Below are positions 1 through 64,000 of a stretch of 64,000 nt of DNA, piece after piece. The DNA comes from Vulcanimicrobiota bacterium. Lineage in GTDB: Bacteria > Vulcanimicrobiota > Vulcanimicrobiia > Eremiobacterales > Eremiobacteraceae. The notes beneath the pieces were generated by a model that ran no database searches, was not told the DNA's origin, and worked only from the letters and a program-made list of their open reading frames with translations. Position numbers and translations under genes: made by a program. The stretch spans positions 13,724 to 77,723 of the forward strand of contig CAWDVP010000008.1 of NCBI GenBank assembly GCA_963805945.1. The letters run 5' to 3'. Position 1 is the stretch's first letter; each line of letters begins with the position of its first letter.

Positions 1-471
1 TTCCCCGGCGGTCCCGCGCTCGACGCGCTCGCGCGATCTGGCGATCCGCGCGCTTTCGATTTCCCACGCAGCCTGCTCTCCGACGGCTCGTACGACTTCA
101 GTTTCTCCGGGCTCAAGACGGCGGTGCGCTACCATCTTGACGCCCACCCGGATCACGTCGCGTCGCGCGCGGCTGACGTCGCCGCGAGTTTCCAGGCGGC
201 GGTCGTGGACGTGCTGTGCGTGAAGACGCTGCGCGCCGCTGAGACGTTCGGCGTGTCCACCGTGGCGCTCGCGGGGGGCGTCTCCGCCAATTCGGCTCTT
301 CGCGCGGAGCTGCGCCGGCGCGGCCAGGAAAAGGGTTTACGGGTGCTCGTGCCCCCGCTCGCCTATTGCACCGACAACGCGGCGATGATCGCCGCAGCCG
401 CATATTACCGCGGCGACGCCGCGCGCGTGCCGGCCGCGGCGCTCCACGCGGACCCGAACTTTGCCTGGTGA
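1..471 (+). CDS. tsaD: tRNA N6-adenosine threonylcarbamoyltransferase, 3' part (5' truncated by window edge)
   Basis: Frame 1 reads FPGGPALD...FSFSGLKTA...AASFQAAVVDVL...AGGVSANSALR...CTDNAAMIA, the TsaD/Kae1 motifs. Confidence 0.95.
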   Translation, partial: FPGGPALDALARSGDPRAFDFPRSLLSDGSYDFSFSGLKTAVRYHLDAHPDHVASRAADVAASFQAAVVDVLCVKTLRAAETFGVSTVALAGGVSANSALRAELRRRGQEKGLRVLVPPLAYCTDNAAMIAAAAYYRGDAARVPAAALHADPNFAW

Positions 472-616
472 CGGCGAATACGACCGCGGCGAACGCAAGG
501 AGCTGTCGCGGGAGTTCCGCATGTGGCTCGCCGGCTGCGGCATCGTGGTGCTGATCTTGGTCGTCTGCTTCGTGCTCTACGCGGTACTGCTCATCAGGAG
601 CGGCTGGCACGGCTGA
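461..616 (+). CDS. Small single-pass membrane protein (about 51 aa), not in ORF track
   Basis: TTG start overlapping the tsaD end; LPGDGEYDRGERKELSREFRMWLAGCGIVVLILVVCFVLYAVLLIRSGWHG* has one clean hydrophobic helix. Confidence 0.45.
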   Translation: MPGDGEYDRGERKELSREFRMWLAGCGIVVLILVVCFVLYAVLLIRSGWHG

Positions 617-625
617 GCGCGGCCT

Positions 626-695
626 ATGTAGGGGTCGACCTTTTGGTCGACCCGGTCACTGCGAAGCGGACCGACCTAAAGGTCGGTCCCTACAT
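626..695. repeat. REP-like doublet, family B (GTAGGGG-palindrome, inverted pair)
   Basis: atGTAGgggtcgacc-tttt-ggtcgaccc ... ggaccgacc-taaa-ggtcggtcc-CTACat; related copies at 2267, 37254, 38011. Confidence 0.85.
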
Positions 696-714
696 GGATG
701 CCAAATATCGCGGG

Positions 715-2272
715 ATGATTTCCCGCGCCGCCCTGTTCGCCGCCATCTTCTTGTCATGCGTGCTCTTGGCCGCGACCGCGCGCGCCGACACGCCCTCGCC
801 GGCTCCGGGCGCGTCTACGAACCCGTCCGCAAGCCCGACCGCGACGCCGGTCGAGCCGACGCCGCCGGCGGACGTCTCGACGCATCACACCACCCAGCTC
901 GACGGGCGCAGCATCCCCTATACCGCAACCGCCGGCACGATCACGCTGCGCGACGACGAGAACGAGCCGACCGCCTCCATGTTCTATGTCGCCTACACCC
1001 AAGACGGCGTCGGCAGATCTGAGCCACCGGCCGGTGACCTTCTTCTATAACGGCGGGCCAGGCGCGGGCACGATCTGGCTGCATATGGGCTCGTTCGCAC
1101 CGAGGCGCGTCGTCGTGCCCAACGCCGGCGCCACGCGCGGACCGCCGTATCAGCTGGTCGACAACGAATACGGCTTGCTCGACAAGTCCGATCTCGTCTT
1201 CATCGACGCGCCGGGGACGGGCTTTTCGCGGCTCACCGGCAAGTCAAAGCCCAAGGACTTCTTCGGCATCGACAAGGACGCCGCCGCGTTCGGACAGTTC
1301 ATCCAGCGCTACCTCACCGCGAACAAGCGCTGGAACTCGCCGAAGTTCCTCTTCGGCGAGAGCTACGGCACGACGCGGTCGTGCGCGCTGGCCCGCTATC
1401 TGCAGCGGCATGAGATCAATGTCAACGGCGTCGTGCTGCTCTCGGCCGCGCTCAACTTCTTGCAGTTCCAAGGCGGCGATGGCAACGACATGCCGTACGT
1501 CACCTACGTGCCGACAGAGGCGGCGGTCGCGTGGTACCATCACAAAGTGCCGGACCCGCCCGCTGATTTCCAAGCGTTCCTCCGATCCGCGCAGGCCTTT
1601 GCGGTCGGAGAGTACGCCACCGCGCTCGCGCAAGGGTCGACGCTCAGCCCCGCCGCGCGCGAAGACGTCATCCATAAGCTGCACGGCTTCATCGGCATCA
1701 GCGAGGCCTATCTGCGCCGCGCCGATCTGCGCATCGAGCCCGACGAGTTCGAGAAGCAGCTGCTCGGCGGCTCGTATCTCATCCTGGGCCGCTATGACGC
1801 GCGCTACGTCGGCGTCGACGTCTCGCCGAACGCCCAGGTTCCCGACTGGGATCCGTCCTACGATTACATCGCACCGCCATACGTCGCGACCTTGAACGAC
1901 TACGTGCGCGGCGAACTCGGCTATCACACGACCGCGTTCTACAAGCCGCTCACGTTCTTAGGGGAGTGGGACTTCCATCGCGCGGGTCAGCAGGCGGAGA
2001 TCGACACCGGCGACGTCTTGCCCGATCTCATGCTCGCCATGACCACAAACCCGCGCCTGCGCGTGTTCTCGGCGAACGGCTATTACGACATGGCGACGCC
2101 GTTCTTCGCGACCGAGTTCCTCATCGATCACATGGGGCTCAATCCGGCGCTCGCGGGGCACATCCAGTACAATTTCTATCAGTCGGGGCACATGGTCTAT
2201 CTGAACACGACGGCGCTGGCGGCCTTCAAGAAGGATCTCGCGCGCTGGTACGACATGGTCTTGTCGATGTAG
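715..2272 (+). CDS. S10 family serine carboxypeptidase, secreted; apparent frameshift near 1010-1020
   Basis: Signal peptide, then ASMFYVAYT | RPVTFFYNGGPG, DLVFIDAPGTGFS, GESYGT (catalytic Ser), GHMVY (catalytic His). Confidence 0.9.
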
Positions 2273-2336
2273 GGGCCGACCTTTAGGTCGGCCCAAGCGC
2301 ACGATCCAGGGTCGATCTAAAGATCGACCCCTACAT
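2267..2336. repeat. REP-like doublet, family B; its GTAG supplies the peptidase TAG stop
   Basis: atGTAGgggccgacc-ttta-ggtcggccc ... gggtcgatc-taaa-gatcgaccc-CTACat between convergent genes. Confidence 0.85.
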
Positions 2337-2345
2337 TGAAGTGCG

Positions 2346-3785
2346 TTAAGTCCCGGGACGCACGATCTTCAGGAAATTGGTCTTGCCGCGCACGCCCATC
2401 GGCGTGCCGCCGACGATGACGACCGCCTCGCCCGGCGCGACCTCGCCGCCGCGCAGCAATTCGGCCTCGACGACCGCGATGAGCGCTTCCGTGTCCGCCG
2501 CGAAGTTGATGACCCGCGGCGCGACGCCCCAATCCAGCGTCAGGCGGCGGCCGATGGCTTCGTCGGCGACGAACGCGTAGATCGGCACGCGCGGCCGGTC
2601 CTTGCTCACGATGCGCGCGGAGAAGCCTGAACGGGTGAACGCGGCGATGCAGCGCACGTCGATGCTCTCGGTGATGCTGCAGGCGGCGTGCGAGATCGCG
2701 TGCGAATCGCTCTCGACGCGCAAGCTACGCCGCACGCGCGGCGGGAAGAACTCCTCCGTCTCGAGCGCGATGCGCACCATGGTCTCCACCGCCTCCGCCG
2801 GGAACTCGCCCGCGGCCGTCTCGCCCGACAGCATGATGCCGTCGGTGCCGTCGATGATGGCGTTGGCGACATCCGATGCCTCGGCGCGGGTCGGCCGCGG
2901 CGCGTGGATCATCGACTCGAGCATTTGCGTCGCGGTGATCACCGGTTTGAGCAGCGCGCCGGCGCGTTTGATGATCATCTTCTGCAGGATGGGCACCCGC
3001 TCGGGCATCATCTCGACGCCGAGATCGCCGCGCGCCACCATGACGGCGTCGGCTGCGTTGATGATGTCGTCGAGGTGCTCGATCGCCTCCGGCTTCTCGA
3101 TCTTCGCGATGACGGGCGTATCCCCGCCGGCCGCCGCGACCGCCGCCTTGGCTTCGACGACGTCGTTCGGATGCCGCACGAACGACAGCGCGAGGAAATC
3201 CACGCCGGCGCGCACCGCGTGCTCCAGATCGACTCTGTCCTTCTGCGTCAGCGCGGGCGACGAGACCGCGACGCCGGGCAGGTTCATGCCGGCGTGTTCG
3301 GAGAGCATGCCGCCGTGGACCACGATGCAGCGCACGACGTCCCCCGACACCGCCTCGACGCGCAGCTCGACCGCGCCGTCGGAGAGCAGGATGCGGTCGC
3401 CAGGCTTCACATCGCGCGGCAGCGCCGCGTAACCGGTGCCGAGGCGTTCGCTCGAACCTTCGATGGGCTGGGTAGTGATCTCGACGCGCGCGCCGTCAAC
3501 CAATCGCACCGGTTCGTGACCGGCGAGCGTGCCGACGCGCAGCTTCGGACCTTGCAGGTCGGCGAGCATACCCACCGTGCGCCCGCGCGCCGCGGCGGCC
3601 GCACGGACCAGCGCCAGCCATTCGTCGAGTTCGCCGAGCGTCGCGTGCGAGAGGTTGACGCGGAACACGTCGATGCCGGCATCCACGAGCTTATCGAGCA
3701 CGCCGGGCCGCCGGCAGCTCGGCCCAAGCGTGGCGACGATCTTGGTGCGGCGCAAACGCTCGGTCATCGCTGGCGCTTCAGCCAC
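2346..3785 (-). CDS. pyk: Pyruvate kinase
   Basis: RRTKIVATLGP, DLQGPKLR, IAKIEK, VMVARGDLGVE, TATQMLESM, PTRAEASDVANA, MLSGETA. Confidence 0.97.
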   Translation of the reverse strand: MAEAPAMTERLRRTKIVATLGPSCRRPGVLDKLVDAGIDVFRVNLSHATLGELDEWLALVRAAAAARGRTVGMLADLQGPKLRVGTLAGHEPVRLVDGARVEITTQPIEGSSERLGTGYAALPRDVKPGDRILLSDGAVELRVEAVSGDVVRCIVVHGGMLSEHAGMNLPGVAVSSPALTQKDRVDLEHAVRAGVDFLALSFVRHPNDVVEAKAAVAAAGGDTPVIAKIEKPEAIEHLDDIINAADAVMVARGDLGVEMMPERVPILQKMIIKRAGALLKPVITATQMLESMIHAPRPTRAEASDVANAIIDGTDGIMLSGETAAGEFPAEAVETMVRIALETEEFFPPRVRRSLRVESDSHAISHAACSITESIDVRCIAAFTRSGFSARIVSKDRPRVPIYAFVADEAIGRRLTLDWGVAPRVINFAADTEALIAVVEAELLRGGEVAPGEAVVIVGGTPMGVRGKTNFLKIVRPGT

Positions 3786-4396
3786 GCGTTGATCCCTTCG
3801 CGCACGACGCGTTGTTCGACCGGGTGCAGCCGCGCGAGCGCGGCGGCGACGTCATCGCCGGGCTGCAGCGCGAACGGTTCGCGCGCGAGCACGGGGCCGC
3901 GATCGATCGCAGGCGTGATCTCGATGAGCGACGCGCCGGTCGTGCGCGCGCCGGCTGCCAGCGCATCGCGTAACGCGTGCGCACCGCGGAAGACCGGCGA
4001 GACGATGCCGTCGGGCAAGGTGACCTCATCTGCCGCCGGGTCGTCGGGCAGAAAGGCCGGATGGAGATTGAGCACGCCCGCGAAACCGGCGGCCAAGAAC
4101 TCCGGCGCGAGCACGTGCATCCAGCCGAGCAGCAGCACGAGCTGCGCGCCGGAACTTCGTACTGCGGCCGCGAGGCGATGCGCGTATGCAGCGCGAGATT
4201 CCGTATCGCGCGCGTACGGCATCACCAGAACCGGCACGCCTGCGCGGCGCGCCCGCTCGAGCGCGAAGGCATCGGGGTTGTTCGACACGACGAGCCGCAC
4301 GTCAAGCGCCAGCGCGCCGCTTTTCGCGTCGTCGAGCACCGCCTGGAGATTCGTGCCGTTGCCGGAGGCGAACACCGCCGTCGGAAACGGTTTCAA
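3764..4396 (-). CDS. purN: Phosphoribosylglycinamide formyltransferase
   Basis: AVFASGNGTNLQA, LLGWMHVL, LNLHPAFLP, IDRGP; TTG start overlaps the purM stop. Confidence 0.88.
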   Translation of the reverse strand: MKPFPTAVFASGNGTNLQAVLDDAKSGALALDVRLVVSNNPDAFALERARRAGVPVLVMPYARDTESRAAYAHRLAAAVRSSGAQLVLLLGWMHVLAPEFLAAGFAGVLNLHPAFLPDDPAADEVTLPDGIVSPVFRGAHALRDALAAGARTTGASLIEITPAIDRGPVLAREPFALQPGDDVAAALARLHPVEQRVVREGINAWLKRQR

Positions 4397-5401
4397 GAGA
4401 GGATGACGGAGGGGCCGCACGGATGCAGCGGCTCGATGTCGCCGATCTCGATCGCGCCGCGCATCGCGGCGATCGCCTTGTCCGCGTCCGCCGGCGCCAC
4501 GATCGCGCAAAAACCGATGCCCATGTTGAAGGTCCGGAAGGCGACGTCGCGCTCGAGCGCGGCCTCGCGCGCGACGAGCGCCACGATGTCGGGGACGGCC
4601 CAGCGCTGCGGATGCAGGCGCGCGGCGACGCCGGCGGGCAGCGCCCGCGGCAGGTTATCGAGCAGTCCGCCGCCGGTGATGTGCGCCATCGCCTTCACCG
4701 CGACGCCGGCGGCCTGCGCCGCTCGGATCGGCGCCGAGATAGCTCGGATGGACCGCCAGGAGCGCGTCGGCGATCGTCGCCGCGCCGAGGCGTTCGCTCC
4801 AGCGCGCCGCCGGCAACGTGTGCCGCACGAGTGAATACCCGTTCGTGTGGAATCCGTTGGAGGGCAGGCCGATGATGCGGTCGCCGACCGCGACCCGCGT
4901 CACGTCGATGAGCATGTCGCGCTCGACCGCGCCGACGATCGTGCCCGCGAGATCGAAATGCGCGGGCTGATACAACCCCGGCATCTCCGCAGTCTCGCCA
5001 CCGAGCAGCGCCATGCCGTTCTCGGCGCACGCCGAGCCGATGCCGCCGACGATCGCCGCCGCCATCGCTGGGTCCAGCGTCCCGACCGCGAGGTAGTCCA
5101 AGAAGAACAACGGGCCTGCGTTGAGGCACAGGATATCATTGATGCAGTGGTTGACGAGGTCGCGGCCGATGGTGTCGTAGCGCCGCAGCTCGGCGGCGAC
5201 CAGCAGCTTCGTGCCCACGCCGTCCGTGCTGGCGACGAGCACCGGCTCGCGGAAGCCGCTCAGCGCGAAGCAGCCGCCGAAACCCCCGATGCCATCGAGC
5301 ACGCGGGGATCCCTGCGCTTCGGCAGCACGTCCCGGTAACGGGCCACGGCTTCGTTGCCCGCATCGATGTTGACACCTGCTCGAGCGTATGCGTCGGTCA
5401 C
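4393..5401 (-). CDS. purM: AIR synthetase; apparent frameshift near 4730
   Basis: YARAGVNIDAG, STDGVGTK, LFFLDY, GGETAEMPG, HTNGYSLVR | AHITGGGLLDNLPR, RTFNMGIG. Confidence 0.95.
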
Positions 5402-5540
5402 TGGGCATTCGTTTCGCGTGGAGTCGGCCAGCCCCTATGCGCTGTGTTTCCCAGGGCGCCCCGCAGGCCGCGTCGAACGCCAATCCGTTCCGACGCTGAT
5501 CGCAATCCCCGCCTCTTTATGATGAAAGGCTCGCTTCCGA

Positions 5541-7147
5541 ATGAAAATCCACGCTTCTGCGGAGAGCCCGCTGCGCGCCACCACCGATGCGCTCGTCGTG
5601 CCGGTGTTCTCAGACGGCGACGTCCCCGATGCGGTCGTGAAGATCGACAAACCGCTCGGCGGCATCCTCAAGCAGATGTGGCACAGCCACGAGATCCAGG
5701 GACGCGTGGACGAACTGCACGTCATCCCGACCGGCGCCAAGTCGCGCGCCAAGCGCATCGTCGTCGTCGGGCTCGGCCCGGCAGCGAACCGCCGCGCCGC
5801 ATCCATGTCGCGTCTCGCGGGCGTGGCCGTCCGCGCGGCACAGCGCCGCGGGCTGCGATCGGTGGCGGTGATCATGCCAGATCTTCCTGGCGTGGACCTG
5901 GCCGACGCAGGCGAGCTGTTCGCCGAGGGCGCGCTCATGGCGACCTTCAACGCTTCGCCCTACCGGACGAAGAACGAGACGCCGAGGACCGAAGTCACCT
6001 CGGTCACCCTGATCGCTCCCGACGAAGCGACCGCGCGCGGCCTCAAGGCGGGCTTCGCGCGCGGCAGCGTGCTCGGCGAAGCGGCCAACGTGACGCGCGA
6101 GATGGTCAACCTGCCCTCCAACGACATGACGCCCAGTCACATCGCCGAGCGGGCGACAGAGATCGCCAAGCGCTACAAGCTCAAGCTGACCGTGCTCGAC
6201 CGCCCGCAGATGAAGAAACTCGGCATGGGCTCGTTCCTCTCGGTCGCGGCCGGCAGCGACGAACCGCCGAAGATCATCGCGCTCGAATATGCGGGTGACA
6301 AGTCTTCTAAGGTGACGCTCGGCCTCGTCGGCAAGGGCATCACCTTCGACACCGGCGGCATCTCGCTCAAACCGGCGCTCGACATGGACGCCATGAAGGG
6401 CGATATGGCGGGCGGCGCCACCGTGATCGGCGCGATGGCCGCCATCGCGCAATTGAAGCCGAAGATCAACGTGGTCGGCATCGTCTGCGCGACCGAAAAC
6501 ATGCCGTCCGGCAAGGCCACCAAACCCGGCGACGTCGTCCGGGCCATGAACGGCAAGACGATCGAGGTCATCAACACCGACGCGGAAGGCCGGCTCGTGC
6601 TTGCGGACGGGCTGTGCTTCGCGCGCAAGCTCGGCGCGACGCATCTCGTCGACATCGCGACCCTCACGGGCGCGGTCGTCGTCGCGCTCGGCAACCTCAC
6701 GACCGGGGTGATGAGCAACGATCGCGAGCTGGTGGACCTCTTCAACACGCCAGCGCGCCGTATGGCGAGCGCTATTGGGAGCTGCCGCTCTTCCCCGAAT
6801 ACGCGGAGCTGATCAAGAGCCCGATCGCCGACATGAAGAACAGCGGCGGACGCCAGGCGGGCACGATCTTCGGCGCGATGTTCCTCAAAGAGTTCGTCGG
6901 CGATACGCCCTGGATCCACCTGGATATCGCGGGGACGTCGTGGACGGACCGCGATCAGGGCGCGGTGGTCAAAGGTCCGACCGCGACCGGTCTGCGCCCC
7001 ATGGTGCGGCTCGCGGAGATGCTCGAGGACCACGCGGTGCACGGCCGCGCAGATGAAGCGGCGTTCCGGCGCCTCGGCGCAGACCCGGGCAAGGCGGCGC
7101 ACCAGGGCAACGGCAAGTCGAGCGGGGTGCGCGGGCGCAAACGCTGA
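5541..7147 (+). CDS. pepA: Leucyl aminopeptidase (M17); apparent frameshift near 6750
   Basis: [40 protein letters not shown] | WIHLDIAG. Confidence 0.95.
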
Positions 7148-7159
7148 CCGTTCTCAGGA

Positions 7160-7188
7160 ATGGAGCGGTCGAATTTATTCGACCGCTC
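7160..7188. repeat. REP-like palindrome, family A (G[T/G]AG-CGGTCGA..TCGACCG), intergenic copy
   Basis: atGGAGcggtcgaa-ttta-ttcgaccgctc; related copies at 11651, 22261, 22297, 23574, 31005, 33905, 47248. Confidence 0.85.
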
Positions 7189-7270
7189 GCTTGTTAGCCT
7201 GAGATTAAGCATTGCTTGGAAACATCTGAGACTCAGCGACCTTTCATAGATCTCTTGGTAGTATCTGCAC

Positions 7271-10200
7271 ATGGGTTCTCACCGGTTGGGTAAGGGCGCG
7301 GTCTTCGCGAGCGCAATCCTCGCGGCGGCCGCGCTGCTCTTCTCCGCCATCCCGGCCTCGGCCGACGACACCGGCAACATCATCATCACGGTGACGGATG
7401 CCGCGACGCATGCGCCGCTCGGACTCGCCCGCGTGCTGCTCGACGGCCCCGTCATCACCAACGAGCTGTCCGGCCAGGACGGCAAGGTCTCGTTCACCGA
7501 CGTGCCGAGCGGCATCTACCGAGCGCGCGTGGGCAAAAACGGCTATAGCCAGGTGACGTCCGCGCAGTTCGAGGTGCTCGAGGGGCGGCAGGTGACGGTG
7601 ACGGTCGAACTCGTCAAGCCCGCGGTCAAGACCATCGGCAGCATCACTGTGCGCTCTTCGGCGACCATCAGCGAGAGCAGCGTCAACGACAGCACCGCTG
7701 TCCGCAAGCTCTCGGACACGCTCGCCGACGCGCTCGGAAAGCTCTCCGGCGTCAGCGTCGCCACCGACCCGAGCGGCTCGAGCGACAGCCAGGTGACGAT
7801 CTCGCTCGAGGGCCACGATCCCTCGCAGACGAGCCTCACGCTCGACGGCGTGCCGCTCAACGCGCCGGGAGTGGCCGGCGATCTCCAGTCCATCAACACC
7901 GATCTCTTCAGCGCGGGCTCCGCCAACTTCGGGCCTAACGCGGGCTCGCTCGGCGGCTCCGTCAATTTCACCTCGATCCAGCCCACGCTGAGCTGGCAAG
8001 GCAAGTTCACCACCTCCGTCGGTTCGTTCGGCAAAGCGGCGACGATCGTGTCCGCGTCCGGCACCGCCGGAGCGGTGGGCATCGCCTTCACGCACTCGAT
8101 CCGCGGCGGCGACAACCCGATCACCGGCCTGGAATACCTCGACACGAGCGGTTTGGACTACATCCATAACGGCGCCGCGCAATCCGGCGGCGACCTCTTC
8201 AAGATCCGCACGCCCCTCGGCGCCGATCAGACGCTTTCGGCGACGTACGTCTCGACCAACAACTACAACAACCTGGTGTGCACGCTGTTCACGGGCCCGC
8301 TGCCCTGCGGCTACGGTCCCGGTAACTACAGCGATCGGCATTACTCCCTCGCGACGCTCACCGACACGGCGCTCGCCGGCATGGTCGCGCTGCAGTTCTC
8401 GCTCTTCGGCGGCACGTCGACCTTCAATCGCGACCTGCTCGACCGTTACGTCGCAGGCATCCCCGCACCGTTCGGCACGGTGAGCGACAGCCGGACGAGC
8501 GGGGCGTCGCTGAACGCGACCCTACCGTCGCGCGAGCGTCACACCATCTCGTTCCAGGCGACGACGACCGATGCCAAGCTCACGACGATCGGGGTGATCT
8601 CGACGAGCTCGCCGTTCTCGAACTCGTCGAGCACGTCGAACTACAGCACGATCTCGATGAGCGACAAGATCCATTCGAGCAGCACGCTGACGCTCGGCGC
8701 CCGCCTCGGTATGAGCTTCTCGCCGCAGACCTCGAACTCGGTGATCGGCGGCGCGAGCGCCGTCTACACTCCGACCGCGTGGGATTCCGTGACCGGCAGC
8801 GTCGATATCGGCGGCGCCGGGGTGGGTCTCTCGCGCATCTTCCCGCTCAGCGATCCCGCGTCGCTGCGCTTCGACTGCAACGCCGGCAACGGCTACGGCG
8901 CGGGGCCGGGCGACTCGCCGGGGCCGACGAGTTCGACCTCGGAGCGGCTGACGTGGCAGCACCGCTTCAAGACGGGTCAGTTCTCGGCACAGCTCTACAG
9001 CCAAGTGCAGAACGACGTGCTGCTAAACACCTACGTCAACGGCTCGGTGCTGCCGCCGGGCTACTTGCCGCCCGGCTATCTCGCCGCCGCGCAGCTCGTC
9101 TATCAGTCCAGCGGCGGCTGCGGCACCGCGCTGCCGTTCGGGCCGACGAATCTCTACATCAATCAGCCGGTGGCGAACGTGCAGCGGCTCTACCAAGGCC
9201 TGCAGTTGACGGGCGGTTTCCGCGTCGGCAACGGCTTGGCGGTCGAACCGTACTACGACATCCAGAAAGCCGTCGCCAACACGAGCGACCCGCGGCTGAC
9301 CGATCCATATTCGTTCGTGATCTCCGGCGCGCAGAGCGCGGGCGTGCCGCTTCAGCGCGGCGGCCTGACGCTCGACTACAAGGCGCCGCACTCGGCGATC
9401 GAGTGGCTCGCCAACGGGACCTACGTCTCGGGTAACAACGCGCAGAATCTGCCCGGATATGTCACCGCCGACGCGGGCGTCGCGATCAACTTCAACAAGG
9501 GCACGCTGACCCTGGCGGGGACGAATCTGTTCAACAAGTACGGCTACTACTTCGCCTCGCCGGCCAATGCCGTGCCGCAGGAGACGGTAGGCGGCGAGCT
9601 GGTGCCAACGGTGGCGCGCCCGCTGTCACCGCGACAATACTCAGTCACGTACACCGTGAGGTTCGGCAACGTGCGGCAGAGCAGCTACACGCCGCCGCTG
9701 CTCGCCGATGCCGGCGCAGGGCCGAGCGGAACGCGCGGAGGCGGCGGACCGAATGGGGTTCCGGGCGGCGGGTTCGCGGCGCTACCGCCTTTGGCGAATA
9801 CACCGCCGGAGCATCCACTGGATCCGGACACCACGCGCCAAGCCTGCACCGCCGACGCGGCGAAAAGCGTGAAGCCTTTCCTCGAACAGGTCAAGGCATA
9901 CGTCGCGGCCGTCGAGGCCGCCAAGGGCGCGGATGGCTACCCTGCGTCTGCTCCCGCCAACGCGCCGGCGGTCGACGGCGTCAACATCGCCTACCATAAG
10001 ACGCCGACGTCGTTCGCGCTCGTCTTCACGCCGACGAAGGCGGGTTCGCTCCGCAACTTCCTCGCCTGCGTGTCGCTGCACCTCGGCACGGCGGACGAGG
10101 CGAAGGCGCTCGGCCTGTACGTCCCGCCGACGAGCGCGTTCAGCCGCTTGCCGCTCGTCTACTCGCCGGAAGGCGGGCTCTACGTGGTGCGGCAGCCGCA

Positions 10201-10627
10201 GGTGGCGGGCAGAGAGCAGTTCCGGCTCTACAAACTGCCGACGACGCCGCCAGCGCAGCCGTTTGCGTTGGCATCAGGCACGTCGTGCACCGATGAGCTG
10301 AAACCGGCCGCGCAGACGCTGCTCGGCGCGTTGCAGACGTACTTCACCGGCTTCGATCCGGCGAGCCCGCCTGCGGCGCCGCCGGCCGGCTGGACCGTCA
10401 CGACGCACAAGACCGCTGCCGGATACTGGAGCGAGTTGCAGCTCGACGACATCTCGCGCATCCCAGCCGTGCTGAACTGCGGTCATGTCGCGACCGGCAC
10501 GCCGGACGAGGTCAAGGCCGCCAAGCTCGACGGCGCGCGGCCGCCGACGCTGAACTACAGCCCGAAGTTCGGGATCTATCTCATCCGACCGGCGGACCAG
10601 GGCACGGGCACCCCGCGACCGCAATAG
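7271..10627 (+). CDS. TonB-dependent receptor-like outer-membrane protein with N-terminal carboxypeptidase-regulatory-like domain and a C-terminal extension of about 320 aa
   Basis: Signal peptide; ITVTDAATHAPLGLARV..DGKVSFTDVPSGIY; plug (LADALGKLSGVSV, ISLEG, LTLDGVPLN, GSLGGSVN); barrel end GTNLFNK..PRQYSVTYTVRF. Confidence 0.8.
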   Translation: MGSHRLGKGAVFASAILAAAALLFSAIPASADDTGNIIITVTDAATHAPLGLARVLLDGPVITNELSGQDGKVSFTDVPSGIYRARVGKNGYSQVTSAQFEVLEGRQVTVTVELVKPAVKTIGSITVRSSATISESSVNDSTAVRKLSDTLADALGKLSGVSVATDPSGSSDSQVTISLEGHDPSQTSLTLDGVPLNAPGVAGDLQSINTDLFSAGSANFGPNAGSLGGSVNFTSIQPTLSWQGKFTTSVGSFGKAATIVSASGTAGAVGIAFTHSIRGGDNPITGLEYLDTSGLDYIHNGAAQSGGDLFKIRTPLGADQTLSATYVSTNNYNNLVCTLFTGPLPCGYGPGNYSDRHYSLATLTDTALAGMVALQFSLFGGTSTFNRDLLDRYVAGIPAPFGTVSDSRTSGASLNATLPSRERHTISFQATTTDAKLTTIGVISTSSPFSNSSSTSNYSTISMSDKIHSSSTLTLGARLGMSFSPQTSNSVIGGASAVYTPTAWDSVTGSVDIGGAGVGLSRIFPLSDPASLRFDCNAGNGYGAGPGDSPGPTSSTSERLTWQHRFKTGQFSAQLYSQVQNDVLLNTYVNGSVLPPGYLPPGYLAAAQLVYQSSGGCGTALPFGPTNLYINQPVANVQRLYQGLQLTGGFRVGNGLAVEPYYDIQKAVANTSDPRLTDPYSFVISGAQSAGVPLQRGGLTLDYKAPHSAIEWLANGTYVSGNNAQNLPGYVTADAGVAINFNKGTLTLAGTNLFNKYGYYFASPANAVPQETVGGELVPTVARPLSPRQYSVTYTVRFGNVRQSSYTPPLLADAGAGPSGTRGGGGPNGVPGGGFAALPPLANTPPEHPLDPDTTRQACTADAAKSVKPFLEQVKAYVAAVEAAKGADGYPASAPANAPAVDGVNIAYHKTPTSFALVFTPTKAGSLRNFLACVSLHLGTADEAKALGLYVPPTSAFSRLPLVYSPEGGLYVVRQPQVAGREQFRLYKLPTTPPAQPFALASGTSCTDELKPAAQTLLGALQTYFTGFDPASPPAAPPAGWTVTTHKTAAGYWSELQLDDISRIPAVLNCGHVATGTPDEVKAAKLDGARPPTLNYSPKFGIYLIRPADQGTGTPRPQ

Positions 10628-10633
10628 CTGGAG

Positions 10634-11638
10634 CTACCACACGCGCCGACGGAGCGGCCCGGCGGACGCCTCAACGGGCTCGTCGAGCTGCGCGGTGATC
10701 AGATAGCTGCCTGGCCCCTGCCCGCGCACGGTGCGCCGCACGTGCGCCGTGCCGTCGGGCTGCACGTCGGCGGGCATGATCGTGACCGTCTGCGGTGATC
10801 CCCCTGAAAGCGTCACGACCTCGGGCGTCTGATCGGTCAGCGTGAGGCTGATGGGCGCGGTGAGTTTGGCAAGTCCGCCGACGGTGAGCGTCACGGTGGC
10901 TTCTTCAGCGCCATGGAGCGCGAGATTCGTCGTCGTGAGCTTCACCGTCACGCAGCGCATCCGCCTGCTGGCAGTCACGCCGCGATCGACGATCGTGAGT
11001 TGCGCCACGCCGCTCACATTGCTGGGCAGGGCGCCGACGAACTGGCGCGGACTTTCGGCGAGCACCTCCACCGGCTGACCGCCGAGCGTCGCCGACGTGC
11101 TGCCGGCATCGCCGCCGAACGGCCCGAAGATCTGGATCGGCCGCCCTGCTTGCGCGATGTGCGGGAGCAGGTAGTCGGCTGCGCGCGCTGCGCCGCTGAA
11201 CGGCGCGCCGGCCCGCGGGGATATCGGCACTGATGTCTGGCCTACGCTTTGACCTGCGGCGGAGCGGAGCACCAGATTCGCCGCCGTCACGCCCGCGGGC
11301 ACGATCCACCTGAAACTGCGATCGCTCGCCTTCACTTGCTGACCGCCGACCTCGACGACCGTGCCATGCAGCTCATCCGCGTTGCGCCGTTGCTCGTCGC
11401 TCGTCGCGCCGGCAGGGACGACGACCACCGTGCCGGTGATCGTGTCGCCGGCAGCCATATCATCTGGCAGGGTGACGGTGACCGTGCCTTGGGTCGTGCT
11501 GAAGACCGCGGCTGCAAGACCGTGGCCGGTATCCAGCGCGGGTGGAGGCGGCGTTCCAGTGACCGCGGCCGACGTCGCGCCTGCGATACCCACCAGGAGA
11601 ACGCACAAAAGGGAAGCGCTGATGAATATGCGTTTCAC
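10634..11638 (-). CDS. Hypothetical secreted beta-rich protein
   Basis: GTG start after AAGGGG; signal peptide VKRIFISASLLCVLLVGIAGA; Ig-like beta composition. Confidence 0.7.
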   Translation of the reverse strand: MKRIFISASLLCVLLVGIAGATSAAVTGTPPPPALDTGHGLAAAVFSTTQGTVTVTLPDDMAAGDTITGTVVVVPAGATSDEQRRNADELHGTVVEVGGQQVKASDRSFRWIVPAGVTAANLVLRSAAGQSVGQTSVPISPRAGAPFSGAARAADYLLPHIAQAGRPIQIFGPFGGDAGSTSATLGGQPVEVLAESPRQFVGALPSNVSGVAQLTIVDRGVTASRRMRCVTVKLTTTNLALHGAEEATVTLTVGGLAKLTAPISLTLTDQTPEVVTLSGGSPQTVTIMPADVQPDGTAHVRRTVRGQGPGSYLITAQLDEPVEASAGPLRRRVW

Positions 11639-11650
11639 GGTAGCCCCCTT

Positions 11651-11677
11651 GACGGTCGAACGAATTCGACCGCTACA
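11651..11677. repeat. REP-like palindrome, family A; supplies the TAG stop of the TPR gene
   Basis: gacggtcgaa-cgaa-ttcgaccg-CTACa. Confidence 0.8.
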
Positions 11678-12176
11678 ATTTTTGCGCCTCCGTGAGTTCT
11701 TGCGCATAGCGAGCGACGGACCTGTTGTAACGCGGCAGATATTCCGAAAGGGCGGTAAGGGCGACGGCAACGGCTTCGCGCTCGCGCCCTATATCCACAA
11801 GCGCAAGCGCCAAGAAGGCTCGAACCGCGCCATTTAACGCGTCGGTTGCGACCTCTAGCTCGGCCGTTAGCAACGCCGCCGCTTCTCGAGGCTTTCCGAG
11901 ATTCCGAAGCGAGCTGGCCATCTGGATGACTGCGCACCGACGACGCTCGCCCACCAAGCCCCCGTCAAGTGCGGCCTTGTATAGCGGTACCGCGAGATCG
12001 GGTTGACCGGTGGAATCGCGCGCTCCGGCACGCTCGAAGAACCCGATAGCGCTTCCCGGCGGCAACTCGGCGGCCAAAGCGTCGACCAGAGCCACGAACT
12101 CTTTCTCGTCGTGGTCGTCGATCGCGCTCCACAGGTCTGAGATCCGCTGCTCCCACGCTGCATCGGCGTCAGTCAC
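11673..12176 (-). CDS. Tetratricopeptide-repeat protein
   Basis: FERAGARDSTG..AVPLYKAAL..IQMASSLRNLG..FLALALVDIGREREAV..LPRYNRS, a short TPR family. Confidence 0.8.
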   Translation of the reverse strand: MTDADAAWEQRISDLWSAIDDHDEKEFVALVDALAAELPPGSAIGFFERAGARDSTGQPDLAVPLYKAALDGGLVGERRRCAVIQMASSLRNLGKPREAAALLTAELEVATDALNGAVRAFLALALVDIGREREAVAVALTALSEYLPRYNRSVARYAQELTEAQKL

Positions 12177-12190
12177 AGATCAGAGGTCCC

Positions 12191-13648
12191 CTAGATCTTC
12201 TGCAGCTCTCGCACTCGGCCGGTGAGCTCTTCATGGATGCCCGCGGGATAGCGGCCGGTGAAGCAGCCCATGCAGAACTCCTTGCGCTCGCGCGCGGTGG
12301 ACGCGACGAGGCCCTCTTCGCTCAAGTACGCGAGCGAATCGGCGTTGATGGTCGTCCGGATCTCGGGCACCGAATGGTTGGCCGCGATGAGCTCTTCGTA
12401 CGTTGCCGTGTCCACGCCCAGGAAGCACGGATGGCGCATCGGCGGACAGGTGACCCGGACGTGCACCTCCGTCGCGCCGGCCTTGCGCAGCATGGCGACG
12501 ATCTGCTTCGTGGTGGTGCCGCGCACGATCGAATCGTCGACGAGCACGACCCGCTTGCCCGCGAGATTGGCGTGCAGCGGGTTGAACTTCAGCTTGACGC
12601 CCTGCACGCGCATGCGGTGATCCGGATTGATGAAGGTGCGCCCGATGTAGCGGTTCTTCATCAAGCCTTCGATGTACGGGATGCCGGATTCGTCCGCGTA
12701 GCCGATCGCCGCCGCGGTCGCTGAGTCGGGCACGCCCATGACGACGTCGGCTTCGACCGGGCTCTCCTTGGCGACGTTGCGACCCATCTGATAGCGCGCG
12801 AGATACAATTCGCGCCCCGCGACCTGCGAGTCGGGGCGGGAGAAATAGATGTATTCGAAGATGCAGTTCGCCGGCTTCTCGTCCGTCTTGATCATGCGGC
12901 TGCGCATGCCGTCCTTGTCGATGGTGATGATCTCGCCCGGCAGGATCTCGCGGACGTACTCCGCGCCGATGGTCGCAAGCGCGCAGGATTCCGAGGCCAG
13001 CGCCCAACCCGAGCCGTACTTGCCCAGGCACAGCGGGCGGATGCCCCATGGATCGCGGAAGCCGAAGAGCTGTTTCTCGGTCGCGAGCACGATCGAGAAC
13101 GCGCCGATGCACTGGCGCATCGCCGCCTCGATGCGCTCTTCCATCGAGCCCTCGGGGGCGTTGGCGATGAGCCGCGCCATGATGTCCGAGTCCGAGTTGC
13201 TCGTGGGCACGAGCGTGTCGTGGAGCTGGTCGCGCAGCTCGTCGGTGTTCACCAGATTGCCGTTGTGCGCAAGCGCGAACTGCCCGAGGGCGCTGTCCGA
13301 CAGCAGCGGCTGCGCGTTGTAGATGACCGACGAGCCGCTGGTGGAGTAGCGCGTGTGCCCCACCGACAAGTAGCCCGGCAGTTCGGCGAGCGTCTCTTCG
13401 GTGAAGATCTGGGAGATGAGCCCCATGTCTTTATGACAGCGCATCGTGTAGCCGTCGGAGACCGCGATACCGGCGCTCTCCTGACCGCGATGCTGGAGCG
13501 AGTAGAGCGCGAAGAACGTGGACCGGGCGACGTCTTCGCCGGGTGCGAAGATGCCGCACACGCCGCACGCGTCGCGGATCGCGTCGTCGCCGCTCTTGGC
13601 CTGCCAGCCGTGGTAGGTCGGGGTGGGAGGCGCGTCGCTCATCGTCAC
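12191..13648 (-). CDS. purF: Amidophosphoribosyltransferase
   Basis: Propeptide then CGVCG, LQHRGQESAGI, GHTRYSTSG, AHNGNL, VVLVDDSIVRGTT, CMGCFTGRYP. Confidence 0.97.
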   Translation of the reverse strand: MTMSDAPPTPTYHGWQAKSGDDAIRDACGVCGIFAPGEDVARSTFFALYSLQHRGQESAGIAVSDGYTMRCHKDMGLISQIFTEETLAELPGYLSVGHTRYSTSGSSVIYNAQPLLSDSALGQFALAHNGNLVNTDELRDQLHDTLVPTSNSDSDIMARLIANAPEGSMEERIEAAMRQCIGAFSIVLATEKQLFGFRDPWGIRPLCLGKYGSGWALASESCALATIGAEYVREILPGEIITIDKDGMRSRMIKTDEKPANCIFEYIYFSRPDSQVAGRELYLARYQMGRNVAKESPVEADVVMGVPDSATAAAIGYADESGIPYIEGLMKNRYIGRTFINPDHRMRVQGVKLKFNPLHANLAGKRVVLVDDSIVRGTTTKQIVAMLRKAGATEVHVRVTCPPMRHPCFLGVDTATYEELIAANHSVPEIRTTINADSLAYLSEEGLVASTARERKEFCMGCFTGRYPAGIHEELTGRVRELQKI

Positions 13649-13680
13649 GGCTTCATTTTACCATAGCTGTGCCGTTGGTC

Positions 13681-14973
13681 CTATGCCCCGCGCTCGTCCC
13701 GGACCCGGTCTGCGATGTCGCCTCGATAGCGCAGCCGCGAGCCCTCCGGCACGCGTGCGACATAGGCGGCACAGGCGGCGTATGCGCGGCCCCGCGCCTC
13801 TCCTATCGTGTCGCCGACCGCGGTGATGGTCAAGACCCGGCCGCCGCTTGCTCGCACCGTCTGGCCGTCGAGCGCCGACCCGCCCCAAAAGGCCGCCACG
13901 TGGGGCTCCGCGGAGGGCAGCGGCAGCCGGTCCATCGGGTCCGAGTGTTCCGGATAGCGCTCGGAGGTCAGCACGACGCCGACGCAGGCCGACTTCGAGA
14001 ATGTGGGCGCGGGCGCTTTGCCGTCCGCCAGTGCGATCGAATGGAGCAGCTCGAAGAGGTCGGATTCGAGCCGCGGCAGGACGACCTGGGTCTCCGGATC
14101 GCCGAAGCGGGCGTTGAACTCGAGCACGAATGGCCCGCGCTTGGTGATCATCAGGCCTGCGTACAGACAACCCCGGTAGTCGATGCCGTCGGCCGCCAGG
14201 CCGGCGCGCACCGGCTCGATGATGTGCTTGGCGACGCGATTCATGAGGTCGCCGCCGGCGACGTCCGGCGCGGGCGAGTACGCCCCCATGCCGCCGGTGT
14301 TGGCGCCCTCGTCGCCGTCGCGGGCGCGCTTGTAATCGCACGCCGGCGCGAGGACGTACGCGCGCGCGCCGTCGCACACCGCCATGACGGAGACCTCTTT
14401 GCCTTCGAGGCGCTCCTCGAGGACGAGCGTGGTGCCGCCGCCTGGCAGCGAGCGTTCGCCATACCAGCGCTCGATGGTCGGTTTGGCTTCTTCCGCTGAA
14501 TCAAAGACGACGACGCCCTTGCCGGCGGCAAGGCCGTCGGCTTTGACGACGATGCCGCCTTGCCAGTTGCGCAGGAAGCGTTCGGCCTGTTTGCGGTCGT
14601 GCGCGACCTTGAACGCAGCGGTGGGGATGCCCCAGCGCAGCATGCACTGCTTGGCGAACGCCTTGCTCGACTCGAGCCGCGCGCCGCTGCGCCCCGGCCC
14701 GAACGTCGCGATCCCCGCTTGGCGCAGCGTGTCGGCGACGCCCGCCGCCAATGCCGCTTCCGGCCCGATCACCGCGAGGTCGACCGCTTCTTCTACGGCA
14801 CGGTTGGTGATGGCGTGCGTGTCCGTAGCGGAGATGTCGGACCAATTCGTGCCGAGCAGCGCCGTGCCCGCATTGCCCGGCGCGGCGACGATCGCTTCGA
14901 CCTGCGGCGACTGCGCCAATTTCCATGCGAGCGCGTGTTCACGCGCTCCTGATCCGACGACGAGTACCTTCAC
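13681..14973 (-). CDS. purD: Phosphoribosylamine-glycine ligase
   Basis: KVLVVGSGAREHALAW, VVKADGLAAGKGV, NTGGMGAYSP, EFNARFGDPE. Confidence 0.97.
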   Translation of the reverse strand: MKVLVVGSGAREHALAWKLAQSPQVEAIVAAPGNAGTALLGTNWSDISATDTHAITNRAVEEAVDLAVIGPEAALAAGVADTLRQAGIATFGPGRSGARLESSKAFAKQCMLRWGIPTAAFKVAHDRKQAERFLRNWQGGIVVKADGLAAGKGVVVFDSAEEAKPTIERWYGERSLPGGGTTLVLEERLEGKEVSVMAVCDGARAYVLAPACDYKRARDGDEGANTGGMGAYSPAPDVAGGDLMNRVAKHIIEPVRAGLAADGIDYRGCLYAGLMITKRGPFVLEFNARFGDPETQVVLPRLESDLFELLHSIALADGKAPAPTFSKSACVGVVLTSERYPEHSDPMDRLPLPSAEPHVAAFWGGSALDGQTVRASGGRVLTITAVGDTIGEARGRAYAACAAYVARVPEGSRLRYRGDIADRVRDERGA

Positions 14974-15011
14974 GACGAGGCGTTTATGGCTGCGGCGCGA
15001 ACTGACCTCTC

Positions 15012-15587
15012 GTGAGCCTCGAGCTTTGGAGCACCATCGCTTCCGTTGGCACGTTCGTCGTGATCACCGCGACGGCGATCGCCGCCGTCATCCAACTTAT
15101 CCACATCCGGAGCGGCAACCAGATCGCGATCCTCAATGACTTTCGCATCGCGACGGAAGATCCAGAATTCCGCGCAGCGATGGAGTTCATCTACACGCTG
15201 CCGTCCAAGGTCGGCGATCGCGAGTTCCGCGCCTTGCTCGAACGCGACACGTTGCCGGTGGAGTTCTACCCGATTCATCGAGTGGGGCGTCTCTACGAGC
15301 TGTTCGGATTCTACGTCAATCGCGGCATACTTGATGCCGACATGGTCTGCGACCTGTGGGCACCCGTCATCCAAGGGGTGTGGGACAACATGGCGGACAC
15401 CATCGTCGTGATGCGGCGTTCGCGCGGGCCCGAACTCTTGGAGAACTTCGAATACCTCGCCCTCTTGAGCGCGCGCTATCTCAAACGCAACCAGAGCGTC
15501 TACCCGAAGAACTTGCCCCGCATCGCGCACGCCGATAAATGGGCGGCGCAGGATGCGGCCACGCCGTCTACTCCCACTCGATCGTAG
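15012..15587 (+). CDS. Hypothetical membrane-anchored protein (DUF4760-like), paralog of 57705-58271
   Basis: N-terminal TM ([20 protein letters not shown]), RSGNQI, C-terminal LENFEYLA; shared with the 57705 ORF. Confidence 0.75.
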
Positions 15588-17106
15588 CGGGCGGCTTGCT
15601 CGTGATGTCGTAGGCGATCCGATTGACGCCCGACACCTCGTTGACGATGCGCGTCGCGATGCGCTGCAGCGTCTCCGGCGACAGCCGCGCCCAGTCCGCC
15701 GTCATGCCGTCGTCGCTCGTCACCGCCCTGATGGCGACCATATTGGAATACGTCCGGCCGTCGCCCATGACGCCGACGCTTTGCAGCGGCGTCAGCACCG
15801 CGAAGTACTGCCATGGGATCTCTTCTTCTTTTTCGATCTCCTCGCGCGCGATCGCATCGGCGCGGCGCAGGACGTCGAGGCGTTCGCGCGTGACCGCGCC
15901 GAGGATGCGCACGGCGAGCCCGGGTCCCGGGAAGGGTTGACGATTCACGATATGTTCGGGCAGCCCGAGCTCCCGCCCGAGCGACCGCACTTCATCTTTG
16001 AACAGCAGGCGCAGCGGCTCGATGAGCTTGAGGTGCATGCGCTCCGGCAGACCGCCGACGTTGTGATGCGTCTTGATCTTGTGCCCGGCCTTGCTGTCGG
16101 ACGTCTTGCTCTCGATGACGTCGGGGTAGAGCGTGCCCTGCACGAGGAAATCGACGCCGGCGAGCTTGGCCGCCTGCCCTTCGAAGACCGCGATGAACTC
16201 GCGGCCGATGATCTTGCGCTTCTCCTCCGGGTCCGAAACGCCCGCCAGCGCGGTGAGGAACTGGTCGGTGGCGTCGATATGGATGAGATTGAGGTGCAGC
16301 TGATCGCGGAACGCCTCGACGACCTGTTTGGCCTCGTCCTGGCGCAACAGGCCGTGGTCGACGAAGATGCAGGTGAGCCGATTGCCGATGGCGCGCGCCA
16401 CGAGCGTCGCGGCGACCGCGCTGTCGACGCCGCCGGAGAGGCCGCAGACCGCATTGGACTCGCCGACCTGCGCGCGGATCTGCTCGACGCTGCGCTCGAT
16501 GAAGGACGACATCTCCCAGCGCTGCGACAGTCCGGCGACCGAGCGTAGGAAGTTACGGATGACGCGGCGCCCGGCATCGGTGTGCTTCACCTCCGGGTGG
16601 AACTGCACGCCGTACCAGTTCTTGCCCGGATCGCCGACCGCGGCTTGCGCGCAGGCGCCGGTGTGGGCGAGCGTCATGAAGCCCTCGGGCAGCGCGGTGA
16701 CCGTGTCGCCATGGCTCATCCACGCCTGCGAGTGGGTCGGCACTTCTTCGAACAGCGGCGAGTGGACCGCGTCGACCACCAGCTCCGTCCTGCCGAACTC
16801 GCGGATCTCGCCGGGCACGACCGTGCCGCCGAGCGCGCGCATCATGTCCTGCATACCGTAGCAGATGCCGAGAATGGGCTTGTCAGATTTCAGCAGCTCT
16901 TCGGGCACGTGCGGCGCGCCGGGCGCGACCGCGCTCTCGGGCCCGCCCGTGAGGATGAACGCTGCCGGCTCGCGCGCCTCGATCTCCGACCAGGGCGCAT
17001 CATAGGGCATCACCTCAGAATACACGCCCTCTTCGCGCACGCGCCGCGCGATGAGCTGCGCGTACTGCGCCCCAAAATCGAGGATGACGACCGTTTCCTG
17101 CCCCAT
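15568..17106 (-). CDS. guaA: GMP synthase (glutamine-hydrolysing)
   Basis: [63 protein letters not shown]. Confidence 0.98.
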
Positions 17107-18238
17107 CAGGTGCAGACGCTTCCAAGCGTGCCGGCGTCGCGCGCCATGACGACTTCCTTCGCGATGCGTTCACCGACAGAGATCTCGCGACCCCAACGGT
17201 AGGCGGAATATGGTGTGTACTTCGTGCCGGGCGAACCCGGGATGCGCAGGCTGACGTCGTACACCACGAACGACTTCGGCGGCCCCGCTGCGATGACGCA
17301 CTGCAGCGCGAACGGCCCGATGATGCCCGGCGGCCGCGCGGCGCGCGCCGCCGCGACGAAACGCTCGCCCATGTCGAAGGCCTGCTCGAGCATGGATTCG
17401 GTGAGCGTCGCCGCGATGTGGCCCGCCTCTTCCATCGAGGGCATGAACGCGCCGCCGAGCGACGCCTGCTCGATCGCCAGCAGATTCCTGGCCCCGTCGA
17501 CGTCGGTCTGACGCCGCGTGTCCGTGCCGAGCAGCTCGAGCTCGCCGGACAGCGGCGAATAGAAGAAATTCAGATTGATGCTCGGGCCGAGCACGTACTC
17601 CTCGAGCACCGCGCCCGCGAGGCCTTGCTCGCTGATCACACCCGCGGCGAGGAGCGTCTGGGAACGGCGTTTGTACTGCTCCGGCGAAGCGGCGACGAAG
17701 AAGGCGCGCTCGAATGTCACCTTGGCGTGCGGCGCCTTGATCAGCGTCAGGCCCGCGATCTCGTCGGGCGAGCGGAGCCGCCGCGGAAAACGGATGCCGG
17801 CCGCTTCAAGCAGCTTGTACTGGTTGTCGGGCTCGTCGCGCTCCTCCGCGCGCAGCAGGCGGCGCGAGCCGAAGAACGGCACGCGCATGCCGCGTTCGAT
17901 CTCGTCGTAGCTGTGGCGCTGGCGTGCGTACACCTCGAATGATCGGTTCGGCACGAAGATCGCGTTGCGCTCGAGCAGCTCTTTCTGGACGTCGGCGCCA
18001 GGATGTCGGCGAAGTGCTCCACCAGCAGCGTCTCGTCGACGCAGCCGGTGCCATCGGGTCGCGCGGCGTAATGTTTGGTATAGGTGCGCTCGCGGCCGCG
18101 CATGCCGACGACGAGATTGCGCAGGCCCTCGCGCTTCGCGCCGAGGCAGACGTCGAGCGCGGAATGGCTGCCGATGCAGCAGAGGGTGAGCGAGGCGAGG
18201 TCGTAACCGGCGAGGACGTCCGCGACGCCCTCACTCAA
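17106..18238 (-). CDS. purP: PurP-like ATP-grasp protein (paralog 2); apparent frameshift near 17995
   Basis: [17 protein letters not shown] | [60 protein letters not shown]. Confidence 0.85.
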
Positions 18239-19356
18239 TTCGCCGGGACTCCCGGTCCTAGGATGCGCGCCGGCTTCGCGGCCAGCTTGCCGTTGCCGTC
18301 GTCGAAGGTGAGCAGGCTGCCCTGATCGAGCACGAGCGACAGGCTGTTGGTGAGCAGCGCGTTCTTGATCTCGCGCGCGATGCGGCGTCCGGTGGACATC
18401 GGCTCGGTGTAGTTGAGGTACGAATACGGCGAACCGTCGATGAAGAGATTCGTGCCGGCCACGATGCGCGCGGAGATCTCCATGAGGTAGAACTCCGCCT
18501 CCGGGGTCACGATCGTCTCGAGGCAGAACGCGCCGAACAGCCCGCGGTCCGGGCACAGCTCGCGGCTCACGCGCACGACCGCCTCGCCCATGTGGAAGGC
18601 CTCGGCGAGCAGCGACTCGCGCAAGCTGATGGGCTGGTTGCCGATGACGACGTAGCTGGGCTGGATATCCCAGCCCTCCTGGCTCGCCGACGGGATGCGT
18701 CCGAGCGAGTCGACGTTGCTCTCGTAGCGCCGGTCCATGGACATGATCTCGAGCTTGCCGGTGAGCGGCGAATAGAAATAGTGGATGTACACTGGCACGC
18801 CGATGATGTATTCCTGCATGATGTACTTCTGCTCGACGAGATGCGCGGCGCGCGCGTGGAAATCGTCCGCGTTCTTGACGAAGAGATAGCCCTTGCCGCC
18901 ATGGGCGCCGTAGAGCTTCACGATGACCGGCCGGTCGATCTCGCTCGCCTTGGTGAACTGGCGCGGCATCTTCAGGCCTGCCGTGAGCAGCCAGTCGCGC
19001 TGGCGCATTCGATCGGCTTCGAGATCCAGCACGGCCTTGTTGCCGAAGTACGGCGTCGTCATCGCCTTGTGCTGTTCGAGCGAGAGATAGGCGACGAACG
19101 AGCCGTGCGGCACGAGCACGACTTTGCGCTGGTTGAGCTGATCTTCGACCTTGGGGAAATCGCTGTAACGCGCGATGACCATGACTTCATCGACGAAGCT
19201 GAAGCTCGAGTACAGGCTCTCGTTCTGCGGCGTGGTGACGGCGAGGGTGTGGAAGCCTTCGTCCTTGGCGCCCTTGAGGATCTGCAGCGCGGAGTGGCTG
19301 CCGAGCGTGGCGATGGTGTACAGCGCGGGGAGCTGGGAGGACGATTTGCGTGCCAT
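18235..19356 (-). CDS. purP: Formate-dependent FAICAR synthetase PurP (paralog 1)
   Basis: IATLGSHSALQILKGAKDEGF, VPHGSFVAY, HYFYSPL, DRRYESNVD, LRESLL, EISARIVAGTN, MSTGRRIAREIK. Confidence 0.92.
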   Translation of the reverse strand: MARKSSSQLPALYTIATLGSHSALQILKGAKDEGFHTLAVTTPQNESLYSSFSFVDEVMVIARYSDFPKVEDQLNQRKVVLVPHGSFVAYLSLEQHKAMTTPYFGNKAVLDLEADRMRQRDWLLTAGLKMPRQFTKASEIDRPVIVKLYGAHGGKGYLFVKNADDFHARAAHLVEQKYIMQEYIIGVPVYIHYFYSPLTGKLEIMSMDRRYESNVDSLGRIPSASQEGWDIQPSYVVIGNQPISLRESLLAEAFHMGEAVVRVSRELCPDRGLFGAFCLETIVTPEAEFYLMEISARIVAGTNLFIDGSPYSYLNYTEPMSTGRRIAREIKNALLTNSLSLVLDQGSLLTFDDGNGKLAAKPARILGPGVPAN

Positions 19357-19396
19357 TATTGCGTGTTCTCCTTCGCTCCGGCGGCCCGAATTCCCC

Positions 19397-19900
19397 TCAC
19401 GCCTCCACTGCGACGCGCGCCGGCATCTCCCGGACCGCGAACGTCTGCGAGTGCGGGTTGGCGAGCAGTTCACGACACGCCCATTCGAGGCGCTCGCGCG
19501 GCGCCGGTCCGCCGCTCTCGTACAGCCGCCACGCGACGGCGCGCGACAGCGAGCGCAGCTGCGCCATGCCGAACGGCCCCTGCAGCAGCGAGAGCAGGCC
19601 CGTCGTGTCGTCGTCGCGATCCTCCACGACCGCTTCGAACCCGGTATCGTCATCCGATCGCCGCGCCGCTCCGGTCGTCGAGAGCGAAAGCCGGTGCTTG
19701 TTCGGGTTGAACAGCACTTCGGCGTGCGCGATGCCGCGGGCAAGCGCTTCTGGACTGTCCTCCTCGGCGTTCAAGCGCAGGATCTCCGAGCGCTCCACCC
19801 GCGCGAGCGCATCGTAGCCAAGCTGCCGCAGCGCGACGAGCACCGTGTACGCGGTGTTGTCCGGCATGCGCAGGTCGATCGCGACTTCGACGTCGCTCAT
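19397..19900 (-). CDS. purS: PurS-like FGAM synthase subunit, double length (167 aa)
   Basis: Two PurS-like halves ending in LFNPNKH and LLANPHSQ; located in the purL/purQ cluster. Confidence 0.6.
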   Translation of the reverse strand: MSDVEVAIDLRMPDNTAYTVLVALRQLGYDALARVERSEILRLNAEEDSPEALARGIAHAEVLFNPNKHRLSLSTTGAARRSDDDTGFEAVVEDRDDDTTGLLSLLQGPFGMAQLRSLSRAVAWRLYESGGPAPRERLEWACRELLANPHSQTFAVREMPARVAVEA

Positions 19901-20470
19901 GCCGGTGTCGGCCTCGGCGGCGGGCCGGCGCGGCGCACCAGGGTCACGATGAGCACCACCATGCCGGCGCCGAGGCAGGCGAACGAGACGGCGAGCCATT
20001 TCAGCAACGCGGCCGCGAGGTCCGGCGCGACCGGCGGCGCGATCGCCAGCGCGATGCGCGCTCCCTTGCCGCCGGGATAGCCGCACGTCATGACGTACGT
20101 GCCGACCTGCGGCGCGAGGAACTGCTCGATCGCCTTGCCGGACCTTCCGCCGAAATCGTATTCCGCGTCGAGCGCCGGGGGTTCGAGCGCGAGCGCGCTG
20201 CCGCTCTGCTTCGACGTCACCGCGCACTTGATGTCGGTGGTCGCCGCGGTCGCGAAGGGCTCGCCGTCGACGGTGCTCTTGCGCTCGTAGTACACCACGT
20301 ACTGCCCCGGCGTGCGGACGTGAAGATCCGATCGTGCCGGGCGCGATAAAGCGCACGAAGTCCGATTGCAAGGCCGACGCGTCGCGCAGCGCGCCGTTGA
20401 CGCTCGCGACCAGACCGCCGATGATGATGAGCGCGCCGAGCGCGTACCAGAGGCCGCTCGGCTTACGCAT
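19897..20470 (-). CDS. Hypothetical membrane protein with N- and C-terminal TM helices; apparent frameshift near 20330
   Basis: MRKPSGLWYALGALIIIGGLVA...RFIAPGT | ..PGQYVVYYE..GTYVMTC..LAVSFACLGAGMVVLIVTLVRR. Confidence 0.65.
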
Positions 20471-21219
20471 GCGGGCGCTCCGCCCGCTCGCGCAAGAAAC
20501 GCGCCATGCAGCTGAAGATCGCGTGCCCGGCGACCATCTGGTTCGGGTCGCCCCCGCGCAGCTCGGGCCGCCGGAACAAGACGTTGAGCGCCCATGCGGC
20601 CCGCTCCGGATGCGGCATGAGCGCCAAGACGTTGCCCCGCTCGTTGCAGATGCCTGCGGCGCGGCGCATCGCCCCGTTGGGCGCGGCACCCGCGTAGCGA
20701 AGGACGATGCGCCCGTGCTCTTCGAGATCGTCGAAGGTCGGTCGCCTCGCCGGTGAAGCGGCCTTCGCCGTGCGCCAGCGCCATGGTCATCGCCGTGCCG
20801 GGCGCGAGACCCGCGGTGAACGCGCAACGCTCCGGCTCCCGATCGGTCACGACCTCGACGAGCTGCGCTTGGAAGTGGTGCGAGGGCAGGTTGTGCGCGA
20901 TCGCCACGCGTCCGAGCATGCCGCTCTCCGCGACGATCTGCGCGCCGTTGCACAGCCCGAGCACGAGCTTGCCGCGCTCCGCTTCTTCCTTTATCACCGC
21001 GACGATCTCGCTCTTGGCCGCGATGGCGCCGGCGCGCACGCGATCCTCGTGCGCGAACCCGCCGGCGATCACGTAGCCGTCGAAGTCGCGCAAGGCGTTT
21101 GGATTCTCCGCCCACCAGAACAGGCGCGCGTCGATGCCGGCGTCGCGGCACGCATCGACCGTCTCGGTCTCGGAGTTCGTGCCGGGGAAGACGATGACGG
21201 CGACGCCTGGCTCAGGCAT
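20463..21219 (-). CDS. purQ: FGAM synthase glutaminase subunit; apparent frameshifts near 20690-20740
   Basis: VIVFPGTNSE, GGFAHEDRVRAG, LGLCNGAQI, AHGEGRF | GNVLALMPHPER. Confidence 0.93.
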
Positions 21220-23613
21220 AGAGCTTCTTCAGCGGCTCCGACCACGCGGCCCGCGCGTCGCCGAGCGGTACGTCACAGGCGCCGGCGACGGTGATGTTCG
21301 GGCCGCCGGTCACACCGAGGCGCAGCGCTCGTGCGGGCACGGCGGCGCAGATCGCTTCGAAGGCGGCGACCTTATCGCGCGCCACTTCGACGACGAAGCC
21401 GGGCTGCTCGCCGAACAGCGCCGCCTGCAGGTCGACATCGCGCGCCCATTCGCGCGGGTCGACGAGACGCGCCCCGAGGGCGCCGTCGGCATCGCCGCCC
21501 AAACACATCTCCGCGACGCAGGCGAGCAGCCCGCCGTCCGAGATGTCGTGCGCTGCGCTGATGACGCCCTCCCGTATCCCGTTGACGACCGCGCAGAATC
21601 GAGGCGTTCGCCTCGGCGTAGTCGAGCGTCGGCAGGTCGGACGCATCGCCGGCAGCGCCGCCGGTCGCCGCTGCCAGCACCGATCCGGCGAGCTTGTCCG
21701 TGCGAGCGCCGAACAGGAAGAGCAGTCGATCCGGCGCGGTGATCTGCATGGTGGCGACGCGGGCGACGTCGTCGACGCGGCCGATGCAGGCGACGATCGC
21801 CGAGGGTGCGATCGCGCGACCCGCCGACGACTCGTTGTACAGACTCACGTTGCCGCTCACGAACGGCAGCGGCTCGCCCGGCGCGTTGAGCTGGAGCGAT
21901 GTCGCCGCTTCCGCGAGTCCCTCGATGCCGTCGACGAGTTGGCGATAGGCGATCGGATCCTCGGGATTGCCGTAGTTCAGGCAATCGGTGAGACCGATCG
22001 GCTGCGCTCCGACTGCCGCGACGTTGCGCGCGGACTCGACGACCGCGTGCGCCGCCGCGAGCTTCGCGCTGAGGGCGCCGTAGCGGGGATTGCCGTCGAC
22101 CGAGAGCGCGATGCCTGCGCGCTCGCCGCGCTTGATGATGAAGACGCCGGCGTCCGCATAGCCAGACGGGATGACCGTGGCGCCGCGCACGAACATATCG
22201 TAATGGGTGATGAGCGGCCGCCGGCTGCACACGTCCAGATGGGAGAGAACCGCCAGCAACGCTCGACTGAAGTCGACCGCTCCATTTCCACGGCGTATGG
22301 AGCGGTCGGATTTATCCGACCGGAGCTCTATCGGCGGCGCCGCTTTCCGCTCCGCCACGATCGGGCCTGCGAGCACGTCGATCGGCAGGTCGATCAACTT
22401 TTCGCCGGCGGCGCGCACGACGTAGCGTTTCGCCTCCGTCACCGTGCCGATGACCGCGGCGCGCGCGTCGGCGGCGATCTCCGGCAGCGTGAAGTGCTGG
22501 TTGTAGATCTGGAGCAGCCGTCGGCGTGAACGATGGCGGCACCGCCCACAGCATGCGCTCTTGCGTCTCCGCGCAGGCGATGACGAAGGGCGGCAGCCCG
22601 CTCGCCGCCTGCGGCACTTTGTCGATGTCGATCGCGGCCCCGAATCCGCCGGCGTTGCTCAGCTCACACGAGCTGCCCATGATGCCGCCGGCGCCGAGGT
22701 CCTTGAAACCGACCTGCAGCCCGAGCCGCTCGATCTCCGCGAACACCGCGTATGACGCGCGCATGATAACGCTCTTGAGGAACGGATCGGGGACCTGGAC
22801 CGCGCTCTTGTTGGCCTGCGCTTCCGCCGCGTCGAGCACCAGCGAGGCGAACGCGGCGCCGCCGAAGCCCGATGCGTCGGTCGCCTTGCCGACGAGCACG
22901 AGATCGTATCCGGCGCCGCCGGCCGGCACGCGGCTATGAAGGATGCGGTCGGCGCGCACGATGCCGAGCGCCACCACGTTCACCAGGCAATTGTCGGTGA
23001 ACGACTCGTTGAAGTAGACGTCGCCGGCGATGTTCGGCACGCCGACAGCGTTGCCGTACCCGCCGATCCCGTCCACCGCGGCCGCCGCGACGTATGCGGC
23101 ATGCGAGCCGGGCGTCGGCAGGCCGAAGCGCAGCGGATCGGCGCTCGCCACGACCTCGGCGCCCATGCACAACACATCGCGCAGGATGCCGCCGACGCCG
23201 GTCGCCGCTCCCTCGAACGGCACGACCTGCGATGGATGGTTGTGGCTCTCGTGCGCCACGACGACGCCGTAGTCCACGCCGTCGAGGGTGGCCGCGCGCA
23301 AAATGCCGGCATCTTCGCCGACGCCGACGAGCACGTCGGCGCTGCGCACCGGCAGCGCTTTGAGCAACGGCCGCGAGCTCTTATACGAGCAATGCTCGCT
23401 CCACTGGATCGCGAACGCGTGGGCTTCGGCGCGCGTCGGATCGCGTCCGATGCGCGCTGCGATGGAGCGCAGTTCTTCCGCCGAAAGCGCGAGCGCCTCG
23501 CGGCGTGCGAGGCGCTTGAGGTCCTCGTCCGAGGCGCCGGTGATCGAAAGCGGCTCCGCCGACAAGGAGACTGATGGAGCGGTCGATGCCGTTCGACCGT
23601 CCTTTTCTCTCAC
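21212..23613 (-). CDS. purL: FGAM synthase synthetase subunit (small-type PurL); apparent frameshifts near 22515 and 21600
   Basis: WSEHCSYKSS, ESHNHPS, GAATGVGGILRD, DLGAGG, ETQERM | TDCLNYGNPE, SGNVSLYN | AHDISDGGL. Confidence 0.95.
22261..22323. repeat. REP-like family A pair inside the purL coding sequence
   Basis: gctcgac-tgaa-gtcgaccgCTCCat ttccacggcgt atGGAGcggtcgga-ttta-tccgaccgg; translated RSDKSDRSIRRGNGAVDFSR. Confidence 0.8.
23574..23602. repeat. REP-like family A copy in the purL 5' end
   Basis: atGGAGcggtcga-tgccgt-tcgaccgtcc; translated DGRTASTAP. Confidence 0.75.
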
Positions 23614-24881
23614 GCGCCGGTCTTACCGTTGGGCGGCGCGTTGAGCCGTGCGTCCGATGCGATGACGTTGTTGCGGCTGCGATACTGCGAGACGAGCACC
23701 CTGCCGTAGAGCACGGTGTCGTCGACCGCGAGGATCTTCGCCGCCGCGAGCGCCGCGTTCTCGGGCTCGAGCACGACCGTGCTCGCCACGCCCGAGGGCA
23801 GGTGCAGGCTCGAAAGCACTTCCATGCCGCCCCAATTCGAGCCGATGACCGGACACGCGATGACCGGGTTGGCGGTCGCCGCGTCCACGAACGCGGAGAG
23901 CGCATTGCTCCGCCCGGCGATGGTGATATAGACGACGCGACCCAACGTGCTGTCGGTCTGCTGGATGCGTGTCAGCGCGAACACCGGCGTCTTGTGCGCC
24001 GAGGCGACATGCTTGGTGTTGGGCACGCCGAGCGCGGAGAGCGCCTTGGCGATGCGCTCCGCGTGCGCCGCGTCCGACGCCGAGCCCATCATGATCGACA
24101 CGAAACCACCGCTGCTCTTCTGGAAACGCGCGACCCGCTCGGCGACCTCTTCGTACTTGTCTTTGACGTCGCTCAGATCGCTGTCTTTGGGCGCGCTCAT
24201 GTTGCGGTAGACCTGCTTGTCGAGCATGCGCGTCTGGTCGCCCGCCGGCCAGATCCGCCACGAGTCGTTGTCGATGACGTCGGCGAGCAGGATCTCGCTG
24301 CCGCCGCCGGCGCTCGGGATGCGGCCGAACTCCACCTTGAGGTCGACGAGCTGGACGTCTTGCTGCTTCCACGCATGGGCGAGGATCTCGAACACGAGCC
24401 GGGCTTGGTCGCTCATCTCGACGATTTCCGCCGGCGTGGCGATCTTCTCGGCGACGATCTGCTCGGCGGTGTACTGCGGGTCGTGGCGCGCGTCGTCTTT
24501 GAAGAAATACTCGACGAGGCGCGGCGCGAAGATCGTGCCTTGCGCCACGCCCGGGTTGCGCTTGAGGTAGGAGCCGGCCGCGACGCCGCGCACCACCACC
24601 TCGATCGGGATCATCTCGCATCGGCGTACGACCATCTCGTTGTCGTCGGCGTCTTCGCCGCCGCTCAAGTAGTGGGTCGGCAAGCCGCATGCGTTGAGCA
24701 GGCGGAAGATCCGCGCCGTGGTGAGCGCCGCGAGGCGGCCCTTGCCGGTGATGGTATTGCGTTTGGCGCCGTCGCCGGCGGTGATGCTGTCCTGCGACGA
24801 CACGATCACCGCGTCGGGCTGATCCGGGTGCTGGTAGAGGACCTTCGTCTTGCCCCGGGCGACTTCGACTCCCTTATGCAT
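23610..24881 (-). CDS. purC-purE: Bifunctional SAICAR synthetase / AIR carboxylase (PAICS-like PurC-PurE fusion)
   Basis: GKTKVLY, ITAGDG, CEMIPIEVVVR, DLKVEFG, LADVIDNDSWRIWP, then MMGSASD, ASAHKTP, AGRSNAL, PVIACP, SSLHLPSG. Confidence 0.93.
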   Translation of the reverse strand: MHKGVEVARGKTKVLYQHPDQPDAVIVSSQDSITAGDGAKRNTITGKGRLAALTTARIFRLLNACGLPTHYLSGGEDADDNEMVVRRCEMIPIEVVVRGVAAGSYLKRNPGVAQGTIFAPRLVEYFFKDDARHDPQYTAEQIVAEKIATPAEIVEMSDQARLVFEILAHAWKQQDVQLVDLKVEFGRIPSAGGGSEILLADVIDNDSWRIWPAGDQTRMLDKQVYRNMSAPKDSDLSDVKDKYEEVAERVARFQKSSGGFVSIMMGSASDAAHAERIAKALSALGVPNTKHVASAHKTPVFALTRIQQTDSTLGRVVYITIAGRSNALSAFVDAATANPVIACPVIGSNWGGMEVLSSLHLPSGVASTVVLEPENAALAAAKILAVDDTVLYGRVLVSQYRSRNNVIASDARLNAPPNGKTGA

Positions 24882-26275
24882 GCGTTGCTTTCTCCATCGC
24901 GCGGACTTTCGCCGCGAAGAGGTGTGCGCGCTCGGCGGCGAGGCCGACGTGCGCCGCGGGTTCTAGGAGTGCTTTCATCTCCGCCGGTTTGAGGTGGACG
25001 GTGAACGCCTCATCCTTTGACAGCATCTCCGGCAGCGGGTTTTTCTCGTCCTTCTCTATCGCTTCCCAGGCCTTCATCGAGGCTTCCCGCAGCTTCTCGT
25101 GCAGCGCCTGCCGGTCGGCGCCGCGCCGCGCCGCCGCCATGAGCACCGCCTCGGTCGCGGCGAACGGGCCGAAGGTGGCGAGGTTCGCGGCGATCCGATT
25201 CTTGTCGACCCGTAGGCCGCTCATCACCTTGCTCGCCAGCGAGACGATCTCGTCGGCGGCCAAAAAGCTCTCCGCCAGCACGAAGCGGCGGTTCGCGGAA
25301 TCGTCGAGCGTGCGTTCGAGCAGGTTGTCCGCGGCGTTCTGCCACGTCACCATCGCGTTGGCGGCGATCGGGCCGCGCGAGCGAGCAGATGCGCTCGCAC
25401 ATGATGGGATTGCGCTTGAACGGCATCGCCGACGAGCCGACCTGTTTGGCCTCGAAGGGCTCGCCTACTTCGCCGAACGGGCTGCTCGCCAGCACGCGCA
25501 CGTCGAAGGCGAATTTGCTCGCGGTCGCGGCGAGCGCGGCGACGTTGGCCACGACGATATAATCGAGGCGCCGCGAGTACGTCTGCCCTGTGATGAGCGA
25601 CGCGGTCAGCCCGAACGCCGACATGACGTCGCGTTCGACCTGGTCGGGCGTGACGTCCGAGCCCTTGAGCAGCGCCGCGTACGACGCAGAAGTGCCCACC
25701 GCGCCGCGCAGCCCTTTGCTCGGCAGCCACGCGGCGAGGCATTTCAGATTCTCGTAGTCGAGATAGAGATCGTGCGCCCACAGGCTCATGCGATAGCCGA
25801 GCGTCGTGGGCTCGGCCGCCTGCAGATGCGTGTACGCCATGCACGGCAGGTCGGCGTATTTCTCGATCTGCCCGGCGAAGACATCGAGCAGCGAGCGCAG
25901 CCCGTCGCTGAGCATCGAAAGCGCCTGCTTCAGGCGCGCGGTCTCGACGTTGTCCTCGACGTCCATGGAGGTCGCGCCGAGGTGCAGCTTGCCGCCGCCG
26001 AGCTTGGCCTGCCTCGCGTAGACGCGCAGTTCGGCCATGAGGTCGTGATGGATCTCTTTTTCGATCTCGTGGGCTGCCGCCAGATCCACCGCGTCCACGT
26101 GGCGGCGCAGGTCCGCCAGCTCTTCCTCGGTGACCAGGCCCGCCTTGGCCTGCGCGGTCGCCAGCTCGAGCCAGAGCCGGCGCCACATGCGGCGTTTGGT
26201 CTCCTCGGAGAACAGTTCGCGCATAGCGGGACGGCCGTATCGCCAGGAAAACGGTGAGGAATACGCTGTTGTCAC
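24874..26275 (-). CDS. purB: Adenylosuccinate lyase; apparent frameshift near 25375
   Basis: YSSPFSWRYG, HLGATSMD, YTHLQAAEPTTLG, QVGSSAMPFKRNP | LLERTLDDSANRR. Confidence 0.95.
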
Positions 26276-26386
26276 TGTGCTGATTTCGTTCGGCGCGGGA
26301 CGCTAGCGCCCTTTCCGAGCCTCAAGAGAGAGCGGTAAATCCGCCGCATCGAGGACCCGCATCCAACAGGTGAACAATCGCTATGT

Positions 26387-27413
26387 CTATTTCCGCGCCG
26401 TGAGGCGCACGATCACTTCTTCGAGCGCTTGGTCAGCCTGACGCCGGCCCGTGATCGAACGCTCGAGCGCCGCCATCGTGACGTCGACACGCTCTTTCAA
26501 TTCTTTCTTCGACAGGCCGCGTCCGACGCCCAAGAGCTTGTTGACGCGCCACGCGTTCTGACCGCTCGCGGTGGCGTATTCATTGCCGCGCGCGCCGTTG
26601 TGCAGTTCCCAGATGATCTGCTGCTCGCCGGCGAGCCACACTAGCGGGCCGATCGCCGCGCTCGGATCGGTCGTGAGCTCCTTCGCGAGCTTGAGCGCGA
26701 GATCGGTTTTGCCGTCGTTGATCGCGCCGGCGAGGTCCCAGAACTTCACATCGCTGCTCGGCAGCGCGTACTCGCGCACGTCCGCCTCCTTGATGTCCTT
26801 CTTCAGCAGCGACAGCAGGTCGATGGCGTTCTTGATCTCGGCGACGTTCTCGAGCGAGGCGAGCGCGTTCACCGCGCCGGCGTCCATCGCCACCTTGATC
26901 TGCGCGGCATAGTCCTCGATGTACTTCTTGCAGCCCGCCGCGTTGAGCGTCACGTCGATGACGATCGAATCGTCGCAGGCCTTGGCGAATGCCGCCGCCT
27001 CGTCCATCGGCTTGCGTCCTTGCGGCCTGGAAGGCTTGCCGCTGTGGTCGATGAGCAGCAGCGCCTGCTCGGGCGTGTCTTCCGCTGCGGAGACGATCTC
27101 GTCGCGGTCTTCCTTCTTGAGATCGATGGTGCCGCGCACCACCACGACGCGGCGCGCGGCGAGGAACGGCATCGCGGCGGTCTTCTCGGCGATCGCGCCC
27201 AAGCCGCCCGCGCCGCGCGCATCCACGACGTCGACGTTGAGCGCGCGCATCGATGCATCGGGCACTGCCGCGGCGAGATCAGCCGTGCCACGACCTCGTC
27301 CGCGAGGATCGTCTCCTTGCCCGCGATCACCACGAGCCGAGGCGGCCAGTGCGGCTGGGCTGGCGGCGAACTGCAGAGTAGCCGATCTTGCCCGCCGGCT
27401 TCTTCGCAGGCAC
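26387..27413 (-). CDS. holA: DNA polymerase III delta subunit; apparent frameshifts near 27290-27335
   Basis: [52 protein letters not shown], the HolA pattern. Confidence 0.75.
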
Positions 27414-27414
27414 C

Positions 27415-28506
27415 TTAGGGACGGACCGCCGCGCGGATCGGCTCGCGCGCGAGCATCTCCGCGATGGCGACGCCGAACGGCGGCCGCAGGTCGCCGAACT
27501 CGGTCGCGAAGGCGCTGATATAGACGAGCAGGCGTCACGTCGAACGACGGATTGGCGACCGGCGCGTCCGGCGGCGCGATCGGCGTGCCGCGCACTTGCA
27601 GCACTTCTTTCGCATCGCGCTCCTCGATCGGGATATCGTCGCCTGTCGCCATGCTCGCGTCGAACGTCGAACGCGGCGCCGCGACGTAAAAGGGTATGCC
27701 GTGCTCGCGTGCGAGCACCGCGAGACCGTAGCTGCCGATCTTGTTCGCGGTGTCGCCGTTGGCGGCGATGCGGTCGGCGCCCACGATGACGGCTCCGATC
27801 TCGCCGCGGCGCATGAAGTAGGCCGCCATGCGCGTCGGTGATGAGCGTGAACGGGATGCCGTCGCCGAGCAGCTCGTACGTGGTGAGCCGCGCGCCCTGC
27901 AGCTGCGGGCGCGTCTCGCCCACGTACACCGCGCGCAGCTTGCCCGCGCGCCAAGCGGAGCGGATGACGCCGAGCGCCGTGCCGTAACCGCCGGTGGCGA
28001 AGTCGCCGGTATTGCAATGGGTGAGCACTTGCACGCCGTCGGGCAGCAGCGCCTCGCCGGCGGCGCCGATGCGGCGGCATGCCTCGATATCGTCAGCGTG
28101 CAGCGCCGCGGCCGCGACCTGCAGCTGTGCGGCGACGGTCTTGGCCGACGCACCGCCGTTGATGTTGCGCTTGGCCTCGTTGAGCAATTCGTTGACCGCC
28201 CAAGGCAGGTTGACCGCGGTCGGCCGCGCCGACGCGAGCGTCTGCGCCGCGTCGGAGAGCATGGCGAGGAAATGGTCCGGGCTATCGGCTTTTTGCGCCG
28301 CGTCGAGCGCCGCGATCGCCAGGCCGTATGCCGCCTGCGATGCCGATGGCCGGCGCGCCGCGCACGCGCATCTCGCGGATCGCGTTGACGACCGCCGCCG
28401 GCGAGTCGAGCGACAGCACCTCGACCGCGTCGGGCAGTTTGGTCTGATCGATGAGGCGCAGGATTGCCGGCTCGTAGGCGATGTGCGGCGGGCGCTGCGG
28501 GGTCAT
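27415..28506 (-). CDS. mtnA: S-methyl-5-thioribose-1-phosphate isomerase; several apparent frameshifts
   Basis: [18 protein letters not shown] | [27 protein letters not shown] | [25 protein letters not shown]. Confidence 0.93.
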
Positions 28507-29815
28507 GCGCGCGCGAACTCCTGGTCGGCGACGCTGAGCGCCTCGCCGATGATGCGCGCCGCCTCGTCCGCCTGCGCGATGGTGACGACGAGCGGCGGTT
28601 GGATCCGCAGCGTGCTCGCATACAGCCCGCCGCGCCCGATGAGCAGGCCTTTGTCTTTGCACAGGTTGAGGACGCGCTCTGCCGCTGCCCCGGCCGGCTC
28701 TTTGGTGGCGCGATTGATGACGAGTTCCACGCCGATCATGAGCCCGCGCCCGCGCACCTCGCCGACGATCGGATGACGCGCGGCAAGCGCGCGCAGCGAC
28801 GCCATGAGGTGCGCGCCGACCTTGCCGGCGTTGGCCGTCAGGTTCTCTTCTTCTACCACCTCGAGCGCGGCGACCGCGGCGCGCGAGGACAGCGGATTGC
28901 CGCCGAACGTGTTGATATGCGGTCCTTGATATGCGTCGGCGATCTCCCGGCGCGCGATCACCACCGAGATCGGCAGTCCGTTGCCCAGGCCCTTCGCCGA
29001 GGTGATGATGTCCGGCGTGACGCCCCAATCGGTGATCCCGAACATGTTCGAGCCGAGCCGGCCCCATGCCGTCTGCACTTCGTCGGCGATGAAGAGGATG
29101 CCGTGGCGGTCGAGGATCTCCTTGACCTTCGGGTAGTACTCGGGCGGCGGCGTGATGATGCCGCCGACGCCTTGGATCGTCTCGGCGAAGTAACCGGCGA
29201 CGTGGCCAGACGTCTCGGTCTTGATGATGTTCTCGATGGCGTCCGCGCACGCGATCTCGCACGATGGATAGGTGAGGTTGAGCGGGCAGCGATAGCAGTA
29301 CGCGTTGGGCGCGAACACGATCTTGCTCGGCTCGCCGCCGAAGTTGCGCCACGCCGCTAAGCCGGTGATGCCCACCGTCCACGCGGAGCGGCCGTGGTAG
29401 GCGTGGGCGAGCGCGATGAACTCCGAATGTTTGGTGAAGTGGCGGGCCAGCACGCGCCGCCAGTTCATTCGCCTCGGTGCCGGAGTTGCCGATGAAGACC
29501 TTGTCCAGGCCGGGCGGCGAGATCTCGGAGAGCTTCTCCGCCAGATCGAGCATCGGCTCGTTCAAGTACAAGCGTCGAGGTGTGGACGATCTTGTCCACC
29601 TGATCGTGGACGGCGGCCTTCACCTTCGGGTGGTTGTGGCCGGCGACGAGCACCGCGATGCCGGCGAAGAAGTCGAGATAGCGGCGGCCTTCGTCGTCGG
29701 TGACATACGCGCCGTCACCCGAGACCAACGTCAGCGGCTCCGGATAGTAGGTCTTGGCGCAGTCCATGAGATACGCGGCCTTGCGTGCTGCGTTGCGGTT
29801 CGCTACTTTCGCCAT
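28503..29815 (-). CDS. Class III PLP aminotransferase (AGXT2/beta-alanine transaminase-like); apparent frameshifts near 29570 and 29465
   Basis: [15 protein letters not shown] | NSGTEANE | [50 protein letters not shown]. Confidence 0.9.
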
Positions 29816-29909
29816 GGTGGCGCTGAAGGTTCTACGCCCCCGGCACACGCGCCCCCCGGGGCACGCGCCGCGCGGGGATGGCGCGTGCTCCGGGCGAACG
29901 CGCCAGCGC

Positions 29910-30743
29910 GTGCATCACCATTTCCGGCTTGCCTTGGCCTGCGCGGTCGCGGTCGGCGTCGCGGCGCTCGCGTCGCCGCTGGGCGCCCGATCCGACGATG
30001 CGCCGGCCGACGACGATCCCTGCCTTTCGCTGCTCGCGGTCGTCAACAGGCCCACCATCGGCACGAGTCCGTGCTCGGTCAAGCCCGGCAAGGTGCTATT
30101 GGAAGCAGGCTACACGAACGGGGCGTCCGGCGACCTTCACATCAACCTCGCCACCGCGCCGCAGTCGGTGTTCCGCATCGGTCTGCCGCACGATCTCGAG
30201 GTCGACGTCACGCCGCCGTCGGAGAACTGGCAGTCCACGGCGGGCGGTGTCGCGAGCGCGGGCACGAGCGATTCCGGCATCGGCATCAAGTACGAGATCG
30301 GGCACCATCGACGCTTCGCGTATGCGGCCGGTCTCAACGCGACGTTTCCGACTGGTTCGCTCTCCTTCACCAGCGGCTCGCCCGTGTACACGTTGAGTTT
30401 CGACGAGTCGTATGCGCTCAGCCGCACCGTCGGCCTAGCCGCGTCGCAGTACGTCATCAGCGCGACCGGGAGAAATGCGGCCGGCGGACTGACGCGCTTC
30501 ATCTCCTTCGCACCCACGGTCGTCGTCAGCCAGGCGTTGGGCCTGGACGCGCAAGCGTATCTCGAAGGGTATAGCGCGATCCCGTTCACACCGGGCGGCG
30601 GACCGCGCTACTTCTACGATGGGGGCGTGCAGCAGGCGATCGCCAACCGCGTGGAGCTCGACGTCGAGGTGGGATCGAACTTCGCGACCGCTTCGAGCGG
30701 TCATTCGCACTACGTCGGGTTCGGCCTCGCGATATTGTTCTGA
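29910..30743 (+). CDS. Putative outer-membrane beta-barrel (transporter/Phenol_MetA_deg-like)
   Basis: Signal peptide, NRPTIGTSPCSV.PG..LEAGY, GTSDSGIGIKY, alternating beta strands, C-terminal Phe. Confidence 0.7.
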   Translation: MHHHFRLALACAVAVGVAALASPLGARSDDAPADDDPCLSLLAVVNRPTIGTSPCSVKPGKVLLEAGYTNGASGDLHINLATAPQSVFRIGLPHDLEVDVTPPSENWQSTAGGVASAGTSDSGIGIKYEIGHHRRFAYAAGLNATFPTGSLSFTSGSPVYTLSFDESYALSRTVGLAASQYVISATGRNAAGGLTRFISFAPTVVVSQALGLDAQAYLEGYSAIPFTPGGGPRYFYDGGVQQAIANRVELDVEVGSNFATASSGHSHYVGFGLAILF

Positions 30744-30758
30744 CGGGCGATCGAGCCG

Positions 30759-33700
30759 CTAGATCTTGTGGAAGCCCAGCAGGCGGCGCAGCACGCCCGT
30801 GAAGGTGAGCAGGGCGAAGGGTATGAGCAGCCATCCGGCCGCACGCAGCAGGCCGGCGGACGAGGCGGCGGTGACGGGCGAACCCGGGATGCCGCACCCG
30901 GAGACGCGCCACGACGTGAGCAGCGCAGGATCGAGCGACGCGTAGGTCGCGATGCCGAGCGCCGCGGCGTCGTCGAGCGGCGCGCGCTCGTCGCACGCAG
31001 CCGTTGTAGCGGTCGAATTTATTCGACCGTCCGCCGGCACCGCTGAGCCCGGCACGAATGCGAAGATGAGGAACGCGATAAGCACCGGCGCGAGCAGCCA
31101 CGCGAGCATGCGCCACGGCCGCACGCCGTAGCCCGGGATCGCGCGCAGCACGCGGTCGCCCAGCAAGCGCAACAGATCCGCCCAGCAGGCCGCGGTCCAC
31201 GGCGGATTGCGGAACGGCCGGATCGCGTCTCCCTCGAGTTCGCGTCGCATGTAGAACGCGTCGGCCGCCATGCGGGCCTGCGCGCGCGGCGAGTGCGCGG
31301 GACCGCGCTGTCCTTTGTCGACGGCGCGCGCCGGGAACACCGCATCGTCGCTCGGCGCTTGCGACGCGGACTGCAGCACGACGAAATGACCGCCGCGCAG
31401 GTCGAGGGTGAGGCCATGGTCGCTCGAACGCGCCGGCGCCGGCGCGGGCGTGAGTTCGCCGTTGCCGCGCGCAGGCCGCCCCGAGACTGCTTGCGCGCGC
31501 ACGCTCTTCGCCGCGGCGCGCTCGCCGATGCGCAGGCCGCGGAAATGCATCCAGCGCAGATCGAGCGGCGCCTCGAACGTCGCATCGGAGAACACCGCGT
31601 CGCGGCCGACGCGGCTGCCGACAAAACGGGTCTCGGCGGCGAAACTCGCGCGCTCGCACAGCAGGTCTGAGGTCACGTCCGCACCATCGAAGATCGCTCG
31701 GCGGGCGAACGCTGCGCCGCTGCAATCGAGCTGTCCGCCGATGTGTGCGGCGTCGAAGCGCGCGTCGCCGCCGAAGCGAGCACCCGAGCACAGCATGTCC
31801 GACTGCACGCTTGCGCCTTCGAAGTCGGCCGGCCCATCGAAGCGCGTCGTGCGCAGCTGCAGCCCCTCGCCGAACGTCGCACCTGAGAATTCCGCGCGCG
31901 CGGCGAACGTGGCATCGTCGAAGCTCGAGTCTTTGCCTGCGCTGATCCTGTGGAACAGGGTGTCGCCGCCGAACGTCGCGCCACTCGCGTCGACGCCGCC
32001 GGCGATGCCGACGTCGTTGCAACGCACTTCGCCCTGCAGTCGTGCCGCCCGCATGCCGAGCGCTCCCCGCACCTCTGCGCCGTCGAACAACGCGGCGCGC
32101 GCGAAGACCGCCTTATCGAAGGACGCGCTGCCGCCGATACGAGCGCCGCGGAAATCTGCATCCGCATCAAATGCGGCAGCGCCGCATTCCAACGAGCCGC
32201 CGGTCTGCACGGCGCCGAACTGCGCCGCGCCGGTGAAATGGGATCCCGTCAGGGTGGCGCCGGCGCCGATGCGCGCCGCGCCGAAATTGGCCTCACGGGC
32301 GAAAGTGGCGCTCGTGCCTGCGACGCCGCCACCGACGACGAGCGAGCGGAACGTCGCGGGGCCATCGAAGCGAGCGCCATCGATCTTCAGATCGCCGCCG
32401 ACCTTGGCGTGCGCAAAGGTCGCGTCCTCGCAGAAATGCGCTTTGCTGGCGAGCAGCGCGCCCTTGCAGGAAAGGCTCGCGAAGCGCGCCGCGCGCGCGA
32501 GGGTCGCGCCGCTCAGGTCCACGTCGCCGCCGCTCTCGGCGGCGCTCAGATCGATCTCGCCGCGGCACTCGACGTTGGCAGCGGCGATCGCGCCGGCGCG
32601 CAGGCTCGGCATCGCGGTGGCGCCCGCGAAAACCGTCCAGGCGAAGCACGCCCGCCCGTCCACGCGGACGTTCGGCAGAGTCAGCTGCGGCGGCGAAGGT
32701 CGCGCGCGTGCAGTCGAGCGAGCCCAGGCGCGCGTTGGCAAAGGTGACAGGACCATGGAACGCCGCGTGCGTGAAGTCGGCTTCGCCGGCGACGCGCAAT
32801 TCGCTCAGGTCGGCGCCGCGGTCGAACGAGGCGGACTCGCACGACAGCGCGCCGCCGACGTCGCAGCCGCGCAGATCCGCGCCTCGCCTTGAATTTCGCG
32901 TCCTCGAGGTTCAGGTCCGCGCCGACGCCCATGCCCGCGAAACTCACGTCGCGCTCGAACACCGATTGCAGGCACAGCACGTTGCGCGCCATCGCGCGCC
33001 TCTTTGAGCGACACGGTCGCGGCGAACACGATGTTCGACAGCGTGAGCTGCGCCAGCTGGGCGCCTTCGAACGCCACCTCGCCGCCAAAGGACGCGCCGG
33101 TGGCGATGACCGCCTCCGTGACGCGGATCGACGGGAACAGCGCGCGTCGCCGGAAGTGCGACTCCGAAAGATCGAGCTGGCCGCCGATCTGCGCGCGCTC
33201 GAGCCGCACGTCGCCGTCGAAGGCCGCGCGCTTGAGGCTCGCATGCCGCACGACCGAGAGGTCGATGAGGGCGACGTCGCCGGCGACGAGCGCGCCCTCG
33301 AGGATGAGGTCGCCGCCGATCTGCAGTTCTTGGCACTCGAACGGTCCATGGATCTTCAGCGCGTCGCCCGTGAGCGAGCCGCCGATCCTGGCGCCTTTGG
33401 CGCGCAGCGCGTCCGTCGACGTCGGCGTCATGCAGGCTCAGTGCGCCGCCGATCGCGACACCCGCGAGATCGAGTTCGCCGCTGAACTTCACGCCCGCGA
33501 AACTGACGTCGCCTTCGCCGCGCATGCCGGCGAGGATCACGCGGCCGCCGAACGCCGTGCCGTCGAAGCGGACCGCCTGCAAGAAGCGCGCATCGCCGAG
33601 TGAGATGCCCGCGGCGCGCGAATTGGTGATTGCGAACGAAGCCGGCACGTAGCGTCCGCTCAAGTCGAGGTCGCCCGCGATCACCGCGTTGTCGATGTCG

Positions 33701-33840
33701 ACCGCAAGGCCGAGGCGGACCGCCTCGAGGATCCAGTCGGCGCGGACGACGCGCGCGGCTTCGCCGGCCTCGCCAGGAAGATGCAGCGGCGTGCCGGCGA
33801 GCAGCGCCTGGAGGTTGCTATCGCCGACGACGTCCATCAA
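30759..33840 (-). CDS. Large pentapeptide-repeat protein with C-terminal membrane domain; several apparent frameshifts
   Basis: Repeated A.F.G...F..A.IGG...(F/L) units across ORFs 32944-33840, 32805-33431 and 30759-32756; C-terminal GYGVRPWR plus TM helices. Confidence 0.75.
31005..31032. repeat. REP-like family A copy inside the pentapeptide-repeat gene
   Basis: tGTAGcggtcgaa-ttta-ttcgaccgtcc; translated DGRINSTAT. Confidence 0.8.
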
Positions 33841-34340
33841 TCGAACTTCCTACGCAGTTGTGCCATCGCGACGGCGCTGCACGCCGCATCGTAGCCCTTA
33901 TTGGATGTAGCGGTCGAATTTATTCGACCGGGCGGACGGTCGACTGAAGTCGACCGCTCCATATGCTCCGCGGCATTTCCGCCGTCTGCGGCCGAGCGCT
34001 CGCGCGCCTGCTGCTCGTTCTCGGTGGTGAGCACGCCGAAGATGACCGGGATGCCGGTTTTCAGCGCGACGTCCGCGATGCCCCGCGCCGCTTCGCCCGC
34101 GACGTATTCGAAGTGAGGCGTGTCACCGCGGATGACGCAGCCCAGGCACACCACGGCGTTGTACGTCTTGGTCTGCGCCGCCCACAGCGCGGCGACCGGC
34201 AGCTCGAACGCGCCGGGCACCTCGAAGACGTCGACGAGGTCCGCCTCGATCTTCGCCTCGGCGAAGCCGCGGCGCGCGCCGTCGAGCAGCGCCTGCGTGA
34301 TCGGCCCGTTGAAACGGCTGCGGATGACTGCGAAACGCAC
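33837..34340 (-). CDS. ribH: 6,7-dimethyl-8-ribityllumazine synthase with in-frame REP-derived insertion
   Basis: RFAVIRSRFN, VPGAFELP, LGCVIRGDTPHFEYV, PVIFGVLT, QARERS..[insert]..NKGYDAA. Confidence 0.95.
   Translation of the reverse strand: MRFAVIRSRFNGPITQALLDGARRGFAEAKIEADLVDVFEVPGAFELPVAALWAAQTKTYNAVVCLGCVIRGDTPHFEYVAGEAARGIADVALKTGIPVIFGVLTTENEQQARERSAADGGNAAEHMERSTSVDRPPGRINSTATSNKGYDAACSAVAMAQLRRKFD
33905..33962. repeat. REP-like family A doublet inside ribH
   Basis: atGTAGcggtcgaa-ttta-ttcgaccg ggcg gacggtcgac-tgaa-gtcgaccgCTCCat; translated MERSTSVDRPPGRINSTAT. Confidence 0.88.
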
Positions 34341-34349
34341 CGAGGCGCT

Positions 34350-35558
34350 CTACTGGCCCGTCTTCTCGAAGAGGTGGCCGAGCTTCTCTTTCTTCACGCG
34401 CAGATAGTCGGCGTTGTACTCGTCGCCGTCCACGATGAGCGGCACTCTGCCGGTCATCTTCAACCCGTAGCCCTCGAGCCCGACGATCTTGCGCGGATTG
34501 TTGGTGATGATCTTCATCTCGCGCACGCCCAGGTCGTGGAGGATCTGCGAACCGGTGCCGTACTCGCGATTGTCGACGGGCAAGCCGAGCCGCTGATTGG
34601 CCTCGACCGTGTCGGCGCCTTCGTCCTGCAGCTCGTAGGCGCGCAATTTGTTGGCGAGCCCGATGCCGCGCCCTTCTTGATGCAGGTAGAGGAACACGCC
34701 GCGCCCGTTGCGCGCGATGATGTGCAGCGCGGCGTCGCGCTGCGCGGCGCAGTCGCAGCGCTTGCTGCCGAGCGCGTCGCCGGTGAGGCATTCGGAGTGC
34801 ACGCGCACGGGAACGTCGCGGCCGTCGCCGATCTCGCCCATGACGAGCGCCACGTGGCACGCGTGGTCGACGAGCGACTCGTAGCCGTAGCCGGTGAAAT
34901 CGCCGAAGCGCGTCGGCATCTTGAAGGTGGCGATGCGCTTCACGAGCTTCTCGTGGCGCATGCGATAGGCGATGAGGTCGGTGACGGTGATGAGCTTCAT
35001 GCCGTGCTCCGCGGCGAACAGCTCGAGCCGCGGGCGGCGCATCATCTTGCCGTCGTCGTCGAGGATCTCGCAGATGACGCCGGCCGGATACAGGCCCGCG
35101 AGCTGAGCGAGATCGACGCCCGCTTCGGTCTGTCCGGCGCGCACGAGCACGCCGCCTTCGCGCGCGCGCAGCGGGAACGTGTGCCCGGGGCAGACGAAGT
35201 CGCTCGGCTTCGAGCGCGGATCGAGCAGCGCGGCGATGGTCGACGCGCGATCGTGCGCCGAGATGCCGGTGGTCGTCCGGCCTTTAGCCTCGACCGACAC
35301 GGTGAACGCCGTCTCGAGCGGCGAGGTGTTCTCGCGCACCATCATCGGGATGTGCAGCTCGTCGAGCCGGCGTCCGATGATCGGCACGCAGATCAGCCCG
35401 CGACCGTGCTTCGTCATGAAGTTGATCGCCTCGGGCGTCACCATCTGCGCCGCCATGGTGAGGTCGCCTTCGTTCTCGCGATCCTCATCGTCCATGACGA
35501 CGATCATCTTGCCGGCGCGGATGTCGGCGATGGCTTCTTCTATTGTGGCAAGCGGCAT
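34350..35558 (-). CDS. ribBA: Bifunctional DHBP synthase / GTP cyclohydrolase II
   Basis: VMDDEDRENEGDL, TAFTVSVEA, PGHTFPL, VRVHSECLTGD, RCDC, QEGRGIGLANK, TNNPRK. Confidence 0.97.
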   Translation of the reverse strand: MPLATIEEAIADIRAGKMIVVMDDEDRENEGDLTMAAQMVTPEAINFMTKHGRGLICVPIIGRRLDELHIPMMVRENTSPLETAFTVSVEAKGRTTTGISAHDRASTIAALLDPRSKPSDFVCPGHTFPLRAREGGVLVRAGQTEAGVDLAQLAGLYPAGVICEILDDDGKMMRRPRLELFAAEHGMKLITVTDLIAYRMRHEKLVKRIATFKMPTRFGDFTGYGYESLVDHACHVALVMGEIGDGRDVPVRVHSECLTGDALGSKRCDCAAQRDAALHIIARNGRGVFLYLHQEGRGIGLANKLRAYELQDEGADTVEANQRLGLPVDNREYGTGSQILHDLGVREMKIITNNPRKIVGLEGYGLKMTGRVPLIVDGDEYNADYLRVKKEKLGHLFEKTGQ

Positions 35559-36139
35559 AAGGCCTCGACGTAGCGTGCGACCGGATCGATCTCGAGGTTG
35601 AGGGTCGCGCCTGCGGCTTTGCTGCCGAACGTCGTCCGCGCCAGCGTCTCCGGTATCAACGCGACGGCGAACGCGGCGTTGTCCGCGTCCACGGCGGCGA
35701 CCGTCAGACTGACGCCGTCGAGCGCGACATACCCCTTCTCTACGATCATCGGAGCTATCTTCGACGGGATTGAGCACCACACCCTGAAGCCTTGTCCTTC
35801 GGGGGTTTTCGCGCGTATGACGCTGGTCGCATCGACGTGCCCGTAGACGAGATGCCCGCCCATCGGATCGCCGAGGCGCAGGCTCGGCTCGAGATTCACG
35901 TCGTCGCCCATAGCCAGCGTGCCGAGATCGCTGCGCGCGAGCGTCTCGGGGATGACGTCGAACGCCATCGTATCGCCGGCGATGCCGGCGACCGTCAGAC
36001 AGACGCCGTTGACGTTGACGCTCGCGCCGGGCTTCTCGCCGCGCGCGAGCGCCGCGCACTCGATGACGAGCCGTTTGCCGCCGCCCGCCGCGGCGATCTC
36101 CGCGACGCGGCCCGAGTTGGTGATGAGACCGGTGAAGAT
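35540..36139 (-). CDS. ribE: Riboflavin synthase alpha chain (apparent ATC start)
   Basis: (I)FTGLI, SVNVNGVCLTV, PETLARS, VNLEP, GGHLVYGHVD, KGYVALDGVSLTV, NLEID. Confidence 0.93.
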   Translation of the reverse strand: MFTGLITNSGRVAEIAAAGGGKRLVIECAALARGEKPGASVNVNGVCLTVAGIAGDTMAFDVIPETLARSDLGTLAMGDDVNLEPSLRLGDPMGGHLVYGHVDATSVIRAKTPEGQGFRVWCSIPSKIAPMIVEKGYVALDGVSLTVAAVDADNAAFAVALIPETLARTTFGSKAAGATLNLEIDPVARYVEALCRLPQ

Positions 36140-37231
36140 GTGCGTGCCTCCGGATCCGCGCTCACGAGCACATCGCGGCCGAGCCGCCGCACCGCCTCGA
36201 CGCGAGCGCGCGCGGCGAGCGGGCTCGCGACTCCGGCGACTGAACCGCCGCTCGGCGCGCCGAGCGTGATGGGAGCGATGATCCAATGGATGCGGTCGAC
36301 GCAGCGCGCGGCGAGCAACGCGCGCGCAAGTGCCGGACCTCCTTCGCATAACACGCTGAGGCATCCTTGGCGCCCGAGCCGCGCGAGCATATCGCGCACG
36401 TCGACGCGCCCGCTCGGCGTGCTGCTTGCACTGCATGACGGACACGCCGCGAGCCTCGAGCGCCGCGCGCGTCGCGCGCGGCATCGCGTTCGTCGTCGCC
36501 ACGATGGTCTGCGCCGCGCGATGATCGCGGACGAGCTTTGAATCGAGAGGGATGCGGCCGCGCGAGTCCACCACGATGCGCTGATACGGGACTGCGCGTT
36601 TGTGCGCGGGCCGCACCGTGAGCAGCGGGTCGTCCACGATGGCGGTCTCGACGCCGATCATGACGGCATCGTGCTCGATGCGCTGCGTGCGCGTGAAGCG
36701 CGCCGCCTGCGCGCCGCTGATGCTGCGTGCGTTCGCCGCGCCGGCGCGCGACGAATCCATCGAGCGATTGCGCGAGCTTAAGGGTCACGTATGGGATGCC
36801 AGTGAGGCGTTGCTTGCGGTACATGCGATTCTGTTCTTGCGCTTCGCGGCGCCGTCGCCCAGCTCGACGACGAGGCCGGCTCCGCGCAGCGCTGCGACGC
36901 CGGCGCCGCGCACATGCTTGTCCGGATCCTCGATTGCGATGACCGCACGCGCGATGCCGACGCGCGCGATCGCGGCGACGCATGGCGGCGTACGACCGCG
37001 ATGCGCGCATGGCTCGAGGGTGACGTAGATGGTCGCACCGCGCGCGCGCGCGCCTGCTTGGCGCAGAGCGACGATCTCGGCGTGCGGCGCGCCGGCGCGC
37101 TGGTGATAGCCGGAGCCGACAACCCGCCCGTCGGCGACGATCACCGCGCCGACGAGCGGATTAGGACTTGTGTCGCCGGTCGCGCGCGCCGCGAGGGCAA
37201 GTGCTCGGCGCATGAAGCGCGACGTCGCCAT
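36140..37231 (-). CDS. ribD: Riboflavin deaminase/reductase; several apparent frameshifts, 3' end uncertain
   Basis: TSPNPLVGAV, HAEIVAL, VTLEPCAHRGRTPPC | PYVTLKLAQSLDG | DAVMIGVETAIVDDPLLT | VLCEGG. Confidence 0.92.
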
Positions 37232-37253
37232 GAACGCCCGTTTTCTGCGCAAC

Positions 37254-37339
37254 TGTAGGTGCCGACCTTTGGTGTAGGGGCCGACCTTTAGGTCGGCCCA
37301 GAAAAAATCGAAGGGTCGATCTGAAGATCGACCCCTACA
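37254..37339. repeat. REP-like family B cluster (partial unit plus doublet)
   Basis: tGTAGgtgccgaccttt ggtGTAGgggccgacc-ttta-ggtcggccc ... gggtcgatc-tgaa-gatcgaccc-CTACa. Confidence 0.85.
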
Positions 37340-37345
37340 GACGCG

Positions 37346-37978
37346 CTACAAACGCGCGGCGAGGCATGCTGCAGCGACCGATACCACACCGAGGCGCCGT
37401 AGGACGAGCGCGCACGCCCGTAGCGTCGCGCCGGTTGTCACGACATCGTCGACCAGGATGACGTCACGGCCTGCCAAGTGCAGCGCATCAACACCAGGCG
37501 CGAATGCGCCGGCGACATTCGCGTCGCGCGCGCCGAGGTCAAGTGAACTCTGCCGCTCGGTTGCGCGCGCGCGGCGCAGCGCGTCGCCAAGGGCGGGCGG
37601 CGAACCGAGCGCAGCCGCCAGCGCGCGCGCGATCACCTCGGCTTGATTGTAGCCACGAGAGCGCAAGCGCGCTGCGTGGAGCGGCACCGGCACGAGGATG
37701 CCTTCGACAGGCATCATGCGTCTGGCAAGAGCCTCGGCAAGCCGCGCGCCGACGGCACGCCTGCCCGCGTACTTGAAGGCGAGAATAGCGCTGCGCAGCA
37801 TCCCTTCGTATGCGCCAAGCGCGGTGACCCGCTCGAGCCCGTCGATATCGCGCCGCACGATGGGCGTGCGCACGCCGATGGCGCAAACGCATGCGTCGCA
37901 CACGTCCGCTCCGAACTCCGCGCATCCGGCGCAACGTCGCGGCGCGAGCACGTCGGCAAGACCTGTAGCATCTGCCAT
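37346..37978 (-). CDS. comF: ComF family protein (double zinc ribbon plus PRTase-like domain)
   Basis: RCAGC..CDAC, AFKY, VPVPLH..RLRSRGYNQA, ILVDDVVTTGATL. Confidence 0.9.
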   Translation of the reverse strand: MADATGLADVLAPRRCAGCAEFGADVCDACVCAIGVRTPIVRRDIDGLERVTALGAYEGMLRSAILAFKYAGRRAVGARLAEALARRMMPVEGILVPVPLHAARLRSRGYNQAEVIARALAAALGSPPALGDALRRARATERQSSLDLGARDANVAGAFAPGVDALHLAGRDVILVDDVVTTGATLRACALVLRRLGVVSVAAACLAARL

Positions 37979-38010
37979 CCGTCACGCTTGCGAGCAGTGC
38001 CGACAAGCGC

Positions 38011-38065
38011 GGGTCGATCTGAAGATCGACCCCTACATACGAAGCGGTCGTTAGATCGACTACAT
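38011..38065. repeat. REP-like family B unit followed by a degenerate family A-like unit
   Basis: gggtcgatc-tgaa-gatcgaccc-CTACat (identical core to the 37313-37339 unit), then agcggtcg..tcgaCTACat. Confidence 0.75.
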
Positions 38066-38174
38066 CGAGGCTGGTGGGGGGAGGGCGCAGTGGCGGCGCG
38101 ACGAACCTTGTGCTCCTTCGGCACGCGGCGCGGTTCCAGTGCGCTGTGGCTGTCGCTCGAAAGAGGGGACCTGC

Positions 38175-39357
38175 ATGGGCCTGACGCGACGTGATTTCCT
38201 CAAAGCCGGGCTCGCTGCCGGCGGGCTGGGCTTGCTGCCGCAGACGCTGCCGTCGCGCGCCGCGGCGAAAGATGCCCTGAAGATCGGCGTCATCTTGCCG
38301 TCATCAGGCGTCTATGCGGAGCTCGGTGACCAGATCGGCAAAGGCATGCGCCTCTACTTCGACGAGGTGCACAACAAGGCGGGCGGCCGCGAGATCGTGG
38401 TCATCAACGAGAACGAATCGAGCGATCCGAGCGTCGCCGTCACCAAGGCGACCAAGTTATCCAGTCCGACAAGGTCGACCTGCTCGCCGGCATCGTCGCG
38501 ACCCCTGCCGCGTACGCCATCCGCGATCTCGTCACCGATCGCAGGTCCCGCTCATCATCGCGAACGCAGGCGGCAACGCGTTGACGCGCGCGCGCAAGAG
38601 CCCGTACATCTTCCGCACGAGCTTCAGCGCCTGGCAGTTCGCCAATCCGCTCGGCACGTGGACCGCCAACCATCTCAACAAGCAGGTCTTCGTCATCGCC
38701 GCCGATTACGCGTACGGCCGCGAGAGCGCGCAAGGATTCAAAGACGCGTTCGTCGCCGCCGGCGGCAAGGTCACGGATGAGGTCTACCCGCCATTGGGCA
38801 GCCCCGACTTCACCCCGTACATCGCCAAGATCGCATCGGCCAAGCCCGACGTGCTCTTCGGCTTCCTGGCGGGCAGCGACGCCACCATCTTCTTACGCCA
38901 GTTCCAGCAGTTCGGACTTTCGAAATCGATCAAGCTCGCGGTGATCGGCGACATGGTCGAGGAGAACACGCTGTCGGCCGTCGGCGACGCGGCGCTCGGG
39001 GCGCATAGCACGTTGCACTGGGCGCTGCTGCTCAAGAACCCGGAGAACGACCGCTTCGTGCAAGACTACTCGATCCGCTACGGCGGCGATCCGAGCGTCT
39101 ATTCGATGCGCGGCTTCGACACCGCGCACACCATCGTCGACGCGGTCAACCGGCTCGACGGCGACACCTCCAACAAGAAAAACGTCATCGCGGCGTTCGA
39201 GGCGGTGCGCTTCAATAGTCCGCGCGGCCCGTTCGAATTCGACCCGGTCACGCACAACGTCATCCAGGACATCTACCTGCGCGAGGTGATCCTCACCGGC
39301 ACGGGCGTGCACAACAAGGTGGTCGCCGACCTCGGGCGCATCCGCGACCCAGGCTAA
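38175..39357 (+). CDS. Liv-family ABC substrate-binding protein with Tat signal; apparent frameshifts near 38460 and 38545
   Basis: TRRDFLK twin-arginine motif, LKIGVILPSSGVYAELG, SPYIFRTSF, DYAYGRE, SPRGPFEFD. Confidence 0.88.
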
Positions 39358-39393
39358 AGGCGGCGCGGCGGCCGACGGCGCACTACAATAGCC

Positions 39394-40254
39394 GTGCCGC
39401 CACAGCTCCTCGCGATACAAGGGCTCAACAGCGTGGCATTCGCCATGCTGTTGTTCTTGTTGGCCGCCGGCTTCTCGCTCATCTACGGCGTCGGGCGCAT
39501 CGCGAACCTCGCGCACGGCACGTTCTACATGCTGGGCGCGTACGTCGGCTACACGGTGGCGCAGCGGACGGGGAACTTCTGGCTGGCGCTCCTCGTCGCG
39601 CCGCTGTTAGGCGCCGCGCTCGGCTGGCTGGTGGAGCGCACGCTCCTGCGACGGCTGCACGGCCGAGAGCTCGACCAAGTGCTGCTCACCGTCGGACTCG
39701 CCTTCATCCTCGCCGATGTCATCCGCGCGATCTGGGGCGCCGACATCCGATCCTCGCCGACCCCGCCCGGCCTGAGCACGCTCGTGCCGATCTTCGGCCT
39801 GCAGTATCCGGCCTACCAGCTCTTCGTCATCGGCGTCGGCGTCGGCGTCTTCATCGGACTGCAGCTGGCGCTGCGCAGCGCGTGGGGCGCTCGGCTGCGG
39901 GCGGTGGCGACCGATCCCGAGATCGCCGCCTCGCTCGGGGTGAGCGCAGGCGCGATCGCATCGATCACATTCGCCGCCGCGGTCGCGCTCGCTGCGTTCG
40001 GCGGAGCAGTGGGTGGACCGATCATCGCGCTCGCGCCGGGGCTGGATCTCACGATGATGCTGCTCGCGCTCATCGTCGTCGTCGTCGGCGGTCTCGGCAG
40101 CGTCGCGGGAGCGATGCTCGGCGCGATCATCGTCGCGCTCGTCGACGGTTTCGGCCGGGTGCTGTTCCCGGAGTACGCGACGTTCCTCATCTTCGCGCTC
40201 ATGGTGATCGTGCTGGGGTTCCGTCCGCAAGGGCTGCTCGGCAGACGTGGCTAG
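39394..40254 (+). CDS. Liv-type ABC permease (LivH-like)
   Basis: LLAAGFSLIYG..NLAHGTFYMLGAY, VVVVGGLGSVAGA, RPQGLLG. Confidence 0.92.
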   Translation: MPPQLLAIQGLNSVAFAMLLFLLAAGFSLIYGVGRIANLAHGTFYMLGAYVGYTVAQRTGNFWLALLVAPLLGAALGWLVERTLLRRLHGRELDQVLLTVGLAFILADVIRAIWGADIRSSPTPPGLSTLVPIFGLQYPAYQLFVIGVGVGVFIGLQLALRSAWGARLRAVATDPEIAASLGVSAGAIASITFAAAVALAAFGGAVGGPIIALAPGLDLTMMLLALIVVVVGGLGSVAGAMLGAIIVALVDGFGRVLFPEYATFLIFALMVIVLGFRPQGLLGRRG

Positions 40255-41159
40255 CGGACACTACAGATCGTACATACTTGTGGGCGTCGGCGCGCTTGCC
40301 GCCCTCATCCCATTCGCGCTGCACGGCTATCCGCTGTATCTCGCGACCGAAGTCGTCCTCTATGCCGTCGCCGCGGTCGCGCTCGACCTGCTCGTCGGCT
40401 ACGCCGGGCTCACCTCGCTCGGCCAAGCGGCCTTCTTCGGCATCGGCGCGTACGCCGCGGCGATCGTCGCCTCGCACTACGGGCCGGTCCTCGCGCTCAC
40501 GCTCGCGGCGGGGTTCGCCGCGGCAGCGCTGTTCGGCGCCGTCATCGCGCCGCTGTGCCTGCGCAGCGCGGGCATCTTCTTCCTTATGATAACGCTCGCG
40601 TTCGCGCCAGCTGGTGTGGGCGACCGCCGACAAGTGGCATGCGCTCACCGGCGGCAGCGACGGGCTCGTGGTCGCGAAGCTGCCTATGAGCGACACCGTC
40701 TTCTACGCGATATCGGTCGCGCTGTTGATCGCGGTGCTGCTCGGTCTCGGCCGTTTGGTGCGCTCGCCGTTCGGACGCGTGCTCGATGCGGTCCGTCAGA
40801 ACGAGACCCGCGCGCGCGCGCTCGGGCTCGCCGCCTTCTGGTACAAGTACTGGGCCTTCGTGCTTGCCGGCGGCATCACCGCGCTCGCGGGCGTGCTGCA
40901 CGCGCACCATCGCAATTTCGTCAGCCTCGCCGACTTGAGCTGGAGCAATTCGGTCTTGCTGCTCGTCATGGTGCTGCTCGGCGGCGCGCGCACGCTGTGG
41001 GGCGGCGTGCTGGGCGCGGCGATCTTCGTGCTGCTCCAGGCGTGGATCAGCTCGAAGACCGATCAGTGGGAGAGCTTCGTCATCGGCGCGGTGCTCATCG
41101 CCATCGTGCTCTTCACCCGCCGCGGACTCGCCAGCTTGGTGGAGGTCCGACATGGTTGA
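40247..41159 (+). CDS. Liv-type ABC permease (LivM-like); apparent frameshift near 40605
   Basis: DLLVGYAGLTSLGQAAFFGIGAY, FFLMITLAF | LTGGSDG, SPFGRVL..RQNETRA, MVLLGG. Confidence 0.9.
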
Positions 41160-42618
41160 ACTGCGCGTCGAGGCGCTCACCAAACGTTTTGGCGGCGTGC
41201 TCGCGCTCGATGCCGTCAGCCTCAGCGTCGCGGGCGGCGAACGCCGTGCGATCATCGGCCCCAACGGCGCGGGCAAGAGCACGCTGTTCGCGTGCATCAG
41301 CGGGCAGGAGCGGCCGACCGCCGGCAGCGTCGCGATCGCCGGACGCGCGACGCGCGGCATGCCGTCCGAGGCCATCGCGCGCCTCGGCGTCGCGCGCACG
41401 TTCCAGATGAGCAGCCTCTTCACCGAGTGCAGCGTGCTCGAAAACGTCGTGTTCGGTGCGCTCGCCGCGACCGGCCACGCGTGGAGCATCGGTAAACCCC
41501 TCGACCGTTTTCCGGACTGCGAGCGCGCCGCACGCGCAGCGCTCGACGCGGTCGGTCTCGCCGGCAAAGCCGATGATGATGCCGCGTCGCTGTCGCACGG
41601 CGAGTCACGCCAGCTCGAGATCGCGGCCGCGCTGGTGCAGCGCCCCACGCTGCTGCTGCTCGACGAACCGCTCGCCGGTCTCGCCGCAAGCGAGCGCGAG
41701 CGCATCGGCAAACTCTTGCTCGGCTTGCCGCGCGACATCACCGTGCTCCTCATAGAACACGACCTCGACTTCGCGCAGGCCTTCGCCGATCGGACGACCG
41801 TGCTCGACAACGGCGTCGTGCTCGCCGAAGGCACGCCGTTCGAGGTGCGCGATGACCCGGCCGTGCAGGCCGTGTATCTGGGCACCGGCGGCGCCGCGCC
41901 CGCCCGGCCGGAACGCGGCGGCGGCGAGGAGTTGCTGCGCGTGCGCGGGCTCTCGTGCGGCTATGGTCCTTCGCTCGTGCTCGACGATATGAACATCGAA
42001 GTGCGGCGCGGCGAGGTCGTGGCGATCCTCGGCCGCAATGGCATGGGCAAGAGCACGCTGCTGAACTGCATCATGGGGTTCTTGCCGGCCCGTTCCGGCG
42101 TCATCGCGCTGGCCGGCGCCGACGTCACGAAGGCTTCGACGCTCACCCGCGCGCGGCGCGGTTGCGCGGTCGTGCCGCAGGGCCGACGCATGCTCGAGGG
42201 CTTGACGGTGGCCGAGGAGCTCACCTTGGCCTCGCATCCCGGACCCTGGACGCGCGAGCGCGTGCTCGCGCTGTTCCCGCGACTCGTCGAACGGCTCAAT
42301 TCGCAAAGCCAGACCCTTTCGGGAGGCGAGCAGCAGATGACGGCGATCGGCCGGGCGTTGATGCGCAACCCCGCGCTGCTCATGATGGACGAACCGAGCG
42401 AGGGCTTGAGTCCGACGCTGGTCCGCGCGCTCGAGCGGACCATCTCCTCGCTGCGCGATGACGGCGAGACGGTGCTGCTCGCCGAGCAGAACGTCGATCT
42501 CGCGCTGGCCGTCGCCGATCGCGTCTACGTCATCGAGCACGGCAAGGTGGTCGAACACGGATCCGCCGCCGCATTGTCCGCGCAACGCTCGCGCCTGGCC
42601 GAGAGCCTGGGGCTCTAA
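41152..42618 (+). CDS. Fused double ABC ATPase (LivG plus LivF)
   Basis: Two Walker A motifs (GPNGAGKST, GRNGMGKST), two Walker B motifs (LLLDEP, LMMDEP), LSGGEQQ. Confidence 0.93.
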   Translation: MVELRVEALTKRFGGVLALDAVSLSVAGGERRAIIGPNGAGKSTLFACISGQERPTAGSVAIAGRATRGMPSEAIARLGVARTFQMSSLFTECSVLENVVFGALAATGHAWSIGKPLDRFPDCERAARAALDAVGLAGKADDDAASLSHGESRQLEIAAALVQRPTLLLLDEPLAGLAASERERIGKLLLGLPRDITVLLIEHDLDFAQAFADRTTVLDNGVVLAEGTPFEVRDDPAVQAVYLGTGGAAPARPERGGGEELLRVRGLSCGYGPSLVLDDMNIEVRRGEVVAILGRNGMGKSTLLNCIMGFLPARSGVIALAGADVTKASTLTRARRGCAVVPQGRRMLEGLTVAEELTLASHPGPWTRERVLALFPRLVERLNSQSQTLSGGEQQMTAIGRALMRNPALLMMDEPSEGLSPTLVRALERTISSLRDDGETVLLAEQNVDLALAVADRVYVIEHGKVVEHGSAAALSAQRSRLAESLGL

Positions 42619-42621
42619 GCC

Positions 42622-43350
42622 CTACTTCGCGATGGCGTAGCGCACTTCGAGCGTCGGTCCGTAGACCGCGTTCTTGTCGGCCAGATCCTGCGTCGGGACG
42701 AAGTGCGCGATGTAGTTGATCGCGCGGAAGCCGAGCGCGTAGCTAAAGCGTTTATCGCGCAGCACGTAGGCGAAGGACACGTCGGTGGCTTCGGCCTTTT
42801 CGCTCGTGAGATTGGCGGCCGGCACTTCGACGCCGGCGACAAGGTAGCTGACTTTGCCCTGCAGCGACGGCATGAACGCCGCACGCAGCTCGAGAGAGCC
42901 GGAGCGGCCGGAGGGCAGATACGCCACCGCCTCGTACCGGCCGCCGGCCAGGCGCGACGCCGCGGCGAGCGGCGGCGAGCCCAGCGACGTGATCTGATTG
43001 AAGATCGTGACGCCGCCGCCGAGCCAGTAGCGTCCCGTCCGCTCGAGCCTGACGTGCGAGACGGCGCTGAACAGCGAGAAGGACGTGAACGGTTGCGGAT
43101 AGCCGGAGGGCGTGGCGAGATAGCCGTGCCCGCCGGTCGTGGGCACTCCCTCCAGCTCGAGATCGAGAGCGCGCCAGGCCTGCCGCGCGCGCAGCAGCGC
43201 TGCCACACCGCTGATCGGCGTCGTGGTGTCGGGCTGGAGATGTGCACCGGTGATGGCGATGCCCTGGATGCCGATCGTCGTCTCGGCGAGCGCCGGCGCC
43301 CGCAGCAGCGCGAGCAGGGCGATGAGGAGCAGACCTATTCGCAGGGCCAC
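42622..43350 (-). CDS. Hypothetical secreted/outer-membrane beta-rich protein
   Basis: Signal peptide ALRIGLLLIALLALLRAPALA; amphipathic beta strands, ends YGPTLEVRYAIAK. Confidence 0.6.
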   Translation of the reverse strand: MALRIGLLLIALLALLRAPALAETTIGIQGIAITGAHLQPDTTTPISGVAALLRARQAWRALDLELEGVPTTGGHGYLATPSGYPQPFTSFSLFSAVSHVRLERTGRYWLGGGVTIFNQITSLGSPPLAAASRLAGGRYEAVAYLPSGRSGSLELRAAFMPSLQGKVSYLVAGVEVPAANLTSEKAEATDVSFAYVLRDKRFSYALGFRAINYIAHFVPTQDLADKNAVYGPTLEVRYAIAK

Positions 43351-44336
43351 TAACGCGTCAGGGTCGCCGCCGCGTGCTCGCCACCCTCCACCACAGCGCC
43401 CGGTTCCACGCTGACGCCCGCGCCGATGACCGCGTCGGTCACCCGCGCGCCCGCGCCGATCTTCGCGCCGCTCCACAAGATGGAGCGCTCGATCTTCGCG
43501 CCGGCGCCGATCACCGCATCGCTGCCGATGCACGACGGCGCCACGACGGTCGCGCTCGAGTCGACGCTGCAACCGCGCCCGAGCAGCACGCCGTCGAGCA
43601 TCACCGCGCCGTCGCCCGGCGTGAGCCGGACGCGGCCTTCGAGCGCGTCGCGATGGACGCGCCGGTATTCGGCCGGCGTGCCGACGTCGCACCAATACGC
43701 GTCTTGGCTCATGCCGAAGAAGCGCTCTTCAGAATGGAGCAGATGCGGGAACACCTGTTTACCGAAATCGTAGAACGTGTTCGCCGGGATGTGCTCGAGG
43801 ACGCTCGGCTCGAAGATATAGACGCCGGTGTTGACGAGCTTGGAGAGCTCGGTTCCCGGAGCCGGTTTCTCTTGGAAGCTGCGGATGCGGCCGTCCTCAT
43901 CCGTGACGACGACGCCATATTGGCTGACGTCCGCCGCGCGCGTGAGCACGATCGTCGCGGTCGCCCGCCGCGCGCGGTGGAAGGCGAGCGCCGCCGGCAA
44001 GTCGATGGTGGTCACGTCGTCGCAGCCGATGACGATGAACGTCTCGGTGAAGCTGCCCGCGAGCTGCTTGACCGCGCCGGCGCTGCCCATGAGCTCGGTC
44101 TCGTGGAGGTAGTTGACCTTCGCGTTCCAGCGCGAGCCGTCGCCGACGAACTGTCGCACCGCGTCCGAGAAGTAGTGGACGTTGATGGCGATATCGCCGA
44201 CGCCTGCACGCTGGAGATAGTCGAGCACGTGGGCCACGACCGGGCGGTCGAGCACGGGTACGAGCGGCTTCGGCAGCTTCAGCGTCAAGGGATAGAGCCG
44301 TGTCGAAAGACCACCGGCCAATATCATGCCGCGCAC
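43350..44336 (-). CDS. NDP-sugar pyrophosphorylase (mannose-1-phosphate guanylyltransferase-like)
   Basis: GMILAGGLSTRLYPLT..PKPLVP, FQEKP, NTGVYIF, YWCDVGT, hexapeptide C-terminus. Confidence 0.92.
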   Translation of the reverse strand: MRGMILAGGLSTRLYPLTLKLPKPLVPVLDRPVVAHVLDYLQRAGVGDIAINVHYFSDAVRQFVGDGSRWNAKVNYLHETELMGSAGAVKQLAGSFTETFIVIGCDDVTTIDLPAALAFHRARRATATIVLTRAADVSQYGVVVTDEDGRIRSFQEKPAPGTELSKLVNTGVYIFEPSVLEHIPANTFYDFGKQVFPHLLHSEERFFGMSQDAYWCDVGTPAEYRRVHRDALEGRVRLTPGDGAVMLDGVLLGRGCSVDSSATVVAPSCIGSDAVIGAGAKIERSILWSGAKIGAGARVTDAVIGAGVSVEPGAVVEGGEHAAATLTR

Positions 44337-44361
44337 GATCTACATCCTCGGTTCTTAGAGC

Positions 44362-45115
44362 TTACGAGTGCTGTCTGCTCCGCAGCGCTTGGCCCATCGC
44401 CCGTGCGGCGAACACCGGCAGCACGAGCTGCCTTCGCAGTCTGCGCGGTTCGCGCACGAGCCGGTAAAGCCATTCCAAGCCCGCGCTCCGGAGCGCCTGG
44501 GGCGCTCGCGCCAGTTTTCCGGAGAGCACATCGAACGAACCGCCGACGCCGACGCACACCGCGCCGCCGACCTCGGCGAGGTTGTCGCGGATCCAGTATT
44601 CCTGTCGCGGGAATCCCAGGCCGGCGAAGACGAGCCGCGCGCCCGATGCGCGAATCCGCAAGCAGACGTCGTCGCTCTCATCGTCGTCGAAGTAGCCGTG
44701 CTCGGCGCCGGCGATCTTCAGTCCTTGATGACGCTGCGCGAGGGCGGCGGCTGCGGCAGCGGCGACGCCATCCGCGCCTCCCACCGAGATAGATGGGATC
44801 GCCGCGGCGCGCGGCCTCGGCGCACACGCGCTCCAAGAGGTCGATGCCTGCGACGCGCTCGGGGACCGGTTTGCCGAGCCAGCGCGCCGCCATCACGATG
44901 CCCACGGTGTCCGGCACGACGAGGTCGGCCGCGTTGATGACGTCGCGGTAGCGTTCGTCGCCATACGCGAGGTTCGCCATCTCCGCGCCGAGGGTCACGA
45001 CGTGGGCCGGGCGCCTGCGTCGAGCAGCGCTACGATGCGGGCGACCGCGTCCTCGGCGCCGACCCGGTCGACGCGGCAGCCGAGAACGTGCAAGGCGATC
45101 GGGCGAGTCGCTCAA
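44362..45115 (-). CDS. WecB/TagA/CpsF family glycosyltransferase; apparent frameshifts
   Basis: LGCRVD | HVVTLGAE, ADLVVPDTVG, ERVAGIDL | HGYF, GLGFPRQEYWI, GVGGSFDV, GLEWLYRL..EPRR. Confidence 0.9.
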
Positions 45116-46018
45116 ACCGTCGATTTCGCCCGGCCGACGCGCTCGCTCCATGCGTCGAGCGCCTTGGCAAGCGCGCGCGCCTGTTCCGGGTCGAGTTCGC
45201 ACAGCGGCGCTCGACAGCGTCCGGCCGAGAAGCCGAAGCGCTGCATGGCCGCCTTCACCGGGATGGGGCTCGTCACCGCGAACAGCGCCTTGATGAGCGG
45301 CAGCAACGTTTGGTGCAGCGTGGCGGCGAGCAGGACCTCGCCCGCCTCATAGGCGACGCACATCTCGAGTTATCTCGTCGCCGGCGACATGGCTGGCGAC
45401 GCTCACGACGCCGCAGCCGCCGATCGCCAGCACGGGCAGCGTGAGATGATCGTCACCGGAGTAGACATCGAAGCCCTCCGGCGCTTTGACGATGAGCTCG
45501 CCGATCTGCATCAGGTCGCCGCTCGACTCCTTGACCGCCACGATGCGCGGATGCTTGCTCAGCGCGACGATGGTGTCCGGGAGGATGTTGACGGCCGTGC
45601 GCCCGGGGATGTTATAGATCATGATCGGCAGGTCCACGCTGTCCGCGATCTGCGTGTAGTGCGCGATGAGACCCGCCTGCGGCGGCTTGTTGTAGAACGG
45701 CCCGACGACGAGCAGGGCGTCGACGCCGCTCGCCTCGGCCTTCTTGCTCAATTCAATGGAGTGGCGCGTGCTGTTGCCGCCGGTGTTCGCGATGATCTTC
45801 GCCCGCCCGCCGATCTCCGCGACCACCTCGGCGAACAGCTTGGTCTTCTCGGCGTCGTCGAGCGTCGGCCCCTCGCCGGTCGTTCCGGCGAGCACCAAGC
45901 CGCTGCTGCCGTGTTCGCAGAGCCAGCTCGCCAACCGCCGCGCCTGCGCGTAGTCCACCGCGCCGTCGTCGCGCATCGGCGTGATCATCGCGGTGACGAC
46001 CGGTCCGAAACGTGCCAT
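45112..46018 (-). CDS. dapA: 4-hydroxy-tetrahydrodipicolinate synthase; apparent frameshift near 45365
   Basis: VTAMITP, GTTGEGPTL, PFYNKP, IYNIPGRT, AVKESSGD, YSGDD | SPIPVKAA. Confidence 0.95.
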
Positions 46019-46047
46019 TGCCGTGTTCCTTCTGCCGCGCTGCGCGG

Positions 46048-47289
46048 CTAGAGATCGAAGTGTTTGTGGAGCGCCGCCTCTGCCGTCGGCGCGAGCACGC
46101 CGGGCACGAGGATGGAGATGGTGATGTTCGAGTCCGTGCTATGGATGATCGGCACGCCTGCCTCGACGAGCGCCTGCACGACCGCGAACATGACGCCGGG
46201 TCGATCGCGCATGCCTGCGCCGACGATCGAGACCTTCGCACAGTCGCGCGTCGCGCGCGCCGCGACCGACATCGCGTCGAGGAGCTTGCGGCTGCGCTCC
46301 AAGTCGCGTTCGCGCACGGTGAAGAACACGCCGGCGCGGTTGACGTTGATGCAGTCGAGGTTGATATTCGCCTCGGCGAACGCCCTGAACACCTCGCGCT
46401 CCCAGCCGCCGGGCATGGCGGCGGCTTCCGGCAGGACGTGAAGGAACGCATAACCGCCGACCGAGGCGATGCCCGACACCGGTTTGTCCGGATCGATCGT
46501 GCGCTCGCCGGTCACCGTCGTGCCTGCGCCCGAACGCATGCCGCGCACCGCATAGGGGATGTGGGACTCGTACGCGAGCTGCGCCGCGCGGTCGTGCATG
46601 ACGCCGGCGCCATTGGCGGCGAGCTCGTTCACTTCTTCAAAGGTGAGCGCACTGACCCCGTGCGCGTCGTTCACGCGTTTCGGGTCTGCGGTCATGACGC
46701 CGTCCACGTCGGTGAAGATCTCGCAGCGCACGTCGCCCAGCGCCCGCGCGAGCGCCACCGCGCTCAGATCGCTGCCGCCGCGGCCAAGGGTCGTGACCGT
46801 GCCGTCCGGTGCGGCGCCTTGGAAGCCGGCGATGACCGGCACGACGCCGCTATCGAGGAGCGCCTTCACGGCCGCAGGATCCACTGCGGCGATGCGTGCG
46901 CCGCCATGCTGCGCATCGGTGCGGATACCGGCCTGCGCACCGGTGAGCGCGAGTGAGGCGACGCCGTCGGACTCGAGCAGCGCGGCGAAGATCCCCGCGC
47001 TGATCGTCTCGCCGCACGACAGCAGCAGATCGCGGTTGGCGCCGTCGCCGCCGGGTGCGAGCGCGAGCAGTGAGTCGGTGGCGTACGGCGCGGGCGAGCG
47101 GCCCATGGCGGACACGACGACGGCCGGACGCCGCCCGGCGGCGACGGCCGCCTTGACGTGCTGCACCGCGATGTGCCGCAACTCGTCGCTCGCGAGCGAC
47201 GAGCCGCCGAACTTCATGACGACGACCTCACTCTTGTTTGCGGGCTTTGGAGCGGTCGACTTCAGTCGACCGTCGTCTTTCGACTTCAC
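46048..47289 (-). CDS. Aspartate kinase (DapG/LysC-like)
   Basis: VMKFGGSS, VVVSAMG, AGFQG, TTLGRGGSD, TDVDGVMTADP, C-terminal ACT domains. Confidence 0.93.
   Translation of the reverse strand: MKSKDDGRLKSTAPKPANKSEVVVMKFGGSSLASDELRHIAVQHVKAAVAAGRRPAVVVSAMGRSPAPYATDSLLALAPGGDGANRDLLLSCGETISAGIFAALLESDGVASLALTGAQAGIRTDAQHGGARIAAVDPAAVKALLDSGVVPVIAGFQGAAPDGTVTTLGRGGSDLSAVALARALGDVRCEIFTDVDGVMTADPKRVNDAHGVSALTFEEVNELAANGAGVMHDRAAQLAYESHIPYAVRGMRSGAGTTVTGERTIDPDKPVSGIASVGGYAFLHVLPEAAAMPGGWEREVFRAFAEANINLDCINVNRAGVFFTVRERDLERSRKLLDAMSVAARATRDCAKVSIVGAGMRDRPGVMFAVVQALVEAGVPIIHSTDSNITISILVPGVLAPTAEAALHKHFDL
47248..47274. repeat. REP-like family A copy in the aspartokinase N-terminal extension
   Basis: tGGAGcggtcgac-ttca-gtcgaccgtc; translated DGRLKSTAP. 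Confidence 0.8.
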
Positions 47290-48299
47290 GCCGGCACCTT
47301 CGCCGCCCGCAGGGCGCATTCGACGATCTGCACCGCGTTGGTCGCCGCGCCTTTGCGGAGATTGTCGCACACGATCCAGCACGAGAAGCCGCCCGGGTGG
47401 GCGGTGTCGGCGCGCAGACGGCCGACCGCCACGTCGTCGGTGCCCGCGACGTCGAGCGCGCTCGCATAGCCGTTGCCGTCTTCAAAGCGCACGCCTGGCG
47501 CGCTGCGCAGGATATCGCGCAGCTGCTCGCGCGTGGCGGGCCTGTGGGTCGCGAACGACACCGCTTCGCTGTGGCCGATCGCCACAGGCACGCGCACGCA
47601 CATGGCCGAGACGCGCAGGTCGGGCCGCGCGAGGATCTTCTTCAGCTCCGCGGCGATCTTGCGCTCCTCGTCGCCATAGCCGGAGGCATCAAAATCGCCG
47701 ACCTCCGGCACGACGTTGCCCGCGATGCGCCGCGGCAGCACCAGTGCGTTCGTGCTCCCCGCGAGTTGAGCGCGATACTCTTCGACCGCATCTTTGCCGG
47801 CGCCGGACACGCTTTGATAGGTCGCCACGCTCACCCACGTGAGACCGAAGACCTTCTCGATCGGCGAGAGCGCGACGGCGAGCGGAATGGTGGAACAGTT
47901 CGGATTCGCGACGAGCATCTGCGTGCCGATCGCCTCGGCATTCGCTTCGGGCACGACGAGCGGCACCGCCGGATCGAGCCGATAGACGCCTGACTTGTCG
48001 ACGACGAACGCGCCCGCGTCCACCGCGGCGCGCGCGTACGTGCGGCTCGCCGCGTCGCCCGCGGCGAAGAACGCGACGTCGATGCCCTTGAACGGGTCGC
48101 GCGCCTCGGCGAGCGGTTCGACCGCGACCTCGCGGCCGCCGGCGTGCAGGTGCGCGCCGGCTGAGCGGGCGGTGCCGAACGCGCGCAGTGAGCGCAGCGG
48201 AAAGCGCCGTTCGTCGAGGATGCGTGCGAGCGTCTCGCCGACCAAGCCGGTCGCGCCCACGATGGCGACGTTGAGGCCGTTCGTCGACGTGAGGCTCAC
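47286..48299 (-). CDS. asd: Aspartate-semialdehyde dehydrogenase
   Basis: VAIVGATGLVG, VPLVVPEAN, ANPNCSTI, TYQSVSGAG, CVRVPV..GHS, DNLRKGAATNAVQI. Confidence 0.96.
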   Translation of the reverse strand: MSLTSTNGLNVAIVGATGLVGETLARILDERRFPLRSLRAFGTARSAGAHLHAGGREVAVEPLAEARDPFKGIDVAFFAAGDAASRTYARAAVDAGAFVVDKSGVYRLDPAVPLVVPEANAEAIGTQMLVANPNCSTIPLAVALSPIEKVFGLTWVSVATYQSVSGAGKDAVEEYRAQLAGSTNALVLPRRIAGNVVPEVGDFDASGYGDEERKIAAELKKILARPDLRVSAMCVRVPVAIGHSEAVSFATHRPATREQLRDILRSAPGVRFEDGNGYASALDVAGTDDVAVGRLRADTAHPGGFSCWIVCDNLRKGAATNAVQIVECALRAAKVPA

Positions 48300-49048
48300 A
48301 GCAGCTCTCCGAGGCCGTCGACGAAATGATCGAGCGTCGCGGCAGCTCTTACCGCGAGCAGCACGCCGGCCATGAAGGACTCGCGCGAGAACGAATCGTG
48401 TCGTATGGTGAGCAGCTCGCCCTTGCCGCCGAAGAGCACTTCTTGATGCGCGACGACGCCCGGCAGGCGCAGGCTGTGGATGCCGATGCCTGCATGTTCC
48501 GCGCCGCGTGCGCCGTCGATCTTCACCGCAGCGGTCGCGGGCCGCTTGAAGTTGCCGGCGGCCGTGAGACGTCGCGCGGTCGCCATCGCGGTCCCGGACG
48601 GCGCGTCCTTCTTGCCCGTCTCGTGCATCTCGACGATCTCGACCGCGGGATAATGTTTCGCGGCCGCATCGGCGAACTGCATCATGAGCACGGCGCCGAT
48701 GGCGAAGTTGGGCGCGAACACCGCACCGACGTGATTTTTCGCGCACGCAGCTTTGAGCGCAGCGATGTCGTCCGCGCCGTAGCCCGACGCGCCGATGACC
48801 GGCCGCACACCGCGCTCGATCGCTCCCAGCGCGATGCGCTTCGAATCAGGGAAAAGCGAGAAATCCACGAGCACTTGAGGCTTTGCCCGAGCGACGAACG
48901 CGTCGAGATCATCGAACTCGAGCGGCCCTTGTGCAGTCCCCGACCGTACCAACCCGCCCACGTAGTCGATGTCGTCGGCGTCGGCGAGCGCGCCGGCCGT
49001 CGTCCGCCCCATTTTGCCGTGTGCTCCGGCCACGCCAGCCCGTATCAT
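48296..49048 (-). CDS. dapB: 4-hydroxy-tetrahydrodipicolinate reductase
   Basis: VAGAHGKMG, APNFAIG, EMHETGKKDAPSGTA, IHSLRLPGVVAHQEV. Confidence 0.95.
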   Translation of the reverse strand: MIRAGVAGAHGKMGRTTAGALADADDIDYVGGLVRSGTAQGPLEFDDLDAFVARAKPQVLVDFSLFPDSKRIALGAIERGVRPVIGASGYGADDIAALKAACAKNHVGAVFAPNFAIGAVLMMQFADAAAKHYPAVEIVEMHETGKKDAPSGTAMATARRLTAAGNFKRPATAAVKIDGARGAEHAGIGIHSLRLPGVVAHQEVLFGGKGELLTIRHDSFSRESFMAGVLLAVRAAATLDHFVDGLGELL

Positions 49049-49094
49049 CGCATCTCCAACGTTCAATGGCGGGACAGGGCGGCCCTCCGGGCGT

Positions 49095-51254
49095 CTATTT
49101 CGCCGACGCTTTTTCCAGCTTCGTGTAATTGAGCATGATGCTCTTGCGGCCCGCCGACGCGAAGTCGACCGTGACGAACGCGTCGCCGCCGGCGCCGCGC
49201 ACCTCGAGCACGACGCCCGGGCCGAATTTCGGGTGCGTGACGGTGTCGCCGGCGACCAGTTCGACCTCGCGCTCGATCGGCGCGGGCGCGGCGATCTCAT
49301 CCCACGTGCCGCCCACCCCGATCGGCGAGATCGGCGCGACGTTGAGGAACTCGAGGCCGGTCATCTCGTTGAGGAAGCGCGACGGCGGGTGCAGATACGA
49401 GCTGCCGAAGGTGGTGCGACGCTTGGCGTAGGTGAGGTACAGCTCGTCGATGGCGCGCGTCACGCCCACGTAGCACAGGCGCCTTTCTTCTTCTATCTCG
49501 CTCGGATCCACCAGCGCGCGGTTGTGCGGGAACACACCTTCCTCGAGTCCGCACAGGAACACCACCGGGAATTCCAGGCCTTTGGCCATGTGCAGCGTCA
49601 TGAGGGTGACGGCCGAGCCGCCCTTGTCCATCGCGTCGAGATCCGATACGAGCGAGATGTTCGCCAAGAAGCCGGCGACGTCGGGACCCTCGCGCTCCTC
49701 GTACTCGCGCGCGACGCCGATGAGCTCTTCGAGGTTCTCGAGGCGCGAGCGCGCTTCCACCGTGTCCTCCTCGCGCAACGCTTGAACGTAGCCGGTGTCT
49801 TCGAGCACGGAGACGAGCGCGCCGGCCGGACCTTGCTCGGCGATGATCGCGAATGCTTCGACATCTTTGAAGAACGCCGCGAGATCTTTCGCCTTCTTGG
49901 GCGCGACCGCCGCGATGACGTCCGCATCGAGCATCGCGCGCGCGAACGACAGCCCGCGCCGGGCGCCTTCGTCGCCGATGGCATTGAGCGTCGCTTGGCC
50001 GATGCCGCGGCGCGGCGCGTTGATGATGCGTCGCAGGCTGATGCCGTCGTCGCGATTGGTGATGTAGCGCAGATAGGCGAGAGCGTCCTTGATCTCGGCG
50101 CGCGCGTAGAAGCCGACGCCGCCGACGACGCGGTACGGCATGCCGGCGACGAGCAGCGCTTCTTCGAACGCGCGCGACTGCGCGTTGGTGCGGTAGAGCA
50201 CGACGAAGTCGCTTAAGGCCCGCCCTTCGTCGTCGACCGCGGCGTGGATCGTCTCGACGACGAAGCGCGCCTCGTCGCGTTCGGTGGAGGCCGCGTAGAC
50301 CCGCGACCGGCTTGCCGCCCTCGCGGCTCGTCCAGAGCTTCTTGTGGCTGGCGCTGCGTGTTGTGCGACACGAGCGCGTTGGCGGCGCCGAGCACCGTGC
50401 CGGTGGAGCGGTAGTTGCGCTCGAGCCGGAAGGTCTGCGCGTTGCGGAAATCGCGCTCGAAGCGCAGGATGATGCGATGGTCGGCGCCGCGGAAGGCGTA
50501 GATCGATTGGTCGTCGTCGCCGACGACGCTGATGTTGCCGCTGCGCCTCGCGAGAGCGCGCGCACCATGCGGTACTGCGCCTCGTTGACGTCCTGGTATT
50601 CGTCGACGAGGAGATAGCGGAAGCGTTCGCGCCAGGCTTTGCCGCGCTCATCGTTGCGCTCGAGCAGGGCGATGGTGCGCATGATCAGGTCGTCGAAGTC
50701 GAGCGCGTTGGCCTGGTTGAGGCGGCGCTGGTATTCGGCGTAGAGCGACGCGACGACGGGCGAGAGCTGGCCGTCGGCGGAATCTGCGAAGGCGGCGGGT
50801 TCGAGCAGCCGTTCTTTGGCGCGCCCGATGTGCCGCAGCACGGCGCCGGGCTGGTAGTGCCGCTCGTCGATGTTGAGGTCGCGCAGCACCTCTTGACGAG
50901 CGTGCGCTGGTCGGCGTCGTCGTAGATGACGAAGTTCGGCGCGACGCCGACCACGTCGCCGTCGCGGCGCAAGATGCGCACGCCGATCGAGTGGAACGTG
51001 CCGACCCATAGACCCCGCGCGGGCTCGCCGACGAGACCGTGCAGCCTCGTACGCAGCTCGCCAGCCGCCTTGTTGGTGAAGGTGACCGCCAGGATGCGGT
51101 GTGCAGGCGCCAAGTCGGTGGCGAGCAGATGCGCGATGCGATGCGTCAGCACGCGCGTCTTGCCGCTGCCCGCCCCCGCGAAGATGAGGACCGCGCCTTC
51201 GGTCTGCGACGCTGCGGCGCGCTGCTCTTCGTTGAGAGCGTCGAGTGGATTCAT
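49095..51254 (-). CDS. pcrA: PcrA/UvrD DNA helicase; several apparent frameshifts (about 50890, 50545, 50350, 50300)
   Basis: [22 protein letters not shown] | [13 protein letters not shown] | [36 protein letters not shown]. Confidence 0.95.
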
Positions 51255-51258
51255 CGTC

Positions 51259-52305
51259 TTAGCGGGCGGCGCTGACACGCTCGCCGCGTCCGAGCACCGC
51301 GCCTGCGGCGACGTGCGCACCAGCATCGACCGCGACGTCAAGCCCGAGGATCGCGTCGCGCACGACAGCGCGGTCACCGACACGGCAGCCCGGCCACAGG
51401 ATCGCGTCGCCGACTCTCGCGCCATCACCCACATGGCAGCTGTCGTAGAGCACCGTATATGGCTCGATTGTCACGCCGGCGCCGATGTGCGCGCCGGCGC
51501 CGATGAACGCCGGAGCGTGCACCGCGACGTCCTTGCCCAGCGGCGCGCCGTCCGCGGACCAGACCCGCGGCGCGATCTCGACGCCGACCGGATGCTCGAA
51601 GCGACCGTCGAGGATGTCGTGATGCGCTTGTCGATACGTGTCCGGCCGGCCGACGTCGATCCAGTAGTCGTCGGTCGAGCGGGCGTAGACGCGGTGCGTC
51701 GTCTCGATGAGCAGCGGATACGTCTCGCGCTCGATGGAGACCGATCGGCCCGCGGGGATCGCCTCGATCGCCTCGGGCTCGAGCACGTAGGTGCCCGCGT
51801 TGATGTCGTGCGCTGAGGTCTGGCCGGGCGCAGGCTTCTCGACGAAGCGGCGCACGCGTTCGTCCACGTCGGTCTCGACGACGCCGAACTGACTCGGGTC
51901 CTCGACCGGACGCGTGTGGATGGTCGCGATCGCGTTGTGCTGCCGGTGCGCGGCGAGCAGCGCGCGCAGGTCGACGCCGGTGAGGATATCGCCGTTGCAG
52001 ACGAAGATCGTGCCGTCGATATGCTTGACGGCGTTCTTGATCGCGCCTGCAGTGCCGAGCGGGTCGACCTCGTGCACGTAGTGCAGGCGCACGCCGTGCG
52101 CGCGGCCGTCGCCGAAGTGCGACTCGATCGCCTCAGGCAGGTAGCAGCACGAGAGGATGACCTCGCCGACGCCTGCTGCGCGCAGCCGCTCGATGATCCA
52201 GCCGATGAACGGGCGGCCGAGCAGCGGCGCCATGGGCTTGGGCAATGCGTAGGTGAGAGGACGCAGGCGCGTGCCCTCGCCGCCGACGAGGATTACCGCT
52301 TGCAC
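51259..52305 (-). CDS. NDP-sugar pyrophosphorylase (mannose-1-phosphate guanylyltransferase-like), second paralog
   Basis: AVILVGGEGTRLRPLT..PKPM, PLGTAGAI, NGDILT, FVEKP, INAGTY, YWIDVG. Confidence 0.92.
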   Translation of the reverse strand: MQAVILVGGEGTRLRPLTYALPKPMAPLLGRPFIGWIIERLRAAGVGEVILSCCYLPEAIESHFGDGRAHGVRLHYVHEVDPLGTAGAIKNAVKHIDGTIFVCNGDILTGVDLRALLAAHRQHNAIATIHTRPVEDPSQFGVVETDVDERVRRFVEKPAPGQTSAHDINAGTYVLEPEAIEAIPAGRSVSIERETYPLLIETTHRVYARSTDDYWIDVGRPDTYRQAHHDILDGRFEHPVGVEIAPRVWSADGAPLGKDVAVHAPAFIGAGAHIGAGVTIEPYTVLYDSCHVGDGARVGDAILWPGCRVGDRAVVRDAILGLDVAVDAGAHVAAGAVLGRGERVSAAR

Positions 52306-52389
52306 GAGGACCTGATGTCAGGGAGCGTCACCTCGTCAGATTCACATCTGGAGGCGGCTTGCCCTTGAGCGCTTGTTCTTAGCGGTTGT

Positions 52390-52566
52390 CTACGCGCAGC
52401 CGATGTGGCCGCACTGGCACACGCCTTCGCCGCGTCCGAGCCCCTCGCCGCTGCAATACTCCGAGCAAAAGTCCGACGAGGCGCCATCGGGGATGATGCA
52501 GCCGCACACTTCGTTGGCGCACGTGCGCTCAGAGGCGAATGGATCTTCTGCGAGTTGTCCTGCCAT
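52390..52566 (-). CDS. Putative metallothionein (58 aa, 8 Cys + 1 His), missed by ORF track
   Basis: MAGQLAEDPFASERTCANEVCGCIIPDGASSDFCSEYCSGEGLGRGEGVCQCGHIGCA*. Confidence 0.75.
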   Translation of the reverse strand: MAGQLAEDPFASERTCANEVCGCIIPDGASSDFCSEYCSGEGLGRGEGVCQCGHIGCA

Positions 52567-52607
52567 GATGATTGAGTGCTACGCCGGGCGAGGTCGGGTC
52601 TCCGCCC

Positions 52608-52991
52608 TCATGGCTGCTTGCGGGCGCCGCTCAGCGCGACGGCGCACCAGACGGCGAGCAACGCATGGAGCGCGGCGGCCGGCCAGAGGAATACGCTGGT
52701 GAATCCGCCGCCGACACGGGCGTACACGAGTATGACGGCCGCCACGACGTCATAGAGCAGCATCGCGACGACCACCCCGGCCGTGGCATGACTCCGTTCG
52801 TCAAGGCTTGCGAACCAACACGCGACGCCGAGCGAGAGCAACCCTGCACCGGCGATCCGCGCGACGATCAATCCCGCCGCGTTGTCGAGCGGCACGCCGA
52901 GCAGGACTGAAGAGACCAGCGACGGCGCGGCGAGCAGCGCAAGGCCCACAGCGATTTCGACGACGGCGGAGACGACGAGCAGGTTCTTCAT
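52608..52991 (-). CDS. Hypothetical 4-TM membrane protein
   Basis: Four hydrophobic helices; 127-aa ORF. Confidence 0.75.
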   Translation of the reverse strand: MKNLLVVSAVVEIAVGLALLAAPSLVSSVLLGVPLDNAAGLIVARIAGAGLLSLGVACWFASLDERSHATAGVVVAMLLYDVVAAVILVYARVGGGFTSVFLWPAAALHALLAVWCAVALSGARKQP

Positions 52992-52998
52992 TCGGAGG

Positions 52999-53038
52999 TG
53001 GTAGCCCTAAGGATGCGGGAATCCCTGTCTCTACCTGA
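52999..53038 (-). mobile_element. Degenerate displaced tRNA-Glu 3' end (old attR-like site)
   Basis: tggtagccctaaggatgcgggaatccctgtctctacctga aligns with tggtagccccaagggaattcgaatccctgtctccgccttga at 60009. Confidence 0.7.
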
Positions 53039-53039
53039 C

Positions 53040-53408
53040 ATGAGCAAAGCGAAAGACGTCGACGAATACCTCGCCAGGGTGCAGCAGCCCGCTCGCCGCA
53101 ACTTGAAGCACATCCGCGCGACGATTCGTTCCGTGGTACCACGCGAGGCGACCGAGGCGATCAGCTATGGCATCCCCGCGTTCAAGTACAAGGGATCGTT
53201 GGTGGCATACGCCGCCTTCGCGGACCACTGCAGCTTCTTCCCCATGAGCGCGACACTTATCAGGACGAAGTTCAAGAAAGAGCTGAAGGGCTTCGACACG
53301 GCCACGGGCACGATCCGCTTTCCTCTGGATAAGCCGCTGCCCGCCGTTCTTGTGAAAAAGATCGTGCGGGCGCGGATCGCTGAGAAGAAACGCCAAAGCC
53401 GGCGCTAA
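53040..53408 (+). CDS. YdhG/DUF1801-like protein
   Basis: DVDEYLA..IRATIRSVVP..EAISYGIPAFKY..GTIRFPLDKPLP..VKKIV. Confidence 0.85.
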   Translation: MSKAKDVDEYLARVQQPARRNLKHIRATIRSVVPREATEAISYGIPAFKYKGSLVAYAAFADHCSFFPMSATLIRTKFKKELKGFDTATGTIRFPLDKPLPAVLVKKIVRARIAEKKRQSRR

Positions 53409-53441
53409 TGGCGCTTAGCTAGCGCCGGCTTTCCTCGAGTC

Positions 53442-55472
53442 TCAGTGAGCGCTGCCGGATGTCGTGTCGGCTTTGACCACTGGCACAGGCGTATGCGCGG
53501 GCTTCACCGTCTTCGCAGTCGAGTGACCCTGTTTCGCGACCGGAGCCGGCGTGTGCATCGGCTTCACGACCACCAACGTTTTAGGATGCGTCGGCGCCTT
53601 TGCGACCGGCGCCGCTGTCCGCACCGGCTTCACGACCATCAACGCTGTCGGATGCGTCTTCGCCTTGGCGATCGGCGCCGCCGTCCGCACCGGCTTCACG
53701 ACCAGCGCCTTAGGATGCATCTCTGTCTTCGCGATCGGCGCCGCGGTGCGTATGGGCTTGGCCACCAGCGTCTTTGGATTCGTCGCCGGCTTCACGAGGA
53801 GCGCTCCCGAATGCGTGTCCAGCTTCGCGACCGGGACCGGATGCGGCACCGGCTTCATAACCGTCAGGTGGACCGGCGCGTGCATGATCGGGTGATAGAC
53901 GGAATGCGCGACCGTCACCGAACGCGGCGGCAATGCCACGACCTTCGGGCGTACACTCGTGATCGACGTGATGCGCGCCTGTTGCGACTTGAATGACATG
54001 CTCGTCTCGTGCGGTGCCTTAGCCGCGAAGCGCGTGCTAGCGAAGGTGCGCGACAGGACGACCGGATGCTCGACGGCGATCGACGTGTAGTGCAGATTCG
54101 CCGTCGTCGGGACGACCGGAACCGCACCGCGGATCAGCACGATCTGCTTCAGCTGCTGCGGCCGTAGGACGACCATGCGCTTGAAGTTGCCGGCGCGCCA
54201 CGCGCTGACCGGCACCATCGTGAAGCCGCCGTAGTAGCGGGCGTTGCTGTAGTAGTTGTAGACGTTGGTGACGGTCGGGACATTCGTCACCGTGGTCGCC
54301 GGATACGAATAGTTCTGACCGTACCACGGCTGATATTGCTCGCCCGGCGCCAACGGGATCCAGCCGATGTCGGCAGTGCTGGAATTGCCGAGAATGCTTG
54401 AGAGACCGCCAAGGTTGGTGTTGCCGGAATTTCCGAGAACGCCTGAGAGACTGCTCAAGATGTTATCAAGTCCGCCTGTGCTGCCGTTGTTGCCGGACAA
54501 GAAGAAGGAAACGACCGCGGGCAGCCACGTTGACGCGAGGCTTGTCGATGAGGTCTGCGATTGAGCGGCCGGAGGCTGCCAGAGCCACCCGCCGTTGCTC
54601 GGACTGTTGAACCACGTGCCATAATGAGAGGTCGCGTAGCCGGTGGGTGAATTGTCAACCCACGTGTAGCCGGATCCCGGCTCCCATACCCATTGACCGT
54701 TCTGATAGGGTGCGAAGTTCGTTTGGCTCTGGTTGTTCGGAGCCCACGCGTACCCGTAGCCCGGCACGTTTTGCCATTGGCCGTAGTTGGCGAGGTTGGA
54801 GTACCCCGCGAGCTGCGGCGACAGGTACGGATTTGCATTGTAGGCTGAAACCGCCGCTTGGTCGCGCGACGTGTTGAATTGGTCGAAAGAATCGAATCCG
54901 ATGACGCTTTGCAGGTTCATCGAGGAACCGTTGGCGACGAGCGTGCTGCCCGGCGTGAGCGTCTGCGATCCGTTGGCCGTCGCGATCGTCGCGGCTCCGC
55001 TGCGCACCGTCACAAGGGTCTCGCCGTTGCCCAGCACCGTCACCCGATAATCGCCGGTCTGATTGGGGCGGACGGTGAACGACGGAGTATCGATCTGCGG
55101 GCTGCCGTCAGCGCCTTGGAGTTCCGCTAAGTCGACCGTGCCTGCGGCCAGCTGCACCTCGACCGAGTTGGGGCTGAGATTGACGAAACGGACTTGCGTG
55201 CCGCTCGAGAGCCGCAACATCGAGATGCCGTCGAACTGCACTTCGGCGCTCGATCCCGATCCGGTCGCGATATAGTCGCCCGGCACCAGCGGCGCATTGA
55301 CGGAAGCCGCCACTTGGGCCCCGCTATCGCCTCGCACGATGACGACTCCGCCATTGACGACGCTGACATTGGCAACGCCGCTTTGGGCGGCTGCCGGAAC
55401 GGCTAACGCGATCACGGCCGTCAAGGCCATAGTCGTAACAAGCGTTCGGAGAACGTTGTGTTGTGTTTTCAT
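53442..55472 (-). CDS. Secreted FecR-like/DUF6600-like protein with repetitive basic C-terminal tail
   Basis: Signal peptide; NAPLVPGD..AEVQFD; YGQW....YGYAWAP..FAPY.NGQWVW..HYGTW..WLWQP; IGWIPLAPGE. Confidence 0.8.
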   Translation of the reverse strand: MKTQHNVLRTLVTTMALTAVIALAVPAAAQSGVANVSVVNGGVVIVRGDSGAQVAASVNAPLVPGDYIATGSGSSAEVQFDGISMLRLSSGTQVRFVNLSPNSVEVQLAAGTVDLAELQGADGSPQIDTPSFTVRPNQTGDYRVTVLGNGETLVTVRSGAATIATANGSQTLTPGSTLVANGSSMNLQSVIGFDSFDQFNTSRDQAAVSAYNANPYLSPQLAGYSNLANYGQWQNVPGYGYAWAPNNQSQTNFAPYQNGQWVWEPGSGYTWVDNSPTGYATSHYGTWFNSPSNGGWLWQPPAAQSQTSSTSLASTWLPAVVSFFLSGNNGSTGGLDNILSSLSGVLGNSGNTNLGGLSSILGNSSTADIGWIPLAPGEQYQPWYGQNYSYPATTVTNVPTVTNVYNYYSNARYYGGFTMVPVSAWRAGNFKRMVVLRPQQLKQIVLIRGAVPVVPTTANLHYTSIAVEHPVVLSRTFASTRFAAKAPHETSMSFKSQQARITSITSVRPKVVALPPRSVTVAHSVYHPIMHAPVHLTVMKPVPHPVPVAKLDTHSGALLVKPATNPKTLVAKPIRTAAPIAKTEMHPKALVVKPVRTAAPIAKAKTHPTALMVVKPVRTAAPVAKAPTHPKTLVVVKPMHTPAPVAKQGHSTAKTVKPAHTPVPVVKADTTSGSAH
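53480..53800 (-). repeat. Coding tandem repeats (about 21-22 aa, VKP[IVM]xT.AP[IV]AK...HPK.L)
   Basis: About five imperfect copies; visible on + as recurring ggcttcacgacc / tcgcgatcggcgccg / ttaggatgc. Confidence 0.75.
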
Positions 55473-55596
55473 AATGTGTTCTTGTACCCACATCTTCTGC
55501 GCGCGAAGCAGCGAGATACGGAAAACGCCTTCGTTTAAGCCACGTCAGACTTGGGTATATACAGAGTACTCCAACGGAGTAAGGAGGACGCTAGTT

Positions 55597-55665
55597 ATGT
55601 TAACCGCGATTCTGGTGCTCGTCGCTCTGATCTTCCTGATGGTCTCGGGCCATTTGAAACTATAG
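55597..55665 (+). CDS. Putative 22-aa hydrophobic peptide
   Basis: AAGGAGG at 55581-55587, then ATG: MLTAILVLVALIFLMVSGHLKL*. Confidence 0.55.
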   Translation: MLTAILVLVALIFLMVSGHLKL

Positions 55666-55704
55666 GGCGCACCGAGACGTCGGATCAGAACTGACGACTC
55701 CGAA

Positions 55705-55740
55705 GAATACGGGCGGCGGTGAAAACCGCGGCCCGTATTC
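55705..55740. terminator. Hairpin between convergent genes, probable terminator
   Basis: gaatacgggc-g-gcggt-gaaa-accgc-g-gcccgtattc. Confidence 0.65.
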
Positions 55741-56228
55741 TATTCAAACGGGCGCGCGCCTACCATCTCCCGGATGCGCGGGTGCTCGCCCTCGACGGTC
55801 TTGATCCAGCTCTTGAAGGCCGGCACCTTCTCGTTGACGCGATACAGGAAATAGTAGGCGCTGATGTCGCCGACATATGAGAAGCGCCGTTTGAGATCGG
55901 CGGTCAATCGTGCGTACGTCCCCTGGGATCGCAAGTACTTCCGAAACCCGCCGAATTCTTCATCGAGCGCGAGCAGCGTCGCAGCGTTCGCGATCGTCGC
56001 CGCGATCTTGCGCTCGCTGTGCAGAATTCCCGGCGTGGCCATGATGCGCTTGATGTCCTTGCCGCGATAGCGCGCCACTTTTCTCGGCTCGAACCCGTCG
56101 AACGCTATGCGCGATGGATCCCACTGGCGGTCGATGGCGGCCCAACTCAAACCGGCCTGGAAGACCGCGCGGCTCATGACCGCGAGGTAATCGGCAAGGG
56201 TGGGTTTGACGATCCGCTCGTGCCCTAT
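55740..56228 (-). CDS. DNA-3-methyladenine glycosylase I-like protein (start uncertain)
   Basis: AVFQAGLSW, AFDGFEPRKVA, GILHSERKIAATIANA, LKRRFSYVG. Confidence 0.8.
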   Translation of the reverse strand: MGHERIVKPTLADYLAVMSRAVFQAGLSWAAIDRQWDPSRIAFDGFEPRKVARYRGKDIKRIMATPGILHSERKIAATIANAATLLALDEEFGGFRKYLRSQGTYARLTADLKRRFSYVGDISAYYFLYRVNEKVPAFKSWIKTVEGEHPRIREMVGARPFE

Positions 56229-56230
56229 CT

Positions 56231-56773
56231 TCAGTACGCCGACCCTACAAAGCGGAAGGACGCGAAGAAACGGTCGGTTTGATCGTACAGCGCCCCACCG
56301 GTCGTCGCGATCGAAAGCACCTGCCATAGACGGCGGCCTCGGAAAAAGATGCGCGACCTGCTGTGGAAGTCATCGCCAGCGATCACACAATCCATCCCAG
56401 CGACGCCTTGCAGCGTGATCGGGGTGCTCGAGACGACGTGGCCGCCTTTCCATGAGCCCGCTTCACCGCTCGCCACGTTGGCGAGCGTCTCTTGCACGTT
56501 TGAGGAGGCCGACGGATAATCCGAGACCGAGACGAAGAGGGCGACCGTTTTCATATCCCATTGCCATATCCGCGCTTCGACCGGTCCCACTTTGGTTTGG
56601 ATCATCTTTGAGCTCTTGTCGGGTGCAGAGGCGGCGGAGATGGCAAACCCATCCGGGGTGCTCGCATACTCGTCCCATGATTGATCGGCGGACGCCCTTG
56701 TGGGCGCGGACGCGACGAACGCAAAGGCGAGGACTGCGAAGAGCGCGGCGGTGTAGAAGCGTATTGTTATCAT
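56231..56773 (-). CDS. Hypothetical exported protein
   Basis: Signal peptide; ends DRFFASFRF. Confidence 0.7.
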   Translation of the reverse strand: MITIRFYTAALFAVLAFAFVASAPTRASADQSWDEYASTPDGFAISAASAPDKSSKMIQTKVGPVEARIWQWDMKTVALFVSVSDYPSASSNVQETLANVASGEAGSWKGGHVVSSTPITLQGVAGMDCVIAGDDFHSRSRIFFRGRRLWQVLSIATTGGALYDQTDRFFASFRFVGSAY

Positions 56774-56778
56774 AGCCT

Positions 56779-57339
56779 CTATGTCGGCTGCGGCGCCTCA
56801 TTCATGAGCGGCAGCTCAGCGCATCTGCGGACTAAGCGCAGCAGCTCACGCTTGACGAGCCCGCTGAACGGCCCGGTGAACGCCCAATACAGCCGGAAGC
56901 GCGTGCGGCTGGCGCGGTCCGTGCACAGCACGCGTGTTTGCGTCGACAGCTGAATGCCGTCGACCTCGTCCAGTTTGAAGCTCCAGACGATCTTCGCGAA
57001 CCCGGGCTCTGCAAATGACGTGAATGCGCTCGCCTCGACGGGGCGCACTTCGTAGCGCGGCCTCCATGGGCACGCGACCAAGCCGAACACGATCTCATCG
57101 TCTGGTCGCTCGCCGAGCACGACAAAGCCGCTGTGCGCCAAAGCGCCCAGCGTGAGTGGACGCGGCCTCTCATGCCCGCGGATGGCGAAGAGCGTTCCGA
57201 TCACGGGCGATGCATTCATATCCGCGGCCTTGACACACGCATACACGCGCGCGGCGCTCGCCTGGATCAGGATCGAGTGCAGCGAGACCACGTCGTACTG
57301 GGGCAGAAACGCGTCGACTAAGTCGGGGCCCAGGCTAAT
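56779..57339 (-). CDS. Hypothetical protein (DUF2867-like; start uncertain)
   Basis: DAFLPQYD..EIVFGL..PW..FAEPGFAKIVWSF..LSTQTRVLCTD..FRLYW..GPFSGL. Confidence 0.7.
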   Translation of the reverse strand: MSLGPDLVDAFLPQYDVVSLHSILIQASAARVYACVKAADMNASPVIGTLFAIRGHERPRPLTLGALAHSGFVVLGERPDDEIVFGLVACPWRPRYEVRPVEASAFTSFAEPGFAKIVWSFKLDEVDGIQLSTQTRVLCTDRASRTRFRLYWAFTGPFSGLVKRELLRLVRRCAELPLMNEAPQPT

Positions 57340-57350
57340 GGAGCTGTTTG

Positions 57351-57572
57351 TCAGGCGGTCCCGTGCTCGTCATCTACTAGGGCTTGCACGGCCTCTATGC
57401 ACTGAGGGCACGTGAGAACCGCGGCATGTTCAAGCGGGTTTTGACGAATGGGCTTCCATCCAGCGCCGCCGTCTTTGTCGTAGTCGCTGGTGCAGGGCGA
57501 CCCTTGCGAGTTCTTCACGTGCGTCGGTGACGGACATTCTCGTAAAGAACACGCACACGCAATGCTAGCCAT
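57351..57572 (-). CDS. Small Cys-rich hypothetical protein
   Basis: 73 aa with CAC..C..H..C and CPQC. Confidence 0.4.
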   Translation of the reverse strand: MASIACACSLRECPSPTHVKNSQGSPCTSDYDKDGGAGWKPIRQNPLEHAAVLTCPQCIEAVQALVDDEHGTA

Positions 57573-57704
57573 GAGAAGCCTTCTTCCAGAGAATCCTACC
57601 CTTTCCTATAAGGCGGCGGAGTGCTATGTGCGAGATGTCTCCGGCGAGTTTGCAAGGTGATGCGCGCCACACCCTTTGGATATGATTTGTAGGCGCCCAC
57701 TCGC

Positions 57705-58271
57705 TCACCTGAAGACCGGTGGCGCTCCTAGCCTTGGCTCCTCGACGCGCAGACGTCGCGCCCCTTGCAGATAAGCGCCATCTGGGTGACGCGTCTCGAA
57801 ATCCTCGCATAGCATCGCGAGGTACTCAAAGTTCTCCAACAGAGCCGGCGCGTCTAGGCACCGACGCCTGATCGCGATGATGGGCATCATCGCGGTCCAA
57901 CTCGAGAGGATCGGCCCGGAAAAGAGATCGCACACGATTTCCTTGTCGATTATGCCGTACTTGCAAAACGCCCCCAAATTCTCAAATATGTTCCCTACAA
58001 GATTGAGGCTCGCAAGGTCATCATCCAGGACCCTTTGCTCGATCCCGGGGAGAAAGTGCGGCTCCTTCATGAGACGAGGAAGATCATTTTGAAGGAAGCG
58101 CCTCGCGGCGCGGAATTCGGCTGACTCGATGACTTCCTGAACCCCGGTGATCGCGCTGATCTGGTTGCTGCTCCGCAAGTGGCGCAGCTGCGCGATGGCG
58201 GCGAACGCGGTCGCCGCGATCACGACAAAGGTGCCGACAGCGGCAATCGCACTTATCTGTTCTGGGCTCAT
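57705..58271 (-). CDS. Hypothetical membrane-anchored protein (DUF4760-like), paralog of 15012-15587
   Basis: [50 protein letters not shown]. Confidence 0.75.
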   Translation of the reverse strand: MSPEQISAIAAVGTFVVIAATAFAAIAQLRHLRSSNQISAITGVQEVIESAEFRAARRFLQNDLPRLMKEPHFLPGIEQRVLDDDLASLNLVGNIFENLGAFCKYGIIDKEIVCDLFSGPILSSWTAMMPIIAIRRRCLDAPALLENFEYLAMLCEDFETRHPDGAYLQGARRLRVEEPRLGAPPVFR

Positions 58272-58290
58272 CTTATACCGTGGGCCGCGA

Positions 58291-58521
58291 TCAAACAACC
58301 TGCTCGGTAATACGGTTATGGGCGTCGGTTACGTGCAAGCCATACTTTTCGATGTCGTTGATGCAGTCATCGACGTTTACACCAGGCTGAGTCTCGCCTC
58401 TGATCATCGTGAGTGTCTTGAAAGCGCTCCAGACTCCGAACTGTGATGGCAGGTTTGCTCCCGTGCTGTCCTCCGTGAAACCGAAGACGCGGCCTGCGCC
58501 TTTGAAGATGTGAACTTGCAT
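58291..58521 (-). CDS. Small hypothetical protein
   Basis: GGAGA RBS; MQVHIFKGAGRVFGFTEDSTGANLP... Confidence 0.65.
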   Translation of the reverse strand: MQVHIFKGAGRVFGFTEDSTGANLPSQFGVWSAFKTLTMIRGETQPGVNVDDCINDIEKYGLHVTDAHNRITEQVV

Positions 58522-58576
58522 GAGTCGTCTCCGTAGTTTCAAGTACGTACAACGCATGGAAGGAGTTCAATATCTG

Positions 58577-58602
58577 TGGTAGTCCCAAGGGAATTCGAAT
58601 CC
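58577..58602 (-). mobile_element. Displaced tRNA-Glu 3' end (attR-like), 26 bp with 1 mismatch
   Basis: tggtagtcccaagggaattcgaatcc versus 60009-60034. Confidence 0.85.
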
Positions 58603-59045
58603 TACGTGTGCATGGCCGTGGCGAGATTGCCGCAGGCCATGTACTTGTTGAGTTGCGCCGCAGACTGATGGATGTTCACGGAATCGCCTGTCACGTCGAT
58701 TTTGCTGATCGGCGCGCCGACCACAGTGATCGAATGACCGGCGACGACGTCGGTGAGCGGCCACACGACGGCGCCCGCATGACCACAGACGCCTTTATGG
58801 ATATGAGACGGTTCGATCGCGCCTGCCGGTTCGTTCTTGATCTCGATGACGACCTTCGTTTTGCCGCCGGCGGCCGTTAGTGTGATGGTGCCGCACTGAC
58901 GGTGGGGGCCCGGTGGGGTCGGGCAGATGCCATTGCTTGGGGCGCCGATCTTGTAGGTTTTCGAGACGGGAGCCGACCCGGCGATCGCGATGCCAGTCCA
59001 AACCGCCGCTACCGCTATCAACGCAACGAAAGACAAACTACGCAT
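58602..59045 (-). CDS. Secreted CHRD/Cu-Zn SOD-fold-like small protein
   Basis: AAGGAGGAG RBS; signal peptide; EPSHIHKGVCG..WPLTDV..G.S..SVNIHQS..YMACGNL. Confidence 0.7.
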   Translation of the reverse strand: MRSLSFVALIAVAAVWTGIAIAGSAPVSKTYKIGAPSNGICPTPPGPHRQCGTITLTAAGGKTKVVIEIKNEPAGAIEPSHIHKGVCGHAGAVVWPLTDVVAGHSITVVGAPISKIDVTGDSVNIHQSAAQLNKYMACGNLATAMHT

Positions 59046-59134
59046 ACATGCTCCTCCTTCTCAAAGGACGAGGTGCCGCGCGCAAGAACTGGCCATTCCA
59101 GTTCAATCGCTGGCTTCGAGCATTATTTCATCAA

Positions 59135-59181
59135 TGGTAGCCCCAAGGGAATTCGAATCCCTGTCTCCGCCTTGAAAGGGC
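59135..59181 (-). mobile_element. Displaced tRNA-Glu 3' part (attR-like), 47 bp, anticodon TTC instead of CTC
   Basis: tggtagccccaagggaattcgaatccctgtctccgccttgaAagggc; one mismatch to 60009-60055. Confidence 0.9.
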
Positions 59182-59268
59182 AGGCGGGAGGCCCTTTTTA
59201 CCTGCGTTTGCGTGTAGCCTCCAGCAAAGCCATAAGGCCATATACGAGCGCTCGAACGATCGGTGGGG

Positions 59269-59631
59269 TCAGTAGCCTTCGGGTGTAGTCGTATCGAAAA
59301 CCGGCTGGCCGATTCCCAATTGGAAGCGGTGACGGTGTAGGAGGAATTCCTTCGTGAGCAGGTTGAGGGAGTTCGTGAGGCTCGTTACCTTGGCCCCAAG
59401 CGCATCAACCTGCGTCTGGACCGACTGGAGTTGCAAGGGCACCGAGACCGTGCTCGAGCGTAGAATTGTAGCGCTTGGCGGCGAGTGCGTGGGCTCTGGG
59501 GTCGGCACCGGCGTGGCGGAAAGCGAAAGCGCATCGGACCGGGTTGATTTCAGAGCAAGCACAGCCGCGCAAGCCATACTTGCTGCGCTGAGCAGCGATA
59601 GGGCGTCTCTACGGTTGAGCATGAAAGCCAT
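59269..59631 (-). CDS. Hypothetical exported protein (Tat-like signal, coiled coil)
   Basis: NRRDALSLL twin-arginine-like motif, Pro/Thr linker, LQSVQTQVDALGAKVTSL. Confidence 0.55.
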   Translation of the reverse strand: MAFMLNRRDALSLLSAASMACAAVLALKSTRSDALSLSATPVPTPEPTHSPPSATILRSSTVSVPLQLQSVQTQVDALGAKVTSLTNSLNLLTKEFLLHRHRFQLGIGQPVFDTTTPEGY

Positions 59632-59892
59632 GGATGAAAATACCTCCAAGATCACCTACTAGCTGTCAATCGGGGCAATGCTAAGCAGCTAATGCCGACG
59701 TCCACCGGTCTTCAGCAAGCCGCCTTTGAATGACTTCCCCTCACTGGGTGAACGTCAGGCATAGGTGGCGATATACTGCCATCTTGGCGACGCAGACGTT
59801 GGTCTCCGCGCGATACTTGGCGTCGCGGTCCTTGCGGTTGGCGAGGGCTTCTCTCGCTTGCTTCGCTCCGAGGACATCAGAGGCCGCGACGT

Positions 59893-59916
59893 TGCCACCC
59901 TAACTGCCACCCTAAC
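59893..59916. repeat. 12-bp tandem direct repeat, candidate integrase arm-type site near attL
   Basis: tgccaccctaac x2, about 95 bp from the tRNA-Glu 3' end; also gagagcgtg x2 at 59920 and 59940. Confidence 0.5.
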
Positions 59917-60008
59917 GAGGAGAGCGTGCGCGTAAATGTGAGAGCGTGTGAGAAATAAAGAAATGCCAAGACCCTCGCGGGAATTGGCTCTAATGCTTAC
60001 TCTGTCAG

Positions 60009-60084
60009 TGGTAGCCCCAAGGGAATTCGAATCCCTGTCTCCGCCTTGAGAGGGCGGCGTCCTTGGCCTCTAGACGATGGGGCC
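60009..60084 (-). tRNA. tRNA-Glu (anticodon CTC)
   Basis: GGCCCCATCGTCTAGAGGCCAAGGACGCCGCC-CTCTCAA-GGCGGAGACAGGGATTCGAATTCCCTTGGGGCTACCA; 76-nt cloverleaf with encoded CCA. Confidence 0.97.
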
Positions 60085-60085
60085 G

Positions 60086-60161
60086 TGGCTCCCGGGCAAG
60101 GTCTCGAACCTTGACTTTCCTGGTTCAGAGCCAGGCGTGTTACCAATTACACCACCCGGGA
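60086..60161 (-). tRNA. tRNA-Gln (anticodon CTG)
   Basis: TCCCGGGTGGTGTAATTGGTAACACGCCTGG-CTCTGAA-CCAGGAAAGTCAAGGTTCGAGACCTTGCCCGGGAGCCA; 76-nt cloverleaf. Confidence 0.97.
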
Positions 60162-60162
60162 A

Positions 60163-60217
60163 CGAGTCTGGATTCGCCGCCTCTAGCTTTGCCGTCCTAC
60201 CCTTAGAACACCCGGCA
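60163..60217 (-). pseudogene. Possible tRNA relic (5' acceptor strand plus D-arm, broken 3' half)
   Basis: TGCCGGG-T-GTTCT-AAGGGT-AGGAC...CGAATCCAG; 5' end resembles the adjacent tRNA-Gln TCCCGGGTG. Confidence 0.45.
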
Positions 60218-60233
60218 ACGGACGCGAATACCG

Positions 60234-60263
60234 ATTATACTATGCGTTCTTCGGGAGTGTCAA
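60234..60263 (-). promoter_or_regulatory. Consensus sigma70 promoter of the tRNA operon
   Basis: TTGACA-18 bp-TATAAT on the minus strand. Confidence 0.85.
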
Positions 60264-60311
60264 CGAGCGCGGGACGAGGCCTCAAAGCCCGCTGCCGCTA
60301 AGGTAGCGCCG

Positions 60312-61147
<836 letters not shown>

Positions 61148-61151
<4 letters not shown>

Positions 61152-61546
61152 CGGGGCTTCTCTTTCCGTCGATCGTGTCCGCGCTGTGCATCGTCGGCCT
61201 CTTCGCCGCCGTCTCTATGGAGACGAAGGCTCGTCGCTATGCACGCGGCGAGCTCAGCGCGCCGAGCGTCGTGCAGCAGCCGCGTGCGCGGATGTTCGGC
61301 GGTCTGTCGAACTCGTCGTTCGGAATCGTGTACTACGCGGCGATGCTGGTCGCGATCTGGCTGCTCGCTGTGCCCTACGTCTATCCGGCCGCACTTGTCG
61401 CTGCCGTCGCGGCAGCTGCGCTGTCATTCTATCTCGCCTACAGCCTGCTGTTCATCACCCGCATGCCATGCCCGTTCTGCTGGACCGGCCATGTGGTGAA
61501 CTGGAGTCTGCTGGGACTGCTGCTCTTGTACCCTGTCATCCATTGA
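61148..61546 (+). CDS. Vitamin K epoxide reductase (VKOR) family protein
   Basis: TM helices, SVV..PRARMFGG.SNS..G..YY, CPFCW redox motif. Confidence 0.8.
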
Positions 61547-61556
61547 GGAGGCGACC

Positions 61557-61958
61557 TTGAAGACCAAGACCATCGAGCACACCGTGTTGCTGCCCGGATC
61601 GCCCAAGCGGGTGTATGAGGCCTACATGGATGCCAAGCGTCACGCCGCATTCACGGGCGCACCGGCGAGAATCGCCAAGCGACCAGGCGGCAGGATGACC
61701 GCTTGGGATGGCTACATAGACGGCGAGATACTGCTGTTGCGGCCCGGCAAGCGCATCGTGCAGACCTGGCACACCAAGAGCTGGCCGGCGGGCGCTGCTG
61801 AATCGATCCTCGATATCCGTCTCAAACCGAAGGGCAAGAACACCGAGCTCACGATGGTGCATTCCGGCGTCCCCGCGTCGCCCGCGTCGTTGGCGAAGGG
61901 CTTTCGGGCGGGCTGGCACTCGCATTACTGGGTGCTGATGCGCACGTACCTCCGGTGA
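61557..61958 (+). CDS. SRPBCC/AHSA1-like protein
   Basis: SPKRVYEAYMD..FTG..GG..WDGYI.G..PGKRIVQTW..WP..TELTMVHSGVP..GW..YW. Confidence 0.85.
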   Translation: MKTKTIEHTVLLPGSPKRVYEAYMDAKRHAAFTGAPARIAKRPGGRMTAWDGYIDGEILLLRPGKRIVQTWHTKSWPAGAAESILDIRLKPKGKNTELTMVHSGVPASPASLAKGFRAGWHSHYWVLMRTYLR

Positions 61959-62017
61959 CGCGGGTGTTCGACGGTGCGTCGAAGGAGAGCCCTGGGAATC
62001 CGTAGGACTCTTCAGCC

Positions 62018-62380
62018 ATGGTATGCGACCTGTGTCTTCGTGACTCGCATGAGATCATACGGGTTGATAACTGGCAAGTCTGTCAGTGGTGTATCAGCAA
62101 CTCGGTGCTCGAGCATGCTCTCGAGGTGCGCGCCAACATAAAACTGCTTCGAGAAGCCGTCTCAGCAGCACAAGTAGGCCATCGTGACGATGAGGCGCGC
62201 AAATCCGCTGCCGAAACCCGCCTGCTTGCGGCTCATTCGGAGCTCGACGCCGCCATCAAAGAGCTGGCCTCGATCACGGCCGCCTCGCAGACGAGCTTAG
62301 AGAAATCGCTCGCCAGCGTCGACACGCTGGACAAGTATAGGTCTGTTGAAGACGCGAGGACCCGCAAGGCGCGCGAATAG
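62018..62380 (+). CDS. Hypothetical protein (N-terminal CxxC..CxxC, helical C-terminus)
   Basis: CDLC and CQWC; 120-aa ORF co-oriented with its neighbours. Confidence 0.5.
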   Translation: MVCDLCLRDSHEIIRVDNWQVCQWCISNSVLEHALEVRANIKLLREAVSAAQVGHRDDEARKSAAETRLLAAHSELDAAIKELASITAASQTSLEKSLASVDTLDKYRSVEDARTRKARE

Positions 62381-62389
62381 CGCCTTCCC

Positions 62390-63298
62390 ATGACCACGCC
62401 GCAGATGGGCATCTTCGCGCTCGGCGACGCATCGCATAGCTTCCTCGAATTCTCGTTGCGTGACGGTGCAGACGCCACGGCCGCGGTCACCTCGATCGCC
62501 GACATGCACGACCCGCGCAAGACGACCGAGGGCGTCAACCTCGTCATCGGCTTTCGCCCCGAGCTGTGGAGCGCGGTCAGACCGGCAGAGGCGCCGGCAG
62601 ACGCCGCCTCGTTCCTGCGCGACATCGTCGGCAGCGACGGCTACACCATCCCTGCGACGCAGGCCGATCTTTTCGTGTGGATCGCCGGCGCTTCATATGA
62701 CAACGTCTTCGACGTCGCCACCGCTGCCGTCGACTACCTGAAGCCCCACGCCGCGCTCGTGCGCGAACTGACCGGGTGGGCGTACCAGCACAACCGCGAC
62801 CTCACCGGTTTCCAGGACGGCACGGAGAACCCGACGCTCGTCGAAGCGCCCGACGTGGCGCTCATCCCCGATGGGCAACCCGGAGCCGGCGGCAGCGTCC
62901 TGCTGTTCCAACAGTGGAAGCACGACGCCGGGGCATGGCGCGCGCTGCCGACGCTTGGCCAAGAGCTTATCATCGGCCGTACCAAGGCCGAGAGCGTTGA
63001 GCTCGACGAGCGTCACATGCCGGCGGATTCGCACGTGACCCGGACCACGCTCGAAGAGGACGGCGAAGAGATCAAGATCTTCCGCCGCAATACGCCTTAT
63101 GGCGCGGTCGGCGATCACGGTACTGTGTTCGTCGGCTTCGCCAAACGGCAGTATCCCCTGCAGCGTATGCTCGAGCGCATGGCGGGCGTCGGCGACGGTG
63201 TCCGCGACGCGCTCACCCGCTTTTCGATTCCGCTCACTGGATCGTACTATTTCGTTCCGGCGCTCTCCGCGCTCGCTCGCCTCGCCGCTGATAACTGA
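62390..63298 (+). CDS. Dyp-type peroxidase
   Basis: ATQADL, RDLTGFQDGTENP (GxxDG), IIGRTK, SHVTR, IFRRNTPYG, TGSYYFVP. Confidence 0.93.
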   Translation: MTTPQMGIFALGDASHSFLEFSLRDGADATAAVTSIADMHDPRKTTEGVNLVIGFRPELWSAVRPAEAPADAASFLRDIVGSDGYTIPATQADLFVWIAGASYDNVFDVATAAVDYLKPHAALVRELTGWAYQHNRDLTGFQDGTENPTLVEAPDVALIPDGQPGAGGSVLLFQQWKHDAGAWRALPTLGQELIIGRTKAESVELDERHMPADSHVTRTTLEEDGEEIKIFRRNTPYGAVGDHGTVFVGFAKRQYPLQRMLERMAGVGDGVRDALTRFSIPLTGSYYFVPALSALARLAADN

Positions 63299-63304
63299 CG
63301 CGAC

Positions 63305-63781
63305 TTACGGGCCGTACTTGTCGACCCACAGACAGATAGGCACGGTGGCGGTACTGCCAGGCGGGGGACTCGCCGATTTGGCGGACGCCTCGTGGACCCA
63401 AAAGAAATAGAGCTTACCTGGTACCGTTAGGAAATTGTTGAGATAGTTCGGACCGAAGGCGGCCTCGGAGACCTGGCGAGCGGCCGTTACCGCCAACAAG
63501 TTGACGTTCGTATGGAAGCAAAGGGTGGTTCGACCCATGGGGACCTTTGAATCGGGAAACGCGCATTGCCCGTTCTTGAGTCCCGCTGCTACCGGCCCTT
63601 TGCTCTGCGAAAAGCTCACCGCAAGGACAGGAGCCCCACCAGCGCCGAGGCCGTAATTCCAAGCCATGTTCCCTGAGCGGCACGTGATTTGATGGGTGGA
63701 GTTCACGCTTGCCCCTTGAGAGACCGATGGGGCAAGGGCGCCAGCGAATGTCAAAATCGCGACGATAGCAAAGCGTCTCAT
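63305..63781 (-). CDS. Hypothetical secreted protein
   Basis: Signal peptide MRRFAIVAILTFAGALA; 158 aa with 4 Cys. Confidence 0.65.
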   Translation of the reverse strand: MRRFAIVAILTFAGALAPSVSQGASVNSTHQITCRSGNMAWNYGLGAGGAPVLAVSFSQSKGPVAAGLKNGQCAFPDSKVPMGRTTLCFHTNVNLLAVTAARQVSEAAFGPNYLNNFLTVPGKLYFFWVHEASAKSASPPPGSTATVPICLWVDKYGP

Positions 63782-64000
63782 GGTGGGTGGTTTCTTGAAG
63801 TTCGCGGGGGTAACCCTTCACGCGATCAGACAGGTTTCGATTCGCTTATCGGGTCCTGTCGGGTGAGGAGCAGCCAAGCGCAGTGCTCGTCGTTGACCTC
63901 GACATACCCTCGCACGCTTTCCGCGAAGTATTCGCAAACGAAAAGCAACAAGACGCGCAAGCCTAGTAATGGACAGGGATGACGGTGAGGCCGCCTGCTT

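Follow-up and report, generated by a model that had tools for sequence, protein, structure and literature searches.

Does a bacterial purine operon encode an animal-type PAICS, that is, a PurC domain fused to a class II PurE domain, and would such a gene free its organism from PurK? The locus that raises this question lies in a 64-kb stretch of DNA (64,000 nucleotides, hereafter the window) from a soil bacterium belonging to the Eremiobacterota phylum (WPS-2), for which an earlier note had proposed a fusion of this kind. The literature passages available to us place both the direct AIR carboxylase and the PurCE fusion protein essentially among eukaryotes. Our literature search turned up no account of a bacterial PAICS-type fusion or of the Eremiobacterota purine pathway, and no biochemical datum for any bacterial family member. 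The family is nonetheless already in the databases and is not a new kind of system.

The fusion gene and its operon

Inspection of the window confirmed a single 423-aa open reading frame, here called purCE, with PurC followed by PurE and each domain identified by Pfam. Its features and those of the surrounding pur genes are as follows.

23610..24881 (-): purCE, PAICS-type PurC-PurE (class II) fusion ORF of 423 aa; ATG start, TGA stop
24138..24863 (-): SAICAR synthetase (PurC) domain, residues 7-248; Pfam SAICAR_synt PF01259, E 2.4e-62
24102..24137 (-): short linker between both Pfam domains, residues 249-260; Pfam and human PAICS alignment
23643..24101 (-): class II PurE (AIR carboxylase) domain, residues 261-413; Pfam AIRC PF00731 and TIGR01162
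24874..26275 (-): purB (adenylosuccinate lyase), directly upstream; Lyase_1 and ADSL_C on two ORFs
21372..23613 (-): purL (FGAM synthase II), directly downstream; FGAR-AT linker, AIRS and AIRS_C on two ORFs (22312-23613 and 21372-22442)
20493..21219 (-): purQ (FGAM synthase I); GATase_5, and TIGR01737 on two ORFs
17109..19407 (-): two PurP-type genes (formate-dependent FAICAR synthetase family); DUF1246 and DUF1297
15568-17106 (-): guaA, downstream part of the same cluster; Pfam
14970-15530 (-): 186-aa ORF, downstream part of the same cluster
13681-14973 (-): purD, downstream part of the same cluster; Pfam
12191-13648 (-): purF, downstream part of the same cluster; Pfam
4396-5434 (-): purM, second pur block, read as two ORFs; AIRS and AIRS_C
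3767-4654 (-): purN-like, second pur block; Formyl_trans_N

Within the PurE part, the AIRC match covers residues 261-397 (E 6.7e-32, Pfam) and the TIGR01162 match residues 261-413. Both NCBIfam equivalog scores lie below their curated cut-offs (purC, 143.9 versus 189.9 bits; purE, 116.5 versus 149.6), and purCE is therefore divergent from the curated bacterial families. The alignment with human PAICS crosses the domain junction with a one-residue gap (phmmer). In the ten nearest full-length PurC-then-PurE representatives, four of them vertebrate-like, 8-15 residues separate the two domain matches, and in the other fusion group (P0165-P0263) 34-61; here, "vertebrate-like" and the labels P0121-P0270 (50%-identity representatives) were assigned from sequence features, with some names taken from a later protein search. 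Seven of the eight motifs quoted in support of a PAICS occur literally, in the PurC part as CEMIPIEVVVR (88-98), KRNPGV (107-112), FFKDDA..DPQ (126-136) and LADVIDNDSWRIWP.GD (199-215), and in the PurE part as SAHK (294-297), AGRSN.L (322-328) and PVIACP (339-344). The eighth, WG...SSLHLPSG (349-364), has five residues rather than three between WG and SSLHLPSG.

The gene is tightly packed between its neighbours. It shares 8 nt (ATGCATAA) with purB, whose stop runs into the purCE start, and 4 nt (GTGA) with purL, whose GTG start runs into the purCE stop. The order purB-purCE-purL-purQ-purP-purP-guaA-purD is kept in all 80 related loci wherever the flank is long enough, which bears out the proposed placement of the fusion within a bacterial pur operon. 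The PurP-type genes lie at ~18238-19407 and, with one frame change, at ~17109-18295; their match to the NCBIfam formate--phosphoribosylaminoimidazolecarboxamide ligase (E 9e-115) is below the curated cut-off. The 186-aa ORF matches no Pfam family at E<=1e-5 and no NCBIfam family. The second pur block spans 3767..5434 (-). Neither purS nor an IMP cyclohydrolase was found within the 64-kb window, and in the search for a riboswitch no Rfam family except two tRNAs reached its gathering score there.

Could the fusion be an artefact of misassembly, of an indel joining two genes, or of eukaryotic contamination? Neighbouring genes show at least seven frame changes relative to related locus L008, such as those in purB near 25370 (frame -1 to -2) and in purQ (-2 to -3), with others in purL, purP and purM, and these carry some risk for single-residue calls in this copy of purCE; relatives agree at every motif. 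The purCE frame itself, however, is unbroken and collinear with the 425-aa L008 homologue over residues 1-423, both domains are present in 119 of its 120 best database matches, and the fusion stands between purB and purL in all 80 loci, which come from independent assemblies. Together these observations rule out an assembly artefact, a danger that the earlier note had raised and that conservation of the operon across all 80 related genomes argues against. Recent transfer from an animal, or contamination, is likewise rejected on the 80 loci that carry the fusion, on the local G+C (0.67-0.69, like the remainder of the window) and on the lack of a 6-residue insert characteristic of the animal PAICS sequences compared below. 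We attach almost no probability to an artefact of any of these kinds.

Class and catalytic residues of the PurE domain

The purCE E domain carries the motifs SAHKTP, AGRSNALS and SSLHLPSG, versus SAHRTP, AGGAAHLP and SIVQMPRG in the E. coli class I enzyme. Tranchimand et al. (2011) reportedly define the PurE classes by the S-A-H-K and A-G-R-S-N loops. Among solved stand-alone PurE proteins, purCE is matched best by the Treponema denticola enzyme, of class II (E 6.6e-30), with class I structures reaching at best E 7.7e-19 and that of E. coli E 2.7e-11 (phmmer, PDB). Trees were built by neighbour-joining from Kimura distances with 100 bootstraps. In the tree of 82 E domains (153 columns), those of the window clade group with stand-alone class II PurEs and PurC-then-PurE fusions, split with 92% bootstrap from E. 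coli class I and the reverse-order fusions; the only members of this tree with full class I motifs are E. coli PurE and the P0228 E domain. By motifs and distance tree, the E domain of purCE belongs to class II, as had been claimed, and a grouping with class I is contradicted. An Arg-to-Lys switch at the class site, R51 in a class I enzyme and K304 in the human one, is described in the available text of PMC10484210.

The nearest E-domain relatives outside the phylum are the stand-alone prokaryotic class II PurEs, a group represented by T. denticola PurE and by Chloroflexota and Bathyarchaeota proteins named "AIR carboxylase family". They share the motifs SAHKTP and AGRSNALS exactly; they are ~160 aa long and lack PurC, whereas the E domain of purCE is fused to it. 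The T. denticola structure 3rg8 superposes on the purCE model with a TM-score of 0.94 at 39% identity. The earlier contrast with typical bacterial PurE thus holds for the fusion, which is PAICS-type, and fails for the E domain, which is nearer to the stand-alone prokaryotic class II enzymes (48-55% identity) than to vertebrate-like PAICS (only 36-39%). E. coli takes the same step from AIR through CAIR to SAICAR, using the same folds, with PurK, a class I PurE and a separate PurC. That route draws on ATP and bicarbonate through PurK and on the class I loops SAHRTP and AGGAAHLP, in contrast to purCE, which has no PurK nearby.

To what extent are the two active sites preserved? Of the 18 AIRc-site residues that the available text of PMC9376930 gives for human PAICS, 15 are identical in purCE when mapped by hand, the differences (human to purCE) being T275 to A268, V328 to I321 and G334 to A327. 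According to the same text, the AIRc-site histidine is universally conserved and essential; in purCE it corresponds to H296, within SAHK and between the MGSASD (265-270) and AGRSNAL (322-328) loops. The SAICARs-site residues given there are also kept (GKTK 10-13, E94, V96, F126, K128, D130, D134, K182, K222 and R226), with one exception by hand count from the alignment, human N43 being D37 in purCE. Across the window clade, SAHKTP is present in 12 of 12 members and AGRSNALS in 11 (L004 has AGRSDALS). Mean pairwise identity in this clade is 75.7% for the E domain versus 78.1% for the C domain (55 pairs), as expected if the E domain is a working enzyme. Judged from its sequence, purCE is a real and probably active gene.

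We consider it likely, on this evidence, that purCE encodes a bifunctional PAICS-type enzyme catalysing two successive reactions of de novo purine synthesis. Its class II PurE domain, at the C-terminus, would carboxylate AIR at C4 directly with CO2, using neither ATP nor PurK. By analogy with human H303, His296 would act as the general base, and the substrate may be held by Ser294, Lys297 and the MGSASD and AGRSNAL loops. The N-terminal PurC domain would then ligate aspartate to CAIR with ATP, yielding SAICAR. Translation of purCE would be coupled to that of purB upstream and purL downstream, and the same operon would supply PurF, PurD, PurQ, two PurP-type enzymes and GuaA.

PurK and the degenerate PurE domains of relatives

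The cluster had been described as lacking purK, and the searches agree. No PurK-type domain was present in any of the 88 candidate window ORFs scanned against Pfam, and a tblastn search of the whole 64-kb window with E. coli PurK returned nothing at E<=1e-3; relaxed to E<=10, it gave no more than one match of 15 residues (E 1.9). In the 80 related loci, searched 10 kb to either side of the fusion, PurK again had no match; nor did a second PurE match turn up there or in the window. We infer a PurK-free route for the source organism, and put it no more strongly because the search for purK covered 64 kb of its genome and the flanks of the fusion in 80 relatives. As the earlier note suggested, such a route might suit CO2-rich or acidic habitats.

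The fusion family is found throughout Eremiobacterota and also in records named Armatimonadota and Patescibacteria. Catalytic motifs are kept only in the window clade (12 of 81 sequences); 68 of the 81 have a degenerate PurE-like domain, and L011 has lost the catalytic histidine. The degenerate forms belong to Baltobacterales-type Eremiobacterota (68 of the 80 loci), where PurC and the degenerate domain occupy the same operon position as in the window. Their PurC domains fall in one clade with that of the window (all Eremiobacterota, 100% bootstrap), and identity to the window clade is 61% for the C domain versus 35% for the E domain. The latter has neither the GS.SD loop nor the AGRSN loop, carries a ~24-residue deletion over CP...SSL.LPSG and, in 67 of 68 cases, has lost the histidine column. 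Sister lineages without the catalytic histidine or the active-site loops indicate that the fusion can persist without AIR-carboxylase activity and that another route to CAIR exists somewhere in the phylum. The degenerate domains have a mean pairwise identity of 59%, with 38 columns at >=90%, and one such relative is predicted to have a PurE-like beta-alpha core (mean pLDDT per block 82-93, residues 261-350) in a model of middling quality overall (pLDDT 68.8). Foldseek matches of this model serve as a lead only.

The PurE domain of purCE might itself be catalytically silent, forming only an oligomerisation core for PurC as it apparently does in most of the phylum. Dead-domain forms are indeed the majority there, and they are still conserved and keep a predicted PurE-like core. 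The window's protein, however, has every catalytic motif intact and shows no relaxation of its E domain relative to its C domain, and we regard a silent domain as improbable. Alternatively, the E domain could be an N5-CAIR mutase, applying class I chemistry to N5-CAIR that is supplied by a distant PurK or formed non-enzymatically. Organisms of ambiguous PurE class do exist, according to the available text of PMC3261824. Against such a mutase stand the Lys rather than Arg after the histidine, AGRSNAL in place of AGGAAHL, the bootstrap-supported class II grouping and the far better score of the T. denticola enzyme than of any class I structure; its probability is very small.

A further alternative concerns the pathway-level inference rather than the enzyme, and overlaps with the reading that we prefer: the enzyme could be active in an organism that is not independent of PurK, with a stand-alone purE, and with or without purK, encoded elsewhere and the fused class II domain redundant or conditional. 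The abundance of fusions without active-site motifs, together with the histidine-less L011, speaks for this. Motif-less lineages need another source of CAIR, their common ancestor with the window clade may also have had one, and the purK search of the source genome spans 64 kb. [quoted passage not shown] On balance, we think this alternative rather unlikely.

Animal PAICS and the origin of the fusion

The likeness to vertebrate PAICS put forward in the earlier note is upheld by the PDB search, in which human PAICS 2h31 is the best sequence match of purCE (E 3.1e-90, query 4-398 versus chain 10-405) and Bombyx PAICS 4ja0 the second (E 1.1e-89; phmmer). With the animal enzymes (human 2h31/6yb8, Bombyx mori 4ja0) purCE has in common the order of SAICAR synthetase and class II AIR carboxylase, the length (423 versus 425 aa), the short linker and the catalytic motifs GKTK, KDD..DP, DNDSWR.WP, GS.SD, SAHK and AGRSN. 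The AlphaFold model of the purCE protein (pLDDT 91.6, pTM 0.90) superposes on human PAICS 6yb8_A with TM-scores of 0.90/0.91 and an rmsd of 2.3 A over 420 columns at 40% identity. PAICS structures were released in 2007 and 2013, before AlphaFold2, and were probably in its training set and known to the predictor; the predicted domain arrangement is therefore not independent evidence. Unlike animal PAICS, purCE sits in a bacterial operon with its start and stop codons overlapping those of its neighbours. The 6-residue PurC insert present in 7 of 7 animal sequences (4 named insects, 3 vertebrate-like) is missing from it, and its E-domain loops are those of the prokaryotic stand-alone enzymes, in contrast to SAHKG(P/T) and AGRSNGLG in animal PAICS. 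Enzymes of the PAICS type are characterised further by a homo-octamer whose core is made of PurE domains.

Neighbour-joining analysis places the short-linker bacterial and eukaryotic fusions together, apart from the long-linker fusions, with 100% bootstrap. Within the short-linker group, support is 67% for the eukaryote-like clade, 46% for all bacterial members and 78% for Eremiobacterota with P0124 and P0391. A single clade of all PurC-then-PurE fusions receives 7% support in the E-domain tree. From these sequence comparisons, purCE plausibly bears on how animal PAICS originated. We offer, as a tentative scenario that may well prove wrong, that the PAICS fusion is no animal invention: it would have arisen once in prokaryotes, survived in Eremiobacterota, Armatimonadota and Patescibacteria, and entered eukaryotes already fused. 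Within Eremiobacterota, by the same scenario, only the window clade (Eremiobacterales-type) would run the CO2-dependent, PurK-free step, and the others would keep a dead PurE scaffold and make CAIR by another route.

For several family proteins the NCBI name is no more than "phosphoribosylaminoimidazolesuccinocarboxamide synthase" or "AIR carboxylase family protein", and pathway reconstructions for Eremiobacterota could therefore err on whether purE or purK is missing or present. For the family as a whole, the presence of a PAICS-type gene in the pur operon throughout a bacterial phylum, and of relatives in two further phyla, provides outgroups for the origin of animal PAICS. The bacterial PAICS-type proteins offer a simple model for PAICS enzymology and channelling, and the Eremiobacterota fusions line up as a natural gradation in which the PurE domain passes from active to dead.

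Operon context and integrity of the fusion

The purCE gene, a PurC-PurE fusion, lies in a minus-strand pur cluster that reads, in listed order, purF, purD, a 186-aa ORF, guaA, two PurP-type genes, purQ, purL, purCE and purB. Beyond purB come an mtnA-like gene with holA, an aminotransferase gene, pentapeptide-repeat ORFs and rib genes.

3.8-5.4 kb: second pur block, purN-like gene and purM
17109-19407 (-): PurP-type pair (DUF1246/DUF1297), formate-dependent FAICAR synthetase family, in the pur operon
23610..24881 (-): purCE, 423 aa, starting with ATG
26387-28621 (-): 744-aa ORF, mtnA-like (methylthioribose-1-phosphate isomerase) stretch plus a full holA (DNA polymerase III delta) match
30759-33840 (-): pentapeptide-repeat ORFs, three overlapping pieces between aminotransferase gene and ribH
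33837-37345 (-): riboflavin genes adjoining the pur cluster (ribH, ribBA, lumazine-binding/RibD_C ORF, deaminase ORF)
52000-64000: FecR/DUF6600 protein, methyladenine glycosylase, tetrahydrodipicolinate succinyltransferase-like gene, Dyp-type peroxidase
60009-60161 (-): tRNA-Glu(CTC) and tRNA-Gln(CTG), adjacent

Window G+C is 0.66-0.70 as far as ~52 kb and drops from ~0.68 to 0.58-0.65 across 52000-64000. The end of purB reaches 8 nt into purCE and the start of purL lies 4 nt ahead of the purCE stop; because of these overlaps, purB, purCE and purL are probably one translated unit. The earlier note had reported purK to be absent from the cluster, and this was borne out: no PurK-type domain, and none of PurH type, was found by Pfam in 88 window ORFs (32 plus 56, the latter batch picked by third-position G+C), and E. 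coli PurK gave zero tblastn matches to the window at E<=1e-3 and, at E<=10, one 15-residue match (E 1.9). Across the whole window, no match to an FMN, purine or ZTP riboswitch passed the Rfam gathering threshold. The PurP-type pair recurs in the 80 related loci as far as their flanks extend, and two copies in the pur operon of a bacterial phylum are notable because PurP is treated as an archaeal signature in the abstract of PMC6486802.

Comparison with the locus of Candidatus Eremiobacter antarcticus (L008), whose contig name suggests short-read data, reveals seven frame changes in the window, at approximately 17997 (one purP), 20736 (purQ), 25370 (purB), 27830 and 28336 (mtnA), and 29455 and 29571 (aminotransferase). 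In addition, purL and purM are each split over two ORFs, the pentapeptide-repeat pieces may be a single long repeat protein split by frame changes, and the 744-aa ORF is probably two genes merged through frame errors. These changes reflect either an indel-rich assembly or gene decay. An artefactual origin of the fusion itself is ruled out on three grounds: residues 1-423 of purCE align with L008 in a single frame, with no frame change; SAICAR_synt and AIRC domains occur together in 119 of the 120 best matches; and, where the flank suffices, the order purB, fusion, purL is kept across the 80 loci, with PurP, guaA and purD further along. By these comparisons, the fusion ORF is sound.

The 120 proteins are the best of 3595 matches at E<=1e-10, obtained from 8000 scored candidates. 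Those named by taxon are Eremiobacterota or bins so named (Eremiobacteraceae, Tumulicola, Baltobacteraceae), the exceptions being a few labelled Binatus, Acidoferrales or Dormibacteraeota and a few called only 'bacterium'. The loci come from the GTDB set, one genome for each species, scanned with alignment A1 patterns; at least 599 stretches matched, 580 of them confirmed among the matches listed, and the best 80 were retained. Their titles name Eremiobacterota/Vulcanimicrobiota or its genera in 69 cases, only 'bacterium' in 4 and other phyla in 7 (Acidiferrales, Acidoferrum, Proteobacteria, Verrucomicrobiia). We infer that these 7 are mislabelled bins, because their sequences and gene order sit inside the same clades.

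Likeness to PAICS and class of the PurE domain

In purCE, Pfam detects a SAICAR_synt domain (residues 7-248, E 2.4e-62) and an AIRC domain (261-397, E 6.7e-32); NCBIfam purC TIGR00081 (E 6.2e-42) and purE TIGR01162 (E 7.7e-34) also match, both under curated cut-offs. Among 50 distinct solved-structure sequences (E<=0.001), human PAICS 2h31 (E 3.1e-90, query 4-398) and Bombyx PAICS 4ja0 (E 1.1e-89, query 7-413) rank highest, followed by stand-alone PurC proteins and the Treponema denticola class II PurE (3rg8, E 6.6e-30); E. coli class I PurE is matched at E 2.7e-11. Since the two PAICS proteins head this ranking, the likeness to vertebrate PAICS first proposed from motifs is real and far above chance at the level of sequence. 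Seven of the eight motifs then quoted are literal, while the eighth has five residues, not three, between WG and SSLHLPSG.

An AlphaFold2 model built from the 35-sequence alignment A2 (pLDDT 91.6, pTM 0.90) gave human PAICS 6yb8_A as first Foldseek match in the PDB (TM 0.90/0.91, rmsd 2.3 A, 420 columns, 40% identity) and Bombyx PAICS as second (TM 0.88/0.92); the E (PurE) domain matched T. denticola PurE (TM 0.94 by target, 39% identity). The modelled domain arrangement thus agrees with PAICS, which is consistency rather than proof because the predictor may have learned it from PAICS entries.

The class of the E domain was addressed by motif comparison in a table of 82 E domains and by a neighbour-joining tree.

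Motifs of PurE domains (after-His loop; second loop; third motif)
E. coli PurE (class I): SAHRTP; AGGAAHLP; SIVQMPRG
33 sampled stand-alone ~160-aa PurEs nearest the window: SAHK..; AGRSNALS; SS.R.P.G (one SN)
Window purCE: SAHKTP; AGRSNALS; SSLHLPSG
Eukaryote-like PAICS: SAHKG(P/T); AGRSNGLG; SSLR.PSG

Seven of the 33 stand-alone proteins are named, as Chloroflexota, Anaerolineae or Bathyarchaeota. The Arg/Lys difference following the histidine is named in a passage of PMC10484210. A portion of PMC9376930 lists the human AIRc-site residues (M272-D277, S301-K304, V328-L335) and describes H303 as the general base, universally conserved across both classes, with H303Y abolishing complementation; by hand mapping on the human PAICS alignment, 15 of these 18 residues, H296 and K297 included, are identical in purCE. 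With E. coli PurE as root, the tree (153 columns, 100 bootstraps) places the window's clade within a class II group with 92% support; a limitation is that full class I motifs occur there only in E. coli PurE and the E domain of the reverse-order fusion P0228. The class II assignment made in the earlier note therefore stands.

Probably active and decayed PurE domains within the phylum

A motif survey of 81 aligned fusion proteins (window plus 80 loci) separates three groups. The window's clade comprises 12 sequences (window, L001-L010, L034), 74-83% identical to the window, whose named members are Eremiobacteraceae or Eremiobacter. GS..D and SAHKTP are present in all 12, AGRSNALS in 11 (AGRSDALS in L004), and SSL.LP(S/G)G in every sequence long enough to show it, L010 ending at its contig end. 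In an intermediate group (L011, P0087, P0088, P0090-P0092; 56-60% identity) most PurE loops are kept. L011, at 60% identity, carries Leu where the catalytic histidine would stand, and its database relatives have Ser or Gln there, with P0088 retaining His; these sequences suggest recent or repeated loss of activity.

The remaining 68 loci (L012-L080 minus L034; representatives P0094-P0122) encode proteins of 386-410 aa with 47-54% identity to the window. They are of the Baltobacterales type, and those with names are Baltobacteraceae, Tumulicola, Cybelea, Aquilonibacter and others. The GS..D and AGRSN loops are missing throughout (0/68 each), all carry a ~24-residue deletion across CP...SSL.LPSG, and 67 have lost the histidine; L079 has His in that column and no other motif. 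Mean pairwise identity among the 68 is 79.3% for the C (PurC) domain and 59.0% for the E domain (2278 pairs), against 78.1% and 75.7% in the window's clade (55 pairs). This even conservation of both domains argues for a working E domain in the window's clade. The E domain of the 68 has the appearance of a pseudo-enzyme domain that may have been retained as a scaffold for oligomerisation: 38 of its columns are >=90% conserved, and a model of one such protein, mediocre overall (pLDDT 68.8; block means 82-93 over 261-350), retains a predicted PurE-like strand-helix order, with PAICS as first Foldseek match (TM 0.63) and PurE on the E part (E ~1e-5). C-domain and full-length trees unite all three groups (100%) and join L011's group to the 68 (100%); the PurC-PurE fusion is thus ancestral, and its E domain decayed in one branch.

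Kinship with animal PAICS and proposed pathway

Identity of purCE domains to relatives (C domain, 1-252; E domain, 257-423)
Unnamed bacterial-looking fusions P0123, P0124: 51%, 48%; 44-48%
Eukaryote-like P0126: 45.5%; 39%
Vertebrate-like representatives: 42-44%; 36-39%
Best stand-alone PurCs examined: 40-45% (C domain)
Stand-alone class II PurEs: 48-55% (E domain)

The 16 Eremiobacterota sequences of the full-length alignment all lack a 6-residue PurC insert that is present in 4/4 named insect PAICS, 3 vertebrate-like, one EukProt and 3 further eukaryote-like sequences. A full-length neighbour-joining tree was built from 55 sequences (403 columns), with six long-linker fusions as the root; its bootstrap values are 100% for all Eremiobacterota, 78% for these with P0124 and the representative P0391, 67% for the eukaryote-like clade minus P0132, 46% for all bacterial short-linker fusions, and 100% for bacterial and eukaryotic short-linker fusions together. 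Domain identities, insert pattern and tree rule out a recent import from animals, and purCE is best described from them as a bacterial member of a PAICS-like family. Its E domain is closer to stand-alone class II PurEs than to vertebrate-like PAICS. Named fusion relatives in a search with P0124 include Armatimonadota (P0392, P0413), Patescibacteria including Woykebacteria (P0402, P0410), and insect records, among them 'multifunctional protein ADE2' (P0412, P0414, P0416, P0418).

The best 150 50%-identity representatives comprise 41 PurC-then-PurE, 5 reverse-order and 104 PurC-only proteins. The reverse-order fusions (P0145, P0153, P0160, P0171, P0228; 416-441 aa) have class-I-like SAHR motifs, and a further PurC-then-PurE group has 34-61 residues separating the domain matches; because these exist, PurC and PurE have fused on several independent occasions. 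A giant-virus (Nucleocytoviricota) Atlas cluster of 266 proteins of ~642 aa, with SAICAR_synt, Formyl_trans_N and AIRC, is another, viral, fusion involving the same two enzymes.

In the proposed route, the E domain would add CO2 to C4 of AIR, and His296 would remove the C4 proton in the way that PMC9376930 describes for the human enzyme; the C domain would use ATP and aspartate to form SAICAR, and PurB, from the gene directly upstream, would release fumarate. The two PurP-type proteins probably stand in for the folate-dependent half of PurH. That the protein has both activities is inferred, and so are its oligomeric state and any channelling. JGI names already give many such proteins as bifunctional, and class II PurE is already published from a bacterium (T. 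denticola) and Archaeoglobus, as cited in portions of PMC9376930 and PMC3261824. A full-text literature search found no paper on a bacterial PAICS-type fusion or the Eremiobacterota purine pathway, though subscription journals may contain one.

Most of the phylum must get CAIR by other means: E domains are decayed, and none of the 80 loci has a PurE-like or PurK-like sequence within 10 kb of the operon, so a second CAIR route must lie elsewhere in at least those genomes. Such a route in sister genomes tells against simply assuming that purK is missing from the window's organism; we lean towards an organism without any PurK, and hold with greater assurance that purCE is likely a bifunctional enzyme with a class II E domain.
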